Made by a program: the position numbers and the translations under genes
Shown: positions 1 to 64,000 of the stretch, one piece after another
How the letters are laid out: every line of letters starts with the position of its first letter
How positions within the stretch are numbered: position 1 is the stretch's first letter
Notes under the pieces: generated by a model
Databases searched by the model: none
Seen by the model: the letters and a program-made list of their open reading frames with translations, nothing else
Told to the model about the DNA's origin: nothing
IMG/VR virus record: IMGVR_UViG_3300021962_000059
Length of the DNA: 64,000 nucleotides
Direction: 5' to 3' (one strand)
From: a virus

Positions 1-104
1 GTTCCAGAAATTGACATAAAAACAGCTATTGTAAATCAATTTACCGATAACGGACCACTAAATCAATTACTGAACCGAAATGTTATTAAATTTAGTTTTA
101 ATTT

Positions 105-623
105 ATGATAATCTTAAGGAAAAAAGCTGCGCCAGCTTCACCTTCTTTAATTCCAGGTACAATCTTTCAGTTTGTAGGATTGACAATCAATGCTGGATCA
201 GTTGCAAACGTAACAAATGGATCTGGCTTGACTCCTGCTATTCCTGCGTTAACGGGAGTACACGAAAATTATAGTAATACGAACGGAGTTCGAAGTGCCA
301 ATATAATAACTTCTCCTGTTAGTTTGCTATTTACTTTTCCCGCCGTTTACTGGGTAACTGGAATGAGTTTTTGGCAGGTTACAGGATTCAACAGCGATAA
401 TGGACTTCGTTCTGTTTTAATTCAGTCTTCTTTAGATAATTCGTCGTGGATTTCAGTACCCAACGGATCATTGCAGTTTCCCTTTGGAGGCGACATTCCT
501 TCAAATCCGATTGTTATCTCTTGGCCTCCTGTTCAAGCAAGATTTATCCGATTTTTAGTAAACAGTGTTTGGGGTGGCACTAGAATCGCTCTTTCGGAAG
601 TGCAATTTGCTGGATATTTATAG
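105..623 (+). CDS. F5/8 type C (discoidin, galactose-binding-like) domain protein
   Basis: 172-aa ORF ending ...ARFIRFLVNSVWGGTRIALSEVQFAGYL, the typical C-terminal strand pattern of discoidin beta-sandwich domains. It is a rare + strand gene that converges on nrdB with a 6-nt overlap. Confidence 0.5.
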   Translation: MIILRKKAAPASPSLIPGTIFQFVGLTINAGSVANVTNGSGLTPAIPALTGVHENYSNTNGVRSANIITSPVSLLFTFPAVYWVTGMSFWQVTGFNSDNGLRSVLIQSSLDNSSWISVPNGSLQFPFGGDIPSNPIVISWPPVQARFIRFLVNSVWGGTRIALSEVQFAGYL

Positions 624-1733
624 ATCATCCCATCCACTTAACCCAGAAGACATAATGTAGTTGGTAACAGTAGCTTCAAAAAAGTTTGATTTAGTGTGAC
701 CTTCTCCTTGAGTATCAGAGAATTTTTCCAAGTGGGAATAGGGGGATTTTTTGTATTTGTCTTCTGTAAAAATTGGATTTAAACCAATCGCCCTTAGTCG
801 AATATTGGCTAAATATTTTGTGTATTGATCAGTGCTATCTTCTGTAATTCCTAATATTTGATTGCCGACAATATGATTAGTCCATTTAATTTCTTGTTCA
901 ACTGCACAATAAAATAAATCTTCTATTTCTTTTTTGCTATAAGAGAAAACATTCATTGCTTCAATAATTAACTTTTGATATAATCGGACGTGACTTAATT
1001 CGTCTCGATTGATCATCCTAAAAATATCGGCAGAACCAGGCATTAATTGTCGAGAAGCAAGATTATAAAAGAATATAAATCCATTATAAAAATACAAACT
1101 TTCTAGCAAATAATCAGCAAGAAGGGCAATAAAATAGCTTTTAGTAGTTTGTTTGTCGATGTATTCCTGGTAAAGATTAGCAATAAATTCACAACGATCT
1201 TTAAGAATTTTATCGGTACGCCAAAAGTCATAAACTTGACTTCTCTGATCCGATGGAATGATAGTCTCAATTAAGTATTGGTAACTTTGATTGTGCATAG
1301 CCTCTTGAGAGATTTGTTCTGCCATACAAAGGCTAATCTCTGGGGCTGTGACGCAAGATTTTAGGTGGGGGATGTTACAGGTCTGGACAGAATCAAGAAA
1401 AGTTAAATAAGACAAAATACCATCATAAGCACGTCTTTCGTCAAGGGTTAAGTTATTGTAGTTAGTCACATCTTGAGTGACATCTATTTTTTGCGGGATC
1501 CAGAAGTTTTCACGCATTTGTTGGTATAAACCTACCGCCCAACTATAACGAACGTCGTTTAATTGCATTAAGTTGGTAGTGTTACCAAACCAGATAGATC
1601 GGGTTTCAGTTGTATCATTTCCTGATGGATTAAAGATCGGAGAAACAGGCATTTTGCCGTTAAGATTTGCTGATGTCATAGCCTTGATTAAGTAGATTAT
1701 TTTGATACTGGTTTTGTTTTTAAAGGTTCCCAT
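618..1733 (-). CDS. nrdB: Ribonucleotide reductase class Ia beta (R2) subunit
   Basis: 371 aa with ferritin-like di-iron motifs (SQEAMHNQSYQYL, NRDELSHVRLY) and a C-terminal tail. It lies in the same locus as nrdA. Confidence 0.9.
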   Translation of the reverse strand: MGTFKNKTSIKIIYLIKAMTSANLNGKMPVSPIFNPSGNDTTETRSIWFGNTTNLMQLNDVRYSWAVGLYQQMRENFWIPQKIDVTQDVTNYNNLTLDERRAYDGILSYLTFLDSVQTCNIPHLKSCVTAPEISLCMAEQISQEAMHNQSYQYLIETIIPSDQRSQVYDFWRTDKILKDRCEFIANLYQEYIDKQTTKSYFIALLADYLLESLYFYNGFIFFYNLASRQLMPGSADIFRMINRDELSHVRLYQKLIIEAMNVFSYSKKEIEDLFYCAVEQEIKWTNHIVGNQILGITEDSTDQYTKYLANIRLRAIGLNPIFTEDKYKKSPYSHLEKFSDTQGEGHTKSNFFEATVTNYIMSSGLSGWDDL

Positions 1734-2005
1734 TCTCTACATTGTACACAGGAAATAGAAGGATTTACACTACATTTTAGATTGAAATTTTTGTGAGTTT
1801 CAGGATTATAATATTTACAAGAACTAATTCGATTGCGTTCAGCTACTGAATAGTATTTGAATTGTTTAATTGTATAAATTAAATTAGTCTTAAATCTAAA
1901 AAACACTCTACACAAAACAACAGTGAAAATTAAAGCAATATAAAGTAAAAATATACTTAATGCAATAGTTGCTAAAAAGTTAATAATTATTAACACAATA
2001 TTCAT
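1697..2005 (-). CDS. Hypothetical membrane protein with Cys-rich C-terminus
   Basis: 102 aa. Hydrophobic N-terminus (MNIVLIIINFLATIALSIFLLYIALIFTVVL) and C-terminal CKYY...CSV...CVQC motif. Sits between nrdA and nrdB. Confidence 0.4.
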   Translation of the reverse strand: MNIVLIIINFLATIALSIFLLYIALIFTVVLCRVFFRFKTNLIYTIKQFKYYSVAERNRISSCKYYNPETHKNFNLKCSVNPSISCVQCREWEPLKTKPVSK

Positions 2006-2010
2006 AATGA

Positions 2011-2163
2011 TTATTTTCGAGTATTGATAAAATTTTTAAGACCTTCAATGAATCCAAGAGAAAAACTGATTGTATAAAACATAATAAAAAAAACAATTAG
2101 TACAAGTATTGTAAATATTACAATAGCCGCAATAGATAGAATGACAGTAGAAATAATATTCAT
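2011..2163 (-). CDS. Small hydrophobic protein (50 aa)
   Basis: Hand-translated: MNIISTVILSIAAIVIFTILVLIVFFIMFYTISFSLGFIEGLKNFINTRK. Its ATG is 2 nt after the nrdA stop. Too short for the supplied ORF track. Confidence 0.3.
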   Translation of the reverse strand: MNIISTVILSIAAIVIFTILVLIVFFIMFYTISFSLGFIEGLKNFINTRK

Positions 2164-2165
2164 GG

Positions 2166-4433
2166 TTAATTAGCGCAACTAGAGCAGTTATCTTTAAAGT
2201 TATCTTTTTGAACAGTTCGTACATAATAAACCGCTTTACAGCCTGATTCCCACGCTAAGATTAAAGTCTCATAAATTTCTTTAGCTGTTAATGCGCGGTT
2301 TGGTTCATCAGGAAAATAAACACCTTGATTAAGGTTAAACAGTAATTCCATAGAAATCCCTGTATCAATCCATTTTTGCATTTCGGCAATTGCTTGAACG
2401 ACAATCTTTTGGTCAAGATTTTGATTTTCTTGATAATACCAAAAAGATTCTTTAATAAAAGGAGGGCAATTAGGGATCGCACCTTTTGAGTTCTTTTCTG
2501 TAAATACCCGCTTAAAAACAGGTAAAACACTGGCAGTACAACCCTGAATTAAAGATGATGTGGTATTGGGGGCTATAGCAGTAATATGAGAGTTTCTAAT
2601 GCCGTAGCGTTGCACATTAGCGGCTAATCGATGCCAATGATAATAAGTACCTCCATCACAGAGGAACTTAAACCATTCTAACGGTTTAGCTCCTAGTAAT
2701 TTACCTTGACTCCATTCACTACCAGAAAAAGCTTGATAAGCACCGCGTTCTTTAGCCAATCTCATCGAAGCGTGAGTACAATAATAGCTAATTCTTTCAA
2801 ATAAATCACTGATAGATTTGTCTTTATGAGATACTTTATAAGATAATTTTCGTTTAGCTAACCAGTCAGCTAAACCCATAACCCCAACTCCAATAGTCCG
2901 ATAACGGTCATTGTGTTCTTTGGCTTCACCAATTGGGGGACAAGTGAGGTCAATAGTATTATCGAGCATCCTGACAGCAAGGTAACACATTTCCGCTAAA
3001 TTAGCACCAGTTTCAATATTGGCAAGATTAAGACTAACTAAATTACAGCAATGGGCGGTTTTACCTGGCGTGACATTTGAAAAACTCTCACAGCATAAAT
3101 TAACACCGGGGATATAGCCATCGTGTTTATTAGGATTATCTCGGTTAATGGTATCTTTAAAGGCAAGATAGGGCATACCCGTCTCAATTTGAGAGCGCAT
3201 AACATCCTTGAATAACTCCCTAGCGTTAACTTTTTTGTAGAGAGTTATTTTTATCCCTAGACTATCTTCGATTAATTTGTAGGCAGTTTCAAACTTATCT
3301 CCCCATAATTCTGCTAATTCTATACCTAATTCCGTCCGAACTTGATAGGGATCGACTAATGTCCACTCGGCTTTATCTACTACCCGACGCATAAATTCAT
3401 CGGGAATAACCAATTGAGGGAAAACATCATAGGCTTTTCTTCTTTGATCACCATTTTCTGTCTGCATTTCCAGAAATTCTGGCACGTCTAAATGCCAGAT
3501 GTCAACCCCAACAGTGACAGCCCCAGCGCGTCTCCCCCCTTGATTTACTGCGATAGCTGTATCGTTGAGTAATTTAATCCACGGAATAATCCCACCAGAA
3601 GCGTTAGCTTTTCCCATAACCGAGCTACCAGTGGCACGGATTCTACTTACATTCACCCCGACACCACCGCCATTTTTAGAGATACGAGCAGTATTAGTAA
3701 TCTCGCTAAAAATACTCTCTAGATTGTCTTGCGTTGCCACGATAAAGCAGCTACTCAAAGAACCGTTAGGGGTTCTTAAATTACCTAAAATTGGGGTAGC
3801 AAGAGAGATTTTTCTTTGAGCTATAGCTAAATAAATTTGAAGCGCAATTCTTAATCTATTTTCTGATTTTTCTTCTACACTGGCAAGCAATAAAGCGCAA
3901 GTCAAAAAAGCCTCTTGAGGTAATTCACAATCAAGTAAGTACCTTTCTGATAACATGATCGCACCAGCGTAGTCAAAATCTTTATCGTATTCTGGGTATA
4001 TCCACTCTCCTGCAATCTCTAGGTCTTTTTCATCATAAATTTCAGTAATTTTTGAATCATAAACACCTCTCTCCACTTGCCATTGGACATATTTAGCGTA
4101 GTCAGTCCCTTCAAACCTTTTAAAAACTGTACGGGATAAATACCCACCAAATTCTCTTTTGATTCTAGTATCTTTCCACAGTCCCCAGATATGAAGTCTT
4201 CCAGCTACATACTTCCAGTCGGTTTCCTCTACACAGAACAATTGTGTAGCTACATTGATTAAATTTTCTTGAATTTCCCTAGTGGTAATCCCATCTCGTA
4301 ATCGAGAAGTTAATCCTGATTCTAATGCAAGAGGATTGACTTCTAACCCTTCACACGCCCATTCTACTACTCGCCGAATTTTGGTGATGTCTAAAGAACA
4401 AGTTTCACCACTTCTTTGAATTACGTTAATCAT
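2166..4433 (-). CDS. nrdA: Ribonucleotide reductase class Ia alpha (R1) subunit
   Basis: 755 aa. N-terminal ATP-cone-like segment (VIQRSGETCSLDITKI), active-site region NLCCESFSNV, glycine-rich SKNGGGVGVNVSRIRA, and a C-terminal CSSC redox pair. Confidence 0.92.
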   Translation of the reverse strand: MINVIQRSGETCSLDITKIRRVVEWACEGLEVNPLALESGLTSRLRDGITTREIQENLINVATQLFCVEETDWKYVAGRLHIWGLWKDTRIKREFGGYLSRTVFKRFEGTDYAKYVQWQVERGVYDSKITEIYDEKDLEIAGEWIYPEYDKDFDYAGAIMLSERYLLDCELPQEAFLTCALLLASVEEKSENRLRIALQIYLAIAQRKISLATPILGNLRTPNGSLSSCFIVATQDNLESIFSEITNTARISKNGGGVGVNVSRIRATGSSVMGKANASGGIIPWIKLLNDTAIAVNQGGRRAGAVTVGVDIWHLDVPEFLEMQTENGDQRRKAYDVFPQLVIPDEFMRRVVDKAEWTLVDPYQVRTELGIELAELWGDKFETAYKLIEDSLGIKITLYKKVNARELFKDVMRSQIETGMPYLAFKDTINRDNPNKHDGYIPGVNLCCESFSNVTPGKTAHCCNLVSLNLANIETGANLAEMCYLAVRMLDNTIDLTCPPIGEAKEHNDRYRTIGVGVMGLADWLAKRKLSYKVSHKDKSISDLFERISYYCTHASMRLAKERGAYQAFSGSEWSQGKLLGAKPLEWFKFLCDGGTYYHWHRLAANVQRYGIRNSHITAIAPNTTSSLIQGCTASVLPVFKRVFTEKNSKGAIPNCPPFIKESFWYYQENQNLDQKIVVQAIAEMQKWIDTGISMELLFNLNQGVYFPDEPNRALTAKEIYETLILAWESGCKAVYYVRTVQKDNFKDNCSSCAN

Positions 4434-4500
4434 TTATTTACTCCTGGTTTTTATTTTTTTTAAAGAGGGTAAGACTTTTTTATGCCTTTTGTTGTATCTC

Positions 4501-4761
4501 CTACTCAAAATCTGGCCAGCATCCAGATTTCTCCCATTTTCCATCTGATCGAACTGTCCAATTTTCTGTTAAATTTGAACAAAGATTTGTTTTGGGATTA
4601 TTGCCATTCTTTACACTTCCTTTCCATCTTTTAACAGTAGATAAACTAACTTCATAAAGCCTTGCAAATTCCTGATCGGTGAAAATTCTGCCAACAAAAA
4701 CTATTTTAGGAATAGTATAGTTTCGATACCATTTAGTATTTTCGTAATCACCTAAAAACAT
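4501..4761 (-). CDS. HTH paralog family (PF4) member
   Basis: 86 aa. FTDQEFARLYEVSLSTVKRWK ... NPKTNLCSNLTENWTVRSDGKWEKSG aligns with the ORFs at 4766..5071 and 5395..5814. Confidence 0.55.
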   Translation of the reverse strand: MFLGDYENTKWYRNYTIPKIVFVGRIFTDQEFARLYEVSLSTVKRWKGSVKNGNNPKTNLCSNLTENWTVRSDGKWEKSGCWPDFE

Positions 4762-4765
4762 TTAT

Positions 4766-5071
4766 CTACTCCTGATTTTTGATTTTATTTGAAAGCTCTA
4801 TAGGGTTTGGTAACGACATTTCTATTCTACCAAAAATTCCTTTGTATTCTGTCTTTTCCCATTTACCATCTTTTCTAATTGTCCAGTTGTGAGGTAAAGT
4901 TGAACAGAGTTTTGTGTTTGGTTGACGACAAGCTTTTATATCTTTTTTCCATCTGCGAATAGTAGTTAAGCTAACGTCGTAAATTTCGGCAATCTCTTTA
5001 TCATTAAAAGTTTCACCAGCTTGGATTAAAGCAGGGGTAATATGTGATCGCTTAAAAGATTTTGTCAGCAT
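4766..5071 (-). CDS. HTH paralog family (PF4) member
   Basis: 101 aa. FNDKEIAEIYDVSLTTIRRWKK ... QPNTKLCSTLPHNWTIRKDGKWEKTEY. Confidence 0.6.
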   Translation of the reverse strand: MLTKSFKRSHITPALIQAGETFNDKEIAEIYDVSLTTIRRWKKDIKACRQPNTKLCSTLPHNWTIRKDGKWEKTEYKGIFGRIEMSLPNPIELSNKIKNQE

Positions 5072-5117
5072 TTTATCTATCTCCTTTAGTCATACCTTGA
5101 TACCATTTATTGCTGTA

Positions 5118-5366
5118 CTACTCTAACAACCCTAGCATTCCTTCAATATTAGGACGGTCGTTTTCTTCTGATTTTTCGTAAGCCGCTTTTATAGCTTTAT
5201 CAATCCAATCATTAATTTGATCATGCCTAATTTCTTCATAATCGGTTTTATCATCAATTTCGTTTTCACTCTTAATTCCTATATTTGAATAAAGTAATAA
5301 GAAATTGTATAAATCAATTTCGTTGACCGATTATATTAACTTTTTAAGAACTTGTTTAGCGTCCAT
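5118..5366 (-). pseudogene. ORF interrupted by an in-frame TAA after codon 11
   Basis: Hand-translated: MDAKQVLKKLI * SVNEIDLYNFLLLYSNIGIKSENEIDDKTDYEEIRHDQINDWIDKAIKAAYEKSEENDRPNIEGMLGLLE *. The span is 249 nt, a multiple of 3. There is no ATG/GTG/TTG start downstream of the TAA (5331..5333). Confidence 0.35.
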
Positions 5367-5394
5367 TGTTATTTCTCCTTTTTTGTACTAGCTT

Positions 5395-5814
5395 TTATCG
5401 CCACCACAATCTATGAACGATAGTAGTTATATCATCAGTCACAACTTTTACTATAGCCCCTTTCCATGAAGAGTTTTTATTTGGGTTATATTCTGTTCTT
5501 TCCCACATTTTGTTATCCTTAATCTTCCAAATTTTAGGCAAAGAATAACTGCAACAGAGGTTTGTATTTGGTTCCCATTCGTTTCCTATGTATTTTCGCC
5601 ACTTACGGGCAGTAGTTAAATTAATTTCATAAAGGTTTGCAATTTCTCCATCGGTAAAAGTTTCGCCAGACTCAATTAAATTAGGGATAATGTATGACTT
5701 AGCAAAAAACCTTTGATCATCATTTAATACATTAAGGGTTACTAAATTTGTCGGCATTTTATCTGTCCTAAGTGTAACTTGTTTTGAAATAATTACATTT
5801 TCATTGGTTGCCAA
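5395..5814 (-). CDS. HTH paralog family (PF4) member with N-terminal extension
   Basis: 139 aa. FTDGEIANLYEINLTTARKWRKY ... EPNTNLCCSYSLPKIWKIKDNKMWERTEY. Confidence 0.6.
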   Translation of the reverse strand: MATNENVIISKQVTLRTDKMPTNLVTLNVLNDDQRFFAKSYIIPNLIESGETFTDGEIANLYEINLTTARKWRKYIGNEWEPNTNLCCSYSLPKIWKIKDNKMWERTEYNPNKNSSWKGAIVKVVTDDITTIVHRLWWR

Positions 5815-6191
5815 TTAATTGATATTTTTAGTTTATCATAAGTTCCAGCTTTTATAAAGCCACACTCTTCTAAATATTCTATTAAAGATTTAATTCGTTT
5901 TCTAGGAAAGCCTAAAATATCAGCTAATTGAGTAATATTAGTCATTGTAAATTTGCCGTTATTTTTTTCTTTGATTGACTTTGCAGTAGATATAATAGCT
6001 TGTCCTTTTATAGCCAAGTAAGCTTTTAAGTTGCCATGATATCGTTGACCTTTTGCTGTTTTTAAAGAGTTAATTATAGCAGTCTCATTGCCGTCAAAAC
6101 ACAAGTTGCAAGGATTAACATAGCAAGGGCATTTATACAGATAAGTACCGTCGGGAAAAGATTGTTCCTTTGGAATGATTTGTGTTGACAT
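5793..6191 (-). CDS. Hypothetical protein with Cys cluster and a C-terminal winged-helix-like segment
   Basis: 132 aa. CPCYVNPCNLC cluster, and C-terminal ITQLADILGFPRKRIKSLIEYLEECGFIKA resembling an HTH recognition unit. Confidence 0.45.
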   Translation of the reverse strand: MSTQIIPKEQSFPDGTYLYKCPCYVNPCNLCFDGNETAIINSLKTAKGQRYHGNLKAYLAIKGQAIISTAKSIKEKNNGKFTMTNITQLADILGFPRKRIKSLIEYLEECGFIKAGTYDKLKISINWQPMKM

Positions 6192-7733
6192 TTATTTATC
6201 CTGAGTGTAATTTGTTTTTTGTTGAGATGCTCGTTCAATTTCTCTAGCTAAATAGCCGATATGAAGGGATTGAATACTAGGGCAATCAGTAACTATTTGA
6301 CGGATTAGCTTTAAAGGATTCTTGCCTTCCCATTTTCCCACAAATTCACCATTAGGGGTTAGCTGACCAACTGTGATATTGTTCCCATCCGTTTCTACTA
6401 AAAAGTTACCAGTAGGGTCACTGTAAGATTGAATCTCTTTATTAATAATTGATTGATATTGATTATTAATTAGCTGTTCTACGTTTTCCCAACAGTCATC
6501 GTAAATATGGGCTGATTGACTAATAGTAATCAGTGGACCCATTGTTAAATCGTAGTCGGACTGACTAGCAATTCCATCTCTGATATGATGCTGTAAAGCC
6601 CGCAATCCCATTGCGTTAGCTGGCCAAGCGGAAAACATATCATTACTCCTAAAGGTAGCTGTCAGTGACAATTCATTATCTACTACTCTTACCCAAATAT
6701 GATTAAGGCAAGGTGAACCGCCGTGATTATGGTCTGAATCACCCTTTTTTCTTTCTCCTCGCACGATTGTATTATAATCGTTGTTACGCCAACTGTTATG
6801 TTCGGCAAGTATTTGATAGTTTCCACTTCCACTATCCCATAAAGACATAACGGCACTAGCTGAGTCAATTTCTTTGACTAATTTATTGATAACTGCTTTA
6901 ATTTGATCTTGACCAAACCAAGAACGCAATCGTTGACCATAGGTATATTTAACCCCTTCTCGATAATCAGCATCATCAAGTATTTGTGGAATATAGTTCT
7001 TTAGATACTCTTTATCTAAAGGTAAGTAATTGGGTTCGGGAAAGTAAAAGTCTTCTGGTTCATCGGTAACTATCGCCATTAAGTCGATTAATTCTTGCCA
7101 TTTACCATCATACCCAGTCGGTCTGATAGTGCCAGTGGTTTTGATTCTTTGCAGTATTTTTATCCAAGTTTCAGCAATAGTTTTACCTTCAATCCGATGA
7201 CCATAGAGCGGACCAGGTTTTACCTCTGATGTGGGTTCATTGTAGGGAAAGACCATTGGTTCTGCCCACGGTTTCACTTTAGAGTATTGATTTAAGCTCT
7301 TTATCTCTACTATCCAATCAAGATTTGAGACTACATTAATTGAAGACCGTGATTGATTTAAAACTTCCAAAGGAATATCTATATCAATATACCCTTTTAC
7401 CAAAGAGTCAATTATCCAGCACGGTTTCCCTACATCGTTTTTTCCTTTATAAACTCCATTTTCAAAGAAATCTTTTAGGCATTGAACACTACCAGAATTT
7501 TTGTCTTCACGGGTTGAATTTATTACAACAAGATAACGAACGTGGGGATTAGCTAACAAATTACGGACTAAAAAGTTAATTCCCCTTGATGCGCTATAAA
7601 GATTACCAATCACGGCATAATCAGAGGGATCAAGTTTTGAAGCTACCGACTTAGCGGGAGTCCATCCTGTACAGATAGCTATATGGCCTGTTCCGATGAT
7701 TAATTGATTAGGTTTGTAGATTGCGTTAAACAT
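6192..7733 (-). CDS. Thymidylate-synthase-fold (ThyA / dNMP hydroxymethylase family) enzyme fused to a ~250-aa N-terminal domain
   Basis: 513 aa. The C-terminal half carries ThyA-like motifs: YTYGQRLRSW, SLWD, catalytic-Cys motif GGSPCLNH, TFRSNDMFSAWPANAMG (RSxD plus Asn) and SAHIYDD. The N-terminal half (GHIAICTGW...) is not ThyA-like. Confidence 0.75.
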   Translation of the reverse strand: MFNAIYKPNQLIIGTGHIAICTGWTPAKSVASKLDPSDYAVIGNLYSASRGINFLVRNLLANPHVRYLVVINSTREDKNSGSVQCLKDFFENGVYKGKNDVGKPCWIIDSLVKGYIDIDIPLEVLNQSRSSINVVSNLDWIVEIKSLNQYSKVKPWAEPMVFPYNEPTSEVKPGPLYGHRIEGKTIAETWIKILQRIKTTGTIRPTGYDGKWQELIDLMAIVTDEPEDFYFPEPNYLPLDKEYLKNYIPQILDDADYREGVKYTYGQRLRSWFGQDQIKAVINKLVKEIDSASAVMSLWDSGSGNYQILAEHNSWRNNDYNTIVRGERKKGDSDHNHGGSPCLNHIWVRVVDNELSLTATFRSNDMFSAWPANAMGLRALQHHIRDGIASQSDYDLTMGPLITISQSAHIYDDCWENVEQLINNQYQSIINKEIQSYSDPTGNFLVETDGNNITVGQLTPNGEFVGKWEGKNPLKLIRQIVTDCPSIQSLHIGYLAREIERASQQKTNYTQDK

Positions 7734-7869
7734 TAGCCTTTCCTTTTTCTTTGAGATTTGGTTGTTTCCAAGTTTCTATTTCTTTGAGAAATGAATCGGA
7801 CTTAGGTTTCCAGTTCTCTATTTTTTCTAGAAGCAAGTCCAGTTTTGCATTAATTTCTTCAAGAGTCAT
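7726..7869 (-). CDS. Small coiled-coil-like ORF (47 aa)
   Basis: Hand-translated: MTLEEINAKLDLLLEKIENWKPKSDSFLKEIETWKQPNLKEKGKANV. Its stop overlaps the start of 6192..7733. Confidence 0.3.
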   Translation of the reverse strand: MTLEEINAKLDLLLEKIENWKPKSDSFLKEIETWKQPNLKEKGKANV

Positions 7870-8008
7870 AATTGATTTTACCTCTACTTTGTTCAACAGA
7901 TTCTATTTCTGTTAATGTTTTTTTGATTGATTCTTTTTCGTTGGTAAGCAATTCTCTTACTTCTTGAAAAAGAATTGATATTCTTTTGTCAATTTCTACA
8001 GTATTCAT
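7859..8008 (-). CDS. Small coiled-coil-like ORF (49 aa)
   Basis: Hand-translated: MNTVEIDKRISILFQEVRELLTNEKESIKKTLTEIESVEQSRGKINYDS. It overlaps the next small ORF. Confidence 0.3.
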   Translation of the reverse strand: MNTVEIDKRISILFQEVRELLTNEKESIKKTLTEIESVEQSRGKINYDS

Positions 8009-8077
8009 GGAGAATTTCTTTGTGCTAATTTTTACTATCTGGCATCAATCTAATAACCAATAACTGACATTGCGGCA

Positions 8078-8281
8078 CTACTCTGTTTTTGGGAAAGGAT
8101 TATCACCTAATCCCCACTGGTGTTTAAGAAGAGCGTTGTACATATTTTCCCTGACTATCATTTGTTCATAAAGCTTGATCAGAAAATCCTGCGCTTGTTC
8201 GTGACTCATTTCTTGTACCTGAATACGAAAAGAACGAATACTAAACTGCTGTTCTAATGAAAGTTTGGTAGGTTGAGACAT
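8078..8281 (-). CDS. nblA: NblA-like phycobilisome degradation protein (auxiliary metabolic gene)
   Basis: MSQPTKLSLEQQFSIRSFRIQVQEMSHEQAQDFLIKLYEQMIVRENMYNALLKHQWGL matches the conserved NblA core (LSLEQQF.IRSF ... LYEQM ... LLKHQWGL). I chose the start at 8281 because TAGGAGCAATT-ATG provides a strong SD there. The longer track ORF (to 8338) overlaps the upstream gene. Confidence 0.85.
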   Translation of the reverse strand: MSQPTKLSLEQQFSIRSFRIQVQEMSHEQAQDFLIKLYEQMIVRENMYNALLKHQWGLGDNPFPKTE

Positions 8282-8294
8282 AATTGCTCCTAAG

Positions 8295-8486
8295 TTAAAA
8301 TTCAGACTCTTCCTTCTGGGGTTCATATCTATTATCAAAGTCTTCCAATGTTTGTTTTAAGCAATGATAAAAGCCGTTAAATTCGTCAAAGGGTTCCCAA
8401 TCTTCTTTGTGCTTTTCCAGAAGCTTTCTTGCTAACTCTGGTTCGATGGGAACGTAAATGTAATCTTCTAGTGATTTATCTTGCAT
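8295..8486 (-). CDS. Hypothetical acidic protein
   Basis: 63-aa ORF tightly spaced in the same operon; no recognisable motif. Confidence 0.45.
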   Translation of the reverse strand: MQDKSLEDYIYVPIEPELARKLLEKHKEDWEPFDEFNGFYHCLKQTLEDFDNRYEPQKEESEF

Positions 8487-8497
8487 AGCATCTCTTT

Positions 8498-8689
8498 TTA
8501 GATAATTATCTGCTTTTGATCGCCGCCTTTCTGGAGTATTAACTGACTATCTTCTTTGGCATATAAAGCCATAAGTTTTAATCCTTTGCAAATGACTTCA
8601 GACTCTGTTAAGCCTAGCTGTTTGGCTATTTCTTCAAGGTGTTCTGAGTCTTTTTTACATAAGTTGATTTCCCATTTGTGAATACCCAT
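8498..8689 (-). CDS. Hypothetical small protein, possibly RHH / antitoxin-like DNA binder
   Basis: 63 aa. The layout ...SEHLEEIAKQLGLTESEVICKGLKLMALYA resembles a helix-helix DNA-binding fold. Confidence 0.4.
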   Translation of the reverse strand: MGIHKWEINLCKKDSEHLEEIAKQLGLTESEVICKGLKLMALYAKEDSQLILQKGGDQKQIII

Positions 8690-8692
8690 GAT

Positions 8693-8788
8693 TTAATTTT
8701 TTCCTAAATAAAACCAGTAAAACCATAGAATCACTATCGCAATATTTAACATAAAAAATGTTAAATACATCAACAATTGTTTTGACAT
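8693..8788 (-). CDS. Small hydrophobic peptide (31 aa)
   Basis: Hand-translated: MSKQLLMYLTFFMLNIAIVILWFYWFYLGKN. It is the first ORF after the promoter at 8821..8849. Confidence 0.3.
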   Translation of the reverse strand: MSKQLLMYLTFFMLNIAIVILWFYWFYLGKN

Positions 8789-8820
8789 ATTTTTTGTTTC
8801 TATAAATTTACCATAACTAA

Positions 8821-8849
8821 ACTATACGGCTTCTTACTTGAATTGTCAA
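8821..8849 (-). promoter_or_regulatory. Sigma70-type promoter TTGACA-N17-TATAGT
   Basis: The minus strand reads ATCTTGACA ATTCAAGTAAGAAGCCG TATAGT. The -35 sits inside the palindrome CTTGAcaatTCAAG. It heads the operon that contains nblA. Confidence 0.65.
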
Positions 8850-8894
8850 GATAATTTTGATACACTAAGATTAGATAAATTTATATTAGTACAA

Positions 8895-9329
8895 ATGTTC
8901 GACACTGCTATTGGAGTTGCTGGGAAATTTTTAGAAAATCCCATAATTAAGGCTAATGCCTCCCTATCTTTTTCCGTGGCTACAGGTTCGACTGTAACTA
9001 CGGATAGCGTAGGTAATCCGATTATAAGCCCTACAGCGATGGAATCCGTAGTAATTGCCTGTTGGTTACATCAAACAAAACCTTCTGTGGCAGAAGTGCA
9101 AGAGGGTAGCTATCTCGATTGTGAATACTTTGAAGGAAGATTGGTAAAGCCTAGAGACTACCCTTTTCCAATTAGAACTACAGGGGAACTGCAAGTAACA
9201 ATTAATGGCAGAATCGGTCTTGTTAGGCAGTTAAATGTATTTGAATCGCCGACAAGTCAACAGTTAGGAATTGCCGCAAAATTAGGACGTAGGATTAAAC
9301 TTTATGCAAGGTTTGAGCAAGGTAGTTAA
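8895..9329 (+). CDS. Hypothetical protein (+ strand)
   Basis: The track ORF 8838..9329 begins at a TTG inside the minus-strand promoter, so I took the first ATG (MFDTAIGVAG...) at 8895. No motif recognised and no clear SD. Confidence 0.4.
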   Translation: MFDTAIGVAGKFLENPIIKANASLSFSVATGSTVTTDSVGNPIISPTAMESVVIACWLHQTKPSVAEVQEGSYLDCEYFEGRLVKPRDYPFPIRTTGELQVTINGRIGLVRQLNVFESPTSQQLGIAAKLGRRIKLYARFEQGS

Positions 9330-9473
9330 CTTTCAGAACCTTTTAGATAACCGAGGTATCCAGAGACAATTGCTGTAATAACATTGCCGTAAGTATCGCT
9401 AGTTTCAGGAGTAAAGAAAGAATGAATCAAGCAGGCAAAGACAATTAAAACACAGACAATAGATGGGTCTAAT

Positions 9474-9887
9474 TTAAGGTGTGGCATTATCGTTATCATC
9501 ATCCTCTATAAAAATTTTCTTTATAATCGGTTTATCACTAATTGTTAACTTTAATTCGTCTTTATGCCATTTTGTAAAGATTGGATCGTATCCATAAATA
9601 TATTTTAAGCTGTCCCCGACAATAATCCCTGCTTTTTTTAAACCATCATTGACGTATTTTGCACTACCACAAATATTATCAGGGTCACGTCCAAAATTTT
9701 TAATTCGCCATTCGTAAAGTAGCCATACTTTATCAGGAAACCGTGGAATTTCTTGTTCTATGATAAGTTTTTGTATGTCAAAATCCCATTGTTTTTTAGT
9801 AGTCGCACTTTTAAATTTGTTTGCACGAGCCAACCTTATCTGTTCATTGAGAGTCGGGGGAAGTGGACAGATGAAAACGGCTTTCAT
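9474..9887 (-). CDS. RusA-like Holliday junction resolvase
   Basis: 137 aa. It aligns by eye with E. coli RusA: ICPLPPTLNEQ vs ITLPWPPSNNR, GRDPDNICGSAKYVNDGLKKAGIIVGDS vs [25 protein letters not shown], and ELKLTISD vs RLELTITE. Confidence 0.7.
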   Translation of the reverse strand: MKAVFICPLPPTLNEQIRLARANKFKSATTKKQWDFDIQKLIIEQEIPRFPDKVWLLYEWRIKNFGRDPDNICGSAKYVNDGLKKAGIIVGDSLKYIYGYDPIFTKWHKDELKLTISDKPIIKKIFIEDDDNDNATP

Positions 9888-10555
9888 AAGCTTATTGGGC
9901 GATACTTCTTAAATACCATTAACAAATCGTCGGGAATTGTACCAAGCTGACCAGTTCCATAGTTAATTTTTGCCTCTTCAAAAGGTAATTCTACAGACGA
10001 AACACCTTTAAAAGAACCTGTATTACACACCCAATCTAAAATACGACCAAAAGCCGCTTTTATTTCTCTTGTTTGTCGGTTATCTTGAGAGAAGTCAATA
10101 CCGCTAGAATATTCCACGTCAGCCTCGGAAAACTCAGGATATGGCTCACGATTATAGCCATGATAACCCCAATATCCCCACGATCTACTGATTGCAGTAG
10201 ATAAATGGATCTGACCATCAATATCGATTATATAATCGTTAGAACCTAGAGTTTGCCAACTGTCAGGAGCGATAGCCCGATTAAATCCGTCGGTAATATT
10301 GCCTAATCTAGCTTTAATTATCGGAGCGGGGTTGCTGACAAGTGGAGTATTTATACTGACATAAGTTAATCTAAAATTTTGGAATTTTAGATTAACTCTT
10401 AGCTTTTCCCGGTGACGGGTAATCTCTAAAGGTCGATCCGCTCCTCTATCGCCTTCGATAATTGATTGGACAAAGTAAATCGCACCAGTGACGGCATCTT
10501 CTGGTAAAGATACCGATGGTGCGAATAGTAGGAGGTCATCAAGGCTAAAAATCAT
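9884..10555 (-). CDS. Hypothetical structural protein, possible head-tail adaptor
   Basis: 223 aa, immediately downstream of the capsid gene. The N-terminal ...LPEDAVTGAIYFVQSIIEGDRGADRPLEITRH loosely resembles gp6-like connector proteins. Confidence 0.35.
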   Translation of the reverse strand: MIFSLDDLLLFAPSVSLPEDAVTGAIYFVQSIIEGDRGADRPLEITRHREKLRVNLKFQNFRLTYVSINTPLVSNPAPIIKARLGNITDGFNRAIAPDSWQTLGSNDYIIDIDGQIHLSTAISRSWGYWGYHGYNREPYPEFSEADVEYSSGIDFSQDNRQTREIKAAFGRILDWVCNTGSFKGVSSVELPFEEAKINYGTGQLGTIPDDLLMVFKKYRPISL

Positions 10556-10767
10556 TAGTTTGATTTACTCAATAGAGGGCATGAGTTGTCATGAACCGGA
10601 CAAAATGGACGATGATCGAGATCAGTTCTGAGTTGACCTTTACACCGGTTACAGACTGGATAGCCCAATGCTTTTAGATTGTTATAAGTGACTTCATTGG
10701 TTCCATTTGTTGGGGGAATGTTTTTAACAGTTGGAGTTTCTTCGATGGTGGGTTCTTTGCTTGCCAT
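10555..10767 (-). CDS. Small Zn-ribbon-like protein
   Basis: 70 aa with CNRC...CPVHDNSC. Start/stop coupled to its neighbours. Confidence 0.45.
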   Translation of the reverse strand: MASKEPTIEETPTVKNIPPTNGTNEVTYNNLKALGYPVCNRCKGQLRTDLDHRPFCPVHDNSCPLLSKSN

Positions 10768-10787
10768 AATTGTTAGAAAGATAGGGT

Positions 10788-12686
10788 TTATACGGCCACG
10801 TCTAGGGTTCTTAATTCAGCTACTCGCAACTGTTGAGAAGCTTCACCAGTACCTACGGGGTCAACGTCTAAGGTTTTATATCCGAGCCACGCTAACCAAG
10901 TTGCGCGAATCCGACGATCAAATTGAGTGACATTATCAAAAGTGATTTGAAACGGCATCCCTACTCCAACACCTAACGCACCGGCTCCAATTAAATAACC
11001 AGTACGGGTAGTTTTAGCACCTAAAGAACCGCCTAATGTTTCGCTTTGAACACCGGGTTGGCCAGCCGCTCCGACACCGACGCTATTGCCAGTTTCAAAG
11101 ATATGGAATTTTTCGACTAATCCTAAATACGAGCTAACCCTTCCAGTATCCCCAGGGGGAATATAAGACGGATTGAGGATATTTAGTAAAGCGTCAAGAT
11201 CACGAGTCGTATTTGCTTGCCAATCGTCATCGTAACTCTCTTTTAATTGCAGAATTTGAGTCGAATTTAGGAATAACAGATACGTCTGGTCAGGATACAT
11301 TTGGAACCTGTTATCGTGGGCATATTGGTACAATCGCCGCAAGAATCCTTTGGTAAAAGTTCCATCATCTCCTGTTGCTGATAGTCCAGTGGGGGAGGTA
11401 ACAAGACTGCCTTTTTTGTTATATAAATGCAGTGACGTGCTATCAAGCATAGTTTTGATCATGGTATTATCAAAACTTGCATAGTCGTAATACAGCGTAT
11501 TCTGCATCCAATCAAGCATTCCCATCGCACTAAAATATTCAGTGAAAGTTGGGATAGAAACAGGTCGGATTGCAGTAGAAGCTCCTACTTTACCGCGTCC
11601 ATATTCAAAGATTTCTGCCGATACGCTAGACGCACTATTATTATCTGATTCAGAAGTCAGATCAGCATACTCACCCTTTCCTGATAGTTGATAGTCGCTT
11701 ACCGACGGGGAACTGGTTAAATAATTCAGTCTAGGAATACGAATAACAGTTCCATTACGAGCCGTAAAGTCTAAGGCATAATTAGGAATCTGCCAAAATG
11801 CAAACCCAGGGATTTGGGTTGTACGGAGAATTGCTGACAAAGTGTCAAGAAAAAACGGGGGCAGATCCGCCGCAGTCGTTGGGCTATTTTTTGAAACTTG
11901 ACCGCCCATTACAGGGGCCGAACGAGTCCCTCTAAACCAGCCTTGTTTGCGTCCCCAATCATCTAAAGAGTTGACAATCTGTTGTCGGTTATTTTTGACA
12001 TGGCGATCTAATCGTACTTTATCGTACAGGTTTACTGTTTGATTACCGCCCATTACAGGAGCCGAATAGATTACACCAGAATTTTTCTGAATGTCCTCGA
12101 TTAGCTCAAAGGTTTCGTCAAGCGCACCTGTAATTTTATCGGCATCATGGGCGACGGTTTTATTGAAGTTAGGCAACTGCATTTTTTCTGGTGTTTGGCT
12201 ACCGTGAAGCTTTCCTAAGTCAGTAAAGTTGTTAATCGTCTTTTCCGACTCAGTGACTTTAGTTTCTAGTTGAGCGATTTTCTTGTGGGATTCTTGGATA
12301 GCTTCCGTGGCAGAATTGAGAGAAGCTTCTAGGGTAGCTTTCGTAGCCTCGAATTGTTGCTTTTGGGCTTCTAATGCCGATTGTTTTTCCAATTCCATCG
12401 CTTGCTTTACCGATTCAACGGTTGCCGTCACGGTATTTTGTACAAGCTCTTGAAGCATTTTGGGGTCAAAAGCTGGCGCGGGAGCAGTAGCGGTAACAGG
12501 AGTAGGTTCGGGGTCAGAATTTTTAACTGGTACACCACCACCATCAGAAGACTTTAAATCACCTCGAAAAGCCGCTTTTTTAGTCAAGGTAAAGACTTCC
12601 TCTTGAGAAGGAGCATCACTTCCTTCTGCTGAATCTTTAATAACTACGGGAGTAACCCGCTTAATTTCTTTTAGGGTACTTTTCAT
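10788..12686 (-). CDS. Major capsid protein with N-terminal coiled-coil (scaffold/delta-like) region
   Basis: 632 aa. Sits directly after the prohead protease gene. The N-terminal ~200 aa are Ala/Glu/Gln/Lys-rich and helical (LEKQSALEAQKQQFEATKATLEASL...), followed by a ~400-aa globular part. The call rests mainly on position. Confidence 0.6.
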   Translation of the reverse strand: MKSTLKEIKRVTPVVIKDSAEGSDAPSQEEVFTLTKKAAFRGDLKSSDGGGVPVKNSDPEPTPVTATAPAPAFDPKMLQELVQNTVTATVESVKQAMELEKQSALEAQKQQFEATKATLEASLNSATEAIQESHKKIAQLETKVTESEKTINNFTDLGKLHGSQTPEKMQLPNFNKTVAHDADKITGALDETFELIEDIQKNSGVIYSAPVMGGNQTVNLYDKVRLDRHVKNNRQQIVNSLDDWGRKQGWFRGTRSAPVMGGQVSKNSPTTAADLPPFFLDTLSAILRTTQIPGFAFWQIPNYALDFTARNGTVIRIPRLNYLTSSPSVSDYQLSGKGEYADLTSESDNNSASSVSAEIFEYGRGKVGASTAIRPVSIPTFTEYFSAMGMLDWMQNTLYYDYASFDNTMIKTMLDSTSLHLYNKKGSLVTSPTGLSATGDDGTFTKGFLRRLYQYAHDNRFQMYPDQTYLLFLNSTQILQLKESYDDDWQANTTRDLDALLNILNPSYIPPGDTGRVSSYLGLVEKFHIFETGNSVGVGAAGQPGVQSETLGGSLGAKTTRTGYLIGAGALGVGVGMPFQITFDNVTQFDRRIRATWLAWLGYKTLDVDPVGTGEASQQLRVAELRTLDVAV

Positions 12687-12741
12687 TACTGATTACTGAT
12701 CACTAACTATTAAATACAATTGTAGTACAGAACTTTCTGTT

Positions 12742-13461
12742 TTAGTTAAAAACAAAAGTATTAAGACGGGAATCTACTAATCTCGCCTGACGACAATTGC
12801 CACTGGTAACGAAACTGCATTCGATGGAGTCCATCTTTCCGGATCGGCGATAGTAAGGGGTTAGGATTTCTTCATCTACTAATCCAGCCATATAAGGGGG
12901 ATAGTGAGGGCATTTAGGATCGCTGTAGGGAATATCACAGATAGGGCAAATCGACTCACCATAGAAAAACCCGCCCATTGAAACATCGGCTTTCCGTCCA
13001 TAGGAAATCTCAGAAATAATCGGGTGAGTCGCTTCTACAAAACCAAAAACCAAGACTTGATGATAACCGTCTTTTTGAATTATTCGATAATCTTCGCTTG
13101 GATTAGGGGATTTTTCGAGGATTCTTGCTATCCCCTCTTTACTTACGCGGGGCAAAGAATAAATTAAGGAATCATAAATCATGCCAAAAGTTTTGGTCTG
13201 ATCGTCCCATTCATGATCGATCATCAAAGCGCATCCGGGATAACTAGCCACCATAGTTTCTAGGGCATTTTTATCCCAGACTTGCAAAGAACTGTGAATT
13301 AAGTTATTTGAGGCAATTAAAGCGAATCGCATTAACTCCGATGGTTCCCACGGATCGAGTCCGTAAGGTTTAAATTGGTTGATTAATTGCATCTCGTCAT
13401 CGGTGGGGTGACGAGTCTCTAGTAATTGCTCTAATTCAGCGCGGGTTAATTTTAGTTCCAT
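12742..13461 (-). CDS. Prohead (HK97-type S78/U35-like) protease
   Basis: 239 aa. CALMIDHEWDDQTKTFGMIYDS (His motif) and RKADVSMGGFFYG (Ser motif) resemble the prohead protease catalytic pair. Positioned between the MuF-like and capsid genes. Confidence 0.6.
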   Translation of the reverse strand: MELKLTRAELEQLLETRHPTDDEMQLINQFKPYGLDPWEPSELMRFALIASNNLIHSSLQVWDKNALETMVASYPGCALMIDHEWDDQTKTFGMIYDSLIYSLPRVSKEGIARILEKSPNPSEDYRIIQKDGYHQVLVFGFVEATHPIISEISYGRKADVSMGGFFYGESICPICDIPYSDPKCPHYPPYMAGLVDEEILTPYYRRSGKMDSIECSFVTSGNCRQARLVDSRLNTFVFN

Positions 13462-13502
13462 AGCGATAAAAAATACTTATACAAACAATTCTATCTAAAG
13501 AC

Positions 13503-13531
13503 TTGACGTTTATAGTTGGTTGATGTATATT
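13503..13531 (+). promoter_or_regulatory. + strand promoter TTGACG-N17-TATATT
   Basis: Found in the 183-bp gap between two minus-strand head genes. A + oriented intrinsic terminator follows ~90 nt downstream. Confidence 0.45.
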
Positions 13532-13537
13532 AATAGA

Positions 13538-13650
13538 GTGTGTACAGTCTCCATCCAAACCTATAAATAACCAATTTCAATATAAAATTTTCGTCTCTGA
13601 AGGAAGTGTAAAGTATCTAGCGTGGAAGTGGCCTCCACGCTTTTTTATTT
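13538..13650 (+). ncRNA. Candidate small RNA (~110 nt) delimited by a promoter and a terminator
   Basis: The predicted TSS is ~7 nt after the -10. The 3' end is the hairpin GCGTGGA-AGTGGCC-TCCACGC (13620..13640) followed by TTTTTTATTTT. There is no ORF longer than 10 codons. Confidence 0.35.
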
Positions 13651-14289
13651 TGTCCATCCAAAATTTAACGAGAGCATATTCTGGCTAGGGCGTGTCCTGG
13701 AATTAGAAAAAACAAAATAACAACCACAATTAGCCCGACAAGTGCATTTTTCAGTCGGTCGGGGGAGTGTTCCAATTGGCTGCCAACCGGCACTCTCATA
13801 AAAAAGACACTCTTGGCAAGATTCTCTTTTGGTAATTATTCTCTTTTCCCACTTGTTGATTAGAGCGTGACCTCTCCTATTCCCCTCTTCAAAAGCTTCC
13901 CTAGACTTAGCAACATACATCTTAGAGCGGTTTATTATTTGGGCTTCTGATTGAGTACCCAAAATAATATCGCGGGAAAATTTTCTTAATCGTGCGTATT
14001 GCGTCCTAAGCATCTGACCGATTCTACCGTAGTCAGAAGCGTTCATATCGGGTTTACCAATCCGATAAAGTTGAATAGTTAGGTCTTTAATCTCAAAAGA
14101 CATCTTTTCTTCCCACTCGCTGACAGTTATTTTTTTCTGCAAAAGGTCACGGGTAAGTTTATCTGTTTTTTGGATACGGGCATTAATAGTTTGTTGGGAG
14201 ATTTGTCTAACTTTTTCGGTAGAGACAAATCTACCTGTTCTATTATCTCGATAGCGTCGAGTTGCAGGATTAAAGGAAAAATCATTCAT
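13645..14289 (-). CDS. Head morphogenesis protein (SPP1 gp7 / Mu F-like)
   Basis: 214 aa. The C-terminal cysteine cluster CQECLFYE...KCTCRANCGCYF resembles the conserved ...NCRC... end of gp7/MuF minor head proteins. Positioned downstream of the putative portal. Confidence 0.55.
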   Translation of the reverse strand: MNDFSFNPATRRYRDNRTGRFVSTEKVRQISQQTINARIQKTDKLTRDLLQKKITVSEWEEKMSFEIKDLTIQLYRIGKPDMNASDYGRIGQMLRTQYARLRKFSRDIILGTQSEAQIINRSKMYVAKSREAFEEGNRRGHALINKWEKRIITKRESCQECLFYESAGWQPIGTLPRPTEKCTCRANCGCYFVFSNSRTRPSQNMLSLNFGWTK

Positions 14290-14452
14290 AATTTATTTCT
14301 GGTTCTAATAGATTCTTAAATTCATCATCCGGAGGTTTCTTTTTCCAGTCGTCAATAGCTTTTTGAATGTCATCGGCTGTTACTTCGGCTCTTTCTAGTA
14401 ATCGAGCAACTGGTTGTAGGTTTTTATCTTCTGGGTTGAATTTATCTGTCAT
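14282..14452 (-). CDS. Small ORF (56 aa)
   Basis: Hand-translated: MTDKFNPEDKNLQPVARLLERAEVTADDIQKAIDDWKKKPPDDEFKNLLEPEINYE. Its stop overlaps the start of 13645..14289. Confidence 0.35.
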   Translation of the reverse strand: MTDKFNPEDKNLQPVARLLERAEVTADDIQKAIDDWKKKPPDDEFKNLLEPEINYE

Positions 14453-14454
14453 GG

Positions 14455-14664
14455 TTATTTGTCTCCCAGTCCGTCATAAACTAATTCTTGGGTGTTTTCT
14501 GATTTATTAAGTTTAGCCTTTAGATCACGGTTTTTAACTTCTAACATTTTCACCTTTAACTTTAATTTTTCATGATCAAACATCAGGTTGTCGTAAGAAT
14601 CGATTAATTCAGCGTATTCGGCTCTCAAATCTTCGATGATAGCGTCAAAATTGTTGTTATTCAT
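14455..14664 (-). CDS. Small coiled-coil protein
   Basis: 69 aa with a heptad-like HEKLKLKVKMLEVKNRDLKAKL segment. Confidence 0.45.
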   Translation of the reverse strand: MNNNNFDAIIEDLRAEYAELIDSYDNLMFDHEKLKLKVKMLEVKNRDLKAKLNKSENTQELVYDGLGDK

Positions 14665-14722
14665 GATTCTTTTATTTTTAATTTTAACATATTGTCGTTA
14701 ACTATAATTTCTTCTGTCATGG

Positions 14723-15655
14723 TTAGAATAAGGCTAATTGTAATGGAAAATTATCTAGTGGTTCTTCTGGTTCCTCTATCGGTTCATCTGGAATATGTTC
14801 TATGGGTTGGTCTAATCTGTTACAAGCTATTCGATAATATTCTAGTTCTTTCTCGATACAGATATAATTTCTACCCAATTCTTTGCAAGCTAAGGCAGTA
14901 GTACCAGAACCACAAAAAGGGTCGAGGACTGTCCCACCGGGAGGAGTTAACATCTCTACTAACCGTTTCATTACTTCTATTGGCTTTTCTGTGGGATGAT
15001 TGTAGATACCCTTTCCTGCTCGTCCTGGCTGCCGATAAGGCGGCAAAAAAGACCATACATTTGTAAAATTAACATCTCTAACCGCATATTCGCCTCTGTT
15101 ATATTCCATCTTTTTAAATTTTCTTGTTACGTTAAACCTTAACCTTTGAGTATCGCCAAATTCTGTTGGTTCTCCAAATGAACCAGTTTCTATTTTTTTA
15201 ATTAGTGCAGCAAAGTATCTTTTATAAGATTCTATGCTATGTGTATCAAACATGATACCTGGTATTTTAACATCTGAATAACGACCAGTCACTTTATTCG
15301 CTTTGTGATGCTTACTTGTTCTATATAGTATTATCGACTCATGGCTTTTAGAAAGATTGCTAGGATGAGTTGAGACAGTAACTCTTTTTACCCATGAGAT
15401 ATGTTCGTAATAATGCAGCTTCTCATTATTAGCCAAATTAATCCAATTAACCATCGTTGGCATTTGTCCAAAAAAGCAATAAAAGCCATTAGTAACTCGT
15501 TTTACTTCTCTGGTAAATAATGGAATATCAATTGCAGAATCCCATTCAGCCAATCCAATGCCATAAGGCGGATCAGTTATCACAGCATCTATTGAACCAT
15601 CAGGAATATCTTTTAAAACATCAAAACAATCGCCGTGAATAATTTGATTAATCAT
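14723..15655 (-). CDS. DNA methyltransferase, beta-class N6-adenine/N4-cytosine (DPPY)
   Basis: 310 aa. Motif IV VITDPPYGIG lies near the N-terminus and motif I VLDPFCGSGTTALAC near the C-terminus. No cognate nuclease is adjacent. Confidence 0.85.
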   Translation of the reverse strand: MINQIIHGDCFDVLKDIPDGSIDAVITDPPYGIGLAEWDSAIDIPLFTREVKRVTNGFYCFFGQMPTMVNWINLANNEKLHYYEHISWVKRVTVSTHPSNLSKSHESIILYRTSKHHKANKVTGRYSDVKIPGIMFDTHSIESYKRYFAALIKKIETGSFGEPTEFGDTQRLRFNVTRKFKKMEYNRGEYAVRDVNFTNVWSFLPPYRQPGRAGKGIYNHPTEKPIEVMKRLVEMLTPPGGTVLDPFCGSGTTALACKELGRNYICIEKELEYYRIACNRLDQPIEHIPDEPIEEPEEPLDNFPLQLALF

Positions 15656-16922
15656 TTTGATTTATATTTAATTTTTTAACAGGTTGTTTATTGGTTTCTT
15701 CATCAGTTAAATCAGAACCAGTATCCTCAACTTCGCCCCCTGACATACCATCGATAGACTCACTCCATTCTGGCCACAATATCCGATATTTATTCCTAGC
15801 ATTTTCAGCATAAAAGTCTAAACCTTTTCTAAGAATAATTTCCGTATCGATGACCTGCTTAATCGCACCGCTAAGAAGCTGACACCATCCGTATCTCATC
15901 CTAGAATACCGACGGTCAGGCGAGCGGGATAACTCTTTAGTTCCCCCTTTTGACTCTAACCCCGGAAAGAAATAGGTAGGGAATCCGGGGATAATTAGCT
16001 TATACCGGCATTGTAAAAGAGTTTCAATTAACCCTGTTAAATCAGAGTTAAAATTAGCCATTTTGCGAATATCTTGACCGGGAAACTTGAGAACATGATC
16101 GGTTATAATACCACTTTTCCTACGGATTCCTAAGTCTCGTTCGTAACTCTCAGACTGTTCTTTAGATACCCCCGGCATGATATGAAGGGTCGGGGAAACT
16201 CCCAAGTCATTAGATGCCCTAATTAAATTATCAAAAGCTTGTTTAACATCAGCCCACGCATCTAAGGACGCTAACCAAAGAGAGCGACCATAAAGGAAAT
16301 CAGGTTCATGGCGAATATGACAGATTTTATAGGGTTCAAAAAAATAATCAGGGTCAGAATCTGAAACGTATTTTCTTTGCTCAAAACCAATTAATTCCCC
16401 TTGATCAGTTTCTTTTCTAAAGATCTCAAAGGTAGGTAGATAAAGAGTCTTTGTTACACAAAAGTCTTTGGATTTGTTAGCAGATAAACCCTCTCTTTCA
16501 ATACCTAACTCTAGGAAACATTCCCCTTTTCCTAATGCCCATCTTAAAGCTTTTTTAAGCCTATCCCCACCAATCACATAGGTTGAAAAATTTTGTTTTC
16601 TTAATCTAATATCCTCAGCAATAGCAAACACTTCTGGGTTAATAGGAGTGTCTTCATCGTCTAGGGTTTTGGCTACCATCCATCCTTGATCATCCCCATC
16701 ATCAGAAGCAAAGGTATCAGAAGCGGCCATATCTAAGGCGTGAATGACCTCATAACACCACTGATTAAGTTCGATTAATTCTCTCGATATTCTCGGATCA
16801 CGGATAGGATTTTCCGTAATCTCCAAATCATACCGACGCGATACCGACACGATCCCTGGTGAGGAGAGGGAACGCTGAGAACCTCTTAATGTTTGGTCAT
16901 CCTTTTTCTTCTTTTTTGCCAT
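15648..16922 (-). CDS. Putative portal protein
   Basis: 424 aa. It is the first large gene of the head operon, upstream of the MuF-like, protease and capsid genes, and has a basic N-terminus (MAKKKKKDDQ). The call rests on position and size only. Confidence 0.5.
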   Translation of the reverse strand: MAKKKKKDDQTLRGSQRSLSSPGIVSVSRRYDLEITENPIRDPRISRELIELNQWCYEVIHALDMAASDTFASDDGDDQGWMVAKTLDDEDTPINPEVFAIAEDIRLRKQNFSTYVIGGDRLKKALRWALGKGECFLELGIEREGLSANKSKDFCVTKTLYLPTFEIFRKETDQGELIGFEQRKYVSDSDPDYFFEPYKICHIRHEPDFLYGRSLWLASLDAWADVKQAFDNLIRASNDLGVSPTLHIMPGVSKEQSESYERDLGIRRKSGIITDHVLKFPGQDIRKMANFNSDLTGLIETLLQCRYKLIIPGFPTYFFPGLESKGGTKELSRSPDRRYSRMRYGWCQLLSGAIKQVIDTEIILRKGLDFYAENARNKYRILWPEWSESIDGMSGGEVEDTGSDLTDEETNKQPVKKLNINQND

Positions 16923-16955
16923 TGGAACTGCCGTGTACTACTTCTATGATATAAG

Positions 16956-16987
16956 AAAAAAAGACCATTTTGTTAATGGTCTTTTTT
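16956..16987. terminator. Bidirectional intrinsic terminator
   Basis: A 9-bp stem AAGACCATT / AATGGTCTT with a 5-nt loop, flanked by an A-run (16956..16962) and a T-run (16982..16987). Confidence 0.7.
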
Positions 16988-17006
16988 AAATCACCCAAGG
17001 AGAAAT

Positions 17007-17282
17007 CTAAATATTAAAAAATCTATCGAATGTTCCGTCGCTCCGCAAAACCCTTCTTTCGTCAATATCATCACTGGAAAAAAATAAATCGGTAATTATT
17101 GCTTGCATTAAGACATTAGCTGCTTTATTGGATATTGTAATTCCCACTCTTGAGGTCGCATCCACTACATAATTATCCCCTACGGGACAATGAGTAATTG
17201 TAACAATCTTGTAACAGTCGATAAACTCTGGATAACTATCTACGGTTTCTAAAATCAACGGACGAAATTCTCTTGTATTCAT
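17007..17282 (-). CDS. Hypothetical protein in a monocistronic consensus-promoter/terminator unit
   Basis: 91 aa. It is bracketed by the promoter at 17305..17333 and the terminator at 16956..16987, with an SD of GAGGT. Confidence 0.6.
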   Translation of the reverse strand: MNTREFRPLILETVDSYPEFIDCYKIVTITHCPVGDNYVVDATSRVGITISNKAANVLMQAIITDLFFSSDDIDERRVLRSDGTFDRFFNI

Positions 17283-17304
17283 GATAACCTCTTAACCTAA
17301 CTAA

Positions 17305-17333
17305 ATATTACAGATTACTTTTTGAATTGTCAA
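17305..17333 (-). promoter_or_regulatory. Sigma70-type promoter TTGACA-N17-TAATAT
   Basis: The minus strand reads ATCTTGACA ATTCAAAAAGTAATCTG TAATAT, 22 nt upstream of the ATG at 17282. Confidence 0.7.
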
Positions 17334-17337
17334 GATT

Positions 17338-18096
17338 TTAGATAAATCTTAAAGCCCTCTCGTAATACCGTTTTCTTTCAGCTAGTCCATTTGTACCACC
17401 GTTGACGCGGCGGGTAACTTGTTCAACGGTTGCCCCACGGTCGCATAATTCATTCATTTTGTTATTTTGCCACCAAAACCCAGAAGGTAAAAACAAATAT
17501 CTTTCGCTGACATATCGCCACCCTTCCATAACACGCTGATCGCCTATGTAGTTAGCAAATGCCTGATAATTAGCTCTGCCAGTCATTTGCAAGGCATCTA
17601 CACCTCTAAACTTTCTCCCATCACCAGGACGGGTATTTCCTAAGTCTCTACGCTCTTCATAATTTGAGCCGTCATGAATTTCTACCATAAACCTTAAGCC
17701 TGCTGATTCATGGGCTATTTGACTTAAAAAGTGCCTTACTCTTGGTAGCGTGATAATATCAAATCTCTTAAGGCATTCATCTAATTTTTGGAACTGAAAA
17801 TCAGTAATTTTATCGTTAAGCCTATCAAACACAGCCTCAACTTGATCCTTGCGAACCACAGTAGGATTAAGGTCGTCAAAGTGACTAACAAATGCGTACC
17901 AGTTAAATCTACCCTCAATCGGTGGTTTTATTTCTATTAAATAGTGATTTTTTTCTCTTCTAATGATTTGATTATAAATTACCTTTTGACCAGATTTAAT
18001 TGGAACTGATCTAAAGTCTTGGGGAAGACTTTCAGAACTAGAGTCGATTAGGTGAGACTTTAAGATAGTGTTGCGATTTGCTGTTAGGGATTTCAT
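17338..18096 (-). CDS. Endolysin, glycoside hydrolase family 19 (chitinase-like)
   Basis: 252 aa. FLSQIAHESAGLRFMVEI...YEERRDLGNTRPGDGRKFRGVDALQMTGRANYQAF matches the GH19 phage endolysin signature (AHES..., GRG.xQLTG..NY). Confidence 0.85.
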   Translation of the reverse strand: MKSLTANRNTILKSHLIDSSSESLPQDFRSVPIKSGQKVIYNQIIRREKNHYLIEIKPPIEGRFNWYAFVSHFDDLNPTVVRKDQVEAVFDRLNDKITDFQFQKLDECLKRFDIITLPRVRHFLSQIAHESAGLRFMVEIHDGSNYEERRDLGNTRPGDGRKFRGVDALQMTGRANYQAFANYIGDQRVMEGWRYVSERYLFLPSGFWWQNNKMNELCDRGATVEQVTRRVNGGTNGLAERKRYYERALRFI

Positions 18097-18127
18097 AGTA
18101 GTTTAGCTAGTAAAGTTGACAATTCTA

Positions 18128-18535
18128 TTAAGGTTTATGTTCAAGTATTCCAATTCGTCTGTCAAATTCTTCCTGTTTCCTGCGAATTGTTTCTATTTGA
18201 TCAAAAATAGATGAGAAAGTTTCTTGTTTGGCTTTAATTAGGCTCATCTCTTTGTCGAGTTGAGATGTTAATGTGGTCAGTTTTTCTATTCCTGTTGATA
18301 GTTTTTCGACCATTTTCTCTAGTTTCTGTTCAAAAGATTCCATCTTCCTTGATATCTTCTCAAGGGTTTCGTGATCAAGTTCTTTAGCCTGTGATCTGGT
18401 ATTTTTTGAAAGCACACTAAGTAATGCTATTGCAATAGCCAAAACAGTGCCGATGTCATTAAGACTTATTTTTAGACCATAATTCCCAGCATAAGGGGGA
18501 TGGCTTTGGTTGTTAGCAACAGAAATATAATACAT
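18128..18535 (-). CDS. Membrane-anchored coiled-coil protein (holin/lysis-accessory candidate)
   Basis: 135 aa. One TM segment (GTVLAIAIALLSVL) followed by a long coiled coil, directly upstream of the endolysin. Confidence 0.45.
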   Translation of the reverse strand: MYYISVANNQSHPPYAGNYGLKISLNDIGTVLAIAIALLSVLSKNTRSQAKELDHETLEKISRKMESFEQKLEKMVEKLSTGIEKLTTLTSQLDKEMSLIKAKQETFSSIFDQIETIRRKQEEFDRRIGILEHKP

Positions 18536-18591
18536 AGTAAAAGGGGATGTATTTGGTTGGTAACAGAAATATAATACATAGTAAAAGGGGA
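18506..18591. repeat. 44-bp tandem duplication covering the RBS and start of 18128..18535
   Basis: TTGGTTG(TTA)G(C/T)AACAGAAATATAATACATAGTAAAAGGGGA occurs twice. The two ATGs (18535 and 18579) are 44 nt apart and therefore out of frame. Confidence 0.7.
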
Positions 18592-18644
18592 GTATAAAAC
18601 CATTCTAGTCTTTTTTCTTTACTAGATAAAATATTTAAAAAAAG

Positions 18645-21590
18645 TTAACCTTGTCTTGGAGGTGCAAGATAAAAATCATTACCTTTCATAAAGTTTCCAA
18701 AGCTAGGGATACCTCCAAAGTTTTGAACGTTATCCCAATCGTTTCTACAGGCATTATAGGTACGCTCACAACCAGCAGTTAAAATTACCTTGTCATGGGC
18801 GGCGATAGAGTCAGCCGCACCAGTAAATAACTCAATTCTAGTCCTTTGACCAGATTGCTGAATAGTTTGGTAGATTGCATAAGTAGCTGATTTATTTTTC
18901 CCATCGATAAAGGTACACTTCCCCCATCTAAGGTTAGCAAAATTATCGCCGTAAACGTCAAAAACACGACGATCACCGACGCTGGCAACGTAAGTGGTAT
19001 AAGTTGGGGGGATTTTTCGACAACCAGTTCCATCGCCGTTATCTTGCCCAAAAAACCATCGACAAGATGGGGATGTTTTTTCGTCTCTAGACTGTCTAAG
19101 CTTAATGCTCCCTTCTGTGAGATTTTCGAGAGTATAAGCCTCCTCGCTTTTTGATGTAATTTCTCCTATATATCCGACCTGTACCTGTTCGTCAGGAAGA
19201 CTAAGAAGTGAGTTAGGAAGATTACGCCAATTGACTACGGCTGTGATAATTTTTGCCTCTTGAAATCGGTCTGAGAAGATTAAATTTTCTGTAATATTGT
19301 CGCTAAAAGCTCCCCGCATTTCTTCATTATCTGCCTCAATTCCTAGCTTTCTTTCTAGGGCTGTGGGGTCAAGGGCATGATGTGATTTAAATACTATCCC
19401 ATCGATTATTAAATCACGGGAAAAGTTGGTATATCCTAATTTTTGCCCGTCCGTAAGTTCAATTAAAATACATCGACAAAGGGTTAGAACGGGACTTGAG
19501 AGATTACCATTTGTCCCATTGTCTATTACTATTCCCTCGCTAAATCTTCTAATCTGTAATTCTCCAAGAGAATAAATTTTTAGAGATGTTTGGTTCTGAT
19601 AGCTTAAACTTTGAGAGTTAAACCTAGATACAATTGATGAATTGTTAACTAAATCTGGGTAGCGAAAGGTAGCACCCGAACCTTTAGCACACAGCCATAA
19701 ACAAATTAAATATTCAATATCTTTTTGATCAAGGGTCTTTCTTTGTTGTAAAGAGTTTATATCAGCAGGCGCATTTCTCCTAGAGTATCTTTTTCTTTCT
19801 CCAGAAGATAAAGTGATTATATTGGTTTCAAATTGAGGGCTAATAGTAGATTGCTTGGTTAGATTAAGTGCAAAATCGTGGTTAATTGTAGCGTTAAAAA
19901 TATCAGGCGGGATAATATCTGGTTCAATTCTTGATTCACGCAAAATAAGGTTTGGGACTGAAAAAAGACCGTTAATATTGGTCGGATTTCCGTTGACAGT
20001 TTTAACAATTGGTTGATAATCTAACTTATCCTCTTCAAAGTGGCAAAGGGTTTTAAATGTTCCTTCCCAAGTTAGTGTTCCAGGGTTAGGAGGTGTTTCA
20101 AACACTACTCTATCGGGAGTCACGCAATAACCAGATAGTAATGTATTACCTTGATAGATTTTAGGGTTAAAAGGGTATTCATGAAGAGCAAATTTATATC
20201 TCTGGTTAAAATATCGAGTGGTCGTAATATCTGGTACTGGTAAATTTGGTTGCCCTCCCCATGTGTGTACCCACCACGCTTCATAGATATGCCTTCTGCC
20301 ATTATCACCTATTGGAGTGAGTAAAGTGTGTCTAATCCAATCGTATTGTCCATTGCCAGATTTAATACCAACGACAATAGCATAATGGCTTATAGGTAAT
20401 AAAAATATTGGATTAGGAGCGTTAAAAACAATATTATTAGTACCTGATGGAATATTGCTGGGAATAATAAAATCTGTTACTTTGTCCCAATGATAGTTAT
20501 TATAACTTACCTCGTTATTTCCAAAAGGGAAAGATCCCCTGTACAAACTAACTACTAATTCAGAAGAAGGAACAACTTGAGTTAACCTAAGAGTAATTGA
20601 ACCAAGCCAATATCCATCAACCTTTCTTAGACTAGGATTCTCGAAATTATCTGTAGGAACTTCAAAATAAGCCGCTCTCCATCGATCAACTGTTATATCG
20701 TCATAACCACTAGATTCGCTGATTGGACGTACAGTATCAACAAATGTCCTTGAGTTATAAGGTGGTTCGGGATAGAGGATTGGTCGATAATATTCATTTC
20801 CCCCGCAAGAATATTTTTTAGTTAATAGAAACTCTGTTCTTATTCCGTCAGCACTGGGATAAAGAACACCTTGAGTTGATACGCCGTTCTCAAGTATTTT
20901 AGGATTTTTTGTAGCTTCAAAATCGGATAAGTCTCGATAGAGGAGACCTCCTTTTGCCCCTTTAACGGCTTCATGAAAGTCTAAGAGATTGTTTAGATCA
21001 TCAGATTTTAAAGCAGTACGGGAAAGATTAAAAATACGAATGGGGTCAGCCCATTCTATAATTCTTTGTTCTGCTGTCCCAGTGTTGTCATATTCAAAGT
21101 TAGAAAATTGAATTTCTGTCTGATAGTCTCGATCAGGAACTATCGGGAAATTAGGAGTATTTAAAGGGTAAGGGCTTAATGGAAAATAAATAGGATTAAT
21201 AATAGGAGCGACTTCTATAATTTCAACATTGTAAGCTAATTTTGTAGATTCAGGAGGAGAACTTAATGGAGAATAACTAGGGCAAGTTCTTTTTAAATTT
21301 ACTCCACTAGGAAAAACAAACTCTCCATTAAATACAAACTTACTGGTTACGGTGTCTCTAATATACTGAGATTCTGCTATTGGATAAATATCGACTTGTT
21401 GTCCATATTTAGTCTCAATCTTCCATATCTGATCAAATTGGTTTATCCCCCCAGTGATTGTTAAAAAGGGATTTTTATCCCAAGAAATGGGGGTGACGGT
21501 TCTCCAAAATATAGGATTATCTTGAGTCCCATCTAAGCTTTTTTCTCTAGCGGTTCCAAAAACGTGATAATAAATATTGTGCTGGTTCAT
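18645..21590 (-). CDS. Tail baseplate protein: fusion of a distal-tail (RcGTA g12 / DUF2460-like) and a hub (RcGTA g13 / DUF2163 + BR0599-like) module with an inserted domain
   Basis: 981 aa. The segment QRIIEWADPIRIFNLSRT...LLDFHEAVKGAKGGLLYRDLSDFEAT resembles the g12 family. LTLCRCILIELTDGQKLGYTNFSRDLIIDGIVF resembles g13. The C-terminal GCERTYNACRNDWDNVQNFGGIPSFG resembles the BR0599 motif. Confidence 0.7.
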   Translation of the reverse strand: MNQHNIYYHVFGTAREKSLDGTQDNPIFWRTVTPISWDKNPFLTITGGINQFDQIWKIETKYGQQVDIYPIAESQYIRDTVTSKFVFNGEFVFPSGVNLKRTCPSYSPLSSPPESTKLAYNVEIIEVAPIINPIYFPLSPYPLNTPNFPIVPDRDYQTEIQFSNFEYDNTGTAEQRIIEWADPIRIFNLSRTALKSDDLNNLLDFHEAVKGAKGGLLYRDLSDFEATKNPKILENGVSTQGVLYPSADGIRTEFLLTKKYSCGGNEYYRPILYPEPPYNSRTFVDTVRPISESSGYDDITVDRWRAAYFEVPTDNFENPSLRKVDGYWLGSITLRLTQVVPSSELVVSLYRGSFPFGNNEVSYNNYHWDKVTDFIIPSNIPSGTNNIVFNAPNPIFLLPISHYAIVVGIKSGNGQYDWIRHTLLTPIGDNGRRHIYEAWWVHTWGGQPNLPVPDITTTRYFNQRYKFALHEYPFNPKIYQGNTLLSGYCVTPDRVVFETPPNPGTLTWEGTFKTLCHFEEDKLDYQPIVKTVNGNPTNINGLFSVPNLILRESRIEPDIIPPDIFNATINHDFALNLTKQSTISPQFETNIITLSSGERKRYSRRNAPADINSLQQRKTLDQKDIEYLICLWLCAKGSGATFRYPDLVNNSSIVSRFNSQSLSYQNQTSLKIYSLGELQIRRFSEGIVIDNGTNGNLSSPVLTLCRCILIELTDGQKLGYTNFSRDLIIDGIVFKSHHALDPTALERKLGIEADNEEMRGAFSDNITENLIFSDRFQEAKIITAVVNWRNLPNSLLSLPDEQVQVGYIGEITSKSEEAYTLENLTEGSIKLRQSRDEKTSPSCRWFFGQDNGDGTGCRKIPPTYTTYVASVGDRRVFDVYGDNFANLRWGKCTFIDGKNKSATYAIYQTIQQSGQRTRIELFTGAADSIAAHDKVILTAGCERTYNACRNDWDNVQNFGGIPSFGNFMKGNDFYLAPPRQG

Positions 21591-21641
21591 AGATTTAGGG
21601 TAATTCTATAATGAAAATGTGATACTTAGAAAATTTAAATA

Positions 21642-22184
21642 TCAATAACTTTGTCCGTTGATGCTAAATTGAAAAGGACCAGACCCAGAAAAAACACCCC
21701 AAATATTTGAAGCCCCTTGATCATTGCTAAAAATAGCCTGATCACCGATCAACCAACCAGTCAACCCTGTTTCTACAGTAGAATCAGTCTTAGCCCAAAA
21801 ATATCTTCCACTACCAATTGAAACCCCAGCAACTAACCAGTAAGTAGTATTAGCGGTTAATAGTTGCGGACTGGTAAGCGTAAACTCGTAATTGTTAGTG
21901 CCACCAATAGAAGGAACATTGAAATTCATTATCTCAGTGTTTGGGCTTCCACTGCCACTATAGAGTTTAACAAACAAAGAACCCGAAGTGAATTGACCAA
22001 ACCGAAGAGTGACCGAGCTAATAACATGAACATTACTGGCATTGCCAGTTTGAAAACTTGAACTCACCCATTGATCGTTTTTTACCTCGAATCCCGCACT
22101 AGCTGGAGTTATTGGGGGTCGGTTGCTAACAAGATTTATTACCTGATTAGGGATTGGCATCGGATCAATAGTCAATGGCAACAT
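21642..22184 (-). CDS. Tail-associated beta-sandwich-like protein
   Basis: 180 aa. LFVKLYSGSGSPNTE...TTYWLVAGVSIGSGRYFWAKTD resembles the central insert of 18645..21590 (LVVSLYRGSFPFGNNE...HYAIVVGIKSGNGQYDWIRH). Start/stop coupled to the fibre gene. Confidence 0.45.
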   Translation of the reverse strand: MLPLTIDPMPIPNQVINLVSNRPPITPASAGFEVKNDQWVSSSFQTGNASNVHVISSVTLRFGQFTSGSLFVKLYSGSGSPNTEIMNFNVPSIGGTNNYEFTLTSPQLLTANTTYWLVAGVSIGSGRYFWAKTDSTVETGLTGWLIGDQAIFSNDQGASNIWGVFSGSGPFQFSINGQSY

Positions 22185-23824
22185 TAGGGATTCTCCGTGT
22201 AATCTATCCGAAAACTGATATTAATTAGTCCTGTGATCGAACTAAAGCTAATTCTTAATCTTCCGCCCGCACTAAGAATATTATTAGCAGTGGCTAATTG
22301 ATCAGCTAATACCGTAGTGGTACAATTCAAACTATTGAGTCCCGATATATTAGTCGTATCATTTTGAATAGAAATTACGGCACTCCCACTACTCAGGGAG
22401 TTGATTAGTCCAGAAACTTTATTGATTGTTACTCCTACGGGAAAAGGAGGTAAAGTCAATGTTTTCGGAAAAGATGCTCCTTCAAGCCTTGGATCATTCG
22501 CAATAAGTGCAAAAATAGTAATCGGCCAAGAATCTTCGCTGCTTCCCCCGCCACCAGTTGGTAAATTCTTGATAGCAGAAGCATCTAATCGATCACCGCC
22601 AGTCAAGGTGGCGAGAGAATCTCTGATTTGAGAAGCTGATAAAACAGGTAAATTAGTTAGTTGACTTCCATCTACTGCGGGTAATTTAGCGGTATTGTCC
22701 AGTCGAATTAGATTGTTAGCTTCGACTCCAATGGGTATTTCAGTGATAGTTCCATTGCCATTGGTGGGCTTACCTAATGCAATATTCCCGCTATTTGTCT
22801 GTTGTAGCTTGGAATAAGTGACAGATTGATTGTCGATAGTCCAAGTCGTACCAGAGTTAGAAACAGTAATATCACCCTTATCACCATCTGTAACCCCAGT
22901 TCCCCCACCCCCAGTAGGTAAATTAGTTAGTTGGCTCCCGTCTATTGCCGGTAGTTTAGCGGCACTATCTAACCTGACAATACTATTGGCAGTCGTACCA
23001 GTTTCTACTGTCCAAGTTGTACCAGAGTTACTAACGGCTACATCACCTTTATCACCATCAGTAACACCAGTAATATTAAGATCATTAAGCTGTTTTTGAA
23101 GTTTACCAAAACCCTGTAAAACGTTGTCAGTAGTGGTTATTGCGCCACCAGTAGTTGTTGACAGTCCAGTTAATACAGTTGTTAAAACATTTGCGGACGG
23201 ATTGATATTATTAATCTGATTTTGAATCTTACCTAACGAAATTAGCAGCGTATCAGTAGCAGTTATCGCACCTCCAGTAGATGTACTTAAAGCTGTCAAT
23301 GGAGTTGATAAAACTTTTGAGAAGAACCCAAAAAACCCTTTAACTCCTGATTCTTTTCCATAGAAAGTATCGTTATTAGGATTCCCTGCGATTTCATCAG
23401 CTTTGGCTACTATTCCCGCAGCACTTCCCCCGTATTCAGCAACAAGCATATCCCCCGCGCCTGTTACTGTCTGCCAGTTTGTACCATTAAAAAATAAATT
23501 ATCACCAGAAACAAGGGAGACTTTTATCCCTAGAAAAGGTAGCCAAAATCCCCAATCGCCATTAGGCTGCCCATTTAGCCCAATCAAAGGAAAGGCTATT
23601 TGATTAGTCTTTCCTTCCCATGCTCCGGTGGCTCCCGTGGGAACAATATAATAGCTATCTGGTGTTAATCCAGAAGTTGGGGGAGTTGTCACGATTCGAC
23701 TAATTACTGGCACGGAAGCCACCGATGTTAATCGAATCAGTTCGTTTACAAGCTGTTCTTTATACTCCTGAGATGGGTTAAGCATAAAGCCGTTATTGCC
23801 TAATATTTTCCCAGTCATCTCCAA
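22184..23824 (-). CDS. Tail fibre protein with internal repeats
   Basis: 546 aa. Duplicated modules: TGVTDGDKGD(V/I)xVSNSGTTWT, LDxxAKLPA(I/V)DGSQLTNLP (twice, plus LDASAIKNLPTGGGG), and LSTxTGGAITxTD..L...GK(I/L)Q.Q(I/L)N. Confidence 0.7.
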   Translation of the reverse strand: MEMTGKILGNNGFMLNPSQEYKEQLVNELIRLTSVASVPVISRIVTTPPTSGLTPDSYYIVPTGATGAWEGKTNQIAFPLIGLNGQPNGDWGFWLPFLGIKVSLVSGDNLFFNGTNWQTVTGAGDMLVAEYGGSAAGIVAKADEIAGNPNNDTFYGKESGVKGFFGFFSKVLSTPLTALSTSTGGAITATDTLLISLGKIQNQINNINPSANVLTTVLTGLSTTTGGAITTTDNVLQGFGKLQKQLNDLNITGVTDGDKGDVAVSNSGTTWTVETGTTANSIVRLDSAAKLPAIDGSQLTNLPTGGGGTGVTDGDKGDITVSNSGTTWTIDNQSVTYSKLQQTNSGNIALGKPTNGNGTITEIPIGVEANNLIRLDNTAKLPAVDGSQLTNLPVLSASQIRDSLATLTGGDRLDASAIKNLPTGGGGSSEDSWPITIFALIANDPRLEGASFPKTLTLPPFPVGVTINKVSGLINSLSSGSAVISIQNDTTNISGLNSLNCTTTVLADQLATANNILSAGGRLRISFSSITGLINISFRIDYTENP

Positions 23825-25616
23825 ACTCCTCTATCATCTTGGCTTTTACCCAGTTATTATTTTCAATTTTACAAAGACTTTTCAAGTAAGTTTCATAACG
23901 ATTTAAGTCTTCTTTATTATAGTCTTTTTTGAAAATTGCGTGAAGTCTCCACGACTTAGGCGGCATCCAGTCCTTGCTTAATTTAGGATTTTTGAATGTT
24001 TTGATCATCCATCCCCGGACACTGTCAATATGCTCACCTTTTTTATAAGCTTCTTTGAGAGCGTATTTATAGGCTAGGTATAATTCTCTATCTCTATCGT
24101 GAATTATGATTTCTAATCTTTCGTTGGCTATTTGTTTCTTTTCTTTTGTTGGAAATTCGTAACCACAGTGAGGGCAAATACGAGCGGAAGCATAAGTGAT
24201 TTTACCGCAATTTTCGCACTCTTTAATCGGAGCCTGTCCTTTTTGAGTATCGGAAGATGTAGAAAGCTTGGGATAGTCCACATCTTCGATAAATCCGTGT
24301 TCCGTCACGTTCCCCGCTTGATCTAATACCAAACAGTCAATTTTATCTAGCCAGCTACAGAGTCTTTGACCCCGACCAGTCATTTGAATATAAAGAGTCC
24401 GGCTTTTAGTCGGTCTGGCATGGATAATACAAGAAATTGCAGGTAAGTTAAATCCGATCCCGCAAGTGTTAATATTTACAATTCCCCGCAATCTTAATTC
24501 AGCTACTTTTCTGAATATTTCTCTTCTTTCCTGTTCTGGTGTTTCAGCCGTGATAATAGCCGTGGGAACACCCCTTTTATTAAATTCTGTACAGAGGCTT
24601 TTTGCGTGTTCTACACCCGCAGCGAAGCAAACAAATTGTCTCCCTTGACCGAGCCTACGATACTCGGAAACCGTTGATTTTACCGCTTCTAGGCAACGAA
24701 TTTCTAGCTGACTAACATCAAAATCACCGCCATTGATTTTTACTCCTTTAGTATTGATTTTATTTTTAGTACCAAAATAAACACAACCAACAAGCGCACC
24801 CTGTTCAATCATTTCTTTGGGAGTAGGACCAGTTACCTGAACCTCAAAAATATCTCCTAACTCCTCTCTTTTTGACAAACGCCACGGAGTTGCTGTTAGA
24901 CCAATTACGAGACGATTATCTACTGGTAGGGTTTTTCCCGAAAAAAGATGCTGTTGCTTACGAATCACTTCCCATGCTGAGTTTATCTCTTGTAAAGTTT
25001 CCTTTGATTCAGCGTGAATTAGGCTAAGATGTTTGTATTTTTCCTTAGCTTCATCAAAAGTGATTTTGTAGGGTTCTAAGTCTTCTCTTTCTACGGCAAT
25101 CCCTAATACTGCTAATTCATCACGAATATCTTTAATTGAGGTTGTTTGTTTACCATTTTTAAGATTTGGGAAGTTATCTTTAAACCACTGACAATAAGCT
25201 GATAAATGCACTTCATCAGCTAGTATTACTTCGGGATTGAACCAACTCAAGTCGCGCCCTCTAGACAAGGTTTGCGTTGTTGCAATTTGAACTAACTGAC
25301 TTCTATCTTCTTTATAACCACCAGCAATTACTCCGGCAGTTAATCCAAATTTTGCTAATGTTTCTAGAGTCTGTTCTATGAGTACCGTAAAGGGTACTAC
25401 AATTAAAGTCCGTCGCTGTCTTTTTACTGCGGCATCATAGATTATTTGACAGAAAAATACTGTTTTTCCCCATCCGCAAGGGGCAACTACTAAGGCTCTT
25501 TTATGGATTTTTAGAGCATCATACAGTTCTCTTTTAAGAGCTTTTTGGTCGTCTCTTAATTGAATTTGTGGTTTAGTCGGTACGAAAAGTGTTTGTGTTT
25601 GTAGTGTTAGTGTCAT
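23793..25616 (-). CDS. SF2 (DEAD/DEAH-like) helicase with C-terminal zinc ribbon
   Basis: 607 aa. Walker A VAPCGWGKT, motif II LADEVH, motif VI QMTGRGQRL, and CENCG...CPHCG. Confidence 0.8.
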   Translation of the reverse strand: MTLTLQTQTLFVPTKPQIQLRDDQKALKRELYDALKIHKRALVVAPCGWGKTVFFCQIIYDAAVKRQRRTLIVVPFTVLIEQTLETLAKFGLTAGVIAGGYKEDRSQLVQIATTQTLSRGRDLSWFNPEVILADEVHLSAYCQWFKDNFPNLKNGKQTTSIKDIRDELAVLGIAVEREDLEPYKITFDEAKEKYKHLSLIHAESKETLQEINSAWEVIRKQQHLFSGKTLPVDNRLVIGLTATPWRLSKREELGDIFEVQVTGPTPKEMIEQGALVGCVYFGTKNKINTKGVKINGGDFDVSQLEIRCLEAVKSTVSEYRRLGQGRQFVCFAAGVEHAKSLCTEFNKRGVPTAIITAETPEQERREIFRKVAELRLRGIVNINTCGIGFNLPAISCIIHARPTKSRTLYIQMTGRGQRLCSWLDKIDCLVLDQAGNVTEHGFIEDVDYPKLSTSSDTQKGQAPIKECENCGKITYASARICPHCGYEFPTKEKKQIANERLEIIIHDRDRELYLAYKYALKEAYKKGEHIDSVRGWMIKTFKNPKLSKDWMPPKSWRLHAIFKKDYNKEDLNRYETYLKSLCKIENNNWVKAKMIEEFGDDWENIRQ

Positions 25617-25630
25617 GTTTTTATTTGAGA

Positions 25631-26089
25631 TTATATTTTGGTTTCAATGAAATCTATAGTCACTCGCAATTGACTATCTTTTTTAGCTTTCCTAGACGAG
25701 TCTATTTTGGGCTGCATCTCATTTTCAATAAAATCTGAGATAGGTTTCATTATTTTTTTTGCTTCTGCGAGTAAAGTATCTAAGTTTTTACCGTCTCCTT
25801 GTATTTTTTTTCTGTTTGATTTTATCTCAACCCAACTAAAGCAAGGAATCCGATCAGGTTCTAAAGCGAAACATTCTACTGTAACTATTAATTTTTTAGA
25901 ATATTTATTTTGAAACTCAATCCACATCTTGCATTCATATTGCCCTAGACATTGACAAAACATACGCAGTGTTCCTTGTAGATAGGAGAATCCGTCTTCT
26001 GTTTTTATTTGCCATTCCGAGCAATTAGACTGACTAAAAGTTTCTTTACAGAAAACTTCAATTTGTTTTAATGCTTCTGTTTTGTTCAT
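25631..26089 (-). CDS. Paralog family 1 (PF1) member, divergent subfamily C
   Basis: 152 aa. N-terminal helix ALKQIEVFCKETF, then ...FSWVEIKSN..., and C-terminal helix IMKPISDFIENEMQ. Confidence 0.6.
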   Translation of the reverse strand: MNKTEALKQIEVFCKETFSQSNCSEWQIKTEDGFSYLQGTLRMFCQCLGQYECKMWIEFQNKYSKKLIVTVECFALEPDRIPCFSWVEIKSNRKKIQGDGKNLDTLLAEAKKIMKPISDFIENEMQPKIDSSRKAKKDSQLRVTIDFIETKI

Positions 26090-26093
26090 TGTT

Positions 26094-26576
26094 TTAACAG
26101 GTAATCGTTTTGATGAAATTTGATATAGCCTCTACTATTTCGTCTGTTTTATCACAGATAAAATCAATCTCATTTTGTTTATCAGGGTTCTCAACGTCAC
26201 TGTAAAGTGATTCATGGTAACTAAACCCTATATATTTATATATTTCTTTTATTTGCCCTGTTCTTAAGTCAAATATTCTACTTTTCACTTTGACTGCTGG
26301 TAAATCATCAGAATCTCGGTAATGACACATGACTTTAATATGGGCTATTGTTTGCTTGTCTAAAAGAACCTTAGCATTACCTATTAAGTGAATTTGTTCA
26401 TCAAATTTTAATTGCCATTCCGACCAAAGAAGGCTTTTAAACGCCCAACTGTTCCAGTCGGAATTGTTGTTATATTCTTTGTAACAAAAAGCCGCAATCT
26501 TTTGTAGTATTCTTGCTTTTCTCGAGCGCTCCATAGCTTCTAGTTTTTTAAAAAACTCTTCTGCTGTTATTGTCAT
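26094..26576 (-). CDS. PF1 member, divergent subfamily C
   Basis: 160 aa. ILQKIAAFCYKEY...W...W, with C-terminal EIVEAISNFIKTI. 4-nt overlap with the next gene. Confidence 0.55.
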   Translation of the reverse strand: MTITAEEFFKKLEAMERSRKARILQKIAAFCYKEYNNNSDWNSWAFKSLLWSEWQLKFDEQIHLIGNAKVLLDKQTIAHIKVMCHYRDSDDLPAVKVKSRIFDLRTGQIKEIYKYIGFSYHESLYSDVENPDKQNEIDFICDKTDEIVEAISNFIKTITC

Positions 26577-26950
26577 AGTGTCACCTCGGTTTGTATTTCA
26601 TTTTTGATAAACTGAAAAATATCAATCATAATCTGTGTTCCTTTTTTACGCCATAGATTTAATTCTTCATGTTTAGCGGTTCCACTTTTCTTGAATGAGA
26701 TTTTACTGTTTTTTCTGTCATTTATCCATACAAGAAAACTTCCTTCCCAATCTAAATTAGAAATAGTAGATCGACCTTCTATATAATTTCTAAAATCATT
26801 AGTAAACTTTATATCTATCCATATAGACTTAGGGCGATACCCGTAAATCATGTCTTGAGTTCTGCTTAAAGACGTAAATGACCACTTTAGCTCTGGGTAA
26901 GTTTTTTGGCAGAAATTGAATATTTTTGTGGTTACTTCTGTTATATTCAT
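26573..26950 (-). CDS. PF1 member, subfamily A
   Basis: 125 aa. MNITEVTTKIFNFCQKTYPELKW ... LDWEGSFLVWIN ... GTQIMIDIFQFIKNEIQTEVTL. ATGA overlaps on both sides. Confidence 0.7.
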   Translation of the reverse strand: MNITEVTTKIFNFCQKTYPELKWSFTSLSRTQDMIYGYRPKSIWIDIKFTNDFRNYIEGRSTISNLDWEGSFLVWINDRKNSKISFKKSGTAKHEELNLWRKKGTQIMIDIFQFIKNEIQTEVTL

Positions 26951-27327
26951 AGTGTCACCTGAGATTGTATTTCAATTTCGATAAAGTCAAAAATGCTTGA
27001 CAGTATTTCTTTGGCTTTTACAAATAAATCTGTTGACGTATCAAATTCTTTTTTTGATTTAAAAGAAAATTGAGTTCCTGTTCTGTCTAACCAAATCTTG
27101 AAAGAACCAGTCCATATTTCTGTACTAGAAATAAATGCACTTATATCTCCTAATACAACGTGACTTTCTAATCGCGTCCCGATAATCTCTATGCCTATAT
27201 CAATTCCAGTTGTTTCACCCCAAATACGGGAAGTTAAATCTGTGTAATTTATCTGTTCCCAATTTATTTCTGAGTAACGGTCTTTGCAAAAATTGAATAT
27301 TTTTTGAGTTGTTTCTGTTATATTCAT
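26947..27327 (-). CDS. PF1 member, subfamily A
   Basis: 126 aa. MNITETTQKIFNFCKDRYSEINW ... WTGSFKIWLD ... ILSSIFDFIEIEIQSQVTL. Confidence 0.7.
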   Translation of the reverse strand: MNITETTQKIFNFCKDRYSEINWEQINYTDLTSRIWGETTGIDIGIEIIGTRLESHVVLGDISAFISSTEIWTGSFKIWLDRTGTQFSFKSKKEFDTSTDLFVKAKEILSSIFDFIEIEIQSQVTL

Positions 27328-27743
27328 AGTGTCACCTCGGATTGTATTTCATGTTCAATAAATGAAAGAATGTCAATCATAATCTGTGTCCCTTTTTCAC
27401 ACCATAAGTTTAGTTCTTCATGCTGACATATTCCATCTCCTTTAAACAAAATTTCATTATTTTTTTCTTGGTTTACCCATGCCGTAAAAACTCCTTCCCA
27501 TGCTAAACGATCTATAGTGCAATAACCTTTTATTAAGCCAACTTGCAAATTACTCGGATCGTGACTAATAATGTCTATGTATATTTTTATAGTAAGTATT
27601 CCTAGTCTAGTAAAAAAAGCTTTACATCCATAAATACACGGTTCCCCATTTCGTCCAGTCCAACTATCATCATCCCATCTTAAATCGGGATGATTTTTCT
27701 GACAAAAATCTAATATTTTTGTGGTTACTTCTGTTATGTTCAT
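27324..27743 (-). CDS. PF1 member, subfamily A
   Basis: 139 aa. MNITEVTTKILDFCQKNHPDLRW ... LAWEGVFTAWVN ... GTQIMIDILSFIEHEIQSEVTL. Confidence 0.7.
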   Translation of the reverse strand: MNITEVTTKILDFCQKNHPDLRWDDDSWTGRNGEPCIYGCKAFFTRLGILTIKIYIDIISHDPSNLQVGLIKGYCTIDRLAWEGVFTAWVNQEKNNEILFKGDGICQHEELNLWCEKGTQIMIDILSFIEHEIQSEVTL

Positions 27744-28165
27744 AGTGTCACCTCGGTTTGTATTTCATTTTTGATAAACTCAAAAATATCAATCATAATC
27801 TGTGTCCCTTTTTCACACCATAGATTTAACTCTTCGTGTTTAGCGGTTCCACTTTTCTTGAATGAGATTTGACTGTTTTTTCTGTCATTTATCCATACAA
27901 GAAAACTTCCTTCCCAATCTAAATTAGAAATAGTAGATCGACCTTCTATATAATTTCTAAAATCGCTAGGTGAACCGTCACTGCTATAAGAGTTGTTACT
28001 ATTGACCCTTATATCTATTTGTATTCCATTTATAGAATTAAGAATAGGGCGATACCCGTAAATCATGTCTTGAGTTCTGTCTAAAGACGTAAATGACCAC
28101 TTTAGCTCTGGGTAAGTTTTTTGGCAGAAACCTAATATTTTTTGGGCTGTTTCTTGTTTGTTCAT
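27740..28165 (-). CDS. PF1 member, subfamily A (mosaic of 26573..26950 with a different central segment)
   Basis: The start is taken at MNKQETAQKILGFCQKTYPELKW (28165), 4 nt after the upstream stop. Its N-terminal ~25 aa and C-terminal ~70 aa are nearly identical to 26573..26950, but the central loop differs (ILNSINGIQIDIRVNSNNSYSSDGSPS vs KSIWIDIKFTN). Confidence 0.7.
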   Translation of the reverse strand: MNKQETAQKILGFCQKTYPELKWSFTSLDRTQDMIYGYRPILNSINGIQIDIRVNSNNSYSSDGSPSDFRNYIEGRSTISNLDWEGSFLVWINDRKNSQISFKKSGTAKHEELNLWCEKGTQIMIDIFEFIKNEIQTEVTL

Positions 28166-28169
28166 AATT

Positions 28170-28649
28170 TTAACTTTTAACCTCAACTATTTTGCAAAAC
28201 CTTAAAATAGTCTCCATTATCTTTATTGCCTCTGGAACCAAAATATTGAACTCTTCTTTGTTTCCGCTTGGATAAAGATTATATCTTGAGTTGCAGTCTG
28301 GTGTTTCGTTATAACCGTATATCCAACTTAAGGCAACCAAAGACCCGCCTAACGTACCTTCTATTGTGATTTTTTCAAGGCATTTGTCTACTAATTGATA
28401 TTCAGTCGAAATTTCTCGACATTCAATCAAAACTTCATACTTTTTACATTTTATTAACTTACCATAAGTTTTGTAAAGATAATCCTCTTTAATTATCAAA
28501 GTTCCTATTAAACGAATACATTTATCGTCTGCAACTGTATCCCATTCTGAGATGTCCACTGTATCGTATTCGGAGATGGTCATCTGCTCAAAAGTTTTTT
28601 TAAAGAAATCTCTGATTTCTTTAAGTGACTTTTCTTTTAATACTTCCAT
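28170..28649 (-). CDS. PF1 member, divergent subfamily C
   Basis: 159 aa. SLKEIRDFFKKTFEQ ... ALSWIYGYN ... PEAIKIMETILRFCKIVE. Confidence 0.55.
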   Translation of the reverse strand: MEVLKEKSLKEIRDFFKKTFEQMTISEYDTVDISEWDTVADDKCIRLIGTLIIKEDYLYKTYGKLIKCKKYEVLIECREISTEYQLVDKCLEKITIEGTLGGSLVALSWIYGYNETPDCNSRYNLYPSGNKEEFNILVPEAIKIMETILRFCKIVEVKS

Positions 28650-28659
28650 TGTTTTTACC

Positions 28660-28992
28660 TCAAATACAAATAACTAGATCACCGACACAAACATTGATAA
28701 ATTTCTCACAATCGTATCGAGAATTATTACAAGCTTGAATAATAGAAGTATTTTCCTCAATAGAAATAACCATCCCTGATCCCTTATAAAGGATACGATG
28801 ACCAATAAAGTCTCTAGTTATTGGGTCGTATATTGGGTTGTTTGTAATTGAATAAACCAGATGAGAGTCATTTATTCTCATACGATTTAATTCGCCACGG
28901 TTTATTACTACTTTAAAATCATCGATAACTTCAATTACCTTAGCTGGATACGTTCCTTTAGTCGGAAGTCCTAGCTCCTCGTCTGTTGTCAT
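28660..28992 (-). CDS. Hypothetical protein unrelated to PF1, embedded in the array
   Basis: 110 aa, beta-rich sequence, no PF1 terminal helices. Confidence 0.5.
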   Translation of the reverse strand: MTTDEELGLPTKGTYPAKVIEVIDDFKVVINRGELNRMRINDSHLVYSITNNPIYDPITRDFIGHRILYKGSGMVISIEENTSIIQACNNSRYDCEKFINVCVGDLVICI

Positions 28993-28996
28993 TGTT

Positions 28997-29113
28997 TTAA
29001 GTGCCTGTAGCCTCAGTTGTTTTAATAAAGCCTAAAATAGTCTCCATTATCTTTGTCGCTTCTGGAATTAAGATATTTAAGATTTCGTTGTCCCCCTCAC
29101 TTTTTGGCTCTTT
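28997..29113 (-). pseudogene. Truncated PF1 remnant (C-terminal ~35 codons only)
   Basis: It translates to ...DNEILNILIPEATKIMETILGFIKTTEATGT*, compared with the C-terminus of 28170..28649 (EEFNILVPEAIKIMETILRFCKIVEVKS). The DNA block aaaatagtctccattatcttt is shared (28201.. and 29033..). It keeps the upstream hairpin and SD but has no start codon. Confidence 0.6.
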
Positions 29114-29142
29114 TTTAATCTGTTACTCCTATTGGGTGAAAT

Positions 29143-29167
29143 TACTAGACAGATATTTTGTCTAGTA
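29143..29167 (-). promoter_or_regulatory. Conserved intercistronic hairpin (copy 1)
   Basis: TACTAGACA-loop-TGTCTAGTA immediately after the stop of 29174..29536, followed by CACCCAATAGGAGTAA (SD). Confidence 0.5.
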
Positions 29168-29173
29168 GTGTTT

Positions 29174-29536
29174 TCATTCTTGAATCTCATCAAGAATGAA
29201 AGTGAAGATGTCTAGCATTACTTTTCGGGTTTCTCTGTATTTGTTGTCAAAATAATCGCATTTTGACTTTCTAATATAATCAAAGAATATTTTATTTTCA
29301 TAAGAACGGTTATTGTCTCTATCGTCAGGGTTTATCCATAATTCAAATGTGCCTACATAATACGCTTCACATAAAACACGCTTAAGCAAGCCATCCAGAA
29401 AAACCTCTATTATTAATTCATCAGGAAAAAGTGGACACTGAATTATATTATTTTCAGGGTCAAGATTCCATCTTAAATTTGGATAACTTCTGTGACAGAA
29501 TTCCAATATTTTCTCTGTTATTTGTTTTATGTCCAT
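29174..29536 (-). CDS. PF1 member, subfamily B
   Basis: 120 aa. MDIKQITEKILEFCHRSYPNLRW ... VGTFELWIN ... VMLDIFTFILDEIQE. Confidence 0.7.
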   Translation of the reverse strand: MDIKQITEKILEFCHRSYPNLRWNLDPENNIIQCPLFPDELIIEVFLDGLLKRVLCEAYYVGTFELWINPDDRDNNRSYENKIFFDYIRKSKCDYFDNKYRETRKVMLDIFTFILDEIQE

Positions 29537-29551
29537 TGGTGTTGCTCCTAT

Positions 29552-29962
29552 TTATTCTTGAATTTCGTTAGCAATAAAATTGAAAATACCTAGCATCACT
29601 TCTCGATATTTTTTGTACAAGTCCCAGTCTTTTTTATCCCACTCTTTTGTTATTGGGAGACTACGAAAATCTATTTTTTTGTCACAATTTAGATGAATAC
29701 CAAACATCCCCAACCAACCTACATTAACTAGGTCAAAGTGTCCGATTATATAATCATCGGTAGTTTCTTCTTTATAAGAAGAAACATCATTTCTTTTGTC
29801 TGAGCAAATTTTTAGAGTTACTTTAAACAGAGAATCTACTCCACAAATTACAGTTTTATTTGTACATTCACTATTTAATTTATCTACATTCCACTCTAAA
29901 TCTGGGTATTGATTTAAGCAATAACCTGATATTTTGTAAGCTATTAGTTGTATCTCCATCAC
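29552..29962 (-). CDS. PF1 member, subfamily B
   Basis: 136 aa. IAYKISGYCLNQYPDLEW ... VGWLGMFGIHLN ... VMLGIFNFIANEIQE. Confidence 0.65.
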   Translation of the reverse strand: MMEIQLIAYKISGYCLNQYPDLEWNVDKLNSECTNKTVICGVDSLFKVTLKICSDKRNDVSSYKEETTDDYIIGHFDLVNVGWLGMFGIHLNCDKKIDFRSLPITKEWDKKDWDLYKKYREVMLGIFNFIANEIQE

Positions 29963-29974
29963 TGTTACTCCTGT

Positions 29975-30403
29975 CTATTCTTGAATTTCATCTTCAATAA
30001 AATTAAAGATTTCTCTCACCATTTTTCTGGCTTTTTTTACTAAAAGCCAGCTATCATCATTCCAATCGTCATGAGTAGCAAGCATAAGCTCTAATTCGCT
30101 GTCTTTGTTATGGTTTAACTTAACCTCAAAACTACCCGACCAGAAAAGTAGAGATTTTTCTTCTGATTGAGGTATTAGAAGCGACCCCAATATATAATCG
30201 TAAGTAGCTTCTTTTTCGTAAAACTCTTGTTTTTCATCTGAGCAAATTTCTAGCTCTAATTTAAATAAAGAGCAAGAGCCAAGAATAAGTGCGACAACGT
30301 TATAGTTATTTTTATGGCTGTCAAAATAGTTACAGTTCCAGCCTAAATCTGAATAACTTTGGCAGAAATTAAATAATTTTTCTGTCACTTGTTTTGTATC
30401 CAT
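29975..30403 (-). CDS. PF1 member, subfamily B
   Basis: 142 aa. MDTKQVTEKLFNFCQSYSDLGW ... FWSGSFEVKLN ... MVREIFNFIEDEIQE. Confidence 0.7.
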   Translation of the reverse strand: MDTKQVTEKLFNFCQSYSDLGWNCNYFDSHKNNYNVVALILGSCSLFKLELEICSDEKQEFYEKEATYDYILGSLLIPQSEEKSLLFWSGSFEVKLNHNKDSELELMLATHDDWNDDSWLLVKKARKMVREIFNFIEDEIQE

Positions 30404-30428
30404 TGATTTTACTCCTATTAGGTGAACT

Positions 30429-30453
30429 TACTAGACAGATATTCTGTCTAGTA
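30429..30453 (-). promoter_or_regulatory. Conserved intercistronic hairpin (copy 2)
   Basis: A 10-bp stem TACTAGACAG / CTGTCTAGTA right after the stop of 30460..30858, followed by CACCTAATAGGAGTAAAATCA-ATG. Confidence 0.5.
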
Positions 30454-30459
30454 TTGTTT

Positions 30460-30858
30460 TTACTCTTGAATCTCATTAAGGATGAAATTGAAAATGTCTA
30501 GCATTACTTTTCGGCATTGACTAGCTAATTTCCAATGTTCTGCACTCCATAGTTCATGTTTATAATAGGCAAGATTCTCAAAAACTATATAGTCTTCATA
30601 CCGATAGCTCATGTCTTCGATGGGAGGATTTATCCAAATTTTAAACTTTCCTATTTGGTTATCTTGCCACTCAACACACTTGAGTTGTCCGTCTAATCCC
30701 GACCAAATACCGTATTTAATCTTTATGCTGTCATCAGAAAAAGTTAAGCATTGAATGATTTTATAGTCATTATCTGTAAAATCAAAATTCCAGTCTAAAT
30801 CTGGGTATTTTTCTTCACAGAAATTTAGTATCTTTTCTGCTATTTGTTGTGTGTCCAT
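30460..30858 (-). CDS. PF1 member, subfamily B
   Basis: 132 aa. MDTQQIAEKILNFCEEKYPDLDW ... IGKFKIWIN ... VMLDIFNFILNEIQE. Confidence 0.7.
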   Translation of the reverse strand: MDTQQIAEKILNFCEEKYPDLDWNFDFTDNDYKIIQCLTFSDDSIKIKYGIWSGLDGQLKCVEWQDNQIGKFKIWINPPIEDMSYRYEDYIVFENLAYYKHELWSAEHWKLASQCRKVMLDIFNFILNEIQE

Positions 30859-30883
30859 TCGTTAGTCCTGTTGGGTGAAATTA

Positions 30884-31036
30884 CTAGGAAATACCTACTG
30901 TTTCTTCTACTACGATACTGTGATGACCGTTGCGACTTAGAGCTTCTAAATAAGAAGCTAATCGACTCGCGTGCATAGATGTTTTAATCTTGCAAGGCTT
31001 GTTTTTTCCATCTATTGTTCTAATTGTGTATCGCAT
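30884..31036 (-). CDS. Small ORF (50 aa)
   Basis: Hand-translated: MRYTIRTIDGKNKPCKIKTSMHASRLASYLEALSRNGHHSIVVEETVGIS. It fills a gap in the operon. Confidence 0.35.
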   Translation of the reverse strand: MRYTIRTIDGKNKPCKIKTSMHASRLASYLEALSRNGHHSIVVEETVGIS

Positions 31037-31039
31037 CTG

Positions 31040-31198
31040 CTATCTCCAATTTTTTGAATTTTGCCTGCAATAATCTAAATGCGCCTTAAGTCTTTTGGCA
31101 GACTTTTGTTCATCTGTTCCTCTAATAAGTCCTTTGTTCTTATCAATGTCATCCTGACTTGATAATTTAGCCCATGCTTTCTTTTTTTCTTCTGTCAT
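31040..31198 (-). CDS. Small ORF (52 aa)
   Basis: Hand-translated: MTEEKKKAWAKLSSQDDIDKNKGLIRGTDEQKSAKRLKAHLDYCRQNSKNWR. Confidence 0.35.
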   Translation of the reverse strand: MTEEKKKAWAKLSSQDDIDKNKGLIRGTDEQKSAKRLKAHLDYCRQNSKNWR

Positions 31199-31200
31199 AA

Positions 31201-31389
31201 TTACACCTTTACTGTTTCAAGTCCACGCTGTTCTAAGATTTTATTATACTCTTTGATTTTCGAGTATAAAACCTCTCGTTTTTGTTGTGCGGTTTCCCCA
31301 GATTCTTGCTTAGAACTTCGATATTGTCCCGCGTAAAAATTAGCGTAATAACTAATTTTAGCAGTGTCTATATTTGCAACAAGCTTCAT
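31201..31389 (-). CDS. Hypothetical small protein
   Basis: 62-aa ORF with an AAGGAG SD upstream. Confidence 0.5.
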   Translation of the reverse strand: MKLVANIDTAKISYYANFYAGQYRSSKQESGETAQQKREVLYSKIKEYNKILEQRGLETVKV

Positions 31390-31469
31390 AATTTTCTCCT
31401 TAATTCATTGTTGTTTTTAACTAATAACTGATAACTAAATCCAATTAATTTTTCCACCTTGCCCGAACA

Positions 31470-31712
31470 TCATATGTATAAAGCATACATATAAATTGGG
31501 TCAGGATTATCTGGTGGTTCATACATTTGATCGTAGGCAGCCTCAATGTCAGAATCTTCAATGTCACCATTAATTAAATGGTCAATCAAAATAGCAGCCA
31601 TGTTTTCAGCTTCTTCTTTGGTTAATTGAAGGCCTAAGTCACTCCAATGATCAGTTGCATACTCAAGAATGTATTTAACTAATTCATCGACTTTATCTTG
31701 CAATTTACTCAC
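31470..31712 (-). CDS. Hypothetical acidic protein (GTG start)
   Basis: 80 aa. AAGGAGG SD 5 nt before the GTG. It is the first gene after the promoter at 31739..31767. Confidence 0.55.
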   Translation of the reverse strand: MSKLQDKVDELVKYILEYATDHWSDLGLQLTKEEAENMAAILIDHLINGDIEDSDIEAAYDQMYEPPDNPDPIYMYALYI

Positions 31713-31738
31713 GATTTCCTCCTTGATTCATTACTTAA

Positions 31739-31767
31739 ATCTTACATTATTCTACTAGAATTGTCAA
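31739..31767 (-). promoter_or_regulatory. Sigma70-type promoter TTGACA-N17-TAAGAT
   Basis: The minus strand reads TTCTTGACA ATTCTAGTAGAATAATG TAAGAT. It heads the operon running into the PF1 array. Confidence 0.7.
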
Positions 31768-31967
31768 GAAATTTCTTGAAAATCTTCTTTTCTAAAACAG
31801 TAAAATTGTTCTCCTTTTGTGAGGTGATCGATTGATTCAAAATGGTAGTAGATTCCTATGGCAGTCTTAATAATTCCCAGTGGTTTGCACTGAGGAAAAA
31901 TACGACCATAGGAATTGACACGATAAACTTTTTCAGGGTATCGAGAGGGAATATATTGTCCAATCAT
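31764..31967 (-). CDS. Hypothetical small protein
   Basis: The start is taken at MIGQYIPSRY (ATG 31967). The longer track ORF (to 31997) would overlap the tRNA-like T arm. Confidence 0.35.
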   Translation of the reverse strand: MIGQYIPSRYPEKVYRVNSYGRIFPQCKPLGIIKTAIGIYYHFESIDHLTKGEQFYCFRKEDFQEIS

Positions 31968-31968
31968 A

Positions 31969-32170
31969 GGTACTAGAGACGGGAATTGAACCCGCAAAAC
32001 TTAATTAAATCTACTCCTGACGAAACGCCCTTCCCTTACTCAATCTTTGCCAAGTTCGGTGGATTCGCAAATTTCAGTTTTGAAACAAAAAATAAAGGTA
32101 TTTTTTGTATTAAGTCCCTTTTCGGTTGAAGGCTCCGTTTCACAGCCTTTAGCTACCAAGCTACTCTAGC
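31969..32170 (-). ncRNA. tRNA-like structured RNA (~200 nt) with acceptor stem and T arm but a ~130-nt internal expansion
   Basis: The 5' GCTAGAG (32170..32164) pairs with CTCTAGT (31978..31972). A canonical T arm GCGGG-TTCAATT-CCCGT precedes it and A-CC follows. There is a D-like hairpin AGCT-TGGT-AGCT and a 6-bp hairpin AAGGCT/AGCCTT with a 9-nt loop. A 10-bp hairpin ACAAAAAATA/TATTTTTTGT is also present. The 5' G coincides with the +1 predicted from the promoter at 32177..32205. Confidence 0.5.
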
Positions 32171-32176
32171 ACTTCA

Positions 32177-32205
32177 ATCCTATCAGAGGCTTCTGAAATT
32201 GTCAA
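32177..32205 (-). promoter_or_regulatory. Sigma70-type promoter TTGACA-N17-TAGGAT driving the tRNA-like RNA
   Basis: The minus strand reads GGATTGACA ATTTCAGAAGCCTCTGA TAGGAT TGAAGT G(+1)CTAGAG. Confidence 0.65.
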
Positions 32206-32210
32206 TCCTA

Positions 32211-35096
32211 TCAGGTACTTATATCCTGTAGATAACAGTTAGAAAATGGAATTGTAAAAGCGATCACAGACCCATTTAAGATAGTTTCTACCCTCAAAAG
32301 CCATTGATTGTCAAAAGTCACTTCGATAACTTTTCCGACTGCTCTTGGTGGGATAGTTCGCTCTCCTATCTCTATAGATGCACCCGTTCGCACTAATACC
32401 CTTTCTTTTTCAAGATCAGGAAGACTATCAATGTGTACACCATCAGCCGAGAACTCATCGACTGGCTCCGATTCAACTTCTACTATCTCAGGGTTAGAGA
32501 TCGGTTCATTTTTTGGAGTAGGAGTGGGAATCTGGACAATTTCCTCTTTTATTTCTGATTGATATTCCAGAGATTCGGGTTCTTCTATCTCAAAAGCTTC
32601 TAATTCTTTTGGCTCTTGATAGCGCAGTATCATGCCCCTTGATTTGACCTCTAATCGTCCATAGCCAGCTTGTTCTAACTGAGTAAGTAGGGTGCGGGCA
32701 ATAGAGGTGTTTACTTTTTCCCCGTTAATTTTACGCCCGCCGAATTTTTGGGCAACTTCCCGGGGTTTAATCTGTCCTGCGCTTTTGACAATCTCCCATA
32801 TCTCGGATAAGATTCCCTGTACCGGATTCTCATCCTGAGAAGTAACCCCTTGAATTGTCAAGAATTGACTGATATAGAAGTCAGTCATCTTAGCAGCTTT
32901 TTTAGCTGTTTGTACTGGTATTTTATAGAGGTCGGTATTATCTGGATCAAATATCCAGTTCAATAGATGGATTGCCAGAGTAAGCCTTAAGAAAGTCTTC
33001 ATCTGTTTCCCTATATAAGAAGCAAATGATGGATTAATCGCCCGATACTTTTTGATAAGCATCTCGTAATGATACTTAATACCGAAGGCATAATCCTCTC
33101 CAGTTTCGGTAAACCAACAATTATAAGGATCGACGATTCCATCTTCATCAGCTTCTAGATTAATCCCGCTGATTTGATTGATAATATTTTGGATGCACTC
33201 TTGAATCGAGTTAGGGTCTTCTGGCGGTCTCCCACGTTGAGGATCGAGGGGTTCATGCAATAGGAAAAGAAACCGAGAAACCAATCCATCTACATCATTA
33301 GATAGGTCTAAGTATTTTTGTACTTTCTGTATCTGTATCCCACCTAATATATTGATAGTTTGCCCATTCAGGAAATAGCGATTTTCCTCTTTTACCCTAT
33401 CAAAAGTATTTTGTACTGGATCATTCCAAGATGATAATAATCGTTGCCGGTCATTACCTTTACCGCCCGACCGGTATTGATTTAAGCCTTCAAATAATCC
33501 CGTTAACTCATCCGCTACCCACACCCCACCTTGCCAACGAGGTTGAGTGGACATCGTTTTCAGGACACCATCGAAAGTTCCTTCGTCATAAAACCAGCGA
33601 CGGGATTGACAGTTTTCTTTTTCGTAAAGACTAGGATTTACTTCAGCGTTTTCTTTGTGTATGCTACGCTCTTCGCGGGTCATTTCTGCCCATTCTGCTT
33701 TTAATTCTTTTAGCCTAGCTTGCTTTTTAGAGAGCCTTTCTAACTCATCTAAGTCCTTTCTTTTTAATACCTTGTAAATTTCTTTTTGAGTAGTAGTTTT
33801 CCCACTACTTACACCACCAGCATCAGCACAATAAAAAATCGGGTATTCTTTCCAGCACTCCCTTTCCCTTGCAGTAGTTCGGAGGTTAACTGCAAATCGA
33901 CTACCTAAGATAGCCCCTAATATTGGCCATAGGGAGTGTAGCAATCGGATTGGGGGCTGGTTAAGTGTTCTGGCGCGGGATATGATTGCCTCAGCTAAAG
34001 GTTGGGGTAATATTTGAAAAAGATCAATCTCTTTTTTCTGATAATGCTTACCCCTTAAAAAACCCTCTAATCCTGTTTTAATAGCGTCCCCTTCCGCTAT
34101 TTCTGTTTTACGAATTTCGATTAAATGCCGTATTTCTGTTGGCTTTTTACCAGTGGCTTTTGCCCATAAATCGACTTTTTCTTGCCATTGGGTTCTAGTG
34201 ATTTCCTCTTGTCCAATACAGCCGTCAATGGCTGTTATTAAGTCTTGGAAAGTCATAGTTTCTGTTACTGTGACTTCCTTCTCTTTTTTCTCCTTTACTT
34301 CTTTTGGTTTGTCAACTATCGAGGCTAATAGTTCTTTAAGATCAATTTTCTTTTCCTCAATCCAGTTGATGATATCTACCCCCTGAGAATCTGGCAAGTG
34401 ATTCCATATAAGAGAGTCTGGATAGGCATAAAGCCATTTTGCTTCTGGGAAATCTTGATAAATTTTCTGGCAGTGAGCTACTCCCCCTTTGTCACGGTCC
34501 GGGCATAAAACTAATTTTGCTCCCTTTAAAGCTTCTGTGTGAGACGGTTGCCATTTCTTTGATCCGCCTATATTGCAAGTGGCAACTAATCCAAAAGATT
34601 CAAGCTTTTCTACTTTAGTCTCACCCTCGACTATATAAATCGGAGTTCCTTCCTTGATAGCCTTTTCTAGGCGATCTGCGTGGTAAAGAGGTATATTTTT
34701 GTACTCAATATCACCTATGCCCCACTTCCAGTTTTTACCATTATCTGTAGAGTGCTGTTGTTTTATATCCTTTTTCCAAATACCATCTTCTTTGTAATCC
34801 TTCCGGTACACACGGACTCTCACCCCATTGGCAAGAGGGGGATAAAGGAAGTATTGGGTTTTTTCTTCTTTATAGGCAGAAAATTTGACTTCTTTTTTAA
34901 GATAGTAGAGCGGTGTACCCTCACTATCTACTTTGCTCGATTTTTCCCATCCTGGTGCGGGGTCATAGTTTCGTTTGCAGACTGAGATGGTATTGCCGTC
35001 ATCGGCTACATACATATAGCACCAATCGGGCTTGCCACAGTGGGGGCAAGGATTGTTTTTGTCGATCTTGACACGGTTAGAGTTTTGTGTTACCAT
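32211..35096 (-). CDS. DNA primase / helicase (Zn-binding N-terminus + Toprim + P-loop NTPase domain)
   Basis: 961 aa. CPHCGKPDWC...VCKR, Toprim motifs IYIVEGETKVEKL and LCPDRDKGG, and Walker A DAGGVSSGKTT. Confidence 0.8.
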   Translation of the reverse strand: MVTQNSNRVKIDKNNPCPHCGKPDWCYMYVADDGNTISVCKRNYDPAPGWEKSSKVDSEGTPLYYLKKEVKFSAYKEEKTQYFLYPPLANGVRVRVYRKDYKEDGIWKKDIKQQHSTDNGKNWKWGIGDIEYKNIPLYHADRLEKAIKEGTPIYIVEGETKVEKLESFGLVATCNIGGSKKWQPSHTEALKGAKLVLCPDRDKGGVAHCQKIYQDFPEAKWLYAYPDSLIWNHLPDSQGVDIINWIEEKKIDLKELLASIVDKPKEVKEKKEKEVTVTETMTFQDLITAIDGCIGQEEITRTQWQEKVDLWAKATGKKPTEIRHLIEIRKTEIAEGDAIKTGLEGFLRGKHYQKKEIDLFQILPQPLAEAIISRARTLNQPPIRLLHSLWPILGAILGSRFAVNLRTTARERECWKEYPIFYCADAGGVSSGKTTTQKEIYKVLKRKDLDELERLSKKQARLKELKAEWAEMTREERSIHKENAEVNPSLYEKENCQSRRWFYDEGTFDGVLKTMSTQPRWQGGVWVADELTGLFEGLNQYRSGGKGNDRQRLLSSWNDPVQNTFDRVKEENRYFLNGQTINILGGIQIQKVQKYLDLSNDVDGLVSRFLFLLHEPLDPQRGRPPEDPNSIQECIQNIINQISGINLEADEDGIVDPYNCWFTETGEDYAFGIKYHYEMLIKKYRAINPSFASYIGKQMKTFLRLTLAIHLLNWIFDPDNTDLYKIPVQTAKKAAKMTDFYISQFLTIQGVTSQDENPVQGILSEIWEIVKSAGQIKPREVAQKFGGRKINGEKVNTSIARTLLTQLEQAGYGRLEVKSRGMILRYQEPKELEAFEIEEPESLEYQSEIKEEIVQIPTPTPKNEPISNPEIVEVESEPVDEFSADGVHIDSLPDLEKERVLVRTGASIEIGERTIPPRAVGKVIEVTFDNQWLLRVETILNGSVIAFTIPFSNCYLQDIST
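35068..35096 (+). promoter_or_regulatory. Possible + strand promoter TTGACA-N17-TACCAT, antisense to the primase start
   Basis: The -10 overlaps the primase ATG (35094..35096). A + oriented terminator follows ~35 nt downstream. Confidence 0.3.
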
Positions 35097-35102
35097 AGCT
35101 TT

Positions 35103-35153
35103 ATATGAAAAGTGTTTTGTTTACACGACCCGCCTCCAAGCGGGTTTTTTATT
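35103..35153 (+). ncRNA. Candidate ~50-nt antisense RNA complementary to the primase 5' leader
   Basis: It ends in the hairpin ACCCGC-CTCCAA-GCGGGT (35128..35145) plus TTTTTATT. The T-run exists on the + strand only. Confidence 0.3.
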
Positions 35154-35235
35154 GGGTAGATGGAGTGGTAGGGAACAAATCAAAGTATTTACTATCCTAG
35201 CAGAATTTTCTTGATCGGTAAATACTACACTTGCA

Positions 35236-35484
35236 CTACACCTGCAAATCCTTGCTACGCTTAGGTTTTAGGCTATGCAAAGAGTTGTAAAACGCGGCTT
35301 CCCCCTCTTTCCTTGCATTGAGTTCGGTATCAACGGGAATGATAAGGTAGGATTTTAGTGCAATTTCGATCACCTCTGGAGTTTTCAAACCTAAAATCTC
35401 GGCTCTTTGGCACATCTCAGCCCATAACTCTTTTTTTACTCGGACTGACACAACTTTTATAGGGGCATCTTGATTAACAGACAT
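35236..35484 (-). CDS. Ribbon-helix-helix (CopG/Arc-like) regulator
   Basis: 82 aa. KVVSVRVKKELWAEMCQRAEILGLKTPEVIEIALKSYL follows the beta-strand/helix/helix pattern. Divergent from the XRE gene. Confidence 0.6.
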   Translation of the reverse strand: MSVNQDAPIKVVSVRVKKELWAEMCQRAEILGLKTPEVIEIALKSYLIIPVDTELNARKEGEAAFYNSLHSLKPKRSKDLQV

Positions 35485-35499
35485 AGATTAAGCTATGAA

Positions 35500-35524
35500 A
35501 TACAGAATTTTCTGTATTATACCA
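35500..35524 (-). promoter_or_regulatory. Extended -10 promoter (TGGTATAAT) with an overlapping 18-bp palindromic operator
   Basis: The minus strand reads TGGTATAAT at 35516..24. The perfect palindrome ATACAGAA-TT-TTCTGTAT (35500..35517) spans the -10/+1 region of the RHH gene. Confidence 0.55.
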
Positions 35525-35543
35525 CAAAAGTTGAGTTTGGCTA

Positions 35544-35576
35544 TAAGTTTTTTGTAAGTTTTTTGTAAGTTTTTTG
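35544..35576 (+). repeat. Three perfect tandem copies of the 11-mer TAAGTTTTTTG (phased T6 tracts)
   Basis: Copies at 35544, 35555 and 35566, with degenerate copies at 35577 and 35587. They overlap the -35 (TTGTAA, 35563..68) of a putative + promoter with -10 TAAGAT (35587..92). The same 11-mer array recurs inverted at 42137..42170. Confidence 0.8.
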
Positions 35577-35619
35577 TAAGGTAGTGTAAGATAAGGGTAT
35601 CTTATCAAAATATGATTTT

Positions 35620-36225
35620 ATGGCTACACCACGGTTTAATAGTGACGGGACACCTCGCAAGCGAGTCAAGGCTTCGGCTCTGACAGAAAAAGGTATAGTG
35701 CGAATGGCTGGCACTATCAAGGGAAAGCGGCTAAGCTTGGGCATGACTCAAGCTGAGTTTACCGAGTGGATATTGAAAGAAGGTAAGCGGTTGGGCTTGC
35801 CTGGCACAGAATTTTCTAATGGCGCAATTCAGAACTGGGAGCTAAAAAATATCGCTAGTTGCCCTGATCTAGGGAATATGCGGCTGTTGGCTGCTGTATT
35901 TGGGCTTGATACGGATTCTTTTGTGAACTATCTTAATGGTGATTGGCCGACAATTCAGGATTTTCTCAAAGACCCAATCAATCAAAAAAAGGATTGTGTT
36001 AAGAATCCTAATCTAATCCCGGAACTTTTTCAGGAAGCTGATACTCAGGTCAAGGCAAAACTTGTAATCAAAGAAGTCGAGTCTCTTTATTCAAAACTGG
36101 ATGAGTTACAAAAAATGATTAAAGAGATCGATCTAGAGGATGTAAAGTCTTTTCTGTGTTCCGCCCCAAAGGAATTACAGAAAGAAGTTTACCAATATTT
36201 ACAGGAGAAACTAATCGGAGCGTAA
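35620..36225 (+). CDS. XRE/cI-family HTH transcriptional regulator
   Basis: 201 aa. IKGKRLSLGMTQAEFTEWI...SNGAIQNWELKN is a classic XRE HTH, and the C-terminal region is helical. Confidence 0.75.
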   Translation: MATPRFNSDGTPRKRVKASALTEKGIVRMAGTIKGKRLSLGMTQAEFTEWILKEGKRLGLPGTEFSNGAIQNWELKNIASCPDLGNMRLLAAVFGLDTDSFVNYLNGDWPTIQDFLKDPINQKKDCVKNPNLIPELFQEADTQVKAKLVIKEVESLYSKLDELQKMIKEIDLEDVKSFLCSAPKELQKEVYQYLQEKLIGA

Positions 36226-36228
36226 CAG

Positions 36229-36258
36229 AAAAAACAGAGGGTTAACCCTCTGTTTTTT
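36229..36258. terminator. Bidirectional intrinsic terminator between convergent genes
   Basis: AAAAAA-CAGAGGG-TTAA-CCCTCTG-TTTTTT. Confidence 0.8.
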
Positions 36259-36267
36259 CTTTGAAAT

Positions 36268-36630
36268 TCATTCAAACATATCATTTGTTGCTTGATATGT
36301 CCTAACTGGAGTAAATCCTTCTTTATCTTTTCGGTTAATTCCGTAGGCACTCAAGTACGGACCACAAAGGGGAACAACTTCTAGATGTCTGTAATAATTC
36401 TCTAAGTTCCATCGGCTACCATCAGAAAATTCGTAAACTGTATATCCGTAAACTATTTCAATTTTTTCTACACTCCCAAGTATCCTTTTAGTGTGTTTAT
36501 TTCTAAAAATCTTTTTTTCTGCCCGTTGTTTTTCTTTTTCTATTTTTTCTGGACTCAGATGTACGGGGTCAGGACAAGGCCACTCTATCTCACGGGCGGG
36601 ACAATCTAAAGCCACAAAATTTAAAAACAT
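36268..36630 (-). CDS. Hypothetical protein
   Basis: 120-aa ORF at the end of the operon; no motif recognised. Confidence 0.5.
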   Translation of the reverse strand: MFLNFVALDCPAREIEWPCPDPVHLSPEKIEKEKQRAEKKIFRNKHTKRILGSVEKIEIVYGYTVYEFSDGSRWNLENYYRHLEVVPLCGPYLSAYGINRKDKEGFTPVRTYQATNDMFE

Positions 36631-36667
36631 AATGAGTTACTCCTAATTCATTTGATTTTTTGACTAA

Positions 36668-36958
36668 TTACTGATCACTTACTTCTGATAACTGACGACT
36701 TACTTCTGCTATCTGATAACTAAGAATTTGCATATCAAATGTCTTGCACTCTATCTCAATTAATAAAACTTTAATCGTTTCTAATGCACATCTTGCTTCT
36801 ACACAGTCTAAAGACGCTAATTTATCGAGCATCTGTTTATAGAGGATAGCTTTTTCCTTTTTATTGAAGCCACTAGCATCTTCTAACTCTAATAATCTTT
36901 CGATCATTTCTTGAAGCTGAGAAGAGGCTGGCTCATTTAAGATCAGTGGTTCTGTCAT
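36668..36958 (-). CDS. Hypothetical helical protein (PF5, paralog of 37014..37244)
   Basis: 96 aa. KKEKAILYKQMLDKLASL...ALETIKVLLIEIE compared with KKERLEFFNQMLEELLTI...ALNTIKALLSKLD. The 3' end is built from heptamer repeats (EVSRQLSEVSDQ). Confidence 0.5.
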   Translation of the reverse strand: MTEPLILNEPASSQLQEMIERLLELEDASGFNKKEKAILYKQMLDKLASLDCVEARCALETIKVLLIEIECKTFDMQILSYQIAEVSRQLSEVSDQ

Positions 36959-37013
36959 TACCTTACTCCTAATTGTTTTGATTTTTGACTGATAACTGAT
37001 AGCTGATTCTAGA

Positions 37014-37244
37014 CTAATCTAACTTAGATAACAAAGCTTTAATTGTATTTAATGCAATGCCTTCTGGTGTATATCTTGGTACAGATGATATAGTCAATAG
37101 CTCTTCAAGCATCTGATTAAAAAATTCTAATCGTTCCTTTTTATCGGAGAAAGGAAAAACTAAATCACCAACTGTATCTGTTAGTTTTTTGGCCATCAAC
37201 GAAATTTGAGGATCGCGTGCGTAATAGTCAATTTTTTGGCTCAT
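37014..37244 (-). CDS. Hypothetical helical protein (PF5)
   Basis: 76 aa; see 36668..36958. Confidence 0.5.
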   Translation of the reverse strand: MSQKIDYYARDPQISLMAKKLTDTVGDLVFPFSDKKERLEFFNQMLEELLTISSVPRYTPEGIALNTIKALLSKLD

Positions 37245-37296
37245 TGTTTTTCTCTAATTTATTTAATAATTTTTTACTGATAACTGACAACTAATT

Positions 37297-38358
37297 TTAA
37301 CTCAATCTTTCTACAAAATCAATGACTTTTCCCCATAACTCTTTAGGGAAATCTACGGTCATTGTATTATCGCTTGTTTGCCTTGCGTTCCCCTCGTTTA
37401 CTAGAGTGATTAGCAGACCCTTAGCCTCTTTAGCTTTGGGAGGAAGTTTAATTGGTTTTGGCTCTAATTCGTCGCTGGGTTTTACACTTCCATCAGAGTC
37501 TAGAAAACTTGGATTCTTAGACTCTATAAAGTTGGCTGTTATCGATTGAACCAATTCTCCAGTGGCTTTTATTCCTTTTTCTTCTGCTATAGCTACAGTC
37601 TCCAAAAGGACATTTTCTTTCTCTGAAAGTGTTAGTTCATTTTTCCTCACAAGGTTGTGTAAAGTCGTTTCGGATACCTTACCTTCGATTGCTTTTAATG
37701 TCGAAGCAGACATCGAAGAAATCTCTAGAGTTCGATCATATTCTGATTGTTTCCATCCTGTTTTTTTGCAAAACTGTTGACGGGATTCGTCTTCGGTGAA
37801 ACCTTCTAATCTGTCCTCGTGTAAATGTCTTTTAATCAATTTCGCCTTGTCATACACCGATAGTTTTTCGCTGTCAGTGCCGTAACTTAGCATTTGATAC
37901 TCTAAGTCCCGGACGGTCAGACCTGCTACTAGAGGCTTAATAATCGCCGAAACATTAGGAACAATAATCCCTCGAGAGGCTAAAAGTAACCAAGCTAATA
38001 CCCTTCGATGCCCGTCCATAGGAAACAATCTATCACCGTCCGCAATTAAGTGCAAGGGTTGATGGATTACTCCTGATGCTAGTATCCTGTCAGCTAATTC
38101 TTGAATCAAATCCAAATCGTAGGCGATACGGGTATTCCATCCGTTTTCGCCAGAAATAGACTCAATTAGGTCTTGACTAAAGGTTAAGGGAGTTTCGTTA
38201 GGTAGGACGTGCATTTTGCGGTCGTCATACAGTCCTATCCTCGGACCGATGAAGTCACGATTGGCTAACCTGAAAGAAATTAGTCGAGGATCAACTACGA
38301 TTAATTCTCCCCGTGCAGAGCCGTAAGCTCTGATTTTGTCTCTTGAATTTGTACTCAT
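37297..38358 (-). CDS. ParB/Srx-fold (ParB N-terminal nuclease-like) domain protein
   Basis: 353 aa. GVIHQPLHLIADGDRLFPMDGHRRVLAWLL resembles the ParB box (…QP…DGxxYxxxDGHHR). Confidence 0.7.
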   Translation of the reverse strand: MSTNSRDKIRAYGSARGELIVVDPRLISFRLANRDFIGPRIGLYDDRKMHVLPNETPLTFSQDLIESISGENGWNTRIAYDLDLIQELADRILASGVIHQPLHLIADGDRLFPMDGHRRVLAWLLLASRGIIVPNVSAIIKPLVAGLTVRDLEYQMLSYGTDSEKLSVYDKAKLIKRHLHEDRLEGFTEDESRQQFCKKTGWKQSEYDRTLEISSMSASTLKAIEGKVSETTLHNLVRKNELTLSEKENVLLETVAIAEEKGIKATGELVQSITANFIESKNPSFLDSDGSVKPSDELEPKPIKLPPKAKEAKGLLITLVNEGNARQTSDNTMTVDFPKELWGKVIDFVERLS

Positions 38359-38363
38359 GTGTT

Positions 38364-38783
38364 TTACTCCTTAGATGTGTTTGGTTTGTAAGGCCAACTG
38401 TGATATGTTCCGTATATTTCTTTGTAGTCACCCTCGACTACAAAGTTAGAGGCTATTGCTATAGAAAGCATAAACAAGTTAGCATCTGTCTTTAATTGTT
38501 TAGGAATAAAAACATCTGTCTTGCAAAAAGCAAGAAATAACCACACCCAAAATGTTATTTTCTTTGTAATAGATTGATTCCAATCGTAATTATCAAGAAG
38601 AAGACAATCCATTATATTGCCTTTGATTGCGGATTTATAAAACAGTTCTAAATAGTCTAATTTAGGATTCTGCTTCACTTCTAATACTAAAGCGTCAACG
38701 TATTGTTTAGCTTCGATAGGCAGTCTATCGTATTGTTTCCGAACTAGCATTGCGCGTCGAATGTCCATTTGTTGAATGTCCAT
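38364..38783 (-). CDS. Paralog family 2 (PF2) member
   Basis: 139 aa. EAKQYVDALVLEVKQNP ... FWVWLFLAFCKTDVFIPKQLKTDANLFMLSIAIASNFVVEGDY. Confidence 0.6.
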   Translation of the reverse strand: MDIQQMDIRRAMLVRKQYDRLPIEAKQYVDALVLEVKQNPKLDYLELFYKSAIKGNIMDCLLLDNYDWNQSITKKITFWVWLFLAFCKTDVFIPKQLKTDANLFMLSIAIASNFVVEGDYKEIYGTYHSWPYKPNTSKE

Positions 38784-38825
38784 TGGGTTACTCCTGTTTT
38801 AGATTATTTTTAGTTGTTTCTTGCT

Positions 38826-39224
38826 TTATTCGTAGTCCCAATCATAGGGAGGTTCGTTGACATAACCTTCTTCTACAAAATAACTAGCTATAACAAGAGA
38901 TTGCAGAAGAAGACAATAGTTTTCTTTGAGAATTCTAGGTATTACTACACCTGTTAGTAACGAATACAGAAACAGGAATATCCTAGTTTTTAAGTACCAA
39001 AAACACCCTCCTTCTCTGAAAAGATCAGCGTCAATAAATGCGCCGCTCAAAAGTACATCTATGCCACCTGTTTCGATTGCGCCATCATAAAATCCTTTTA
39101 ACACTGTTGATACAAAGGGCTTTTTCGATGCTCTGGTTGCTAAGCGATTGACGTAATGCTTGGCTTCTTTTGGTAACTCATCGTAACTTAAATCGATTAG
39201 TATTCGATAGGTTTGAGTGTTCAT
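38826..39224 (-). CDS. PF2 member
   Basis: 132 aa. EAKHYVNRLATRASKKP ... IFLFLYSLLTGVVIPRILKENYCLLLQSLVIASYFVEEGY. Confidence 0.6.
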   Translation of the reverse strand: MNTQTYRILIDLSYDELPKEAKHYVNRLATRASKKPFVSTVLKGFYDGAIETGGIDVLLSGAFIDADLFREGGCFWYLKTRIFLFLYSLLTGVVIPRILKENYCLLLQSLVIASYFVEEGYVNEPPYDWDYE

Positions 39225-39235
39225 TGTTTTACTCC

Positions 39236-39628
39236 TTAGTTGTTGTCGGTTATTTCTTTATACCAGCTTTTTTCTACTAGAAAAATCGACGCTAGTGTTA
39301 AAGCTTTTCTGAAAAGATGTGGATATTTCTTGAGAGGAGAAGGAATAGTAATTCCTGTACATATAGGCATAACAATAGTTACGACCCAAAACTTAAACCG
39401 ATTAATAAAAGAAAGATTCCATTTATCATCGGATAAATACGGATAGATGTATCCTTTTTGTATATCCCCTTCCCACCACCAGATTAATATCTCATTAGTT
39501 ACTTGACTGGTTTCAGATGCTTTTAACAAATCATCGATCCATTTTTTTGAGTCAAAAGATGATTCGAGGTATTTATTTTTAACTATAAGCTTAAGTAGTC
39601 GATTTTTGAATTGCGGGTTGATGTTCAT
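39236..39628 (-). CDS. PF2 member
   Basis: 130 aa. SKKWIDDLLKASETSQ ... FKFWVVTIVMPICTGITIPSPLKKYPHLFRKALTLASIFLVEKSW. Confidence 0.6.
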   Translation of the reverse strand: MNINPQFKNRLLKLIVKNKYLESSFDSKKWIDDLLKASETSQVTNEILIWWWEGDIQKGYIYPYLSDDKWNLSFINRFKFWVVTIVMPICTGITIPSPLKKYPHLFRKALTLASIFLVEKSWYKEITDNN

Positions 39629-39683
39629 CGGTTTACTCCTTGATTGTGTTAATTATTGCTGACAACTGATAGCCAAAATCAAA

Positions 39684-39908
39684 CTATTGAAATTTATCAA
39701 CTGCCCCCCTTTTTTTTATTATTTCATCTGTTTTATCCATCATTATTGATGTAAAAAGGTCAAGAGCATCTTGGTTACTTTGCGCTAATGCCATTAACTC
39801 TTCTGGGTTAGATTTCATGAAAATATCTAAATTAGTAGCCATGATAGATAAAGCTTCAATTTTTCGCTTTAAACTCCAATCTTTCGTTAATTTTTCTTCA
39901 TGTGTCAC
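39684..39908 (-). CDS. Hypothetical small protein
   Basis: 74-aa ORF with a GGGAG SD. Confidence 0.5.
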   Translation of the reverse strand: MTHEEKLTKDWSLKRKIEALSIMATNLDIFMKSNPEELMALAQSNQDALDLFTSIMMDKTDEIIKKRGAVDKFQ

Positions 39909-39971
39909 TGTTTTACTCCCTAATTGTGTTAATTCTTACTGATAACTAATAACTGATAACTAATCAGACTT

Positions 39972-40628
39972 CTAAATACGCCAATCGCTTTCGACTAAAC
40001 GCGTTGAAGCTAACAGTAACGCCCTTTTAAAAAGAACGAAATCTTTCCTGATTGATTGTGGTATAGAGATTCCCGTATAAATAGGAATAAAAGTCGTGAG
40101 TCCCCAAAATTTAAGAGCGTCAATGAAAGAAAGGTTAATGCCTTCTATTTGCCCGCTCCCTTGCCAGTACCACCACTCTAAAAGCTGTTTAACTCTTGGA
40201 TTAGTAGATGATTCTAGAATATTAACCCATTTTTTTGCGTCGTCAGACAAGTTGTCGTAGGTATTCTTTGAATCATACTCAAAAGATTTACTTATTTCCA
40301 AATCATTCCAATCAAAACCCCACTTTTTAACACAGACCGTGAGGACTGGAAAAGAGGTAACTTTTCCTTTAATCCAGATATAATGTTTGCCTGGTTTTAA
40401 TGAGTCTATCAAGGTGATTTTTTCGAGAATAAACAAGTATGTTAAATCAAGCTTGATGGTTTCCCATGTAAATTTACACAGGATTTTAAAGTTCAAAGTT
40501 TGATCGGAATTTACATTGCTAACCTGTCCATACAAACAAATAGAATCATTACTTTTAACTAAGGCTTGTTGCACTTGATCAGCAGTCAGTTCTGTCCACC
40601 AACCACGGCTTAAAAGATTCATGTTCAA
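39972..40628 (-). CDS. PF2 member with a ~110-aa N-terminal extension
   Basis: 218 aa. The C-terminal half reads DAKKWVNILESSTNP ... LKFWGLTTFIPIYTGISIPQSIRKDFVLFKRALLLASTRLVESDW. Confidence 0.6.
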   Translation of the reverse strand: MNMNLLSRGWWTELTADQVQQALVKSNDSICLYGQVSNVNSDQTLNFKILCKFTWETIKLDLTYLFILEKITLIDSLKPGKHYIWIKGKVTSFPVLTVCVKKWGFDWNDLEISKSFEYDSKNTYDNLSDDAKKWVNILESSTNPRVKQLLEWWYWQGSGQIEGINLSFIDALKFWGLTTFIPIYTGISIPQSIRKDFVLFKRALLLASTRLVESDWRI

Positions 40629-40710
40629 TACTCCTTGATTTCTATTTTTAGATTTTTCAGTTCTTCGAGCTTTTTTTCAGTTTGTTTAATTGCTTTAAGT
40701 CTTTTTTCTT

Positions 40711-40752
40711 CACTGACAACTGACAACTGACAACTGGCAACTGGCAACTAAC
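40711..40752. repeat. Heptanucleotide tandem array (TGACAAC x3, TGGCAAC x2), STRR-like
   Basis: It sits directly after the stop of 40755..41765. Related ACTRAYA arrays occur at 8050..8071, 12687..12710, 31419..31440, 36661..36720, 36987..37009, 37275..37296, 39658..39674 and 39937..39967. Confidence 0.8.
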
Positions 40753-40754
40753 TA

Positions 40755-41765
40755 TTAAAAATCTTCAGTAACAGGTTCGCTACCACCATAATCAATATCT
40801 TCACTGCTAACTTCTATTGGCTTTTGTCTCGCGTCTATAGCTTTTTTTAGGAGGTCAGCTAGTTCTTTTGCAGTGGTTGCTTTTTGTGCTATTTCTTCAG
40901 CTTCTGATTGAGGTAAGTTTTGAGAAACAGCCCAAGCAATACCAGCTTGTTTGCGATCTTCTGGTAGCGATGGTGAAGGGTTAAGCATTTTTGCGTTTCC
41001 CATCGACGCAGGAGTTAGAGTTTTTACAGGTTCTACATTTCCTGTAAATTGCTGAAAAGCTTTTGTTTCAATGATTTCTAGAACTTGAGATGCTCTGCTA
41101 GGGTGAACACGAATCGACAAAAGGCTAAAAGTTTTTCGTTTTCGTGTGCCGTCTGGTAAAGGATAAGATAATTCTCTTAAGCCGCGTTCTAATAAAAAGG
41201 GAATACCAATCAAACTACCAGCAGAAGTTTCAATCGCTAACAGTTGTTCTGTCAATCCGATAATATCCCATTTTGAGTGAGTCTCAACTTCAAAATAACC
41301 TAATTCGCCTAGCTTGGGTAAAACAATCTGCAATCGCCCAACTTGCTTGCATTTACACCCTGAATAACTTCCGTCAGGGTTTTGTTGTCGTTTGCATGGG
41401 ATGGGATTAGTAGCAATCATTTTGCCAGCTTGCTGATAAATCACTTGCTTTTCTTCGTCACACCGAATCATCAACCCAGAAGTTTTTAAATCTTTATCAC
41501 TCCACTGCTCCATCCAACAAGGAAATACTTGATCTGTATAAGGAAAAGGTAACAAGCAATCTAATTGCTTAGGCTCTTTCCCGTAAATAGCGGTAAATTT
41601 TTCGCTGATTCCCTGAATATCAGAATCAATTCGGAAGTATTCTAAATCATCTCCGCTTATTAGAGTGCCAGGTTTTTTAGGGTTTTCTTTTTTTTCTCCC
41701 CCTTTGCGAATTTTTCCTAATAGAGGAAATCGGGCTTGTCTTGTCGTTAGAGATTTGATAGGCAT
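40755..41765 (-). CDS. Hypothetical early protein, possible ssDNA-binding/recombination protein
   Basis: 336 aa. N-terminal ARFPLLGKIRKGGEKK. The acidic C-terminal tail ends ...SEPVTEDF, which recalls the acidic Phe-terminated tails of SSB and T7 gp2.5. This is inference only. Confidence 0.3.
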   Translation of the reverse strand: MPIKSLTTRQARFPLLGKIRKGGEKKENPKKPGTLISGDDLEYFRIDSDIQGISEKFTAIYGKEPKQLDCLLPFPYTDQVFPCWMEQWSDKDLKTSGLMIRCDEEKQVIYQQAGKMIATNPIPCKRQQNPDGSYSGCKCKQVGRLQIVLPKLGELGYFEVETHSKWDIIGLTEQLLAIETSAGSLIGIPFLLERGLRELSYPLPDGTRKRKTFSLLSIRVHPSRASQVLEIIETKAFQQFTGNVEPVKTLTPASMGNAKMLNPSPSLPEDRKQAGIAWAVSQNLPQSEAEEIAQKATTAKELADLLKKAIDARQKPIEVSSEDIDYGGSEPVTEDF

Positions 41766-41776
41766 TGTTTTTACTC

Positions 41777-42070
41777 CTAAAATGGAAGGTTTCTATGTAG
41801 TTCAGAATAGATAGATGATGGAAGCTCGTCTATTTCTTTGCCAGCAAAATATTTGACCACACTTGGGCAAGTAACATCATGAGACTCGGTTACTTCTCGA
41901 AGCTTTGACATAACCACTTGCTGTGCTTGAGATACAAGAAGCTCGTAGCAAGCGTCAGGGTCTTCGCCGTCTTCTGGCTTGCCATGAATATTTATACTTA
42001 CATTCACGGACTCAAAGTTACCGAGGTTGACTTTTTGACTATATTCTACTGAGATATGGGTAATAAGCAT
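41777..42070 (-). CDS. Hypothetical early protein
   Basis: The start is taken at MLITHISVEY (42070), preceded by a GAGGAG SD and lying downstream of the promoter at 42099..42127. The track's longer ORF would start inside the promoter. Confidence 0.55.
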   Translation of the reverse strand: MLITHISVEYSQKVNLGNFESVNVSINIHGKPEDGEDPDACYELLVSQAQQVVMSKLREVTESHDVTCPSVVKYFAGKEIDELPSSIYSELHRNLPF

Positions 42071-42098
42071 CTCTCCTCTCTTAAACTTGATTAATACA

Positions 42099-42127
42099 AT
42101 CTTATAGTAAATTACTAGAATTGTCAA
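42099..42127 (-). promoter_or_regulatory. Sigma70-type promoter TTGACA-N17-TAAGAT
   Basis: The minus strand reads ATCTTGACA ATTCTAGTAATTTACTA TAAGAT. The inverted 11-mer array (42137..42170) lies just upstream of the -35. Confidence 0.7.
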
Positions 42128-42200
42128 GATTTTTAAGAAAAAAACTTACAAAAAACTTACAAAAAATAATAGTACAAAAGAACTAAGTTATTATTGTAAT

Positions 42201-42444
42201 TAGATTGTAGATAAGGTGATCTACATTAGAATCCTTGATATATATAGGTTTCAGGCTTTGTAGATACTGTTATTGCTATCCCCCGATATTATTTTTTCTT
42301 GCCTCTCTTATTGTCCAGTCCGTTTATCATTCCTTTCTTTTTATTTTTCCTCTATGATCCGTCAACGCCATCAACAAAGCCTGAAACCCAGTCCTTGCAA
42401 GGATTTCGATTGTCGATAAGGTTATTGACAATCTATCTACAATG
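42201..42444. repeat. Iteron / inverted-repeat element, copy A (~245 bp)
   Basis: It is bounded by GATTGTAGATA (42203..) and TATCTACAAT (42434..). It contains about 6-7 copies or variants of TTGTAGAT in both orientations. A 15-bp perfect long-range inverted repeat GGTTTCAGGCTTTGT (42247..61) / ACAAAGCCTGAAACC (42374..88) flanks a pyrimidine-rich core. It is homologous to 53207..53461. Confidence 0.75.
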
Positions 42445-42559
42445 ACAACGAGTAAATATACTTAGTACAAACGTTCAGAAATTATTCTCCTATATAGTTG
42501 ATATTCATGGGAGAATGATCTAAGATAGGATCGAGTAAACAAAACACACACTGCAAATT

Positions 42560-42988
42560 ATGACTAATCTGCAATTTAAACTAGCTCAGCTAAATAAAAC
42601 TAAGCTTTTCTGCAAAGACCTTTATCCAGGTGATTGGTGGATTAATACAAGCCATGAACGGGAATCTTTTGGCGTTCAGATATTAATCGGAAATGTTAAA
42701 GATCATGATCATTCTTTTCAAGTATTTATCGATAGCGATTTTAATGTTAGCATTGAAGGCTCTTTACTATATCACGGGTGTGATGCTTGGGTTGAAATTA
42801 GTTCAAACGAACAAGAAATAGGATTTGAGATAGAGACTATCATCGAAGATGATAACTATTTAGAAAAACTACGAAAAGATTTAACCAACTTGATTCCTAA
42901 AATTAATGAAATGGTAGATGTCATTTCAGAATTTACCGAACAATTCAGCAGGAAAAATTTAGATGAAAAAAGTACCTGTTATTCCTGA
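42560..42988 (+). CDS. Distant PF1-like protein on the + strand
   Basis: 142 aa with the same layout as PF1: LNKTKLFCKDLYPGDWW ... DAWVEISSNEQEIGFE (compare FSWVEIKSNRKKIQGD in 25631..26089) ... INEMVDVISEFTEQF. Confidence 0.5.
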   Translation: MTNLQFKLAQLNKTKLFCKDLYPGDWWINTSHERESFGVQILIGNVKDHDHSFQVFIDSDFNVSIEGSLLYHGCDAWVEISSNEQEIGFEIETIIEDDNYLEKLRKDLTNLIPKINEMVDVISEFTEQFSRKNLDEKSTCYS

Positions 42989-43175
42989 AATTTACGAGCA
43001 AAATTATCCAACTAAGATTTTTTATTTTACAGGCGAGTGGTCATGCCAGCCAAAATACTCATCTCGCCGTGTAGCACGCCGTAATAATCCTAGTGTGTGG
43101 CTACCAATTTTTAAAGCAGATGATGGTCAGATAATTTGTCTTGCTTGGCTACAGTCGGAAGTTGATCCTAATTAA
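42963..43175 (+). CDS. Hypothetical small protein
   Basis: 70-aa ORF that overlaps the upstream gene by 26 nt. Confidence 0.4.
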   Translation: MKKVPVIPEIYEQNYPTKIFYFTGEWSCQPKYSSRRVARRNNPSVWLPIFKADDGQIICLAWLQSEVDPN

Positions 43176-43350
43176 ATACTCCAAAAATAAAAAGATGCTA
43201 GAACTTCCAGCAATCGATCAAACAACAGTTGCCAGCGACTTTTTAAAAGGCACTACACCCTTTTTGCAAAAAATAAGCCTTGATTTCGTATTATGGATCG
43301 AGCTAAAATTGATTTAGTTTTTGAAGGTATTTAATGAATAAGCCTGTTTA

Positions 43351-43659
43351 TTGTTTAAGCAAAGGATAGTTATGTTCACAGAAAAACTTGCAGAATATGC
43401 ACATGAAGCTTGGTCAGGGTGGATGAGATATCTCTTCTCAGTATCCACAGTAAACAGTGACGGTTCGGTGACAATACCCGCGTCGCTGGTAAAGCGATGG
43501 ACTAGGCAGATGAACACACCTTACCAGATGCTCTCAGGTAGCGAACAGCGTAGTGATATTGTGGAAGCAGAAAAAATGCTTGAAATTATGTCAGGCGATA
43601 ATGGTCTTGATTCCACTCAAACAATCGTTGCCAGTGACTCTTTAAAAGGTACTGGATAG
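43351..43659 (+). CDS. Hypothetical protein (moron-like insertion)
   Basis: 102 aa (LAEYAHEAWSGWMRYL...LVKRWTRQMNTPY...). It is flanked by 37-bp imperfect direct repeats (43218..43254, 43617..43653). Its 3' end overlaps the convergent tail gene by 43 nt. Confidence 0.5.
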   Translation: MFKQRIVMFTEKLAEYAHEAWSGWMRYLFSVSTVNSDGSVTIPASLVKRWTRQMNTPYQMLSGSEQRSDIVEAEKMLEIMSGDNGLDSTQTIVASDSLKGTG

Positions 43660-45887
43660 CTTGAGTTTTGAAAAACCCGTACCGTGTAAGCCGATTGGAT
43701 TGACCCCCAATCGACTATTTGTTGCGCTTCTGTGTAAACTATGCTTCGCGATGCCGTAATTACCCATTCCCGTTTTACCGTGGCTCCGTCGTAAATTCTC
43801 ACTGTGTAGCTGTCTAGTTCCCCCCCTGCATAGGGAACATCAACGTAGTCAGTCCATCGCCCGTTCAACCGCGTCCGGCGATACCAACTGATAATTACAT
43901 CATTTCCGCTTTTTTGCCCTCTCACGGACGCGGAAAAAGGTTTTAATCCCTCTAATCTGATTGTGTAGGGTATTGGCTCTCCTATCTCTGGTTCTGATAA
44001 TCCCGTGGGAACCACCTTAAACCGTGCCTGCTGATTAATATTGTAAAGCTCGATTGGGAGACGGATTAGATAGTCGGTGAGCAGTACAAATCTTTCGCCT
44101 ACGGTATGTTTATCGATATAAAACTCAGTCCCCTTTACACCACGAATCATATAAGAAATGTCAAAAGTCAGGGGATTGCTTGAAACAATAGTGGCATTTT
44201 TAAAAGCGATAATTTCACCAGTGGAAAACCATCCTAATTGTTTGCCAGATAGAAAGTTTTCTAAGGTAACAGGTTCTAATTCTCCTGAATCCATTCTTAT
44301 CCTGATCAAATTAGTCGTATCGATAAAATGCGGGGATGAATTGTTAAATTTTGAAGAAAAGCTTAATACAGTACCTATCGTACTTTTTCCGAAAACACTT
44401 GTAGCTAAACTATAACTTAATCCATTATTATCAGAATAAAATAAGCCTCCAGTTCTAAAATCAGAGTTACCGTCAATCGCCAAGTAAAGTCCTATGTCAG
44501 TATCTCTGTTTTCAACTATTGGTATCTCAAAAGGAATAGCGGTTGCCTGACCATAAGATCGTGGAGATTCTGTAGATGTGAATGGATTATTTACGATTAC
44601 TGTGGGGATAAAACTACTGGTAGGTTCCCCACCACTTGTATATCCTTGATAGCGAGTAGCTTCGATTTCTATTAAATAATTAGAGCCGCGTACTTTTTTA
44701 GTAATTTGTAGAATTTCTCTATGAATATTTTGATCACTATCTGTATAGATTAAATCCCCTACTTTTAAACTATCCCACGCTGGTAGTAAAAACATTTTTG
44801 AATAGGTTTTTGATTGGATTCTACTCAAGAAAAGGATTCTTGATGCTGTAGTGATAAATAGATTATCTGTAGAAATTAATCGAGTGTTTATACTTAATTC
44901 GTTTGTGTGGATTGCACTAGGGTCAATCGCGGTAACAGATACGTCATTATAATCGTTTAAAACATTTTTCCCTGATACTACAACTGCGCTAGGAATCTCC
45001 CGAAAATGAAGTAATTTTTTCTCGTCAATATCAATCGGCTTTTCTCCGAATTTTTTAGCACCTAATGAATTGCGAGGCACAAAAGTTAAGCTAGAAGATT
45101 CTTGCCTTTTAAAAACTATTTTATCTTTTGGTTCTCTAGCTACAATAAAAAAGGTTCGCATAATTTCTTCTATTTGATCAGCGAAAGTTGTCCCATCAAA
45201 TAGTAAATCAAAACCTTCTACTGTTTGGTCACCAATATCACTAATATCAATTTTACTATCTTCTATTTTTGCTATTTTACAGATAGTTTTTATAATATCT
45301 TTTACCTTTGGATTTTCTCCACTTTCTCCGATTACCTCAACGTCAACGCGGGGAAATCCACTACCTTCAAATTCAGCGATAGGGTAGTTATCGAATGCTA
45401 AATAAGAGTATCCTGTAAATGCAGGTACAGGATTAGATTCTTTTCCTTGAACAACTGATGATGGAGTTGTTTGGTTGCCAGTATAAATTGTGCAATGCTC
45501 AATAAATTTTGCGCTTTTTTCCCCTGAATCCTGCCCATAAACCAAAGTATTGTTTAACCATACGCGCCGCACGGAACCAATCTCGCGCCCTATTAAAAAA
45601 GCGCAAGTCATAAAATAGCTAAACTCCTCGGTAGTTTGCCCACCACCACCCTTTCCCCCTTGTCGTCTTCTAGTCTTTACTTCTTTCAGTGGTAAAGCCC
45701 AAAACATGGTTAAGCTATCTTTTCGTACCTTGCCAAAAGGATAGGATAGGCTAGTGCCATATTCAGCAGTAGGGACACCAGTATCCTCAATTTTTCCTTT
45801 TTGTTGAGTAGGCGGTTTAGGGGCAAATAAGGATAGTAATAGATTAGATGCGAGTCCGATTGCTACGGGTACGAGAAAATTAGCCAC
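43617..45887 (-). CDS. Tail protein, lambda J / RcGTA g15-like N-terminal (Phage-tail_3-like) family
   Basis: 756 aa. MANFLVPVAIGLASNLLLSLFAPKPP...GKIEDTGVPTAEYGTSLSYPFGKVRKDSLTMFWALPLKE matches the conserved N-terminus of host-specificity proteins (G.RL.D..VQ.S.YG..IP..FG..R..G..IWA). Confidence 0.7.
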   Translation of the reverse strand: MANFLVPVAIGLASNLLLSLFAPKPPTQQKGKIEDTGVPTAEYGTSLSYPFGKVRKDSLTMFWALPLKEVKTRRRQGGKGGGGQTTEEFSYFMTCAFLIGREIGSVRRVWLNNTLVYGQDSGEKSAKFIEHCTIYTGNQTTPSSVVQGKESNPVPAFTGYSYLAFDNYPIAEFEGSGFPRVDVEVIGESGENPKVKDIIKTICKIAKIEDSKIDISDIGDQTVEGFDLLFDGTTFADQIEEIMRTFFIVAREPKDKIVFKRQESSSLTFVPRNSLGAKKFGEKPIDIDEKKLLHFREIPSAVVVSGKNVLNDYNDVSVTAIDPSAIHTNELSINTRLISTDNLFITTASRILFLSRIQSKTYSKMFLLPAWDSLKVGDLIYTDSDQNIHREILQITKKVRGSNYLIEIEATRYQGYTSGGEPTSSFIPTVIVNNPFTSTESPRSYGQATAIPFEIPIVENRDTDIGLYLAIDGNSDFRTGGLFYSDNNGLSYSLATSVFGKSTIGTVLSFSSKFNNSSPHFIDTTNLIRIRMDSGELEPVTLENFLSGKQLGWFSTGEIIAFKNATIVSSNPLTFDISYMIRGVKGTEFYIDKHTVGERFVLLTDYLIRLPIELYNINQQARFKVVPTGLSEPEIGEPIPYTIRLEGLKPFSASVRGQKSGNDVIISWYRRTRLNGRWTDYVDVPYAGGELDSYTVRIYDGATVKREWVITASRSIVYTEAQQIVDWGSIQSAYTVRVFQNSSYPVPFKESLATIV

Positions 45888-45921
45888 GGGTTAGATAAAG
45901 TGAGTATTTTCTCTATTCTAA

Positions 45922-45994
45922 TAGGTTGAGCAGGAATCGAACCTACCTAAGACGAATTATGAGTTCGTTGCCTTAACCGCTCGGCCATCAACCC
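45922..45994 (-). tRNA. tRNA with CAU anticodon (Met or Ile2)
   Basis: GGGTTGA-TG-GCCGAGCGGTTAAGGC-A-ACGAA-CTCATAA-TTCGT-CTTAG-GTAGG-TTCGATT-CCTGC-TCAACCT-A. It is a 73-nt cloverleaf with a G1-U72 pair; CCA is not encoded. Confidence 0.8.
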
Positions 45995-45999
45995 TTAAC

Positions 46000-46409
46000 C
46001 TATTTAGGGAAAAACAAAGCAGGAGAGATATTAAAAAAATCGGCTAATTTTTGAATATGAACAGCCGTTAACTCTTGTTGTCTATTAAAAATATCATCTA
46101 AAGTTGACTGATTTTCAAAAATAGATAATAAATCTTGCTTCTGCAAGTTCTTTAGTTCTAACAAAAATTTCAATAGTCAATTCCATAAATATCAGGTATT
46201 ACCTCGTGTGTTTCTTCGTATTCATAAATTAAAGCTCCTAAAACACTTAAATATTCCCTTTCTTCTATTGTTAATTGGATTTTATCTAATCTAATTTTAT
46301 CTAAAAAAGAACTAATAACTTTTTCCGTGTTTTCTAATTCTTTCTTATTATGAATAGGACGAGGTGGGTATTGCTTTAATAATTCTAAGTATTTATCTGT
46401 ATCAAACAT
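46000..46409 (-). pseudogene. HigA-like (N-terminal domain + XRE HTH) antitoxin/regulator gene split by a frameshift
   Basis: Frame A (46170..46409) reads MFDTDKYLELLKQYPPRPIHNKKELE...EEREYLSVLGALIYEYEETH...GIDY*. Frame B (46000..46173, a 1-nt frame offset) reads LKFLLELKNLQKQDLLSIFENQSTLDDIFNRQQELTAVHIQKLADFFNISPALFFPK*, a typical HTH. Together they would make ~136 aa. No toxin gene is adjacent. Confidence 0.55.
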
Positions 46410-46437
46410 AGTGTGACCTTGATTCCTGTAACTTTTT

Positions 46438-46466
46438 ATTATAGGTCAAGTCTTTGATTTTGTCAA
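46438..46466 (-). promoter_or_regulatory. Perfect consensus promoter TTGACA-N17-TATAAT
   Basis: The minus strand reads ATTGACA AAATCAAAGACTTGACC TATAAT, 29 nt upstream of the HigA-like ATG. Confidence 0.7.
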
Positions 46467-46481
46467 TATGTTTTATTTTAG

Positions 46482-46564
46482 TGGGTTGGGCTGGATTTGC
46501 ACCAGCGTGGAATTAAATCTACAGATTTACAGTCTGTCACCTTCGGCTACTCGGTCACCAACCC
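46482..46564 (-). tRNA. tRNA-Tyr (GUA), class II with a long variable arm
   Basis: GGGTTGG-TG-ACCGAGTAGCCGAAGGT-G-ACAGA-CTGTAAA-TCTGT-AGATTTAATTCCAC-GCTGG-TGCAAAT-CCAGC-CCAACCC-A (83 nt). Confidence 0.8.
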
Positions 46565-46576
46565 TTACCTAAATTT

Positions 46577-46605
46577 ATCTTACTATAATTTTTAATGTTT
46601 GTCAA
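46577..46605 (-). promoter_or_regulatory. Sigma70-type promoter TTGACA-N17-TAAGAT upstream of tRNA-Tyr
   Basis: The -10 ends 12 nt before the tRNA 5' end. Confidence 0.65.
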
Positions 46606-47133
46606 TCATATTGGTTTTTGATTTTCTTGATTCTTTTGAGATTCTTGTAAATTAAGAAGTTGAAGGATTGCTTCTCCTGCGTCTTTACGCGCCATGCTAC
46701 AAGTCCAGAGTCTTTGTTCATTGCGCTTGATAATGATAATTTCTGTATCAGAAACTGAACAAATTAAATCATTTTTCTGTTTTATCAGTTGATTAAGAGA
46801 TTCTATTCGTTGCTTTTGTTCCAATTCAGAAACGGGTTGAGGTTTTTCTCCGTACTCTTGTGTAGAGAAAACAACAGCTAACATAAAACTTTTTGTTTCT
46901 TTAAACTGAAACCGAATAATCTGCCAACTAAATTCACCATCAGGCTCTAATTCTCGATTCCAAATATTTAGAAAGGTTTGTAAATAACTTTCTAATCCTT
47001 TTTGAGTTTGACAGTCTTTATTAATATCACTAAGAAGTCCTTGATTTTGCTGAGGATAGTTTTCAGCAGGTTCTTCTGACTCACAGTGGTAAATAGGGGA
47101 AGAGTAACAAGAATTAAATGGAACTATAAACAT
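46606..47133 (-). CDS. Hypothetical protein sharing an N-terminal module with 47141..47386
   Basis: The start is taken at MFIVPFNSCYSSPIYHCESEEP (47133). Compare MFCVKLFNSCYSYSIQNSESVE in the upstream gene. Confidence 0.5.
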   Translation of the reverse strand: MFIVPFNSCYSSPIYHCESEEPAENYPQQNQGLLSDINKDCQTQKGLESYLQTFLNIWNRELEPDGEFSWQIIRFQFKETKSFMLAVVFSTQEYGEKPQPVSELEQKQRIESLNQLIKQKNDLICSVSDTEIIIIKRNEQRLWTCSMARKDAGEAILQLLNLQESQKNQENQKPI

Positions 47134-47140
47134 AATTGGT

Positions 47141-47386
47141 TTATTCTTTGTAAAAATTAAGATCATACCAAAAGTAATCTTTCCAAAAATTTATCAATTT
47201 TATATTTTTTTCAGTTATTAATTTTCGCCAAAGACGAAAATTCTTGAAAAAATTATACCATCCATGAGGAACATCTTCTTTAATAGTTTCCCAAATGATA
47301 GGTAAATAGCTTTTGATAAGTTCTACTGACTCACTGTTTTGAATAGAGTAAGAGTAGCAAGAATTGAACAGTTTTACACAAAACAT
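47141..47386 (-). CDS. Paralog family 3 (PF3) member
   Basis: 81 aa. SYLPIIWETIKEDVPHGWYNFFKNFRLWRKLITEKN. Confidence 0.55.
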   Translation of the reverse strand: MFCVKLFNSCYSYSIQNSESVELIKSYLPIIWETIKEDVPHGWYNFFKNFRLWRKLITEKNIKLINFWKDYFWYDLNFYKE

Positions 47387-47405
47387 ATTGTGACTCCGAT
47401 TAATT

Positions 47406-47750
47406 TTACATATGAAGTTCTAATGTTTGTTCATCGCCAAGATACCATTCTTTATCACTAAGAAACCAGAAAAACATTTCTTTACAAGAATTAGTACGGT
47501 CTTTCTCAGATATTAATTCCTGCCATAAACGAAAAGCGTCAAAAAATTGCTCCCATCCATAAGGAACATCTTCTTTAAGATTAGTCCAGATAATAGGTAA
47601 ATAGCTTTCAATAGGCTTATAAAGCCTATTACAAACATAAACATAAAAACCAAAAGACAAGGTATAAACCAGCCCTTTAGTGATTAACATAAATCCCCAC
47701 GCAGAAATTAAGAGTAAAATCAAGATTAAGGTTATCGGTTTTATTTTCAT
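47406..47750 (-). CDS. PF3 member with an N-terminal TM segment
   Basis: 114 aa. ITLILILLLISAWGFMLI, then SYLPIIWTNLKEDVPYGWEQFFDAFRLWQELISEKD. Confidence 0.55.
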   Translation of the reverse strand: MKIKPITLILILLLISAWGFMLITKGLVYTLSFGFYVYVCNRLYKPIESYLPIIWTNLKEDVPYGWEQFFDAFRLWQELISEKDRTNSCKEMFFWFLSDKEWYLGDEQTLELHM

Positions 47751-47851
47751 CTACTTATTTTACATTTAATTGTCAAAAGCGAATCCTATTTTTAGACTTC
47801 ATTTTACTTTAACCTTTCTAAATGTTCTATATTATTTTACCACAATTAAAG

Positions 47852-48043
47852 TTATCTGTCTATAGCTTTAATAAGAAAATAAATTAAATTTATCTTTTCT
47901 GCCGTCAGTGTTCTGAGTGTCATTAAGATTTCTATTAATTTATCCTTAAGTTCTTTTTTAGTGGGTTCTGTGTCAGTTGGTTCATAGATGAAAGTTTTAG
48001 CACTTCTATCCTGTTCTATTCTAATCAAAGTGTATTTTTCCAT
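47852..48043 (-). CDS. Hypothetical small protein
   Basis: 63-aa ORF. Confidence 0.4.
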   Translation of the reverse strand: MEKYTLIRIEQDRSAKTFIYEPTDTEPTKKELKDKLIEILMTLRTLTAEKINLIYFLIKAIDR

Positions 48044-48046
48044 TGT

Positions 48047-48379
48047 TTATAATTCAATTTCATTATCACCGGCAAGAAATAGTGATATATCGAAATGATA
48101 TTCACTGTCACCATTTTGAGGAACTACTATTCCCCCAAATTCTAAAAGTTTATTGTCAAGGAATTTTTTCGATTGTTTTAAAGAAATGTAATTTTCTATG
48201 GCAAATTCTTTGGCACTAATCGGCTTTTTGTACCGATATTTAAAGTCTGTGTCAAGTTTTTTGTTTTTTGTGTCAGCCCATGAAAAATAGTCTATTGTTA
48301 CTCCTATAAACAGACCAAGTAATAAAGTTGGTACTCCGATAAAAAGCAAAGCGAAAATTTGATAAATTTCATTGTTCAT
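48047..48379 (-). CDS. Hypothetical membrane-anchored protein
   Basis: 110 aa with N-terminal TM segment IFALLFIGVPTLLLGLFIGV. Confidence 0.45.
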   Translation of the reverse strand: MNNEIYQIFALLFIGVPTLLLGLFIGVTIDYFSWADTKNKKLDTDFKYRYKKPISAKEFAIENYISLKQSKKFLDNKLLEFGGIVVPQNGDSEYHFDISLFLAGDNEIEL

Positions 48380-48405
48380 TGTGTGCCTTCCTTTTGGATG
48401 TAGGT

Positions 48406-48861
48406 TTATCTTAGTATATCTAACCCTTGTTTTCTAATTCTTTGAGCGAGGTCTTTATTAAATATCCTTGATTCTTTAATCACAGTAATCTGATTACTTG
48501 GCCAATATTCTAGTAGAAAATCAAAGACCTCAATAGAAGTTGTGCGTATTCTAGCTTCTTTGCTATACCCTTCTAATAATCGGTAAAAAAGGAACAGTCC
48601 ACTAAGCAGGTCTTTTTCGATTACCCAAAATGTTAATTTAATCAATGTACTGTTAACTTGCCAGTGTTTTAGTAATTGACATAGTTTTGTTTCCTCTAGT
48701 TGCCAATAAGTAAAAAAATCTAAAACATTAGATATTACTGGGCAGTCGCTTCTACCTATGAAATCAGATACTAAGGCATCGATTGCCTCTAGAGACTGAC
48801 ACATCCCGATAGAAGCAATCGATAACCCCTCTAGTTTATATCCTGAGATAATTTGTAACAT
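48406..48861 (-). CDS. Hypothetical protein
   Basis: 151-aa ORF; no motif recognised. Confidence 0.45.
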   Translation of the reverse strand: MLQIISGYKLEGLSIASIGMCQSLEAIDALVSDFIGRSDCPVISNVLDFFTYWQLEETKLCQLLKHWQVNSTLIKLTFWVIEKDLLSGLFLFYRLLEGYSKEARIRTTSIEVFDFLLEYWPSNQITVIKESRIFNKDLAQRIRKQGLDILR

Positions 48862-48874
48862 GGTTTTGTTTTGT

Positions 48875-49162
48875 TTATTCTTTATAGTTGTTGATAGTTT
48901 CCCAGAAATGAATTTTTGTTGTTGATTTATTGTTTTTAAGTATTAGCTTTCGCCAGCAGTAAAAGCTTTCAAAAAAAATATCCCATCCATGAGGAACGTC
49001 AACAAAAATATTATCTAAAATGATAGGTAAATACCTTTCAACAAGATTGCGTATTGTCAAGATTAAAGAGCGTGGTTTTATTCCCATTTCTTTTAGTTCT
49101 GTTTTGGTCAGTTTCTTTTTTAAGAATTGATTGATCTTTTTATCTAGTTGTGTTTGATTCAT
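48875..49162 (-). CDS. PF3 member
   Basis: 95 aa. RYLPIILDNIFVDVPHGWDIFFESFYCWRKLILKNN. Confidence 0.55.
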   Translation of the reverse strand: MNQTQLDKKINQFLKKKLTKTELKEMGIKPRSLILTIRNLVERYLPIILDNIFVDVPHGWDIFFESFYCWRKLILKNNKSTTKIHFWETINNYKE

Positions 49163-49223
49163 TGTTTTTTGGAGTTACTATTTAGTTTAATCTTAATAGG
49201 GTTTAAGTTTAATTGTTTTTATT

Positions 49224-49254
49224 AAAAACCGTAAGGCTAAACCCTACGGTTTTT
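49224..49254. terminator. Intrinsic terminator (functional for the minus strand; bidirectional shape)
   Basis: AAAAA-CCGTAAGG-CTAAA-CCCTACGG-TTTTT, with one A.C mismatch in the stem. Confidence 0.6.
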
Positions 49255-49286
49255 AATCTGTCACTGTAAAGACTTAATAAATTGGT

Positions 49287-49799
49287 TTAACCGCCAATCC
49301 CCACGGGTTGAGGTACAGGCTGAGGTTTACTTAAGTCTCTAACTACCAGGGGATTTTCTACTAAATAAATAGCGTGTTTTAGTTTAGCCGATGCTAATTG
49401 TGCAGATTCTAAGCATCTGCGTTGAGTTTCTGTTAGTTCATTTTTGTTGATATGTGTAGTTAATTTGTCTCCATATCGAATTAATAACCGTTTAGTCTGT
49501 TGTTCTCTTTCCCGTAAATAATCGACTGCTGATTGTCCATAGAGTAATTCAATTCCGTAGTCACTTTGTTTGCAAACTACTTTCTCGTTACGCTCTTTTT
49601 GAAAATAGTTTTCTATCCAATTCATCCGATTATGTAGCTTAGGACCATAAGAAGCATTCGATGGACTGCATCCTACCCAGTGAGACTGCTGTAATACTTC
49701 AAAAGGAATGATTTGACCTCTTTGGATATTTTCTATGTCTTGAATTCTTTTTTGCCGATTTTGTTTTTTCAGTTCTGCAATTAGTTCGTTAGCGTCCAT
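49287..49799 (-). CDS. Hypothetical protein immediately downstream of the pentamer tract
   Basis: The start is taken at MDANELIAELKKQ (49799). The track's N-terminal extension (to 49856) is translated from the repeat tract. Confidence 0.5.
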   Translation of the reverse strand: MDANELIAELKKQNRQKRIQDIENIQRGQIIPFEVLQQSHWVGCSPSNASYGPKLHNRMNWIENYFQKERNEKVVCKQSDYGIELLYGQSAVDYLREREQQTKRLLIRYGDKLTTHINKNELTETQRRCLESAQLASAKLKHAIYLVENPLVVRDLSKPQPVPQPVGIGG

Positions 49800-49821
49800 T
49801 GTTTTCTCTTGATAATAAAGA

Positions 49822-50572
49822 ACCCCTACCCTAACCATGCCACAATACCCTACCAAGCCTTACCAAACCATACCATGCCTAACCAGACCTAACCTTACCA
49901 AGCCACAATACCTTACCCCGCTAAACCAAACCATGCCAAGCCTTAATACCCTGCCTGACCCCACCAAACCTTACCACACCAAACCTCACCGGACTTCACC
50001 TCACCACGCCAGACCGAACCTAACCTTACCCCACCTTACCGAACCTCGCCATACTCCACCACGCCGTACCATGCCTCAATACCCTACCTTACCTCACCCT
50101 ACCAAACCGAACCTCACCTGACCCCACCAAGCCTCGCCAAGCCCCACCAAACCTCAATACCCCACCTCACCTTACCCCGCTAAACCAAGCCATGCCAAAC
50201 CTTAATACCCTACCATGCCTTACCTGACCACACCGGACTCTACCACACCAGACCACACCGGACCTCACCACACCGGACCAAACCCTACCTCAATGCCCTA
50301 CCAAACCTCACCCCACCTTACCTCAATACCCTACCTTGCCCGACCTAACCTGACCTTACCCCACCGAACCTTACCAAACCAGACCCCACCTGACTTGACC
50401 TTGCATTACCCGACCTTACCTCACCTCGCCTAACCATACCTCAATACCCTGCCACACCTCACCCTACCTTACCTCACCATGCCAGACCAAACCACAATAC
50501 CCTACCATACCCGTCCTAACCTAACCTCACCTGACCTTAGCGTACCGTACCATGCCTTACCTCAATACCACA
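49822..50572. repeat. Strictly phased degenerate pentanucleotide tract, NN(A/G)CC on + / GGTNN on -, with 11 punctuation motifs
   Basis: I parsed the whole tract by hand into consecutive pentamers without a single indel. The punctuation YYAAT+ACC (consensus CAATACCCTRCC) starts at 49844, 49907, 49945, 50078, 50156, 50204, 50292, 50325, 50443, 50496 and 50564. All ten spacings have the form 8+5n. The + strand is strongly G-poor. Confidence 0.9.
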
Positions 50573-50576
50573 GATT

Positions 50577-50596
50577 AAGGGGCATTAAAGCCCCTT
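50577..50596. terminator. GC hairpin after the stop of 50603..51277
   Basis: AAGGGGC-ATTAAA-GCCCCTT. There is no clear U-run on the minus strand, so terminator function is uncertain. Confidence 0.35.
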
Positions 50597-50602
50597 GATT
50601 AA

Positions 50603-51277
50603 TTAAGCAGCTATATCATAGAAGCCAAGCATATTGAATTGTAGGACTTTAAACTTACCAAATTTAACACGAAAGTCACCAATCCCAATACGACGACCAG
50701 CATCGACAATGAAGTTTTTTACTGAGTCAACGTCGATCAATGAAGTATCAATCAAGAGAGACGCAGCACCGACATAACCGCTAGGGATTCTTACTCGGTT
50801 TCTCATGATTTTAGAAGTACCAATCCGAACGGATCGACAATCAACGAATCTGCCATAGGGGTCTTCCCACATTTCAGAAGCGTCTTTTGTACCTTCGTAA
50901 TCTAAGATTATTAACTCATCATCTACCTGAGTAACAGATTGACTAACTTGTTTGCCCATTTTAGAAGCTTTAGCGGCCTCTTGAATAGACCTGATTAAAT
51001 ACTCTGTAGGGACGGCGGGATTGCCGTATCCTTCAAAAACAAAGTCTTCCCCTTGTAAGTAGCATCGCCCTTCTGTTGCCCAAACACCAGAATTTAACCA
51101 ATCAGCTTTTTCCATCGAAGCTAATACATATTCAGTTTTAGCTTTTCCTCTTCGATTCTTAATTGGTTCAATTGTTTTATTTACTTGATTTTTGGGATTC
51201 ATACCAGCAGACGAATGCAAAAGCAGGTCTGTTGTTCCTTGTATCTGAACTTCGATAATTTTTAGATTGCTAGTCAT
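50603..51277 (-). CDS. Hypothetical protein immediately upstream of the pentamer tract
   Basis: 224-aa ORF downstream of the promoter at 51332..51361; no secure motif. Confidence 0.5.
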   Translation of the reverse strand: MTSNLKIIEVQIQGTTDLLLHSSAGMNPKNQVNKTIEPIKNRRGKAKTEYVLASMEKADWLNSGVWATEGRCYLQGEDFVFEGYGNPAVPTEYLIRSIQEAAKASKMGKQVSQSVTQVDDELIILDYEGTKDASEMWEDPYGRFVDCRSVRIGTSKIMRNRVRIPSGYVGAASLLIDTSLIDVDSVKNFIVDAGRRIGIGDFRVKFGKFKVLQFNMLGFYDIAA

Positions 51278-51331
51278 GTGGAAAATCTTCCTGAAATTGT
51301 AAGTATAGGTAACTTACGTTAACTATACTTA

Positions 51332-51361
51332 AATATACCATAAGCTTTATAGAAATGTCAA
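51332..51361 (-). promoter_or_regulatory. Sigma70-type promoter TTGACA-N18-TATATT
   Basis: It is part of a ~45-bp block duplicated at 52041..52084. Confidence 0.55.
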
Positions 51362-51419
51362 GTAAGAAGTCTAAAGATTTTGCTTTAACAGTCCTATCGC
51401 CACAGGGCTTCCCTGATAT

Positions 51420-51686
51420 TTAATCATCTCCCCAGTCTGGGTAGTATTGCAAATAGACAGCTTGTCGCTCGGTAGCCTGCTTTTCAAGTTTTTCAATTTT
51501 TTCATCGTCAAAACCATGCTCCCAAATTAGAGAATCAAGAAACTGGTCTTCTTTCTCTATAAACAATTCCTTCTTAACCATGAAATCTTGGCAACCATAA
51601 GACATCCCTCCGCTTTTCCCTATAAAAATAAGCGCATTGTCTTCAACGGTCGCCAAAAGCTCTTTTAATTGTTTTGCAGTAATCAT
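51420..51686 (-). CDS. Hypothetical protein
   Basis: The start is taken at MITAKQLKEL (51686), preceded by an AGGAGA SD. Confidence 0.5.
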   Translation of the reverse strand: MITAKQLKELLATVEDNALIFIGKSGGMSYGCQDFMVKKELFIEKEDQFLDSLIWEHGFDDEKIEKLEKQATERQAVYLQYYPDWGDD

Positions 51687-51708
51687 TTTGCGTCTCCTGA
51701 ATGAAAAA

Positions 51709-52023
51709 CTAATTCTTATCAATAAAAAGAGGAAACCCTATAGCTTCCCAGCATTCTAATAGTCTCGGTACGTCAACAGTCTGAACCGTATAATTTGATC
51801 CTGTATTAGCAATGAGAAATTTTTGAAAAATTTCTGGGGCGATATAAACGCTAAGGCTGGGAACATCGGCATGATTTGAAAACAAATTACCAGACTTTTC
51901 GGCTAATTCAGAGGTAATCCCAACTGAAATATCGGTTATCAGCAATTCTTGATAAACTGAATCGCTTTCATTAGGAAAAACCCATGCAATAAATCTAACA
52001 ATATAATCAGGTTTTGCATTCAT
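51709..52023 (-). CDS. Hypothetical protein
   Basis: 104-aa ORF, the first gene after the promoter at 52055..52084. Confidence 0.5.
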   Translation of the reverse strand: MNAKPDYIVRFIAWVFPNESDSVYQELLITDISVGITSELAEKSGNLFSNHADVPSLSVYIAPEIFQKFLIANTGSNYTVQTVDVPRLLECWEAIGFPLFIDKN

Positions 52024-52054
52024 AAATATTTAAAGTAGTGCTAAACTATACTTA

Positions 52055-52084
52055 AATCTACCATAAGCCTACTAGAAATGTCAA
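52055..52084 (-). promoter_or_regulatory. Sigma70-type promoter TTGACA-N18-TAGATT
   Basis: Its -35 overlaps the ATG (52078) of the + strand RHH ORF. Confidence 0.55.
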
Positions 52085-52218
52085 ATAAAAATTATTATCC
52101 TCTTAATGTCCGTACCTCGTTACCTGAATCTGAAAGACTAAAAAAATACTGTAATTCCCAAAAGCGGTCAATAACCGAGGTCGTCCGGGAATTAATTAGA
52201 AGTTTACCTGATGACTAA
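52078..52218 (+). CDS. Small ribbon-helix-helix protein (46 aa)
   Basis: Hand-translated: MSNKNYYPLNVRTSLPESERLKKYCNSQKRSITEVVRELIRSLPDD, which follows a beta-strand/helix/helix pattern. It ends at the bidirectional terminator. Confidence 0.5.
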   Translation: MSNKNYYPLNVRTSLPESERLKKYCNSQKRSITEVVRELIRSLPDD

Positions 52219-52250
52219 TACTTAAGGATGTTATCGGGATAGCCAATATT

Positions 52251-52280
52251 AAAAGTGCCAGTCTGTGAACTGGCACTTTT
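52251..52280. terminator. Bidirectional intrinsic terminator
   Basis: A perfect 12-bp stem AAAAGTGCCAGT / ACTGGCACTTTT with the loop CTGTGA, between convergent genes. Confidence 0.85.
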
Positions 52281-52283
52281 AAT

Positions 52284-53030
52284 TTATTCTCCGATTAATA
52301 GTTGACGGTTTCTAGCCTTAGAAAAAAGTTGCTTAACTTCCTTAAGGTTTTCGGTAGGGATGTAGGACGCTTGATTAACCCTTAACCCCTGACACACTAA
52401 ATGAGAGTGTCCATTTTTTTCTAGCCAACGCTCTAACTCTTTTCCAGACTTGAATCCTAGTTCTTTCCCTAACTCAGCAGTAGAGCGACCCTCAAAACTG
52501 ACATTCCGTCCGTTTTTACAGATAATTGTTTCAGTGACTTTTTCAACCTTCTCTATGACAATATCTGGACGGCCATCCAACAAGGCTAAAACCTCAGCAC
52601 CATGAATTAGTCGAATTGCGTCACGCCGATCCATGTAGTAGGTTTTAGCCTTTGTGAGTTCTAACTCAAGTTCTAATTCCCGAATACGCCCACTTTGAGC
52701 GGGGATTACTTCTTTGATGATTTGTTTTGCCTTTTCAAACCCATCAACCAGCTTTTCCTTGCAGTCTAAGACTTGTTCCGTATTACGAGAAAAAGTCATT
52801 AATAAGGTAGCTTGGTATTCGTTTAAGTAACAGTAAGAAACTTCATAAGTCCCTCCCTGTGGACGTTTCACCACGTCGATTTCAAATCGCACTGGTTCTT
52901 TTCGCTCTAAACGGTCAAGATGTTTCTTGATTGTCTTAAGTAAAGTTGCGTGTTCAATCCCCAACTCATCAGCAATCAAACGAGAATCGACGACAAGACA
53001 ATCATTCTGTGATACTATTTCAATAGCCAT
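52284..53030 (-). CDS. Rha-family phage regulatory protein (N-terminal) with an unknown C-terminal domain
   Basis: 248 aa. VVDSRLIADELGIEHATLLKTIKKHLDRLE resembles the Rha N-terminal motif (vsSr.iAe.fgk.H..vlr.I). It has an AGGAGG SD. Confidence 0.55.
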   Translation of the reverse strand: MAIEIVSQNDCLVVDSRLIADELGIEHATLLKTIKKHLDRLERKEPVRFEIDVVKRPQGGTYEVSYCYLNEYQATLLMTFSRNTEQVLDCKEKLVDGFEKAKQIIKEVIPAQSGRIRELELELELTKAKTYYMDRRDAIRLIHGAEVLALLDGRPDIVIEKVEKVTETIICKNGRNVSFEGRSTAELGKELGFKSGKELERWLEKNGHSHLVCQGLRVNQASYIPTENLKEVKQLFSKARNRQLLIGE

Positions 53031-53206
53031 ATTGGCCTCCTATTCAGGTAATGTGGTTAGTCCCCCGTTAGTACCGGGGGCATTACTACAATTGTACCAT
53101 CTCACATAGTTGCTTGACGATTCTAGTCAGTAAGAAGAAATAGTCAGGGAGAGAGGATTAAGATAATCCCCTCTCTTTTTTAGTGTCCTGTACTGGTAGC
53201 CATTGT

Positions 53207-53461
53207 TAGATTGTAAATAGATTGTAGATATTGCTATTAACAATAAAACCCTTGATATATATAGCTTCTAGACTTTGTAGATACTGTTGACACTATCCCC
53301 CGATATTATTTTTTATGCTCTTATTGTTGAGACTGTCTCCTCTCTTTACTCTATTTTCTTTTTTTCCTGTATAGAGCATCAACGGCATCTACAAAGTCTG
53401 AAATCTAGACAGGGTAAAGGTTTCGATTGTAGATAGGGTTATCTACAATCTATCTACAATC
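53207..53461. repeat. Iteron / inverted-repeat element, copy B (~250 bp)
   Basis: It begins with GATTGTAAATA-GATTGTAGATA. It ends with the perfect palindrome GATTGTAGATA-GGGT-TATCTACAATC followed by a further TATCTACAAT. A 13-bp long-range inverted repeat AGACTTTGTAGAT (53270..82) / ATCTACAAAGTCT (53387..99) is present. It shares the blocks CCTTGATATATATAG and CTATCCCCCGATATTATTTTTT with copy A. Confidence 0.75.
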
Positions 53462-53483
53462 CAACTTCCCGCGGTATTGCCTC

Positions 53484-53794
53484 TTAGTTGCGAGGAAAAA
53501 ACTCTGGACATCTGTTTTCAAGGGCATTCATCATAACTTTCCTTGTTGAGAGCCTTACTGCTTCGTCATGCAAAATATCCGTTATTTCCGATCCTACACC
53601 GGGACCTATATACATTCTTCTTTCATTTTGATAAACAGCATCCTTAATCGCTCCCATAGTTTCCCCTAGTGTCCATCCAGATTTAAGATAGTCACAGGTT
53701 CTTTTCTCAAGTATCTCTTGAGTCTGTTGTCAAGAGACAGTGCCACGGTAGGCATCATTCCTAAAAGCAATAAGCTTAAAGCAATCTTTCTCAT
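53484..53794 (-). pseudogene. Frameshifted gene for a small signal-peptide protein
   Basis: Frame 1 reads MRKIALSLLLLGMMPTVALSLDNRLKRYLRKEPVTILNLDGH*. A second frame is open from QQTQEILEKRTCDYLKSGWTLGETMGAIKDAVYQNERRMYIGPGVGSEITDILHDEAVRLSTRKVMMNALENRCPEFFPRN*. The span is 311 nt, which is not a multiple of 3. Confidence 0.4.
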
Positions 53795-53812
53795 CGAGGT
53801 TGTGGTAATTTT

Positions 53813-54247
53813 CTAAGATTTTACCACTCCCGAAACAGGTACTCGATAAACCAGTACAGGTGGGTACTCATGGATATAGGTTTTAATCACGCCATTTATT
53901 GAGTCGGCGTGAATATATTCCCCGTCGCCCAAATAGATGCCCACATGACCATTTATGCCTGATTTGCGAAAGACTAAAACATCTCCCTTGTCTAGACTAC
54001 CTTCTACTCTTATCAGAATACTCTCAATAAATCTCACTAAGAAGTTGTTCCTAGGAATGCGTTCGTAGTTTTCGATGATGAAATCGTAGGGTAAGAATCC
54101 GACTTTAATCCCCACGCCAGCGATAAATCCTACGCAATCGGTTCCAATACCTTTGAGGGATTGACCATGAAACCAGGGAGTACCAAGCCACTCGATAGCC
54201 TCGGTAACAATTTGATTAGCTAAAGAATCGTTTTTTAGTTCGTTCAT
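53813..54247 (-). CDS. NlpC/P60 (C40) cell-wall peptidase, RcGTA g14 / lambda K-like
   Basis: 144 aa. LGTPWFHGQSLKGIGTDCVGFIAGV (catalytic Cys) and GHVGIYLGDGEYIHA (His). It overlaps the tape measure stop by 32 nt. Confidence 0.8.
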   Translation of the reverse strand: MNELKNDSLANQIVTEAIEWLGTPWFHGQSLKGIGTDCVGFIAGVGIKVGFLPYDFIIENYERIPRNNFLVRFIESILIRVEGSLDKGDVLVFRKSGINGHVGIYLGDGEYIHADSINGVIKTYIHEYPPVLVYRVPVSGVVKS

Positions 54248-57200
54248 TTTGTGCGTTTTCCCGTTCTTTCAATTGATTTAAACTATAACCCATATCATTT
54301 CGTGATTCTACAGTAACGTTGTTAGTGTTATTGATTACTAAAGATTGATTAGAACTATTGTTATTTGAGGTTGTGGAATAGTTAGGTTTACCTCCGACAA
54401 ATCCCCCGTTAGCATAATTTTTAATAGGAGCGTTATTTCTGTATTCTAGATAGGCTTCTGTCTCTTTAGGGTTAAGAACTAACTCATCTTCATTGGCTAC
54501 GATTAAGCGAGGTTTTCGACCGCCACTCATCGCTCGTTCGCGTTGGAAAGCTGAAATGATGTTTTTCTCTATCGGAGCGTTAGCTTTACCTACTTTTCCA
54601 CCATCACTAAAAAGGCTAAATCCTGTACCTAGAGAAAAGGCAGAAGCCGGAGTAGAAGCAAAACCAGATGGGGCTATACTACCAAGTAAACCAATCGAAC
54701 CAAGTCCGCCTAGTCCTCCACTAAAAACTCCTGTTATTCCGCTAAGTAGCCCATTAAATAAGCCACCGCCGCCACCTCCCCCAAAGATAGAAGAAAAGAT
54801 GTTACCTACTGGTTTAAAAATACTGTTTAGGGCATTAGCAAAGAAGTTACCTACTGGCCCGATGATTGCATTAAATACCGATTCAAATGCCTGAGTAATT
54901 GGTTTAGTGAATCCATCGATAGCAGAAGTTAAAGCATCGATAGCAGGCTTGGTAATACCCTCAACAAATTTTGTCATGATATTTAATCCAAGACTACTGA
55001 AAGCTGATCCTATTCCTTTTCCTTCTCTAATATCAGAGAAAAAGCTTTCAGCCGCGTTACGATTTGGAGATGTGTCTAATGCTACTCGCTCTAATCTTAA
55101 TTCTGCAAGTTTTTCCCATTCCGAGCGGATATTAGCTACATATTCAGCGTATTCTGGTAATCCTTCATAAACTTGAAGATAATCTTCTAGTTCTTCTTTT
55201 TCTTTTTGTAGGCTAATACGTTCGGCAAGGATAGCAGAATCGTCAAATAATCCAGAACCAGATTGAAATTCTAGTCGCATTCTTTGGATAGTTAAATCAT
55301 TTAACCGGTCGCGAATACTTCTGACTGTATCTCTGGTTCTTCTGAATGATGCTTCCAAGGTAGCCGCTCCCTGATTTCTACCTAATTGTTCAATTGCTTG
55401 ATCGAGGATCGCTACCTGTTCTTTAGCCAATTCAGCGTTTTTAGCTAAAACCTCAATACTATCTGTCATTTCTTTGACAAATTCAGGGGGAAGGGCTATA
55501 CCTTCTCTTTGGAATTCCCCTAAGATTTCTTTTATTGCGTCGCTGTATTTTTGTTGGGCATCGGCATTTAAAAGCAAAGTCCGTCGCTGGTCTTCTAGTG
55601 ATTCAATCTGAGAGCGATATTGTCGAGAGACTTCTGTGGCACTCTTATTAATTTCCTCTTGTACTGTCAGATACCCTTTAGAATTGATAGTCAAGTCAGC
55701 GACATTTTCAGAAGCATCTCTTAAGGTCCGTTCTAATGTACGGGCATCCTCTTCTTGTTGTCGTCTAAATCTGATTGATCTGTCAAGAGCATTGTTTAGA
55801 TTTTGTTGCTCTTCTAATCGTCTTAAAAACTCCTGACTGTTTCGTTCGGCTATTTCAGCATTGCGAATTTGATCAGCCGCCGTGCCAAGATTAGCCGTAG
55901 GGAGATTAGGAACGGGGGGTAAATTAGGATTCTGGAAGTTAATCGGATTATCTTTAAGAACTGGCGGTAAATCGGCATCCCAGAAATCATCTTGATTTTG
56001 ATTAGGTAAAGTCGGTAATTGGGCTATGGACGGGGGAGATGGTAGCTCTTGAGCTATAGATGGGGGACTGCTAAATTCTGGGCCACCTTGACCGCCGCGA
56101 CTTGTTTGTTTGCCGTCAAGATCGACAAACATTGAATTAGCCCCTGATTGAACTACCCAGTTAGCGATTTTTGCAATTTGATTGGGATCGGTAAAAACAA
56201 GGCATCCCGCACTGCCAAGCTGTAAATCGTCTAAATGGAATCCGATTTGTGATCTCCCAGTAGAGAACTTTGGTTCGGCTCCTATCCACGCAGGACCAAC
56301 AGTTCCTAGCGGAATTTGGCTAGGTTTATAATTTGCAAGCTGTCCAGAATTAAATTGTCGAAGATAACGAGATGCGTGGTTAGCGTCAACAGACCAATTG
56401 CCGTCAGGCAGTGGAGTTTCACTGCCACGAATATTGGTTCTATTAGTTCCAATTGCAGACTGCGTTGATGGTCTTCCTGTTACTCCTCCGATTACTGTAT
56501 CTACTACTTTTCCGTCTTTGATTAAATCAAATTGAAGTATCTCTAGTCCTTCTGGTGTTCTCTGTCCAGATTTTCTTACTAGGATATTTGATCCTTTTTG
56601 TAGATTTTGCGGTAATTGTAATGCACTGGGGACAACTGGACTTTGAGAAGGGACATTAGCGCCTTGACCGCCTTGATTCCTTCTGATTTGTTGAACACGG
56701 TTTAATGCCCCGCTATTAGCAGGATTGTCGTTATATTGCAGTGCTTCTAGTTCAGATTGAGTACGGGGAGCATTTGGTTGATATTTTCGTAAAGACTGTT
56801 CATAAACTTTTAACAGGTCTTCCATCCGTTTCATGCCTTGCCCTGGGTAATTAGCCCCTGGGAAAGATGCCCATTCTTTGCGGGTTGCGTTAATTGCCCC
56901 ACGAATATCCCCTTTAAGAAGCTCGTCTAAACCACCTCTCATTAAAATACGGCTTAAGGCTACTAAATCTTGAGAGACGGGAGAGAAGTCTTTTAACCCT
57001 AATTTTGATTTTTCTTCATCCCATGTAAAATCCATAATCTGGTATCTTCCAGATGCAGAGGAACTGGTTGATCCAAACGGGATTCTTTGACGTGGATGAT
57101 CCGCAAAAGAACTAAATTGTCCATGTCCAAAAAGGGTGTTATATCCCTTATTTGGCATATTAGCAGTACCTTCTGCATAAGCAATAGTATCAAGGAAAGC

Positions 57201-60200
57201 CTTAACATAAGGATTGTCTAAATGTTGAGATAATTCTTGTCCGCGGCGTGTTAACCCATTAGGAATTGAAGGTGACTGTAACGGTGGCGGCGGCAAAAAC
57301 CCTCCCCCATCCCAAACAGGAGCAGGGATAAAATTACCAGGAGCCGGTAATATTAAACCTTCCTTAGCTTTTCTGATTGCCTCGGCAGTTTCTTCTATAC
57401 TTTTTACCAAGTCTTCCCCAGAAGTCTTGATATTTGGGGGAATAGCTACTAACTCAGAATTGATTAATTTAATCGGTTCTGGGAGTGTATTGAGATTTGC
57501 GACAATATCCTTGATTGATTGGGGAATAAAGCCTAATTCTTTATTGGTTTGTCGGATTAAGTCAGCTAAGGTGCGATTAAGATTTTCTTGGGTTCGTTTA
57601 ATATCCTCAATCGTTCTTAGTCGGTTTCTTTCAGCTTCTTGCTGTTGCTCTTGTAGGTTGCGAATATTTCTTAAGGTAGAGATATAGGAAGTTTCTATCT
57701 CTTCGGTTCGGGACTGGAAAGTACGACCGCGACTAGCAAGGTCAGCTTGTCCCTGTACAAATTCTAGGAAAATGTCACCTAACTCTTTACCAGCGTCACT
57801 TGTACCGGGTATCAATAACCGGTTTTTGACTTGCTGTACCCTGATTCTATCGGTTGTATCCAGTAGCTGATTTTGGGTATTTAAAAGGTTCTTGTCGAGT
57901 TCCCTGACTAAATCACTGTAACTTTCAGATAGGGAACGATTCTCTTTAAATGCTGATAGTTGAGCGTCTTCGACTTGTCTTCTGTAGTCCTCAATCTGCC
58001 GGTTGAAGTCAACTATTTGACGGTCAAGGTTGCGGTAATAGTCTTGTAGCGAGGTTTGTTGCTGTAATAGGTTAGCGCGGGCTTGTTCTAGGGCTAATTC
58101 CGCTGCAACGATTTGTGATTTAATTTCTATTGGATTACCAGTGTTGTCTGCTAATTGCTGATAAAGTAATCCAATGGCTTGAATCCTTTCCTCTACATCT
58201 ATTTCAGCATTTCTTAAAGAAGCATTAACACCACCAAACGGATTAGCACGAATTACGTCAATACGTTTTCTTGCAATTTCAGAATCTACTCTTAATTTAG
58301 TTTCTGACTGATGCTTTCTTAGTCTATCTTGAGTAGCGTCATATTCAGACTTAGCAAGAGATAATCTAGCTGATGCTAGTTCTTTCTCCGCTTCAAATGT
58401 AGCTTTTCTCGTTTCCTCAATCGCATCTACCTGCTCTTGAGTTCGCCCTGATTCTGGAACGCTTAAATATTGTTCTAGGGTTTGCTGTTGTTTTGTTAGG
58501 TTTGCCTCAAATTGTTTAATTCGTTCTTTTTGAGTTTGAATTTCAATATTTCTGGTTTGTTCTCCAATTTGCACTGGATTTAAGTTAGAACGATAAACTG
58601 CTGTTTGATCATTTAAAGATTTATTTTCAATACGTCGCATTGTTTTTTCGTATTGAACTTCAAAATCTCTTATTGCATCAGTCGCTTTTTGCCATGCTGA
58701 TTCTAACGGAGTTAGTATGTCATAAAAACCAGCTTCTTCTAAAGATTTTCTGGTTTCTTCGACTATTTTTTGATTGCCTTCTACAATTGCCCTTAAAGCC
58801 TTTTTAGCTCCTTCTGGTAAATCCTGTTTATCAATCGCTTCGATACGACTGTTTAATCCTTTTCTTAATGACTCAAAATCAGTCATAAATTCGTCTAAAG
58901 GCTTAATCTTTTCTTTTCTAAGATCATTAAGTCTTTTAATTTCTTTGTCTATTTCTCTGATTCTAACTTTACTTTCAGATGTATTTGTTAACCCTGCGGT
59001 TGTTCTTTCTTTTTGCAGTCTTTGTATAGAAGCATCAATTATTTTAGCCTCATTAGCAAAGGGGTTAAGTAAGTTGATCGATTTACCTACAGTTTCAGGC
59101 ATTAACGACTGACCAGTTAATGCTTTTGATATTTCTTGATTAACTCTTTTTAGGTCTCTAGCACTATTTAAAAGCTGACTTTGCGCAAGTGTAAATTCAC
59201 CATAGTAGTCATTAAAATATTTTTCTAAGCCAGGTGATAATGCTCCTGCTTCTAATCTGGTAGCTTTAGCAATGCGATTTTTTTCTATGTCTTTTGGAGA
59301 AGGTGGCCGAAATCCAAATATTTCATTAGGTAGTCCCAGTGGACTACGCCCGTCTTTTATAGCATCATCACTTTTGTAACTAGAACTTTCGTCTCCTAGT
59401 ATAGCCATTAAGTTTAGTTCTAGCCCTTTTGAGGGAAGTTCATCTCCTCGCTTAACTTTTACTTCTAATGTAGGAGCTTCTAACTTATTTAATAATTTTT
59501 GAATATTGTTAATGCTTGCACCTATTTTTTGTTCTGATTCGTTTAAACTGGCCTGTAAAGGATTTGTAAAATCACTTCTAGCAAAAGCCATAAATCCTAG
59601 AGCAACAAAAGCCTTAAGAGCGATATTAAGAGCAACTAAAGCCCCTTTAGCCATGGCACTACTAGCGAATAAAGTATCAAATACTCCCCCTAAACTTTTA
59701 GCATTAGTAGCCGCTGTCCATATCGCCCCACTCATTCCTTTAAAAGTTAACCATAGTTTACTCAGTAAAGGTACTAAGAACATTTGCCCTAATACAATAA
59801 GCTGTTCAAACATAAAAGTTAAAGCAGTTAGCTCAAAAACACCGCTAGGAATAGATTTAAAAAGATTACCTAATGTATTTCCGATTGATTGTATTGGATT
59901 GACTGCTTTTTCCCAGTTGTAACCAAAAAAGCCTTTTCCTGATGCACCGTAAGAAATATTCTCTAAACTACCAATAGAAGCGGCGATTATGTTTGTAGTT
60001 CCTTTCGCCATGTTTGTAAACAGGTCGTTTTCAGTATTAAAAACGTCATCGATTACATCGGCTAAAATACCAGACATAAATGGGGTTAAAGTAATTAAGC
60101 CTGTTTTCCACGCGCCCATTATAAACCCTTGTATATTACTAACAACAGGTGCTATTTTAGGCATTGCTAAAATGGTTGACAGCCCAATGCCAACTTGCGC

Positions 60201-63200
60201 TACTACGCCAATCGTAAATGCTCCTGCGAGTTGTGAGATAATTCGGAAGTTATCACTAAAAGCCGTAACAATGCCCGATGCTAGATTGGTAATCCCAGCA
60301 AACATACCTCCAAAAATATCAGTAAAATTCCGATCTAATTTAAATAAAGCTGTCTCCATCGAAGCAAGCGCACTGGTAAAATCACTTGTACCTTTTTCTG
60401 CTGCAGACCCGAATTCTTGTTCTAGAATTTTTGTGACTTTTGGTAAAACTTCATCGGATAAAAGCGAGCCTTTTGCCACTAATTGACCCAGTTCTGCTTG
60501 GCTAACCCCTAGTGCTTTAGCAAACACTGACATAGTTGGTGGAAATTTCTCGCCCAGCTGCTGCCTGAGCTCTTCCATTGAGACCTTATTTTTTGCAACC
60601 AGCTGGGTATAGGCGTTGAGAACTAAACTAGCATCAAAGGTATTTAATCGCAAGGCTTTAATTGACGCTGTGATAGCAGAAAAAAGCTCTTTAGTTGCTT
60701 CACCTTCTAGTTTTGTTCCCTTTGTTGCTACTGCTAATTGAGTATACCCTTCTGACAAAGACTGCAAGGAAACTCGATATTTTTCTGCTAATCCTAACAG
60801 ATACTTGTATTCAGCGTCAGATTTAAGCGGATCGCCTGTAACAGCGTTCAATCTAGCATTAAAGTTTTCTACTCCCTGTATTCTCTGACTAGCTCCCTGA
60901 AAAGCAGGTGATACCATGTTAATCCCACCAGATACAGCTAAAGCCGTCGGTAGTAATGGCAAGGCTAAAGGGGCTAAAGATGCTAATGCTGGCAATAAAG
61001 GATTAGACATTGCAGTCATGCCAAAAAGCATACCAAAACCTTCTCTTGCCACGGTTTCTCTTTCGCTAGGGTCTTTGCTAATTTTCCGCTTAATGCTATT
61101 ACTCATATTCCGGAAAAACTTATCAAAGTAAGATTCAGTACCAAAATCTGCATATTTTTGAGCTAAGGTTTCTATTTTTGCATCAGCGAAAGTAGAACGA
61201 CGGACTCGATTTAATGCCCTTAAAGGTCGGTTTAAAAATCCTTGTAAAGATGTTTCTTCTTGTCTTTCTTGTTTTAATCTTGCCAATTCAGCGCGTTCTC
61301 GGGCTTCTTTCTCTCTGGCAGCGCGTCTGTCAAGAATAATTTTTCTTCTGGCTTCTATATTAGCCATTGCTTTAGGGTCTGGCGCGCCTAATCTACGAAG
61401 CCCTTCTATTTCTTCTTGTACCCTTTTTTCTGTTTCTTGTTGTCGTTTTTTCTCTTGTTCTTTAATAGATTTCCATTCTTGAGGCGATTTAATTCTTTGA
61501 TTCTTTTGAGCTTTGTTAGTTTCTTGTTGGATAAAGACATCCCTAGCAGATTCTAATTTGTTCAACAGTTCAATGGTTCTGTTGCTATTAGCTCCAAATT
61601 GTCTAATAGCAATTTGAACAGCTTTTTGCAATTTGTTTAGATAGTCTTGATTAATCTCTTTAGTAGCGAAAGAAGGTGAAGATATGCGGTTAAGCCCATC
61701 AACTTCCCTTTGAATTAACTGGTTAGTATTATCTCTACGTTGACCAATAGACTGTCTTAACTCACTAATCCTAGATTGTCTTCCCCAATTGTTACTACGA
61801 TTAATACCAATTGTTTTTTGAGTCTTTAGCCAATCCTGAAACTCTTTAGCTCGTTTCTGTTCGTATCTGTCTCTTATCGCTTGACGTTTTCTTTCTAGTT
61901 CAGCTAATCTTTCAGGGGATTGAGACAAAGCTAATCTGTTTAACCCATCAACTTCCCTTTGAATTAATTGATTAGTATTGTCCCTGCGTTGACTAATAGA
62001 CTGTCTTAGTTCGCTAATACGAGACTGTCTATTCCAATTAGTGTTACGATTAATACCAATTGTTTTTTGAGTTTTTAACCAATCTTGGAACTCTTTAGCT
62101 CTTTTCTGCTCGTATTTATCTTTTATAGCTTGACGCTTAGCCTCAATATCGCCTAGTCTCTCAGGAGATTGAGCGATAGATAAAGACGATGCCAATCTGT
62201 TTAAATCAGTAATCTCTTTCTGTACACTTCTTTCTGTTTCTTGTTTTAATTTAGCTTCTTGCTCTCTTTTTCTTTTAATGGATTCTGCTTGTTGGTTTAT
62301 TTCTTGCTTAGTTTTAGGAATGCGGTTAACTTTACTAGCTTCCTGCTTAGCTACAATTCCTCTGGCAGATTCTAATTTATTTAGCAATTGAATAGTTCTA
62401 TCGCTATTAACTCCGAATTGTCTGATAGCAATTTGAACAGCTTTTTGTAATTTATTTAAATAATCGTCGGTTATATCTCTACTAGCAAAAGGTGAAGATA
62501 TGCGGTTAAGCCCATCAACTTCTTTTTGTATTAACTGGTTGGTATTATCTCTACGTTGACTAATAGACTGTCTTAACTCACTAATCCTAGATTGTCTTCC
62601 CCAATTGGTACTACGGTTGATACCGACATTCTGAGTCTTTAACCAATCTTGAAACTCTTTAGCTCTTCTCTGCTCGTATTTATCTTTTATTGCTTGACGT
62701 TTAGCCTCAATATCAGCTAATCTTTCAGGGGATTGAGACAAAGCTAATCTGTTTAATCCATCAACTTCCCTTTGAATTAATTGATTAGTATTGTCCCTGC
62801 GTTGACTAATAGACTGTCTTAGTTCGCTAATACGAGACTGTCTATTCCAATTAGTGTTACGATTAATACCAATTGTTTTTTGAGTCTTTAGCCAGTCTTG
62901 AAACTCCTTAGCTCGTTTCTGTTCGTATTTATCTTTTATTGCTTGACGTTTAGCCTCAATATTAGCTAATCTTTCAGGAGATTGGGCGATAGATAAAGAC
63001 GATGCTAATTTGTTTAAATCAGCAATCTCTTCTTGGACTTTTTTCTCTGCTTTTTGTTGCTGGTTTCTTTCTTGTTCTTTTCTTTTTTTAGTTAATTCAG
63101 CTTGCTCATTTATTTCTTGTTTGGTCTTAGGAACGCGATTAGCTTTATCAGTTTCTTGCTTAACTGCAATCTTTTTAGCAGATTCTAATCTATCTAATAA

Positions 63201-64000
63201 CTGAATAGCTTTGTTGCTGTTAGCTCCAAATTGTCTGATAGCAATTTGAACAGCTTTTTGTAATTTATTTAAATAATCTTCAGTTATATCTTTACCACCA
63301 AAAGGTTGAGATATGCGGTTAAGCCCATCAACTTCTCTTTGAATTAATTGGTTAGTATTATCTCTACGTTGACTAATAGATTGTCTTAGTTCGCTAATAC
63401 GAGACTGTCTATCCCAATTGGTACTACGATTAATACCGACATTCTGAGTCTTTAGCCAGTCTTGAAACTCCTTAGCTCGTTTCTGTTCGTATTTATCTTT
63501 TATAGCTTGACGTTTTCTTTCTAATTCAGCTAATCTTTCAGGGGATTGAGACAAAGCTAATCTGTTTAATCCATCAACTTCCCTTTGAATTAATTGATTA
63601 GTATTGTCCCTGCGTTGACTAATAGACTGTCTTAACTCACTAATACGAGACTGTCTTCCCCAATTGGTGTTACGATTAATACCAATTGTTTTTTGAGTTT
63701 TTAACCAATCTTGGAACTCTTTAGCTCTTTTCTGCTCGTATTTATCTTTTATAGCTTGACGTTTTCTTTCTAATTCAGCTAATCTTTCAGGAGATTGAGA
63801 AGCAGATAGAGATGTAGCTAATTTATTTAACCCATCAACTTCTCTTTGTACTAACTGATTAGTATTATCTCTACGTTGACTAATAGACTGTCTTAACTCA
63901 CTAATACGAGACTGTCTTCCCCAATTGGTGTTACGATTAATACCAATTGTTTTTTGAGTTTTTAACCAATCTTGGAACTCTTTAGCTCTTTTCTGCTCGT
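54216..64000 (-). CDS. Tail tape measure protein (5' partial, more than 3260 codons) with embedded peptidoglycan-acting domains
   Basis: The reading frame stays open from 63554 to the window edge; I checked the codons and the repeat sequence continues. The body is a long coiled-coil/hydrophobic region with a Gly-rich C-terminal segment (GGGGGGLFNGLL...). A lambda-lysozyme/GH104-like motif is present (AFLDTIAYAEGT...HP...SSASGRYQIMDFTWD). An H-x8-SAGC motif is also present (IGFHLDDLQLGSAGCLVF). Confidence 0.85.
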   Translation of the reverse strand, partial: EQKRAKEFQDWLKTQKTIGINRNTNWGRQSRISELRQSISQRRDNTNQLVQREVDGLNKLATSLSASQSPERLAELERKRQAIKDKYEQKRAKEFQDWLKTQKTIGINRNTNWGRQSRISELRQSISQRRDNTNQLIQREVDGLNRLALSQSPERLAELERKRQAIKDKYEQKRAKEFQDWLKTQNVGINRSTNWDRQSRISELRQSISQRRDNTNQLIQREVDGLNRISQPFGGKDITEDYLNKLQKAVQIAIRQFGANSNKAIQLLDRLESAKKIAVKQETDKANRVPKTKQEINEQAELTKKRKEQERNQQQKAEKKVQEEIADLNKLASSLSIAQSPERLANIEAKRQAIKDKYEQKRAKEFQDWLKTQKTIGINRNTNWNRQSRISELRQSISQRRDNTNQLIQREVDGLNRLALSQSPERLADIEAKRQAIKDKYEQRRAKEFQDWLKTQNVGINRSTNWGRQSRISELRQSISQRRDNTNQLIQKEVDGLNRISSPFASRDITDDYLNKLQKAVQIAIRQFGVNSDRTIQLLNKLESARGIVAKQEASKVNRIPKTKQEINQQAESIKRKREQEAKLKQETERSVQKEITDLNRLASSLSIAQSPERLGDIEAKRQAIKDKYEQKRAKEFQDWLKTQKTIGINRNTNWNRQSRISELRQSISQRRDNTNQLIQREVDGLNRLALSQSPERLAELERKRQAIRDRYEQKRAKEFQDWLKTQKTIGINRSNNWGRQSRISELRQSIGQRRDNTNQLIQREVDGLNRISSPSFATKEINQDYLNKLQKAVQIAIRQFGANSNRTIELLNKLESARDVFIQQETNKAQKNQRIKSPQEWKSIKEQEKKRQQETEKRVQEEIEGLRRLGAPDPKAMANIEARRKIILDRRAAREKEARERAELARLKQERQEETSLQGFLNRPLRALNRVRRSTFADAKIETLAQKYADFGTESYFDKFFRNMSNSIKRKISKDPSERETVAREGFGMLFGMTAMSNPLLPALASLAPLALPLLPTALAVSGGINMVSPAFQGASQRIQGVENFNARLNAVTGDPLKSDAEYKYLLGLAEKYRVSLQSLSEGYTQLAVATKGTKLEGEATKELFSAITASIKALRLNTFDASLVLNAYTQLVAKNKVSMEELRQQLGEKFPPTMSVFAKALGVSQAELGQLVAKGSLLSDEVLPKVTKILEQEFGSAAEKGTSDFTSALASMETALFKLDRNFTDIFGGMFAGITNLASGIVTAFSDNFRIISQLAGAFTIGVVAQVGIGLSTILAMPKIAPVVSNIQGFIMGAWKTGLITLTPFMSGILADVIDDVFNTENDLFTNMAKGTTNIIAASIGSLENISYGASGKGFFGYNWEKAVNPIQSIGNTLGNLFKSIPSGVFELTALTFMFEQLIVLGQMFLVPLLSKLWLTFKGMSGAIWTAATNAKSLGGVFDTLFASSAMAKGALVALNIALKAFVALGFMAFARSDFTNPLQASLNESEQKIGASINNIQKLLNKLEAPTLEVKVKRGDELPSKGLELNLMAILGDESSSYKSDDAIKDGRSPLGLPNEIFGFRPPSPKDIEKNRIAKATRLEAGALSPGLEKYFNDYYGEFTLAQSQLLNSARDLKRVNQEISKALTGQSLMPETVGKSINLLNPFANEAKIIDASIQRLQKERTTAGLTNTSESKVRIREIDKEIKRLNDLRKEKIKPLDEFMTDFESLRKGLNSRIEAIDKQDLPEGAKKALRAIVEGNQKIVEETRKSLEEAGFYDILTPLESAWQKATDAIRDFEVQYEKTMRRIENKSLNDQTAVYRSNLNPVQIGEQTRNIEIQTQKERIKQFEANLTKQQQTLEQYLSVPESGRTQEQVDAIEETRKATFEAEKELASARLSLAKSEYDATQDRLRKHQSETKLRVDSEIARKRIDVIRANPFGGVNASLRNAEIDVEERIQAIGLLYQQLADNTGNPIEIKSQIVAAELALEQARANLLQQQTSLQDYYRNLDRQIVDFNRQIEDYRRQVEDAQLSAFKENRSLSESYSDLVRELDKNLLNTQNQLLDTTDRIRVQQVKNRLLIPGTSDAGKELGDIFLEFVQGQADLASRGRTFQSRTEEIETSYISTLRNIRNLQEQQQEAERNRLRTIEDIKRTQENLNRTLADLIRQTNKELGFIPQSIKDIVANLNTLPEPIKLINSELVAIPPNIKTSGEDLVKSIEETAEAIRKAKEGLILPAPGNFIPAPVWDGGGFLPPPPLQSPSIPNGLTRRGQELSQHLDNPYVKAFLDTIAYAEGTANMPNKGYNTLFGHGQFSSFADHPRQRIPFGSTSSSASGRYQIMDFTWDEEKSKLGLKDFSPVSQDLVALSRILMRGGLDELLKGDIRGAINATRKEWASFPGANYPGQGMKRMEDLLKVYEQSLRKYQPNAPRTQSELEALQYNDNPANSGALNRVQQIRRNQGGQGANVPSQSPVVPSALQLPQNLQKGSNILVRKSGQRTPEGLEILQFDLIKDGKVVDTVIGGVTGRPSTQSAIGTNRTNIRGSETPLPDGNWSVDANHASRYLRQFNSGQLANYKPSQIPLGTVGPAWIGAEPKFSTGRSQIGFHLDDLQLGSAGCLVFTDPNQIAKIANWVVQSGANSMFVDLDGKQTSRGGQGGPEFSSPPSIAQELPSPPSIAQLPTLPNQNQDDFWDADLPPVLKDNPINFQNPNLPPVPNLPTANLGTAADQIRNAEIAERNSQEFLRRLEEQQNLNNALDRSIRFRRQQEEDARTLERTLRDASENVADLTINSKGYLTVQEEINKSATEVSRQYRSQIESLEDQRRTLLLNADAQQKYSDAIKEILGEFQREGIALPPEFVKEMTDSIEVLAKNAELAKEQVAILDQAIEQLGRNQGAATLEASFRRTRDTVRSIRDRLNDLTIQRMRLEFQSGSGLFDDSAILAERISLQKEKEELEDYLQVYEGLPEYAEYVANIRSEWEKLAELRLERVALDTSPNRNAAESFFSDIREGKGIGSAFSSLGLNIMTKFVEGITKPAIDALTSAIDGFTKPITQAFESVFNAIIGPVGNFFANALNSIFKPVGNIFSSIFGGGGGGGLFNGLLSGITGVFSGGLGGLGSIGLLGSIAPSGFASTPASAFSLGTGFSLFSDGGKVGKANAPIEKNIISAFQRERAMSGGRKPRLIVANEDELVLNPKETEAYLEYRNNAPIKNYANGGFVGGKPNYSTTSNNNSSNQSLVINNTNNVTVESRNDMGYSLNQLKERENAQNERTKKRFFS
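56130..56560 (-). other. Possible L,D-transpeptidase-fold (YkuD/Tlde1-like) domain inside the tape measure (approximate bounds)
   Basis: GRSQIGFHLDDLQLGSAGCLVFTDP resembles the His...Gly-Cys active-site arrangement of this fold. Weak call. Confidence 0.35.
56930..57230 (-). other. GH104 / lambda-lysozyme-like lytic transglycosylase domain inside the tape measure (approximate bounds)
   Basis: DNPYVKAFLDTIAYAEGTANMPNKGYNTLFGHGQFSSFADHPRQRIPFGSTSSSASGRYQIMDFTWDE. Confidence 0.6.
61550..64000 (-). repeat. Nested tandem repeats in the 5' part of the tape measure gene
   Basis: An ~85-aa module A (SQSPERLxxxExKRQAIKDKYEQKRAKEFQDWLKTQ..GINR.TNW.RQSRISELRQSISQRRDNTNQLIQREVDGLNR) occurs at least 7 times in the window. 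It alternates with a ~110-aa module B (..DYLNKLQKAVQIAIRQFG.NS...IQLL..LESA...). The DNA copies are near-identical. Confidence 0.9.

What the first reader, a model, noticed from the sequence alone, without database searches (positions are those of the whole stretch)
25631..30858. 5.2-kb tandem array of 11 paralogous small genes (PF1) with mosaic members, plus one distant + strand copy
**Seen directly:**
- Eleven adjacent minus-strand ORFs of 120-160 aa share one architecture.
- The N-terminal helix reads M(N/D)I(T/K).(V/I)T.KI(F/L).FC...YP.L.W.
- A variable beta-rich centre ends in W.G.F..W(I/L)N.
- The C-terminal helix reads (V/I)M(I/L)DIF.FI..EIQ.
- Subfamily A has 4 genes ending in EVTL. 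They are joined by ATGA stop/start overlaps within a homogenised junction, CATAGTGTCACCTCGG.
- Subfamily B has 4 genes ending in EIQE. Two of them are followed by a conserved hairpin plus an SD.
- Subfamily C has 3 divergent genes. A distant relative lies on the + strand at 42560..42988.
- 26573..26950 and 27740..28165 are nearly identical at both ends but carry different central segments (KSIWIDIKFTN versus ILNSINGIQIDIRVNSNNSYSSDGSPS). This is a cassette-like pattern pointing to recent recombination or gene conversion with diversification of an exposed loop.

**Interpretation (inference):** I recognise no known domain. The array lies in the early operon between the primase and helicase genes. 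That placement fits host-takeover, anti-defence or superinfection-exclusion functions, but this is speculation.
Basis: partly seen in the sequence, partly recalled or inferred. Interest (0 to 1): 0.8.

Follow-up and report, generated by a model that had tools for sequence, protein, structure and literature searches.

The report
Variable paralog gene array in Microcystis phage
An uncultured ~91-kb Microcystis phage carries eleven tandem copies of a small protein family known only from Microcystis phages; the family has a conserved two-helix scaffold and a variable beta-sheet face, the array changes in copy number between related phages and has moved between unrelated ones, so it is a good but untested candidate for a set of host-binding or anti-defence proteins.

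Summary
Window 25631-30858 holds 12 co-directional minus-strand ORFs, and 11 of them belong to one superfamily. A and B genes match each other at BLASTP E 1e-5 to 1e-73. Profile-profile tests link A/B to C1/C3 (97.7%, E 1.7e-12) and C1/C3 to C2 (94.3%). ORF 28660-28992 is unrelated, and 29001-29122 holds a remnant of a deleted C-type gene. The plus-strand copy at 42560-42988 is a probable distant member.

AlphaFold gives helix, six antiparallel strands, long helix (pLDDT 88). Nothing matched convincingly in PDB, Pfam, NCBIfam, PHROGs or PADLOC. Apart from a few spurious short-motif hits, homologs occur only in Microcystis-phage sequences: 25 clusters among 1.84 billion representatives.

In 32 related contigs the island between the primase-helicase-like gene and an SF2 helicase spans 2.1-6.7 kb and 3-12 genes. 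Arrays also occur in two other contexts in unrelated Fukuivirus myophages, at 82-89% protein identity.

Ortholog dN/dS is 0.27-0.51, against 0.08-0.13 for the flanking genes. A1 and A4 have homogenised flanks around distinct, older central cassettes.

Function is inferred, not shown: non-enzymatic binders aimed at polymorphic host, probably defence, targets. I rate it a new family of a known kind.

The parts
30460..30858 (-). B4, family member (132 aa), first gene of the array
   Evidence: Orthologs at 62-86% identity occur in many loci.
30429..30453 (-). Conserved hairpin after B4, followed by a conserved SD box upstream of B3
   Evidence: RNA fold -15.2 kcal/mol, z -3.7. No Rfam match.
29975..30403 (-). 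B3, family member (142 aa)
29552..29962 (-). B2, family member. The ORF tool gives a GTG start at 29962; the ATG at 29959 gives 135 aa, the length of P0012, which matches B2 at 100% identity.
29174..29536 (-). B1, family member (120 aa)
   Evidence: The DNA is 88.7% identical to MaMV-CH02 gene 150L.
29141..29169 (-). Second copy of the conserved hairpin, after B1, followed by an orphaned SD box
   Evidence: RNA fold -12.4 kcal/mol, z -2.8. It lies within a 106-nt repeat that is 91% identical to the region after B4 (D5).
29001..29122 (-). Remnant of a deleted C-type member: about the last 40 codons (IKKEPKSEGDNEILNILIPEATKIMETILGFIKTTEATGT*)
   Evidence: Translation. Repeat D7 is 76% identical to the 3' end of C3. 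Intact 135/165-aa C-type genes occupy this position in other loci.
28660..28992 (-). X, an unrelated orphan gene (110 aa) embedded in the array and conserved at this position
   Evidence: hhalign below 1% against all family profiles. Present in 46 loci. Only close orthologs exist. dN/dS 0.22.
28170..28649 (-). C3, divergent family member (159 aa)
   Evidence: Linked to C1 through 135/164-aa intermediates. hhalign A/B against C1/C3 97.7%.
27740..28165 (-). A4, family member (141 aa) with the long central cassette; this is the protein modelled
   Evidence: AF2 pLDDT 88.2, pTM 0.83, helix-six strands-helix..
27324..27743 (-). A3, family member (139 aa); ATGA overlap with A4
26947..27327 (-). A2, family member (126 aa); ATGA overlap with A3
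26573..26950 (-). A1, mosaic family member (125 aa): the 5' 40 nt are A3-like, the flanks are A4-like, and the short central cassette is its own
26094..26576 (-). C2, divergent family member (160 aa); ATGA overlap with A1
   Evidence: hhalign C1/C3 against C2 94.3%, E 1e-7, 118 columns.
25631..26089 (-). C1, divergent family member (152 aa), last gene of the array
   Evidence: HMM E 2e-4. hhalign 97.7%.
42560..42988 (+). D, a probable distant family member (142 aa) outside the array
23793..25616 (-). Downstream flank: SF2 DNA helicase
   Evidence: Pfam ResIII, Helicase_C and DEAD; PHROG 16.
32211..35096 (-). Upstream flank: primase/helicase-like protein (DUF3987)

Best explanation
**Shown**
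- The locus is a tandem array of paralogous genes for small soluble proteins with one fold. An N-terminal helix and the last half of a long C-terminal helix pack on one face of a six-stranded antiparallel sheet.
- The helices and the inward-facing strand residues are conserved. The outward-facing strand residues and two loops vary and carry the indels.
- No polar residue is invariant across the superfamily.
- The genes are tightly packed. In subfamily A the stop and start codons overlap, and the ribosome-binding site lies inside the conserved ...EVTL tail of the preceding gene.
- The array is a hot spot of gain, loss, deletion and gene conversion inside an otherwise syntenic replication module. 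It has also moved between unrelated Microcystis phages.

**Inferred**
- The proteins are non-enzymatic binders. The conserved helical layer is the scaffold, or a handle for a common partner. The variable open face of the sheet is the recognition surface.
- Each paralog neutralises a different variant of a polymorphic host protein during infection. The most plausible targets are components of the unusually large Microcystis defence and toxin arsenal.
- Copy number expands and contracts under that arms race, in the manner of a 'gene accordion', and useful members spread horizontally among phages that share the host.
For: **One superfamily**
-.

**Fold and conservation pattern**
- The A4 model is confident: pLDDT 88.2.
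- Mean entropy is 0.9-1.3 bits in helix 1, the turn and the last half of helix 2, and 1.7-2.5 bits in the sheet and loops. Loops 41-46 and 56-71 have 50% occupancy.
- Strand 5 alternates: W84, G86, F88 and V90 are conserved, while E85, S87 and L89 are variable.
- Across all members only M1 and I111 are invariant, and W23 and F114 nearly so. That gives no catalytic signature.

**Real genes, evolving faster than their neighbours**
- dN/dS is 0.27-0.51, against 0.08 for the helicase and 0.13 for the primase-like gene.
- In B1 and B4 the central region has dN/dS 0.73-0.78, against 0.07-0.22 in the C-terminal helix.

**Flux in the array**
- 32 loci (31 related contigs plus the window) have both flanking genes. 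The island there spans 2.1-6.7 kb and 3-12 genes.
- Composition differs between loci while gene order is kept.
- A deleted member has left a remnant.
- Flanks of A1 and A4 are homogenised within this genome: 3.6% differences between these paralogs, against 8.6-11.2% to their own orthologs (p = 0.017 and 3e-4).

**Horizontal spread**
- C3 and B1 DNA is 88.7% identical to MaMV-CH02.
- A Fukuivirus contig that is 97.6% identical to MaMV-DL01 carries a 7-gene array beside a SelO gene.
- The window otherwise shares only small patches with Fukuivirus genomes. Its helicase is at most 28% identical to anything in the cultured-phage collection.

**Phage-restricted**
-.

**Host background**
- Microcystis aeruginosa has remarkably abundant and diverse antiviral defence genes (abstract of PMC5780444).
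Against: - There is no experimental or homology-based link to any defence system or host protein.
- No expression data exist.
- No region reaches dN/dS above 1. The A4, B3, C1, C2 and C3 ortholog sets show no clear contrast between centre and helices.
- Recombination between paralogs inflates and distorts the dN/dS estimates.
- The conserved ends could reflect nucleotide-level constraints (ribosome-binding sites, recombination substrates) rather than a protein interface.
- Net charge varies widely, with pI 4.5-9.4, so there is no uniform mimicry mechanism.
- The structural argument rests on one predicted model, and I had no access to its coordinates.
Confidence: 0.4

Rival explanations
1. The proteins are accessory factors of phage replication or host takeover. 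They would modulate the neighbouring primase/helicase, the host replisome or RNA polymerase rather than defence systems, and the paralogs would be specialised for different host strains.
For: The position between the primase-like gene and the helicase is fixed, on the same strand, in 32 loci. Tight packing suggests co-transcription with the replication genes.
Against: In Fukuivirus genomes the arrays sit in two other contexts, away from replication genes. Copy number of 1-11 is hard to reconcile with a stoichiometric replisome role. The conserved partner that such a role predicts does not fit the variable sheet face.
Confidence: 0.2
2. The proteins act in superinfection exclusion or competition between phages. 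Paralogs would bind and block proteins of rival Microcystis phages that co-infect the same cells.
For: The family is shared by co-occurring, unrelated Microcystis phage lineages and is exchanged between them. It diversifies quickly.
Against: There is no membrane or signal sequence of the kind common in exclusion proteins: all members are soluble, with GRAVY -0.1 to -0.6. Sharing the same genes with the supposed rivals would blunt exclusion.
Confidence: 0.12
3. The proteins are virion-associated, for example ejected internal proteins, decoration proteins or tail-fibre chaperones. Their diversity would track host surface or entry barriers.
For: Tail-fibre-like (DUF2793) and baseplate genes follow the helicase. 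In the Fukuivirus contig L003 the array lies near DUF4815 and DUF5907 genes.
Against: Within the island there is no structural-gene neighbour. No PHROG structural family matches; the best is a tail family at E 0.077 for one member. The array is separated from the tail genes by the helicase.
Confidence: 0.08
4. The array is a nearly neutral or selfish expansion. The duplications would persist through recombination-prone junctions without contributing to phage fitness.
For: The junctions are repetitive. Loss and truncation are frequent.
Against: All ortholog sets are under purifying selection, with dN/dS 0.27-0.51. ORFs stay intact across dozens of contigs. Gene order is retained, and the genes have been acquired repeatedly by other phage lineages.
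Confidence: 0.05

Closest known systems
Gene 'accordion' expansions of host-antagonist genes in large DNA viruses (e.g. poxvirus K3L amplification), from my own knowledge
   Same: Tandem copy-number expansion and contraction of a small viral gene. Near-identical recent copies (A1 and A4) sit beside old, diverged ones. Recombination occurs at repeated junctions.
   Different: Here the copies are long-diverged paralogs kept in a fixed order across many genomes, not transient amplifications. The target and the antagonist role are unproven.
Poly-immunity arrays of SUKH (SMI1/KNR4) and other Imm proteins in polymorphic toxin systems, from my own knowledge
   Same: Tandem arrays of small, non-enzymatic alpha+beta paralogs with a conserved scaffold and a diversified surface, each thought to neutralise a different protein variant.
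   Different: No sequence match to any Pfam SUKH or Imm family. No Foldseek match. No adjacent toxin gene. The family is found only in phages.
Phage anti-defence gene islands and hyperplastic regions (anti-CRISPR loci, T4-like plasticity regions), from my own knowledge
   Same: Small orphan genes in a variable island within a conserved module. They turn over rapidly and are exchanged between phages of one host.
   Different: Those islands usually hold unrelated genes. Here one superfamily supplies 11 of the 12 genes. No known anti-defence protein is matched.
Helix-grip / START / Bet v 1-like (SRPBCC) fold
   Same: An antiparallel sheet is covered by a long C-terminal helix. These were the best PDB Foldseek hits (6cay, 3tfz, 2d4r; probability 0.7-0.97).
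   Different: TM-scores are only 0.35-0.43, E is at least 7.7e-3 and rmsd about 7 A. The beta-alpha-alpha N-terminal unit is missing. There is no sequence signal.
YdhG-like / DUF1801 proteins ('iron chaperone' in PGAP annotation)
   Same: Both have an N-terminal helix ending in (Y/F)P.L followed by KW(N)..., and a later G.F.I.W(N) strand. Three YdhG-like PDB chains top the profile search.
   Different: E is only 0.1-0.4. hhalign gives 10% over 35 columns. The C-type profile and the D profile do not hit this family. No member hits Pfam DUF1801. It is absent from the top 50 Foldseek hits.

Membership tests
The array's own superfamily ('PF1'), tested for C1, C2 and C3 | Full-length profile-profile similarity to the A/B core | tested here: met
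   hhalign A/B against C1/C3: 97.7%, E 1.7e-12, 100 columns. C1/C3 against C2: 94.3%, E 1e-7, 118 columns. The control gene X scores below 1%.
The array's own superfamily ('PF1'), tested for the plus-strand gene D | Profile similarity plus the same fold | tested here: inconclusive
   hhalign 65.8% with D as a single sequence and 28.7% with a D profile, both full length against C1/C3. An AF2 model from an independent alignment has the same helix-six strands-helix order, at pLDDT 71. The second-best BFVD hit is family member A0A510E8I6 (probability 0.99, TM 0.36-0.39).
The array's own superfamily ('PF1'), tested for ORF 28660-28992 (X) | Any profile similarity to the family | tested here: not met
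   hhalign probability 0.1-0.6% against all four family profiles.
START / Bet v 1-like (SRPBCC) | Helix-grip fold match (TM at least 0.5) or a Pfam hit | tested here: not met
   Best TM 0.43, E 7.7e-3. No Pfam hit.
YdhG-like / DUF1801 | Significant sequence-profile match over the domain | tested here: not met
   PDB profile search E 0.096-0.36. hhalign 10%, N-terminal 35 columns only. The C-type profile gives no hit. Pfam DUF1801 is not hit by any of 83 members.
SUKH / Imm poly-immunity proteins | Match to a SUKH or Imm Pfam family | tested here: not met
   No such family at E up to 10 in 83 members or in the C, D and X proteins.
SUKH / Imm poly-immunity proteins | Tandem array of diversified paralogs next to a toxin gene | tested here: inconclusive
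   The tandem array is present. No toxin-like domain was found in the neighbours I scanned.
Known anti-phage defence proteins (PADLOC) | Match to a PADLOC model | tested here: not met
   Only C1 against PD-T4-2_B at E 0.0075, 14 bits over 41 residues.
Known anti-defence proteins (anti-CRISPR, anti-restriction, Tad, Acb and similar) | Homology or a shared fold with a characterised inhibitor | not testable with these tools
   No dedicated library was available. PHROGs and Foldseek against PDB returned none.
Diversity-generating retroelement target | A reverse transcriptase and a template repeat nearby | not tested
   No reverse-transcriptase domain appeared among the ORFs scanned, but not every ORF in the window was scanned. 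The repeats found are paralog-to-paralog.

The most novel reading that the evidence does not exclude
The array could be a phage-encoded repertoire of binders built on one novel scaffold. Recombination at the conserved gene ends would shuffle variable 'cassette' centres among paralogs and among co-infecting phage lineages. That would give the Microcystis phage community a shared, evolvable set of inhibitors matched to the polymorphic defence and toxin systems of their host. Functionally this is a counter-immune repertoire, not a single anti-defence gene.
Probability: 0.2. Interest if true: 0.8.

Novelty: new member of a known kind. Interest (0 to 1): 0.52.

Why it matters
Microcystis blooms are an ecological and public-health problem. 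The host carries one of the richest known sets of defence genes, yet almost nothing is known about how its phages overcome them.

This locus offers three things:
- **A defined family.** It is phage-only, has a confidently predicted fold with no convincing structural match, and has a clear conserved-scaffold, variable-face design.
- **Natural variation.** 65 related viral contigs were retrieved; in the 31 of them that keep both flanking genes the island holds 3-10 genes (12 in the window), which could be correlated with host genotypes.
- **An experimental entry point.** The cultured phage MaMV-CH02 carries three members (148L-150L).

If the members are inhibitors, they would identify which host systems matter in nature. 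They might also yield new protein inhibitors and a new scaffold. If they are not, the locus remains a clean example of concerted evolution and module exchange between unrelated phages.

Tried and rejected
- **Domain libraries.** Pfam, NCBIfam, PHROGs and PADLOC scans of all members gave nothing at or near curated thresholds.
- **Structure search.** Foldseek against PDB gave no hit at E of 1e-3 or better. The START-like, CapZ and p32 hits have TM below 0.45, so I rejected them as fold assignments.
- **YdhG/DUF1801 lead.** The lead came. I collected full-length YdhG-like sequences from plasmids and ran hhalign. It gave only 10% over 35 columns, and nothing for the C, C2 or D profiles. The C-type profile against PDB hit 14-3-3 and GFP-like proteins by chance. 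I rejected the lead.
- **Long hits in the 1.84-billion-protein search.** P0128, P0135, P0136 and P0138 are repeat proteins that appear to carry signal peptides and contain a short YPDVDW-like motif. They are spurious.
- **X as a clue to function.** X has only close orthologs and no family or PDB match, so it gave no help.
- **The neighbouring four-gene array (phrog_23556, 38364-40628).** It is unrelated to this family, below 1% by hhalign.
- **Rfam on the region.** No match.
- **Host genomes.** The genome collection gave only four loci, all in MAGs of non-host taxa and most likely mis-binned phage contigs. The first two attempts at that scan failed because the query alignments had no sufficiently conserved stretch.
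- **Literature.** Searches found no description of the family.
- **DNA mimicry.** I rejected this as a general mechanism because pI ranges from 4.5 to 9.4.

Full report
**1. What is in the sequence**

Window 25631-30858 holds twelve co-directional minus-strand ORFs. I labelled them in transcription order:
- B4 30460-30858
- B3 29975-30403
- B2 29552-29962
- B1 29174-29536
- X 28660-28992
- C3 28170-28649
- A4 27740-28165
- A3 27324-27743
- A2 26947-27327
- A1 26573-26950
- C2 26094-26576
- C1 25631-26089

The eight A and B genes are clearly homologous. Pairwise BLASTP gives E 1e-5 to 1e-73. An HMM of these genes scores each at E 1e-37 to 1e-50 against all 465 window ORFs.

The C genes look weak on their own, with HMM E of 2e-4, 0.059 and 0.67. 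I built profiles from orthologs in 65 related IMG/VR loci. With these, hhalign gives:
- A/B against C1/C3: 97.7%, E 1.7e-12, full length.
- C1/C3 against C2: 94.3%, E 1e-7.
- X against every profile: below 1%, which serves as a negative control.

So eleven genes form one superfamily, and X is an unrelated gene conserved inside the array.

The 181-nt gap between B1 and X contains the last ~40 codons of a deleted C-type gene, at 29001-29122. Intact genes occupy that position in other phages.

**2. Gene organisation**

Subfamily A genes, and A1 into C2, are joined by ATGA stop/start overlaps. The junction CATAGTGTCACCTCGG occurs 4 times against 0.02 expected. The GAGGTG that encodes the 'EV' of the ...EVTL tail sits 8 nt before the next ATG.

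The A-specific tail is therefore at least partly a translational-coupling signal. It is also disordered in the model, with pLDDT 37 for the last residues.

B genes are separated by 12-56 nt and preceded by AGGAG. After B4 and B1 there is a hairpin, TACTAGACAG-loop-CTGTCTAGTA. These are its only two occurrences in the window. Predicted folding energies are -15.2 and -12.4 kcal/mol, with z -3.7 and -2.8.

The hairpin is conserved in 31 related loci between B-type genes. Stem changes there give G.U pairs on the sense strand, and the loop occurs in both orientations. There is no U-tract on the sense strand and no Rfam match. Its role, perhaps in RNA processing or stability, is open.

**3. Mosaic A1/A4**

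| Comparison | Flanks | Centre | 5' 40 nt | Fisher p (flanks vs centre) |
|---|---|---|---|---|
| A1 vs A4 (this genome) | 11/304 differ (3.6%) | 10/34 differ (29.4%), plus 15- and 33-nt indels | 12/40 differ | 4.6e-6 |
| A1 vs its ortholog (L017) | 26/304 differ (8.6%) | 2/34 differ | 14/40 differ | 1 |
| A4 vs its ortholog (L003) | 35/312 differ (11.2%) | 2/74 differ | 3/40 differ | 0.026 |
| A1 vs A3 (this genome) | 107/304 differ (35.2%) | 16/34 differ | 4/40 differ | 0.19 |

The flanks of A1 and A4 are more alike than either is to its own ortholog (p = 0.017 and 3e-4). The two central forms are therefore old alleles, and the flanks have been homogenised within this genome.

The first 40 nt of A1 match A3 at 36/40, which indicates a separate conversion tract.

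In the B1, B4 and C3 ortholog sets, synonymous divergence is higher at the gene ends than in the centre. That pattern is what exchange of ends between paralogs would produce.

**4. Fold**

AlphaFold2 on A4 used 83 family sequences and gave pLDDT 88.2 and pTM 0.83. The elements are helix 3-17, six antiparallel strands, then helix 111-138.

Conservation maps as follows:
- Helix 1, the YP.L.W turn and residues 123-138 of helix 2 have mean entropy 0.8-1.3 bits.
- The strands and loops have 1.7-2.5 bits.
- Indels concentrate in loops 41-46 and 56-71.
- Strand 5 alternates between conserved residues (W84, G86, F88, V90) and variable ones (E85, S87, L89).

This points to a conserved core and helix side, and a variable open sheet face. 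Across all thirteen aligned sequences only M1 and I111 are invariant, so there is no catalytic signature. The proteins are soluble, and their pI ranges from 4.5 to 9.4.

**5. Is it a known family? No.**

- Pfam, NCBIfam, PHROGs and PADLOC gave nothing.
- Foldseek against PDB gave no hit at E of 1e-3 or better. The best are START/Bet v 1-like domains with TM 0.35-0.43.
- Foldseek against BFVD found only A0A510E8I6, A0A510E837, A0A510E800 and A0A510E820, which appear to be family members from one phage.
- A profile search of PDB sequences put three YdhG-like (DUF1801) chains on top at E 0.1-0.4, with an appealing motif match.
- That lead did not hold. hhalign against a small YdhG profile gave 10% over 35 columns. 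The C and D profiles gave nothing, and no member hits Pfam DUF1801.
- A full HMMER scan of 1.84 billion representatives found only 25 clusters at E of 1e-3 or better. The long ones are spurious motif repeats.
- The word-indexed search found 158 clusters. Every one of the 120 listed is an ortholog of a window paralog.
- The genome collection gave four loci, all in MAGs of non-host taxa. One contig is 86.5 kb, the size of a whole phage genome, which suggests mis-binning.

**6. Whose genome**

The window comes from a ~91-kb contig. It has no cultured close relative: the helicase is at most 28% identical to anything in the phage collection.

It shares only small patches at 85-92% nucleotide identity with Microcystis Fukuivirus phages. 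One patch covers C3 and B1, another the tRNA-Tyr region. One member is annotated in a Microcystis MAG. The host is therefore almost certainly Microcystis.

**7. Comparative genomics**

32 loci (31 related contigs plus the window) have both the primase-like gene and the helicase. The island between them spans 2,092-6,731 bp and holds 3-12 family-plus-X genes. The window has the most.

Gene order is kept (B types, then X, C3, A types, C1, C2). Individual members come and go, and truncated copies are common.

The same genes occur at 82-89% protein identity in a Fukuivirus contig that is 97.6% identical to MaMV-DL01 over 8.3 kb. There they form a seven-gene array next to a SelO-domain gene. A three-gene set occurs in MaMV-CH02 as genes 148L-150L. 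That makes three genomic contexts in two unrelated phage lineages.

**8. Selection**

Nei-Gojobori dN/dS among orthologs is 0.27-0.51 for family members and 0.22 for X. It is 0.08 for the helicase, 0.13 for the primase-like gene and 0.11-0.20 for most other neighbours.

The genes are therefore real and constrained, but they evolve three to five times faster at the protein level than the flanking replication genes. In B1 and B4 the central region has dN/dS 0.73-0.78, against 0.07-0.22 in the C-terminal helix. Other sets show no clear contrast.

Mean dS is lower in the array than in the flanks. That fits recent spread, but recombination and my 60% identity cut-off for orthologs are caveats.

**9. 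The plus-strand copy D (42560-42988)**

- D has its own orthologs, 16 clusters.
- With D as a single sequence, hhalign against C1/C3 gives 65.8% (E 5.7e-5). With a D profile it gives 28.7% (E 6e-4). Both alignments are full length and share motifs: FC..YP..W, WVEISSN against WVEIKSN, and LIP....M..IS.F.
- An AF2 model from its independent alignment has pLDDT 71 and the same helix-six strands-helix order.
- Apart from its own ortholog, its best BFVD hit is A0A510E8I6, the family member that was also the top hit for A4.

I rate D a probable distant member, at about 0.75-0.8.

**10. Interpretation**

What is shown: a phage-restricted superfamily with a fold that matches no solved structure convincingly. 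The scaffold is conserved and one face is variable. The genes sit in a recombination-prone, copy-number-variable and horizontally mobile tandem array.

What is inferred: the proteins are non-enzymatic binders of polymorphic host targets, most plausibly defence or toxin components. M. aeruginosa is noted for abundant and diverse defence genes (abstract of PMC5780444). I put this at about 0.4.

Rivals:
- Replication or takeover accessory factors (0.2).
- Competition between phages (0.12).
- Virion-associated proteins (0.08).
- Neutral or selfish expansion (0.05).

**11. Verdict**

The protein family is new, but the phenomenon is a known kind: a variable accessory multigene island. Interest is moderate, about 0.5. 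It is a well-delimited, testable candidate rather than a demonstrated new mechanism.

Noticed in passing
window 38364-40628 (minus strand): There is a second tandem paralog array. ORFs 38364-38783, 38826-39224 and 39236-39628, plus the C-terminal half of 39972-40628, all match phrog_23556 (unknown function) at E 1e-14 to 3e-51. It is unrelated to the family studied here (hhalign below 1%).
   Followed up: partly
window 28660-28992: Orphan gene X (110 aa) is embedded at a fixed position in the array in 46 related loci. Its dN/dS is 0.22, only close orthologs exist in the 5.8-billion-protein database, and it has no family or PDB match. It could be a functional partner of the array.
   Followed up: partly
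window 29141-29169 and 30429-30453; 31 related loci: Across loci the conserved hairpin between B-type genes has its 5-nt loop in both orientations (AATAT and ATATT). Its stem changes give G.U pairs only on the sense strand. On the antisense strand the hairpin followed by a T-run looks like an intrinsic terminator.
   Followed up: partly
L003 5719-10527 (also L004, L006, L010): An uncultured Fukuivirus contig, 97.6% identical to MaMV-DL01 over 8.3 kb, carries a SelO-domain (PF02696) gene directly upstream of a seven-gene array of this family. In the megablast listing this stretch was not covered by the best match to cultured Fukuivirus genomes.
   Followed up: partly
window 1912-2148, 31913-32222, 38781-39645, 46447-51724: Scattered patches share 85-92% nucleotide identity with Fukuivirus genomes (Ma-LMM01, MaMV-DC, MaMV-CH, MaMV-DL, MaMV-DH). 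One includes the tRNA-Tyr region. The two kinds of genome are otherwise unrelated, which points to frequent exchange of modules among Microcystis phages.
   Followed up: partly
L072-L074 (JBIPMW01 contigs) and L075: Array-bearing contigs, one of them 86.5 kb, are binned into a Crocinitomicaceae MAG and an 'Acidimicrobium' MAG in the genome collection. They are most likely mis-binned Microcystis-phage contigs.
   Followed up: no
P0128, P0135, P0136, P0138: These 346-684 aa repeat proteins appear to carry signal peptides. Each has 4-9 copies of a KKKYP(D/N)VDWS-like or SSYPDIKW motif and matches the family's N-terminal YP.L.W motif by chance.
   Followed up: yes
window 54216-63554: There is a 3,112-aa minus-strand ORF. 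I did not examine it.
   Followed up: no
window 618-7733 and 14723-15655: The phage encodes class I ribonucleotide reductase large and small subunits, a thymidylate-synthase-like protein with a pterin-binding DUF4346 domain, and an N6/N4 DNA methylase.
   Followed up: no
B1, B4 and C3 ortholog sets (window 29174-29536, 30460-30858, 28170-28649): Synonymous divergence among orthologs is 3-4 times higher at the gene ends, especially the C-terminal helix, than in the centre. This is what exchange of gene ends between paralogs would produce.
   Followed up: partly

Follow-up and report, generated by a model that had tools for sequence, protein, structure and literature searches.

We identified a conserved, unannotated RNA gene family that is restricted to Microcystis phages. 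The family was recognized in a 64,000-nt stretch of phage DNA (IMG/VR record IMGVR_UViG_3300021962_000059; here called the window), from which a promoter-driven, tRNA-derived noncoding RNA with an expanded interior had been predicted. That prediction is upheld by conservation of the RNA, by variation compatible with its structure, and by the tRNA call that ARAGORN makes once the interior is excised. Our preferred reading, which we hold tentatively, is that the locus is a self-contained, horizontally mobile cassette encoding a stable tRNA-mimic RNA.

Anatomy of the RNA

The predicted RNA lies on the minus strand of the window and is composed of the following parts.

31971..32170, minus strand: predicted RNA from G1 to discriminator A200, ~200 nt; CCA is not encoded
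32164..32170, minus strand: 5′ strand of the acceptor stem, GCUAGAG (RNA 1-7), pairing with RNA 193-199
32150..32163, minus strand: D-like hairpin (RNA 8-21), stem of 4-5 bp and 4-nt loop UGGU, keeping the GG
32129..32149, minus strand: anticodon-like hairpin (RNA 22-42), 6-bp stem, invariant loop core AAACG, "anticodon" AAC
31996..32128, minus strand: 133-nt insertion (RNA 43-175) at the variable-loop position, defined by excision in silico, which yields an ARAGORN tRNA-Val
32085..32108, minus strand: A/U hairpin (RNA 63-86), 10 bp, ACAAAAAATA-CCTT-TATTTTTTGT, with a variable apical loop
32036..32068, minus strand: candidate 10-codon frame (RNA 103-135), GCG AAU CCA CCG AAC UUG GCA AAG AUU GAG UAA (ANPPNLAKIE*)
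32021..32027, minus strand: CGUUUCG (RNA 144-150), complementary to the anticodon-like loop UGAAACG
31979..31995, minus strand: T arm GCGGG-UUCAAUU-CCCGU (RNA 176-192), abutting the 3′ acceptor strand; position 57 varies between A and G
31972..31978, minus strand: 3′ strand of the acceptor stem, CUCUAGU (RNA 193-199), pairing with RNA 1-7; the first pair is G.U

The 5′ part of the RNA reads GCUAGAG-UA-GCUU-GGU-AGCU-A and continues into a 6-bp hairpin (AAGGCU/AGCCUU) and then the 133 nt; the 3′ part reads GCGGG-UUCAAUU-CCCGU followed by CUCUAGU-A-CC. The original prediction had paired GCTAGAG with CTCTAGT (31978..31972) beside a canonical T arm with a trailing A-CC and had placed the GG in a D-like hairpin, AGCT-TGGT-AGCT; all of these elements are found on the minus strand. 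It had also drawn the 6-bp AAGGCT/AGCCTT hairpin with a 9-nt loop. The window copy, AAGGCT-GTGAAACGG-AGCCTT, does have this form (or, alternatively, a 2-nt bulge), while in most relatives the GT is absent and the loop has the normal 7 nt, GAAACGN.

Compared with a canonical tRNA, the RNA has the 7-bp acceptor stem with a discriminator and a T arm with G53-C61 and a T-Psi-C-R-A loop; the T-loop motif GGTTCRANTCC occurs in the window only in this RNA and in tRNA-Met. It departs from a canonical tRNA at the anticodon loop, where position 33 is A instead of the U33 of a 7-nt loop, and at the variable region, which has 133 nt instead of 4 to ~24 nt. Since A33 replaces a near-universal U33, the RNA is no normal decoder.

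Standard searches of the whole window with ARAGORN and with Rfam at the gathering threshold returned only tRNA-Met and tRNA-Tyr and missed the RNA, and a permissive Rfam scan of the region gave nothing beyond a partial tRNA hit of 15.8 bits to the T arm and acceptor. When RNA 43-175 was replaced in silico by 5-7 nt, ARAGORN at default thresholds called a tRNA-Val(AAC) with all four arms. The RNA is therefore built like a tRNA into which 133 nt have been inserted at the variable-loop position.

An intron-bearing tRNA was rejected. ARAGORN in intron mode proposed a tRNA-Pro(GGG) with a 105-nt intron, the spliced product of which has no normal anticodon loop. Group I introns in tRNA genes are self-splicing, measure ~200 nt or more, and lie within the anticodon loop; the present insert is far too small, and no Rfam group I model matched at an E value of ≤10.

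Distribution among Microcystis phages

The RNA is present in about 70 phage genomes or contigs and, among window-type phages, is 93 to 97.5% identical to the window copy. Complete copies of the element turned up in exact-pattern scans of IMG/VR (47 contigs), JGI metagenomes (11 contigs), and metagenome-assembled genomes (MAGs; 2 contigs, which look like mis-binned phage DNA). None of the exact-pattern matches was a host tRNA gene or an isolated interior fragment, and a plasmid search for the element gave no match. An origin as a MITE was rejected, since the interior motifs occur in IMG/VR only within full elements. A gapped pattern running from the D arm to the T loop recovered from IMG/VR only the RNA's own family and two tRNA clusters, and a single metagenome scan added 11 further near-identical copies. 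Neither scan yielded divergent homologues, and deeper covariation was therefore not obtainable.

The window phage is of an ~85-kb type with GTA-like tail genes, a ribonucleotide reductase, and a DUF3987 primase, and it is no Fukuivirus. Among deposited genomes, those of nine Microcystis myoviruses (Ma-LMM01, MaMV-DC, and others) match the window only over ~316 nt, at 91 to 92% identity, and the RNA itself is 92 to 95% identical between the window and Ma-LMM01-type phages. In these nine genomes, the RNA region falls in an unannotated gap beside tRNA-Tyr, and the RNA opposes the direction of the neighboring genes; the Ma-LMM01 copy lies at about 144,860-145,080 of NC_008562, on the other strand from gp162 and tRNA-Tyr. 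At the DNA level, the window and the Ma-LMM01 group have in common only the RNA element and one other island. We found no publication mentioning the RNA and none tying Ma-LMM01 or Microcystis phages to tmRNA or a tRNA-like RNA.

Conservation of the structure

We aligned 32 distinct RNA sequences and compared the proposed structure with versions in which the 3′ partners were slid by 1 to 3 columns. Pairing holds in 99.3% of the stem cells of the proposed structure, versus 43 to 54% in the slid versions. The acceptor/T-arm pairing that had been predicted is likewise kept in homologues from related phages (96.9% of acceptor cells paired, with one pair covarying). Nearly all one-sided changes in stems yield G.U. 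Three pairs have changed on both sides: acceptor pair 6:194 (A-U to G-C via G.U), pair 71:78 of the AU hairpin (U-A to C-G), and pair 30:149, and in Ma-LMM01 the AU hairpin carries matching 1-nt deletions in its two arms. Position 1 of the RNA is only ever G or A, both of which are good initiating purines and pair with U72, and T-loop position 57 is only A or G, as in real tRNAs. At the 97% mean column identity of this alignment, most stem pairs never vary and are uninformative, so that covariation support is thin, and the minimum free energy (MFE) z-score of the RNA is only −1.9.

At five loci, the 3′ acceptor strand has been replaced (TCTGGGGAC), breaking 3 of the 7 acceptor pairs and leaving the rest of the RNA intact. 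These copies may mean that an intact acceptor is dispensable, or they may be newly dead.

The 133-nt insertion and its internal frame

In the RNAalifold model, the insertion has a closing helix (55-62/166-173) and a second long helix (97-104/157-164), along with the AU hairpin and two small hairpins. The original prediction had described a 10-bp hairpin enclosed by ACTTAAT/ATTAAGT pairing. Both elements are present, but the pairing closes the whole 133-nt insertion and not just the hairpin. A 12-mer, GTAGATTTAATT, had been noted as common to the RNA and the variable arm of the phage tRNA-Tyr, and this too is borne out: it occurs exactly twice in the window, once in the insertion and once in the tRNA-Tyr variable arm, against 0.05 occurrences expected.

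The insertion also contains a complement of the anticodon-like loop. The UGAAACG/CGUUUCG duplex has a predicted energy of −7.6 kcal/mol, which 26 of 2,000 shuffles of the insertion equaled (stronger than 98.7%). One lineage carries G30A together with C149U, a compensatory change of pair 30:149 from G-C to A-U; two related sequences carry G30A alone, and a local hairpin that competes with the loop-insertion pairing would equally tolerate C149U. We regard a contact between loop and insertion as likely, and such a contact would mask the anticodon-like loop.

The candidate 10-codon frame bears on another reading, in which the RNA acts in ribosome rescue like tmRNA, its charged body entering stalled ribosomes and its internal frame adding ANPPNLAKIE. 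The frame opens with GCN and encodes Ala-Asn, a start common to many tmRNA tags. All four of its variable sites are synonymous (GCG>GCU, CCG>CCA, UUG>UUA, and UAA<>UGA). There is no conserved in-frame start codon, and the hairpin upstream has frame-breaking indels, which leaves no ordinary open reading frame (ORF); translation, if it occurs, would take a tmRNA-like route. The case for the frame is weak. In the consensus fold, each of the four variable sites is either unpaired or a G.U-to-A-U change, so that RNA structure fits the pattern equally well, and purely synonymous variation also arises by chance in an unrelated frame of the opposite strand. The tag would not end in the hydrophobic ..AA that is usual in tmRNA tags. 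A G3.U70 pair is absent: of the 32 distinct sequences, 30 have U-A at 3:70, the two with a replaced 3′ strand have U.G, and none has G.U. The anticodon arm, which tmRNAs lack, is retained. ARAGORN in tmRNA mode found nothing, even at a 60% threshold, and no Rfam tmRNA model matched the region at an E value of ≤10. We consider tmRNA-like rescue quite unlikely, and the "minimal tmRNA-like" molecule that had been offered as an alternative fails on the acceptor pair, the anticodon arm, and the negative ARAGORN and Rfam searches, although the purely synonymous variation of the frame leaves it a small probability.

The RNA gene and its promoter form a mobile cassette

Comparison of loci with and without the element defines a cassette with exact junctions.

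31969..32213, minus strand: whole cassette (promoter plus RNA gene), 245 bp, an indel polymorphism; junctions exact from filled versus empty sites
32213..32219, minus strand: left junction repeat AGTACCT, overlapping the last codons and stop of the primase gene; from the filled/empty comparison
32200..32205, minus strand: −35 hexamer TTGACA, invariant across all copies
32177..32182, minus strand: −10 hexamer TAGGAT with TG upstream; only hexamer positions 3-4 vary (TAGAAT, TATAAT, TAAAAT, TAGCAT)
31968..31974, minus strand: right junction repeat AGTACCT, identical to the RNA 3′ end (A70 G71 U72 A73 CC U)
31764..31967, minus strand: downstream 67-aa ORF, its ATG 3 nt past the junction; no Pfam match

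The promoter, TTGACA-N17-TAGGAT with a TG-n at the end of the spacer, is a host-type consensus promoter on the minus strand with a predicted start at G 32170, ~6-7 nt past the −10 hexamer, in agreement with the promoter (TTGACA-N17-TAGGAT) and +1 position called originally. Sequences of the form TTGACA-N16-18-TANNAT occur 8 times in the window versus 0.87 expected, one of them preceding tRNA-Tyr, and the promoter of the RNA is of the type in general use by the window phage. In Ma-LMM01, SigA-type promoters have been reported throughout infection (PMC5780444).

The promoter repeat CCCTGATAGGATTGAA is similar to part of the Microcystis type I-D CRISPR repeat CCCTATTAGGGATTGAAAC (PMC4428289), namely, its 3′ half. 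We rejected a CRISPR-repeat mimic. Among copies, variation preserves the −10 TA..AT and not the hairpin, and the likeness is therefore best explained as promoter sequence.

Empty sites have a single repeat copy, (A/G)TACCTAATG, and read ...TATAA(A/G)TACCTAATGATTGG...; in them, the primase stop overlaps the ATG of the 67-aa ORF (TAATG). Filled sites read ...AAGTACC/TGATAGG...(245 nt)...CTCTAGTACC/TATGATTGG, and their junctions share a 5-7-nt repeat, (AG)TACCT, that coincides with the RNA 3′ end. A search with the primase protein gave 36 window-type loci at 82 to 92% amino-acid identity. The junction could be read at 39 window-type loci; the cassette is in place at 26 and exactly missing at 13, the latter including contigs of 84 kb and 90 kb. 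Filled and empty genomes do not separate in a tree built from the 1.2 kb upstream but are interleaved, a pattern that indicates either repeated recombinational exchange or recurrent gain and loss. Remnants of the window-type flanks persist in Ma-LMM01, ~10 nt from the end of the primase gene on one side and 18 codons from the downstream ORF on the other; the cassette therefore passed from a window-type phage into the myoviruses. These genome comparisons show a dispensable, polymorphic cassette that has crossed from one lineage of Microcystis phages to another with which the first is otherwise unrelated.

The position of the cassette raises the question of whether it acts in cis, as a strong promoter coupled to a tRNA-like processing signal that would free a nearly leaderless mRNA for the 67-aa gene or its operon. 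No terminator lies between the RNA and the ORF, whose ATG follows so closely on the junction, and in empty sites the ORF relies on translational coupling to the primase gene via TAATG. The small ORFs neighboring the cassette have no Pfam match. We regard a cis-acting module as quite improbable, since it has no need of a 133-nt insertion and since in Ma-LMM01-type phages the ORF has been cut to 18 codons or replaced, while the opposed RNA is still ~95% identical. That the RNA has kept this identity while the ORF decayed argues for selection on the RNA itself.

A functionless RNA, left by a dead tRNA gene with a selfish insertion or by an attP core for a host tRNA gene, is extremely unlikely. 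Consistent with it are the 7-bp inverted repeat (ACTTAAT/ATTAAGT) at the limits of the insertion, a junction repeat that falls on the tRNA-like 3′ end, and a Gp3-like recombination directionality factor domain encoded in the window at 40755-41765. Yet conservation of both tRNA body and insertion exceeds that of the flanking genes and extends across lineages; among window-type loci, the primase 3′ end is 85 to 89% identical at every locus but one (75%), and identity of the downstream ORF is 88 to 92%. The confinement of interior motifs to full elements in IMG/VR also argues against a selfish insertion. In a search of 185,579 bacterial species-representative genomes for a host attB, the 25-nt string spanning the T arm and acceptor was confined to two contigs, both of which contain the complete phage element. 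No integrase family is among the matches listed (25 of 28 families) from a Pfam scan of 50 window ORFs of at least 100 aa, which left out the 3112-aa ORF and most small ORFs. The attP core that had been named as a refuting outcome is thus supported neither by a host tRNA with an identical 3′ end in the genomes searched nor by an integrase family among those matches. The suggestion of a tRNA gene disrupted by an insertion was right about the anatomy; as the insertion is as conserved as the tRNA body, the whole RNA is the functional unit and no wreck. The whole RNA is under purifying selection.

Possible role of the RNA

The main valine identity nucleotides are A35, C36, and A73 (PMC9976931). 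All three are invariant among copies of the RNA; with valine identity nucleotides in the loop, charging by valyl-tRNA synthetase (ValRS) is therefore a concrete possibility. The RNA could then be a chargeable relative of valine-type tRNAs, valylated by the host ValRS and either decoding GUU or serving as an aminoacyl donor or sensor like the plant-virus TLS-Val. Its acceptor stem, T arm, and D-loop GG are intact, and the insertion occupies the position at which extra arms are accommodated in class II tRNAs. Several features make this rather unlikely. Besides A33, the loop would have A34, which is not normal for tRNA-Val in bacteria, and the window copy has its 2-nt bulge or 9-nt loop; a clash between the 133-nt domain and the ribosome is likely, the insertion carries a complement of the anticodon-like loop, and the acceptor stem is broken in five copies.

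A tRNA-mRNA hybrid would combine a chargeable body, a cis "codon" GUU (in CGUUUCG) prepaired to the RNA's own loop, and a resume frame. Such an RNA might enter stalled ribosomes independently of SmpB, with nascent chains being tagged or released, and phages might spread the cassette to survive abortive-infection systems that cleave mRNA or tRNA. We consider this very unlikely.

If the RNA is instead a stable tRNA mimic, as we prefer, host RNA polymerase would start at G1 or A1, and RNase Z, followed by the CCA-adding enzyme, would process the 3′ end with a cut after A73; in window-type phages, this cut would also free the downstream mRNA. The L-shaped body would provide stability and docking on a host tRNA-binding protein. 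The extra domain would exit on the side of the tRNA where long variable arms can be accommodated and would fold back, placing CGUUUCG on UGAAACG, and together with A33 this would bar the RNA from normal decoding.

The host of Ma-LMM01, Microcystis, is a bloom-forming cyanobacterium famous for its defense arsenal. A dispensable, promoter-bearing cassette that spreads among phages of a heavily defended host has the usual profile of a "moron" for counter-defense or host takeover, and we infer such a profile here. The likeliest role of the RNA, to which we give less than even odds, would be that of a decoy or competitor for a tRNA-directed host factor, for example, a defense nuclease; this role would explain the accessory, moron-like counter-defense behavior. 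Were the RNA a decoy for tRNA-directed defense, it would represent RNA-based counter-defense of a new design and a tRNA variable-loop position able to carry a 133-nt functional domain, with a bearing on the origin of tmRNA-like molecules and on tRNA scaffolds in RNA engineering. Natural genetics are on offer in near-isogenic phages with and without the cassette and in its spread into the unrelated, cultured Ma-LMM01.

Comparison with known systems

Stable tRNA-like RNAs of phages have been known since the species 1 and species 2 RNAs of T4, and the nearest precedent is T4 species 1 RNA (rnaC). At 139 nt, rnaC has a canonical T arm, CCGGG-UUCGAAU-CCCGG, beside paired 5′ and 3′ ends and a large structured interior. 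Species 1 and species 2 (rnaD) are phage encoded, like the present RNA, and are stable and non-decoding; we know of no established function for either. There is no sequence similarity past the T loop. The T4 RNAs are excised from a tRNA-cluster transcript and have no promoter of their own, whereas the present RNA has one. They are also without a recognizable D or anticodon arm and are not known as a mobile cassette, in contrast to the present RNA, which has both arms and is carried on such a cassette. Unlike rnaC, it bears its insertion at the variable loop of a complete tRNA body.

The RNA resembles tmRNA (SsrA, including phage-encoded forms) in that its ends form an acceptor/T-arm module and its large internal region holds a short candidate frame opening with an Ala codon. 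In tmRNA there is no anticodon arm, and a long helix joins the tRNA-like domain to the body. In the present RNA, by contrast, the insertion is at the variable loop and the anticodon arm is kept, not replaced; there is no G3.U70 and no tmRNA-type D-loop analogue, and the length is only ~200 nt.

With class II tRNAs and tRNA-Sec, the RNA shares an extra arm between the anticodon and T stems, and with the variable arm of the phage tRNA-Tyr it shares the 12-mer. Its 4-nt D loop on a long D stem and its 6-bp anticodon stem are those of tRNA-Sec. Natural variable arms, however, reach ~20 nt as against 133 nt here, and the present RNA has A33 and a nonstandard anticodon.

YrlA (Y-RNA-like) RNAs, some of which are phage encoded, are also modular and combine a tRNA-like domain with a second functional domain. 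Their topology is the reverse, the ends forming a Ro-binding stem and the tRNA-like part being internal, and the present RNA has no Rfam match. The valine-accepting tRNA-like structure (TLS-Val) of TYMV is a viral tRNA mimic that has A35 and C36 in its anticodon-like loop and does not decode (PMC9976931). The present RNA is likewise viral and has the valine identity nucleotides in an anticodon-like loop, its charging being putative. In TYMV, the structure forms the 3′ terminus of the viral RNA genome and its acceptor is pseudoknotted, whereas the present RNA is the product of a separate gene of a DNA phage and has a normal acceptor stem. It stands outside the tmRNA, canonical tRNA, and YrlA families and, by analogy, could work like a viral valine-type tRNA mimic.

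A repeated element in the RNA promoter

The promoter of the tRNA-shaped RNA is built on a 13-nt exact direct repeat, CTGATAGGATTGA (window 32174-32186 and 32202-32214), of which copy 1 provides the -35 element and copy 2 the -10 element. The type I-D CRISPR repeat of Microcystis has a 3′ half similar to CTGATAGGATTGA. Exact matches to TTGACA-N16-18-TANNAT number eight in the window, the RNA promoter included, versus 0.87 expected. The seven others are for the most part intergenic and on the gene strand, and they are located as follows.

Window 17305, 31739, 32785(+), 35068(+), 42099, 46438 and 46577: other exact TTGACA-N16-18-TANNAT promoters

Variant copies of the RNA and their contigs

In four contigs (L036, L039, L041, and L046), the promoter and the initial ~70 nt of the RNA are present a second time as a decayed copy. 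In L036, this second copy (4750-4850) is 89% identical and has a partly deleted -35 element; the full element follows 1.2 kb downstream, with reverse-strand ORFs between the two. These copies look like remnants of a tandem duplication.

The 3′ acceptor strand and discriminator were exchanged, from CTCTAGTACC to CTGGGGAC, in five contigs from different samples (L038, L040, L043, L044, and L048). Three of the seven acceptor pairs are lost by this exchange, while the remaining RNA is intact.

L038:7562-7762: example of an RNA copy with the exchanged 3′ acceptor strand

Two contigs, L034 (JBIPMW010000308.1, 86 kb) and L035 (CAZWKD010000043.1), contain the complete phage element between flanks of the window type and were binned to Crocinitomicaceae and Acidimicrobium MAGs; both probably represent DNA of Microcystis phages that was binned wrongly.

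Other ORFs of the window

Window 54216-63554 (-): single 3112-aa ORF
Window 40755-41765: 336-aa ORF with a Gp3-like recombination-directionality-factor domain (E = 2.8e-25)
Window 6192-7733: 513-aa ORF with a thymidylate-synthase-like region, a C-terminal pterin-binding DUF4346, and a weak MtrA-like N terminus

The 513-aa ORF is an unusual domain fusion. No integrase was found among the matched families listed (25 of 28) when 50 window ORFs of ≥100 aa, excluding the 3112-aa ORF, were scanned against Pfam.

Sequences shared with Ma-LMM01-type phages

Four tandem paralogous ORFs of 120 to 142 aa (window 29174-30858) have a common C-terminal end, ...F(N/T)FI..(D/N)EIQE. Adjoining this array, window 28204-29549 matches some Ma-LMM01-type phages at 88.7%, with no match in Ma-LMM01 itself, and is the sole island besides the RNA cassette that the window and some of these phages have in common.

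Window 46482-46564; L001:4361-4445 (a locus carrying the RNA): tRNA-Tyr(GTA)

In this tRNA, the window phage and Ma-LMM01 are ~93% identical despite having otherwise unrelated genomes. The tRNA and the RNA are convergent in the myoviruses and lie within about 50 to 340 nt of each other.

Follow-up and report, generated by a model that had tools for sequence, protein, structure and literature searches.

Dispersed arrays of palindromic sites in uncultured freshwater phages: candidate regulatory platforms and recombination hotspots

Introduction

A 64,000-nucleotide stretch of viral DNA (hereafter the window), which corresponds to bases 3113-67112 of a 67,154-bp IMG/VR virus contig (G000) that is estimated to be 74% complete, contains two similar non-coding elements in which short repeats face each other across a pyrimidine-rich centre. 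The question that these elements raise is what purpose an inverted array of this kind serves in a phage genome, particularly one in which it is repeated. The original prediction, which was made from the sequence of the window, entertained four explanations: replication origins, centromere-like sites for a ParB-like protein, MITE-like mobile elements, and structured RNA or single-stranded DNA maintained by selection on pairing.

The two copies in the window

Profile searches place the two copies, which have the same orientation, at 42187-42445 (copy A) and 53202-53465 (copy B). BLAST aligns them over 249 nt with 76% identity, and all of the conserved blocks that had been listed for them are found in their alignment (Table 1). 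As predicted, 11-mers are located in forward orientation at the left end and in reverse orientation at the right end of both elements, and these account for 8 of the 12 matches in the window. When up to one mismatch is allowed, GATTGTAGATA is represented 12 times in the window compared with an expectation of 1.84, a number that none of 100 shuffles attained. The original count of six to seven core copies per element became seven in copy A and nine in copy B when two mismatches were tolerated, and the pyrimidine-rich centre is present in both copies with a length of 88 nt. The statement that the copies occupy the two largest non-coding gaps holds roughly, once a repeat tract at 49.8-50.6 kb is excluded. 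A third site, missed in the original prediction, is found outside the window at the very start of the contig (G000:1-430), where the contig end truncates one copy and an additional right half comes after it.

To the right of copy B (window 53484-53800) there are two short reading frames of 57 and 42 aa. At this position relatives possess a single gene encoding 97-103 aa, with a signal-peptide-like N-terminus, that ends 20-24 bp from the array, and it is probable that the gene in the window is frameshifted.

Table 1. Features of the two arrays and their immediate flanks (window coordinates)
Feature	Position	Strand	Description
Copy A, L unit	42187..42328	+	nhmmer module mL, score 85, and motif map; half-sites 42192-42202; 26-bp palindrome 42203-42228, then TTGATATATATAG block; inner motif TTTGTAGATA 42257-42266, then left half of centre, ending ...GTTTATC
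Copy A, R unit	42329..42445	+	module mR, score 88; right half-centre; inner inverted motif within 42365-42384; 26-bp palindrome 42408-42433; terminal half-site TATCTACAATG 42434-42444
Copy A, centre	42276..42364	+	88-89 nt; 36% GC; 78% pyrimidine
Copy B, L unit	53202..53343	+	module mL, score 95; unit boundary approximate; tandem half-sites 53209-53219; palindrome 53220-53245; TTGATATATATAG; inner motif 53271-53290; left half-centre
Copy B, R unit	53344..53465	+	module mR, score 100; right half-centre; inner inverted motif 53379-53398; extra half-site 53451-53461
Copy B, R unit palindrome	53425-53450		perfect palindrome GATTGTAGATA-GGGT-TATCTACAATC
Copy B, centre	53291..53378	+	88 nt; 34% GC; 73% pyrimidine
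Promoter-like site left of copy A	42099..42127	-	TTGACA-N17-TAAGAT; about 65 bp outside L arm; conserved in orthologous LF4
Promoter-like site right of copy A	42498..42526	+	TTGATA-N17-TAAGAT; about 50 bp outside R arm
Terminator-like hairpin left of copy B	53146..53182	+	hairpin followed by T6; immediately left of L arm; compensatory stem changes in orthologues

Modular architecture

When its two halves were profiled separately, the element proved to be composed of two separable units, left and right, which are designated here as L and R. Both are built from a motif, WTTGTWRATA, that was derived from 153 instances and is present in four to five copies per unit, including those that form a 26-bp palindrome (11 + 4 + 11). 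In the L unit, one or two half-sites at an 11-bp phase are followed by the 26-bp palindrome and then by a near-invariant TTGATATATATAG block, inward of which are found one or two inner copies of the motif (approximately 40 bp from the palindrome), CCCC(C)G, a T-run and a pyrimidine-rich tail. An imperfect mirror of this order is seen in the R unit, which lacks the TATATATA block and has a CTnTATAnAG palindrome in its place. Within each of copies A and B the two arms are inverted with respect to each other and are 73-80% complementary over 45-49 nt.

A variety of architectures is observed among approximately 110 sites, namely LLRR (42), LRR (32), LR (17), solitary R (nine), RR at contig ends (five) and solitary L (two), and an arrangement in which L and R are separated by cargo is also present among relatives. 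L precedes R in every case, and solitary units retain full profile scores. Each site has 8-20 copies of the motif and two to four palindromes, with palindromes spaced 205-207 bp apart in every LR and LRR array and 240-242 bp apart in LLRR arrays. The length of the centre is likewise either 88-90 or 99-101 nt, although its sequence is highly divergent. Its GC content averages 35% (range 28-42%), compared with approximately 37% for the genome and 26% for the L arm, and pyrimidines comprise 69-78% of the + strand in all 23 representatives that we compared (mean 74%).

Columns of the alignment that belong to the motif evolve approximately 1.7 times more slowly than the rest of the element, both within site classes (divergence of 0.067 versus 0.115 in the other element columns) and between them (0.18 versus 0.31), which supports the earlier suggestion that the 11-mers may be protein-binding sites. 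A consensus scan and inspection by eye revealed no convincing promoters inside the arms or the centre, and no small ORF is conserved within the centre.

Small inversions are also apparent in these sequences. When right-arm palindromes are aligned, the spacer found at a given position in the 26-bp palindrome reads GGGT in some copies and ACCC in others, and likewise AGGT and ACCT, and in locus L075 (4569-4887) the 15-nt TTGATATATATAG block is flipped between GAAAG and CTTTC. These look like the outcome of hairpin-mediated loop flipping. The combination of an 11 + 4 + 11 palindrome with a spacer in two orientations had also suggested the core of a site-specific recombination system, but four near-complete genomes encode no tyrosine or serine recombinase, and small inversions mediated by hairpins account better for the two spacer orientations than a recombinase would.

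Distribution among genomes

The pattern GATTGTNGATANNNTTATNNACAATC has matches in 96 IMG/VR stretches. Five records of 78-90 kb, which are 86-100% complete, contain three to five sites each, in both orientations. No similar DNA was found in the isolated phages of INPHARED, and comparison of the primase and tail proteins with isolated phages identified remote relatives only, the weak best matches being to Synechococcus and Microcystis phages. Among 185,579 species genomes only one, a Lake Mendota MAG assigned to Crocinitomicaceae, contains the full element, in three of its contigs, and the nine other pattern matches are located in unrelated MAGs without the element. One of the three contigs, 86.5 kb long (JBIPMW010000308.1; loci L106, L114 and L118), has three arrays and is most likely a binned phage. 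This bin is probably not indicative of the host, since the phage has Shine-Dalgarno sites and TTGACA-type promoters. The arrays belong to a family of uncultured freshwater phages, in whose genomes they occupy three to five fixed intergenic positions; as the loci were chosen by the presence of the pattern, truly empty sites would escape detection.

Pairing between the arms

The inverted arms, and the bases that appeared to covary between copies A and B, had raised the possibility of a structured RNA or single-stranded DNA element, considered here as a hairpin or cruciform (for example a processing site), in which pairing between the arms is under selection. Each copy indeed folds as a single strand far better than its shuffles (z scores of -5.9 and -6.7 for A and B), giving a long hairpin as would any inverted repeat, and the loops that flip between inverted repeats could be viewed in the same light. 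However, RNAalifold analysis of 23 diverse copies returned a total of -15.3 kcal/mol, in which the covariation term contributes only -1.06 kcal/mol, and a single long-range helix was retained beside short local ones. When the arm-arm structure was evaluated across these 23 copies, 84.4% of cells were paired compared with 82.8% in shuffles, and the number of pairs that had changed on both sides (15) was at the level of the shuffles (15.0; 315 of 500 reached 15). Double-changed cells were more frequent (51 versus 35.9 in shuffles), an excess of a size that relatedness alone can give.

The pair cited originally, GGC/GCC in copy A versus GAC/GTC in copy B, is a true difference between the two copies but does not extend to a compensatory pattern across the family, the pair being AU in six copies, GC in four and unpaired in the remaining 13 of 23. 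Overall, 21% of cells are non-Watson-Crick, and G:T mismatches (86) roughly equal A:C mismatches (74), so that neither strand is favoured as RNA. The elements gave no match to Rfam at E<=1, and solitary and split units are unable to pair. We conclude that conserved copies of the motif, rather than selection for pairing, account for the inverted symmetry, and we consider it highly improbable that the element is maintained as a folded nucleic acid.

Site classes, reassortment and cargo

Clustering of the 400-bp flanks revealed four site classes that are positionally conserved across dozens of contigs. Class C has the left flank LF1, the architecture LLRR and the right flank RF1; class D has LF2, LF5 or LF6 to the left of LRR and RF2 to the right; and class B has LR between LF3 and RF3. 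Class A is variable in both its architecture and its right flank, and its left flank, which is always LF4, is joined to RF2, RF5, RF4 or cargo according to the relative. For example, site A consists of LR followed by RF2 in the window and in L052/L098, and of LRR followed by RF2 in L029. In L044, L089 and L095 it comprises LR, a gene encoding 208 aa, R and the end of a tail gene, and in G001 and G003 it comprises L, cargo, R and the end of a tail gene. The homology of the latter two genomes to the window ends exactly after ...GTTTATC (42328) and resumes at the junction of ...TTATATC with TTC, and the cargo found at this L/R junction differs in its genes and in its length (approximately 3.3 kb in G001 and 1.5 kb in G003).

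From the conservation of the flank classes it follows that the arrays are fixed landmarks that have not been mobile recently. Comparison of the relatives also shows that neighbouring modules have been reassorted at the arrays and that cargo genes have accumulated there; because the same units of approximately 100 bp recur at three to five places, they act as hotspots of recombination. Single units persist with their sites intact.

A different interpretation of these arrangements is that the element is a MITE-like mobile element, or that the more complex arrays are nested insertions of one. The arms could then be regarded as terminal inverted arrays, similar to the ends of Tn7 or Mu, LLRR resembles an LR that is inserted in the centre of another LR, and the cargo in G001 and G003 occupies a single point, with TTTATC on one side and TTATATC on the other. 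This interpretation predicts dispersed copies with target-site duplications. The four site classes instead keep their flanks across dozens of contigs, and the 185,579 species genomes are devoid of copies save for the phage-like contigs of one MAG. No direct repeat is shared by the flanks of A or by those of B, which is a weak test since the ends of the element are fuzzy, and the four near-complete relatives lack integrases and resolvases of the tyrosine and serine families, to which the search was directed. Of the explanations considered here, we regard a mobile element as the least probable.

The cargo in site A of G001 (89.5-90.6 kb and 0.4-2.1 kb; L119 and L120) contains two paralogous genes, one encoding 322 aa with a HEAT-like C-terminus and the other 555 aa with DUF7226. 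The two genes share a 724-bp stretch that is 99% identical and is located at 89764-90487, in the last 0.8 kb of the record, and at 1345-2068, near its start, and the point at which the assembly was cut is probably explained by this near-identical stretch. In some relatives the left neighbour of site A is a gene encoding a RecT-like single-strand annealing protein (L089, 4675-5541); the equivalent slot in the window is occupied by a gene encoding 97 aa and a Gp3-like gene.

Location at transcription-unit boundaries

The arrays are located at the boundaries of transcription units, with an upstream terminator on one side and a sigma-70-type promoter 50-90 bp outside the other arm. In flanks whose upstream gene points at the array, the L unit is abutted by a terminator-like hairpin in which orthologues show compensatory changes, as is observed for LF1, LF2, LF3, LF5 and LF6. 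Copy A is located between divergent promoter-like sites. The leftward promoter (42127-42099) heads a 41-kb replication-gene operon that includes the Gp3-like, ParB-like and primase-helicase genes. The rightward one has its -35 hexamer inside an inverted repeat (TTCTCC.../...GGGAGAA) and is part of a conserved RF2 promoter-leader cassette, which also follows the LRR sites of relatives and consists of a -35 sequence (TTGACT/TTGATA) in an inverted repeat, N17, TAnnAT, a leader and an ATG. The gene that follows this cassette has a conserved N-terminus, while the remainder of its sequence varies. Copy B is located upstream of a leftward gene encoding a Rha protein (52284-53030).

Additional short units are found in the vicinity of some arrays. 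A promoter-like sequence, CTTGAC(A/G)ATTCTA..., that is followed some 30-50 nt on by a hairpin and a T-run points into the neighbouring array to the right of the contig-start site (G000, L003 430-600) and to the left of copy B (53113-53182). The promoter is of the same type as that at 42099-42127 before the long leftward operon, and such sequences could be either very small transcription units or remnants left by the shuffling of cassettes. In LLRR arrays one to five tandem copies of a 21-22-bp unit, AATGTTCGGAGCTTNGTGGGT, separate the terminator from the first L and constitute a variable-number repeat (L058, approximately 1150-1440; other LF1 flanks in L020, L113 and L015).

Candidate DNA-binding proteins

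Genes of one paralogous family are located directly upstream of 52 sites of classes C and D (LLRR and LRR). The encoded proteins belong to no Pfam or PHROG family. An AlphaFold model (pLDDT 73) predicts an N-terminal alpha/beta domain followed by a helix of approximately 85 residues, a long coiled coil, and the best fold match of the N-terminal domain in the PDB, albeit a weak one, is to the APSES DNA-binding domain of Mbp1 (probability 0.96, E 0.07, TM 0.56 on the target). The slot of this family is taken by a Bro-N protein in L077, and no member was found in the window's own contig, as far as its 74% completeness allows. As a guess, the protein that binds the arrays might be this KilA-N/APSES-like coiled-coil protein found upstream of C and D arrays in relatives; equally by way of a guess, it might be the Rha protein adjoining copy B or the ParB/Srx-like protein encoded 3.8 kb from copy A. 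To our knowledge, the consensus sites of NtcA, HLR1/RpaB, LexA and Fur do not fit the motif in their spacing.

The last of these candidates (37297-38358) is also the protein for which the original prediction had proposed centromere-like sites. The arrays would then be dispersed centromeres or ParB-loading sites, comparable to sopC of N15 or to the OB sites of KorB. The protein contains a DGHRR motif and has weak matches to ParB-like PHROG families (E 9e-7), it is conserved at 84-86% identity in four of four near-complete relatives, where it is encoded 2-4 kb from site A, and the palindromes are dispersed near promoters. Nevertheless, it scores only 11.2 bits against Pfam ParB_N, for which the cut-off is 26.3, and it has no Pfam match at E<=0.01. 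ParA, searched for as PF13614 (AAA_31), is absent from G000-G004, in which the controls were detected, no tyrosine or serine recombinase was found, and the sites are unlike the 16-bp parS. These results weaken the centromere proposal, which we judge to be very unlikely. Moreover, since neither ParA (AAA_31) nor a tyrosine or serine recombinase was found in four near-complete genomes, nothing points to life as a plasmid-prophage or to lysogeny. Between the ParB-like and Gp3-like genes the window contains four tandem paralogues of PHROG 23556 (38364-40628).

The possibility of replication origins

The origin proposed at the outset would most readily be of the SaPI/P4 type, in which a primase-helicase binds inverted iterons and melts the centre, and here there would be several origins per genome. 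The predicted repeat sets are indeed opposed, and they flank a centre of fixed length (approximately 90 nt), as in SaPI origins (PMC9371898). A primase-helicase (961 aa, DUF3987; 32211-35096) is encoded in the operon headed by copy A, which is itself between divergent promoters, and on paper the inverted-iteron layout fits the origin of a self-loading helicase equally well. However, other parts of the proposal did not stand. The centre, with 35% GC compared with approximately 37% for the genome, is not an AT-rich unwinding region, and the initiator gene does not adjoin the element, the site nearest to the helicase gene (42187) being 7 kb away, whereas SaPI origins abut rep. There are three to five sites per genome, their architectures differ (LRR versus LLRR), and L and R retain intact sites even where they are solitary or where 1.5-3.3 kb of cargo separates them. 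GC skew is monotonic and reflects the strand of the genes, and the elements do not coincide with any switch in it. The helicase, like the ParB-like protein, has no sequence match in the PDB, so that a winged-helix origin-binding domain in it is hypothetical. We consider it rather unlikely that the arrays are primarily origins.

Proposed regulatory platforms for an oligomeric protein

The explanation that we favour, with a probability of roughly 0.45, is that an oligomeric DNA-binding protein of the phage uses the arrays as regulatory platforms, which would be similar in kind to the homologous regions (hrs) of baculoviruses, and that the arrays double as recombination hotspots. They would thus be dispersed and positionally fixed arrays of putative sites for a sequence-specific and probably oligomeric protein encoded by the phage. 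The working unit would be a single arm, either L or R, that is usually paired face to face with another (LR). The phased sites could be coated by the protein, which might bridge L and R over the centre of fixed length, and when bound it may activate, repress or insulate the adjacent promoters during the infection programme. Homology between the arrays would drive the exchange of modules, and a second role as an origin, as in baculovirus hrs, would be compatible with this scheme. Two observations count against the platform model: the palindrome centres are approximately 80-90 bp from the -35 hexamers, which is further than the classical positions of activators, and the model assigns no function to the bias toward pyrimidines in the centre, which is strong and conserved.

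A more specific version of this model, which is speculative and which we hold to be unlikely, envisages a phage counterpart of hrs in which an adjacent oligomer of the KilA-N/APSES or Bro type binds the palindromes, switches on the next transcription unit and possibly fires replication. The L/R junction would capture both cassettes and further arrays, the latter giving rise to LLRR, and the arrays would serve as a platform for gene capture and regulation in a lytic lineage of cyanophages.

The platforms, if bound by proteins of the KilA-N, Bro or Rha types, would provide a concrete DNA target and a role for these common but poorly understood antirepressor-like proteins, and GATTGTAGATA-N4-TATCTACAATC represents a short, testable site. 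The arrays also explain breaks in assemblies, since the end of the contig truncates copy C and numerous matches are likewise found at contig ends, and they mark the places at which accessory genes are exchanged.

Comparison with known systems

Palindromic sites that are scattered near promoters are known from the KorB OB sites of RK2 and the dispersed sopC-like centromeres of N15. The phage arrays resemble these in the proximity of their palindromes to promoters and in the ParB-fold protein encoded nearby, but differ in that no ParA was detected, the match to ParB_N is below threshold, and the sites form many-membered arrays rather than single palindromes.

In P4, ori is accompanied by crr, a second and distant cis site with identical repeats. 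SaPI origins contain short repeats in two opposed sets around a centre and are served by self-loading Rep helicases (PMC9371898). The phage likewise encodes a primase-helicase and has opposed repeat sets around a centre. In contrast to the SaPI and P4 systems, this centre is not AT-rich, no site adjoins the helicase gene, there are three to five sites, and their halves persist apart.

The PeSL cassettes of T4-type phages, which are less than 100 bp in length and consist of a promoter and a stem-loop, are examples of repeated regulatory DNA that is located at gene boundaries and marks insertions, deletions or replacements between close relatives (PMC2839356, PMC4122927). Similarly, the arrays mark boundaries of insertion or replacement between relatives, and they are flanked by a terminator hairpin and a promoter cassette. 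The repeated unit is different, however, being an array of sites between the terminator and the promoter, and PeSLs do not contain phased-site arrays. Nor do the arrays show signs of minicircles or of mobility.

The hrs of baculoviruses are dispersed clusters of imperfect palindromes of approximately 26-30 bp that act as recombination hotspots, have bro genes adjacent to them and are candidates for a dual role as enhancers and origins. The phage arrays have no sequence relation to them and belong to viruses that infect bacteria, and their units have a fixed L/R polarity and a pyrimidine-rich centre. The arrays are also dispersed intergenic clusters of palindromes that number three to five per genome, constitute recombination hotspots, are adjoined by genes of the Bro-N, KilA-N or antirepressor type and are candidates for both roles. 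If the platform model is correct, the hr-like architecture, in which dispersed clusters of palindromes both regulate and recombine, arose independently in phages.
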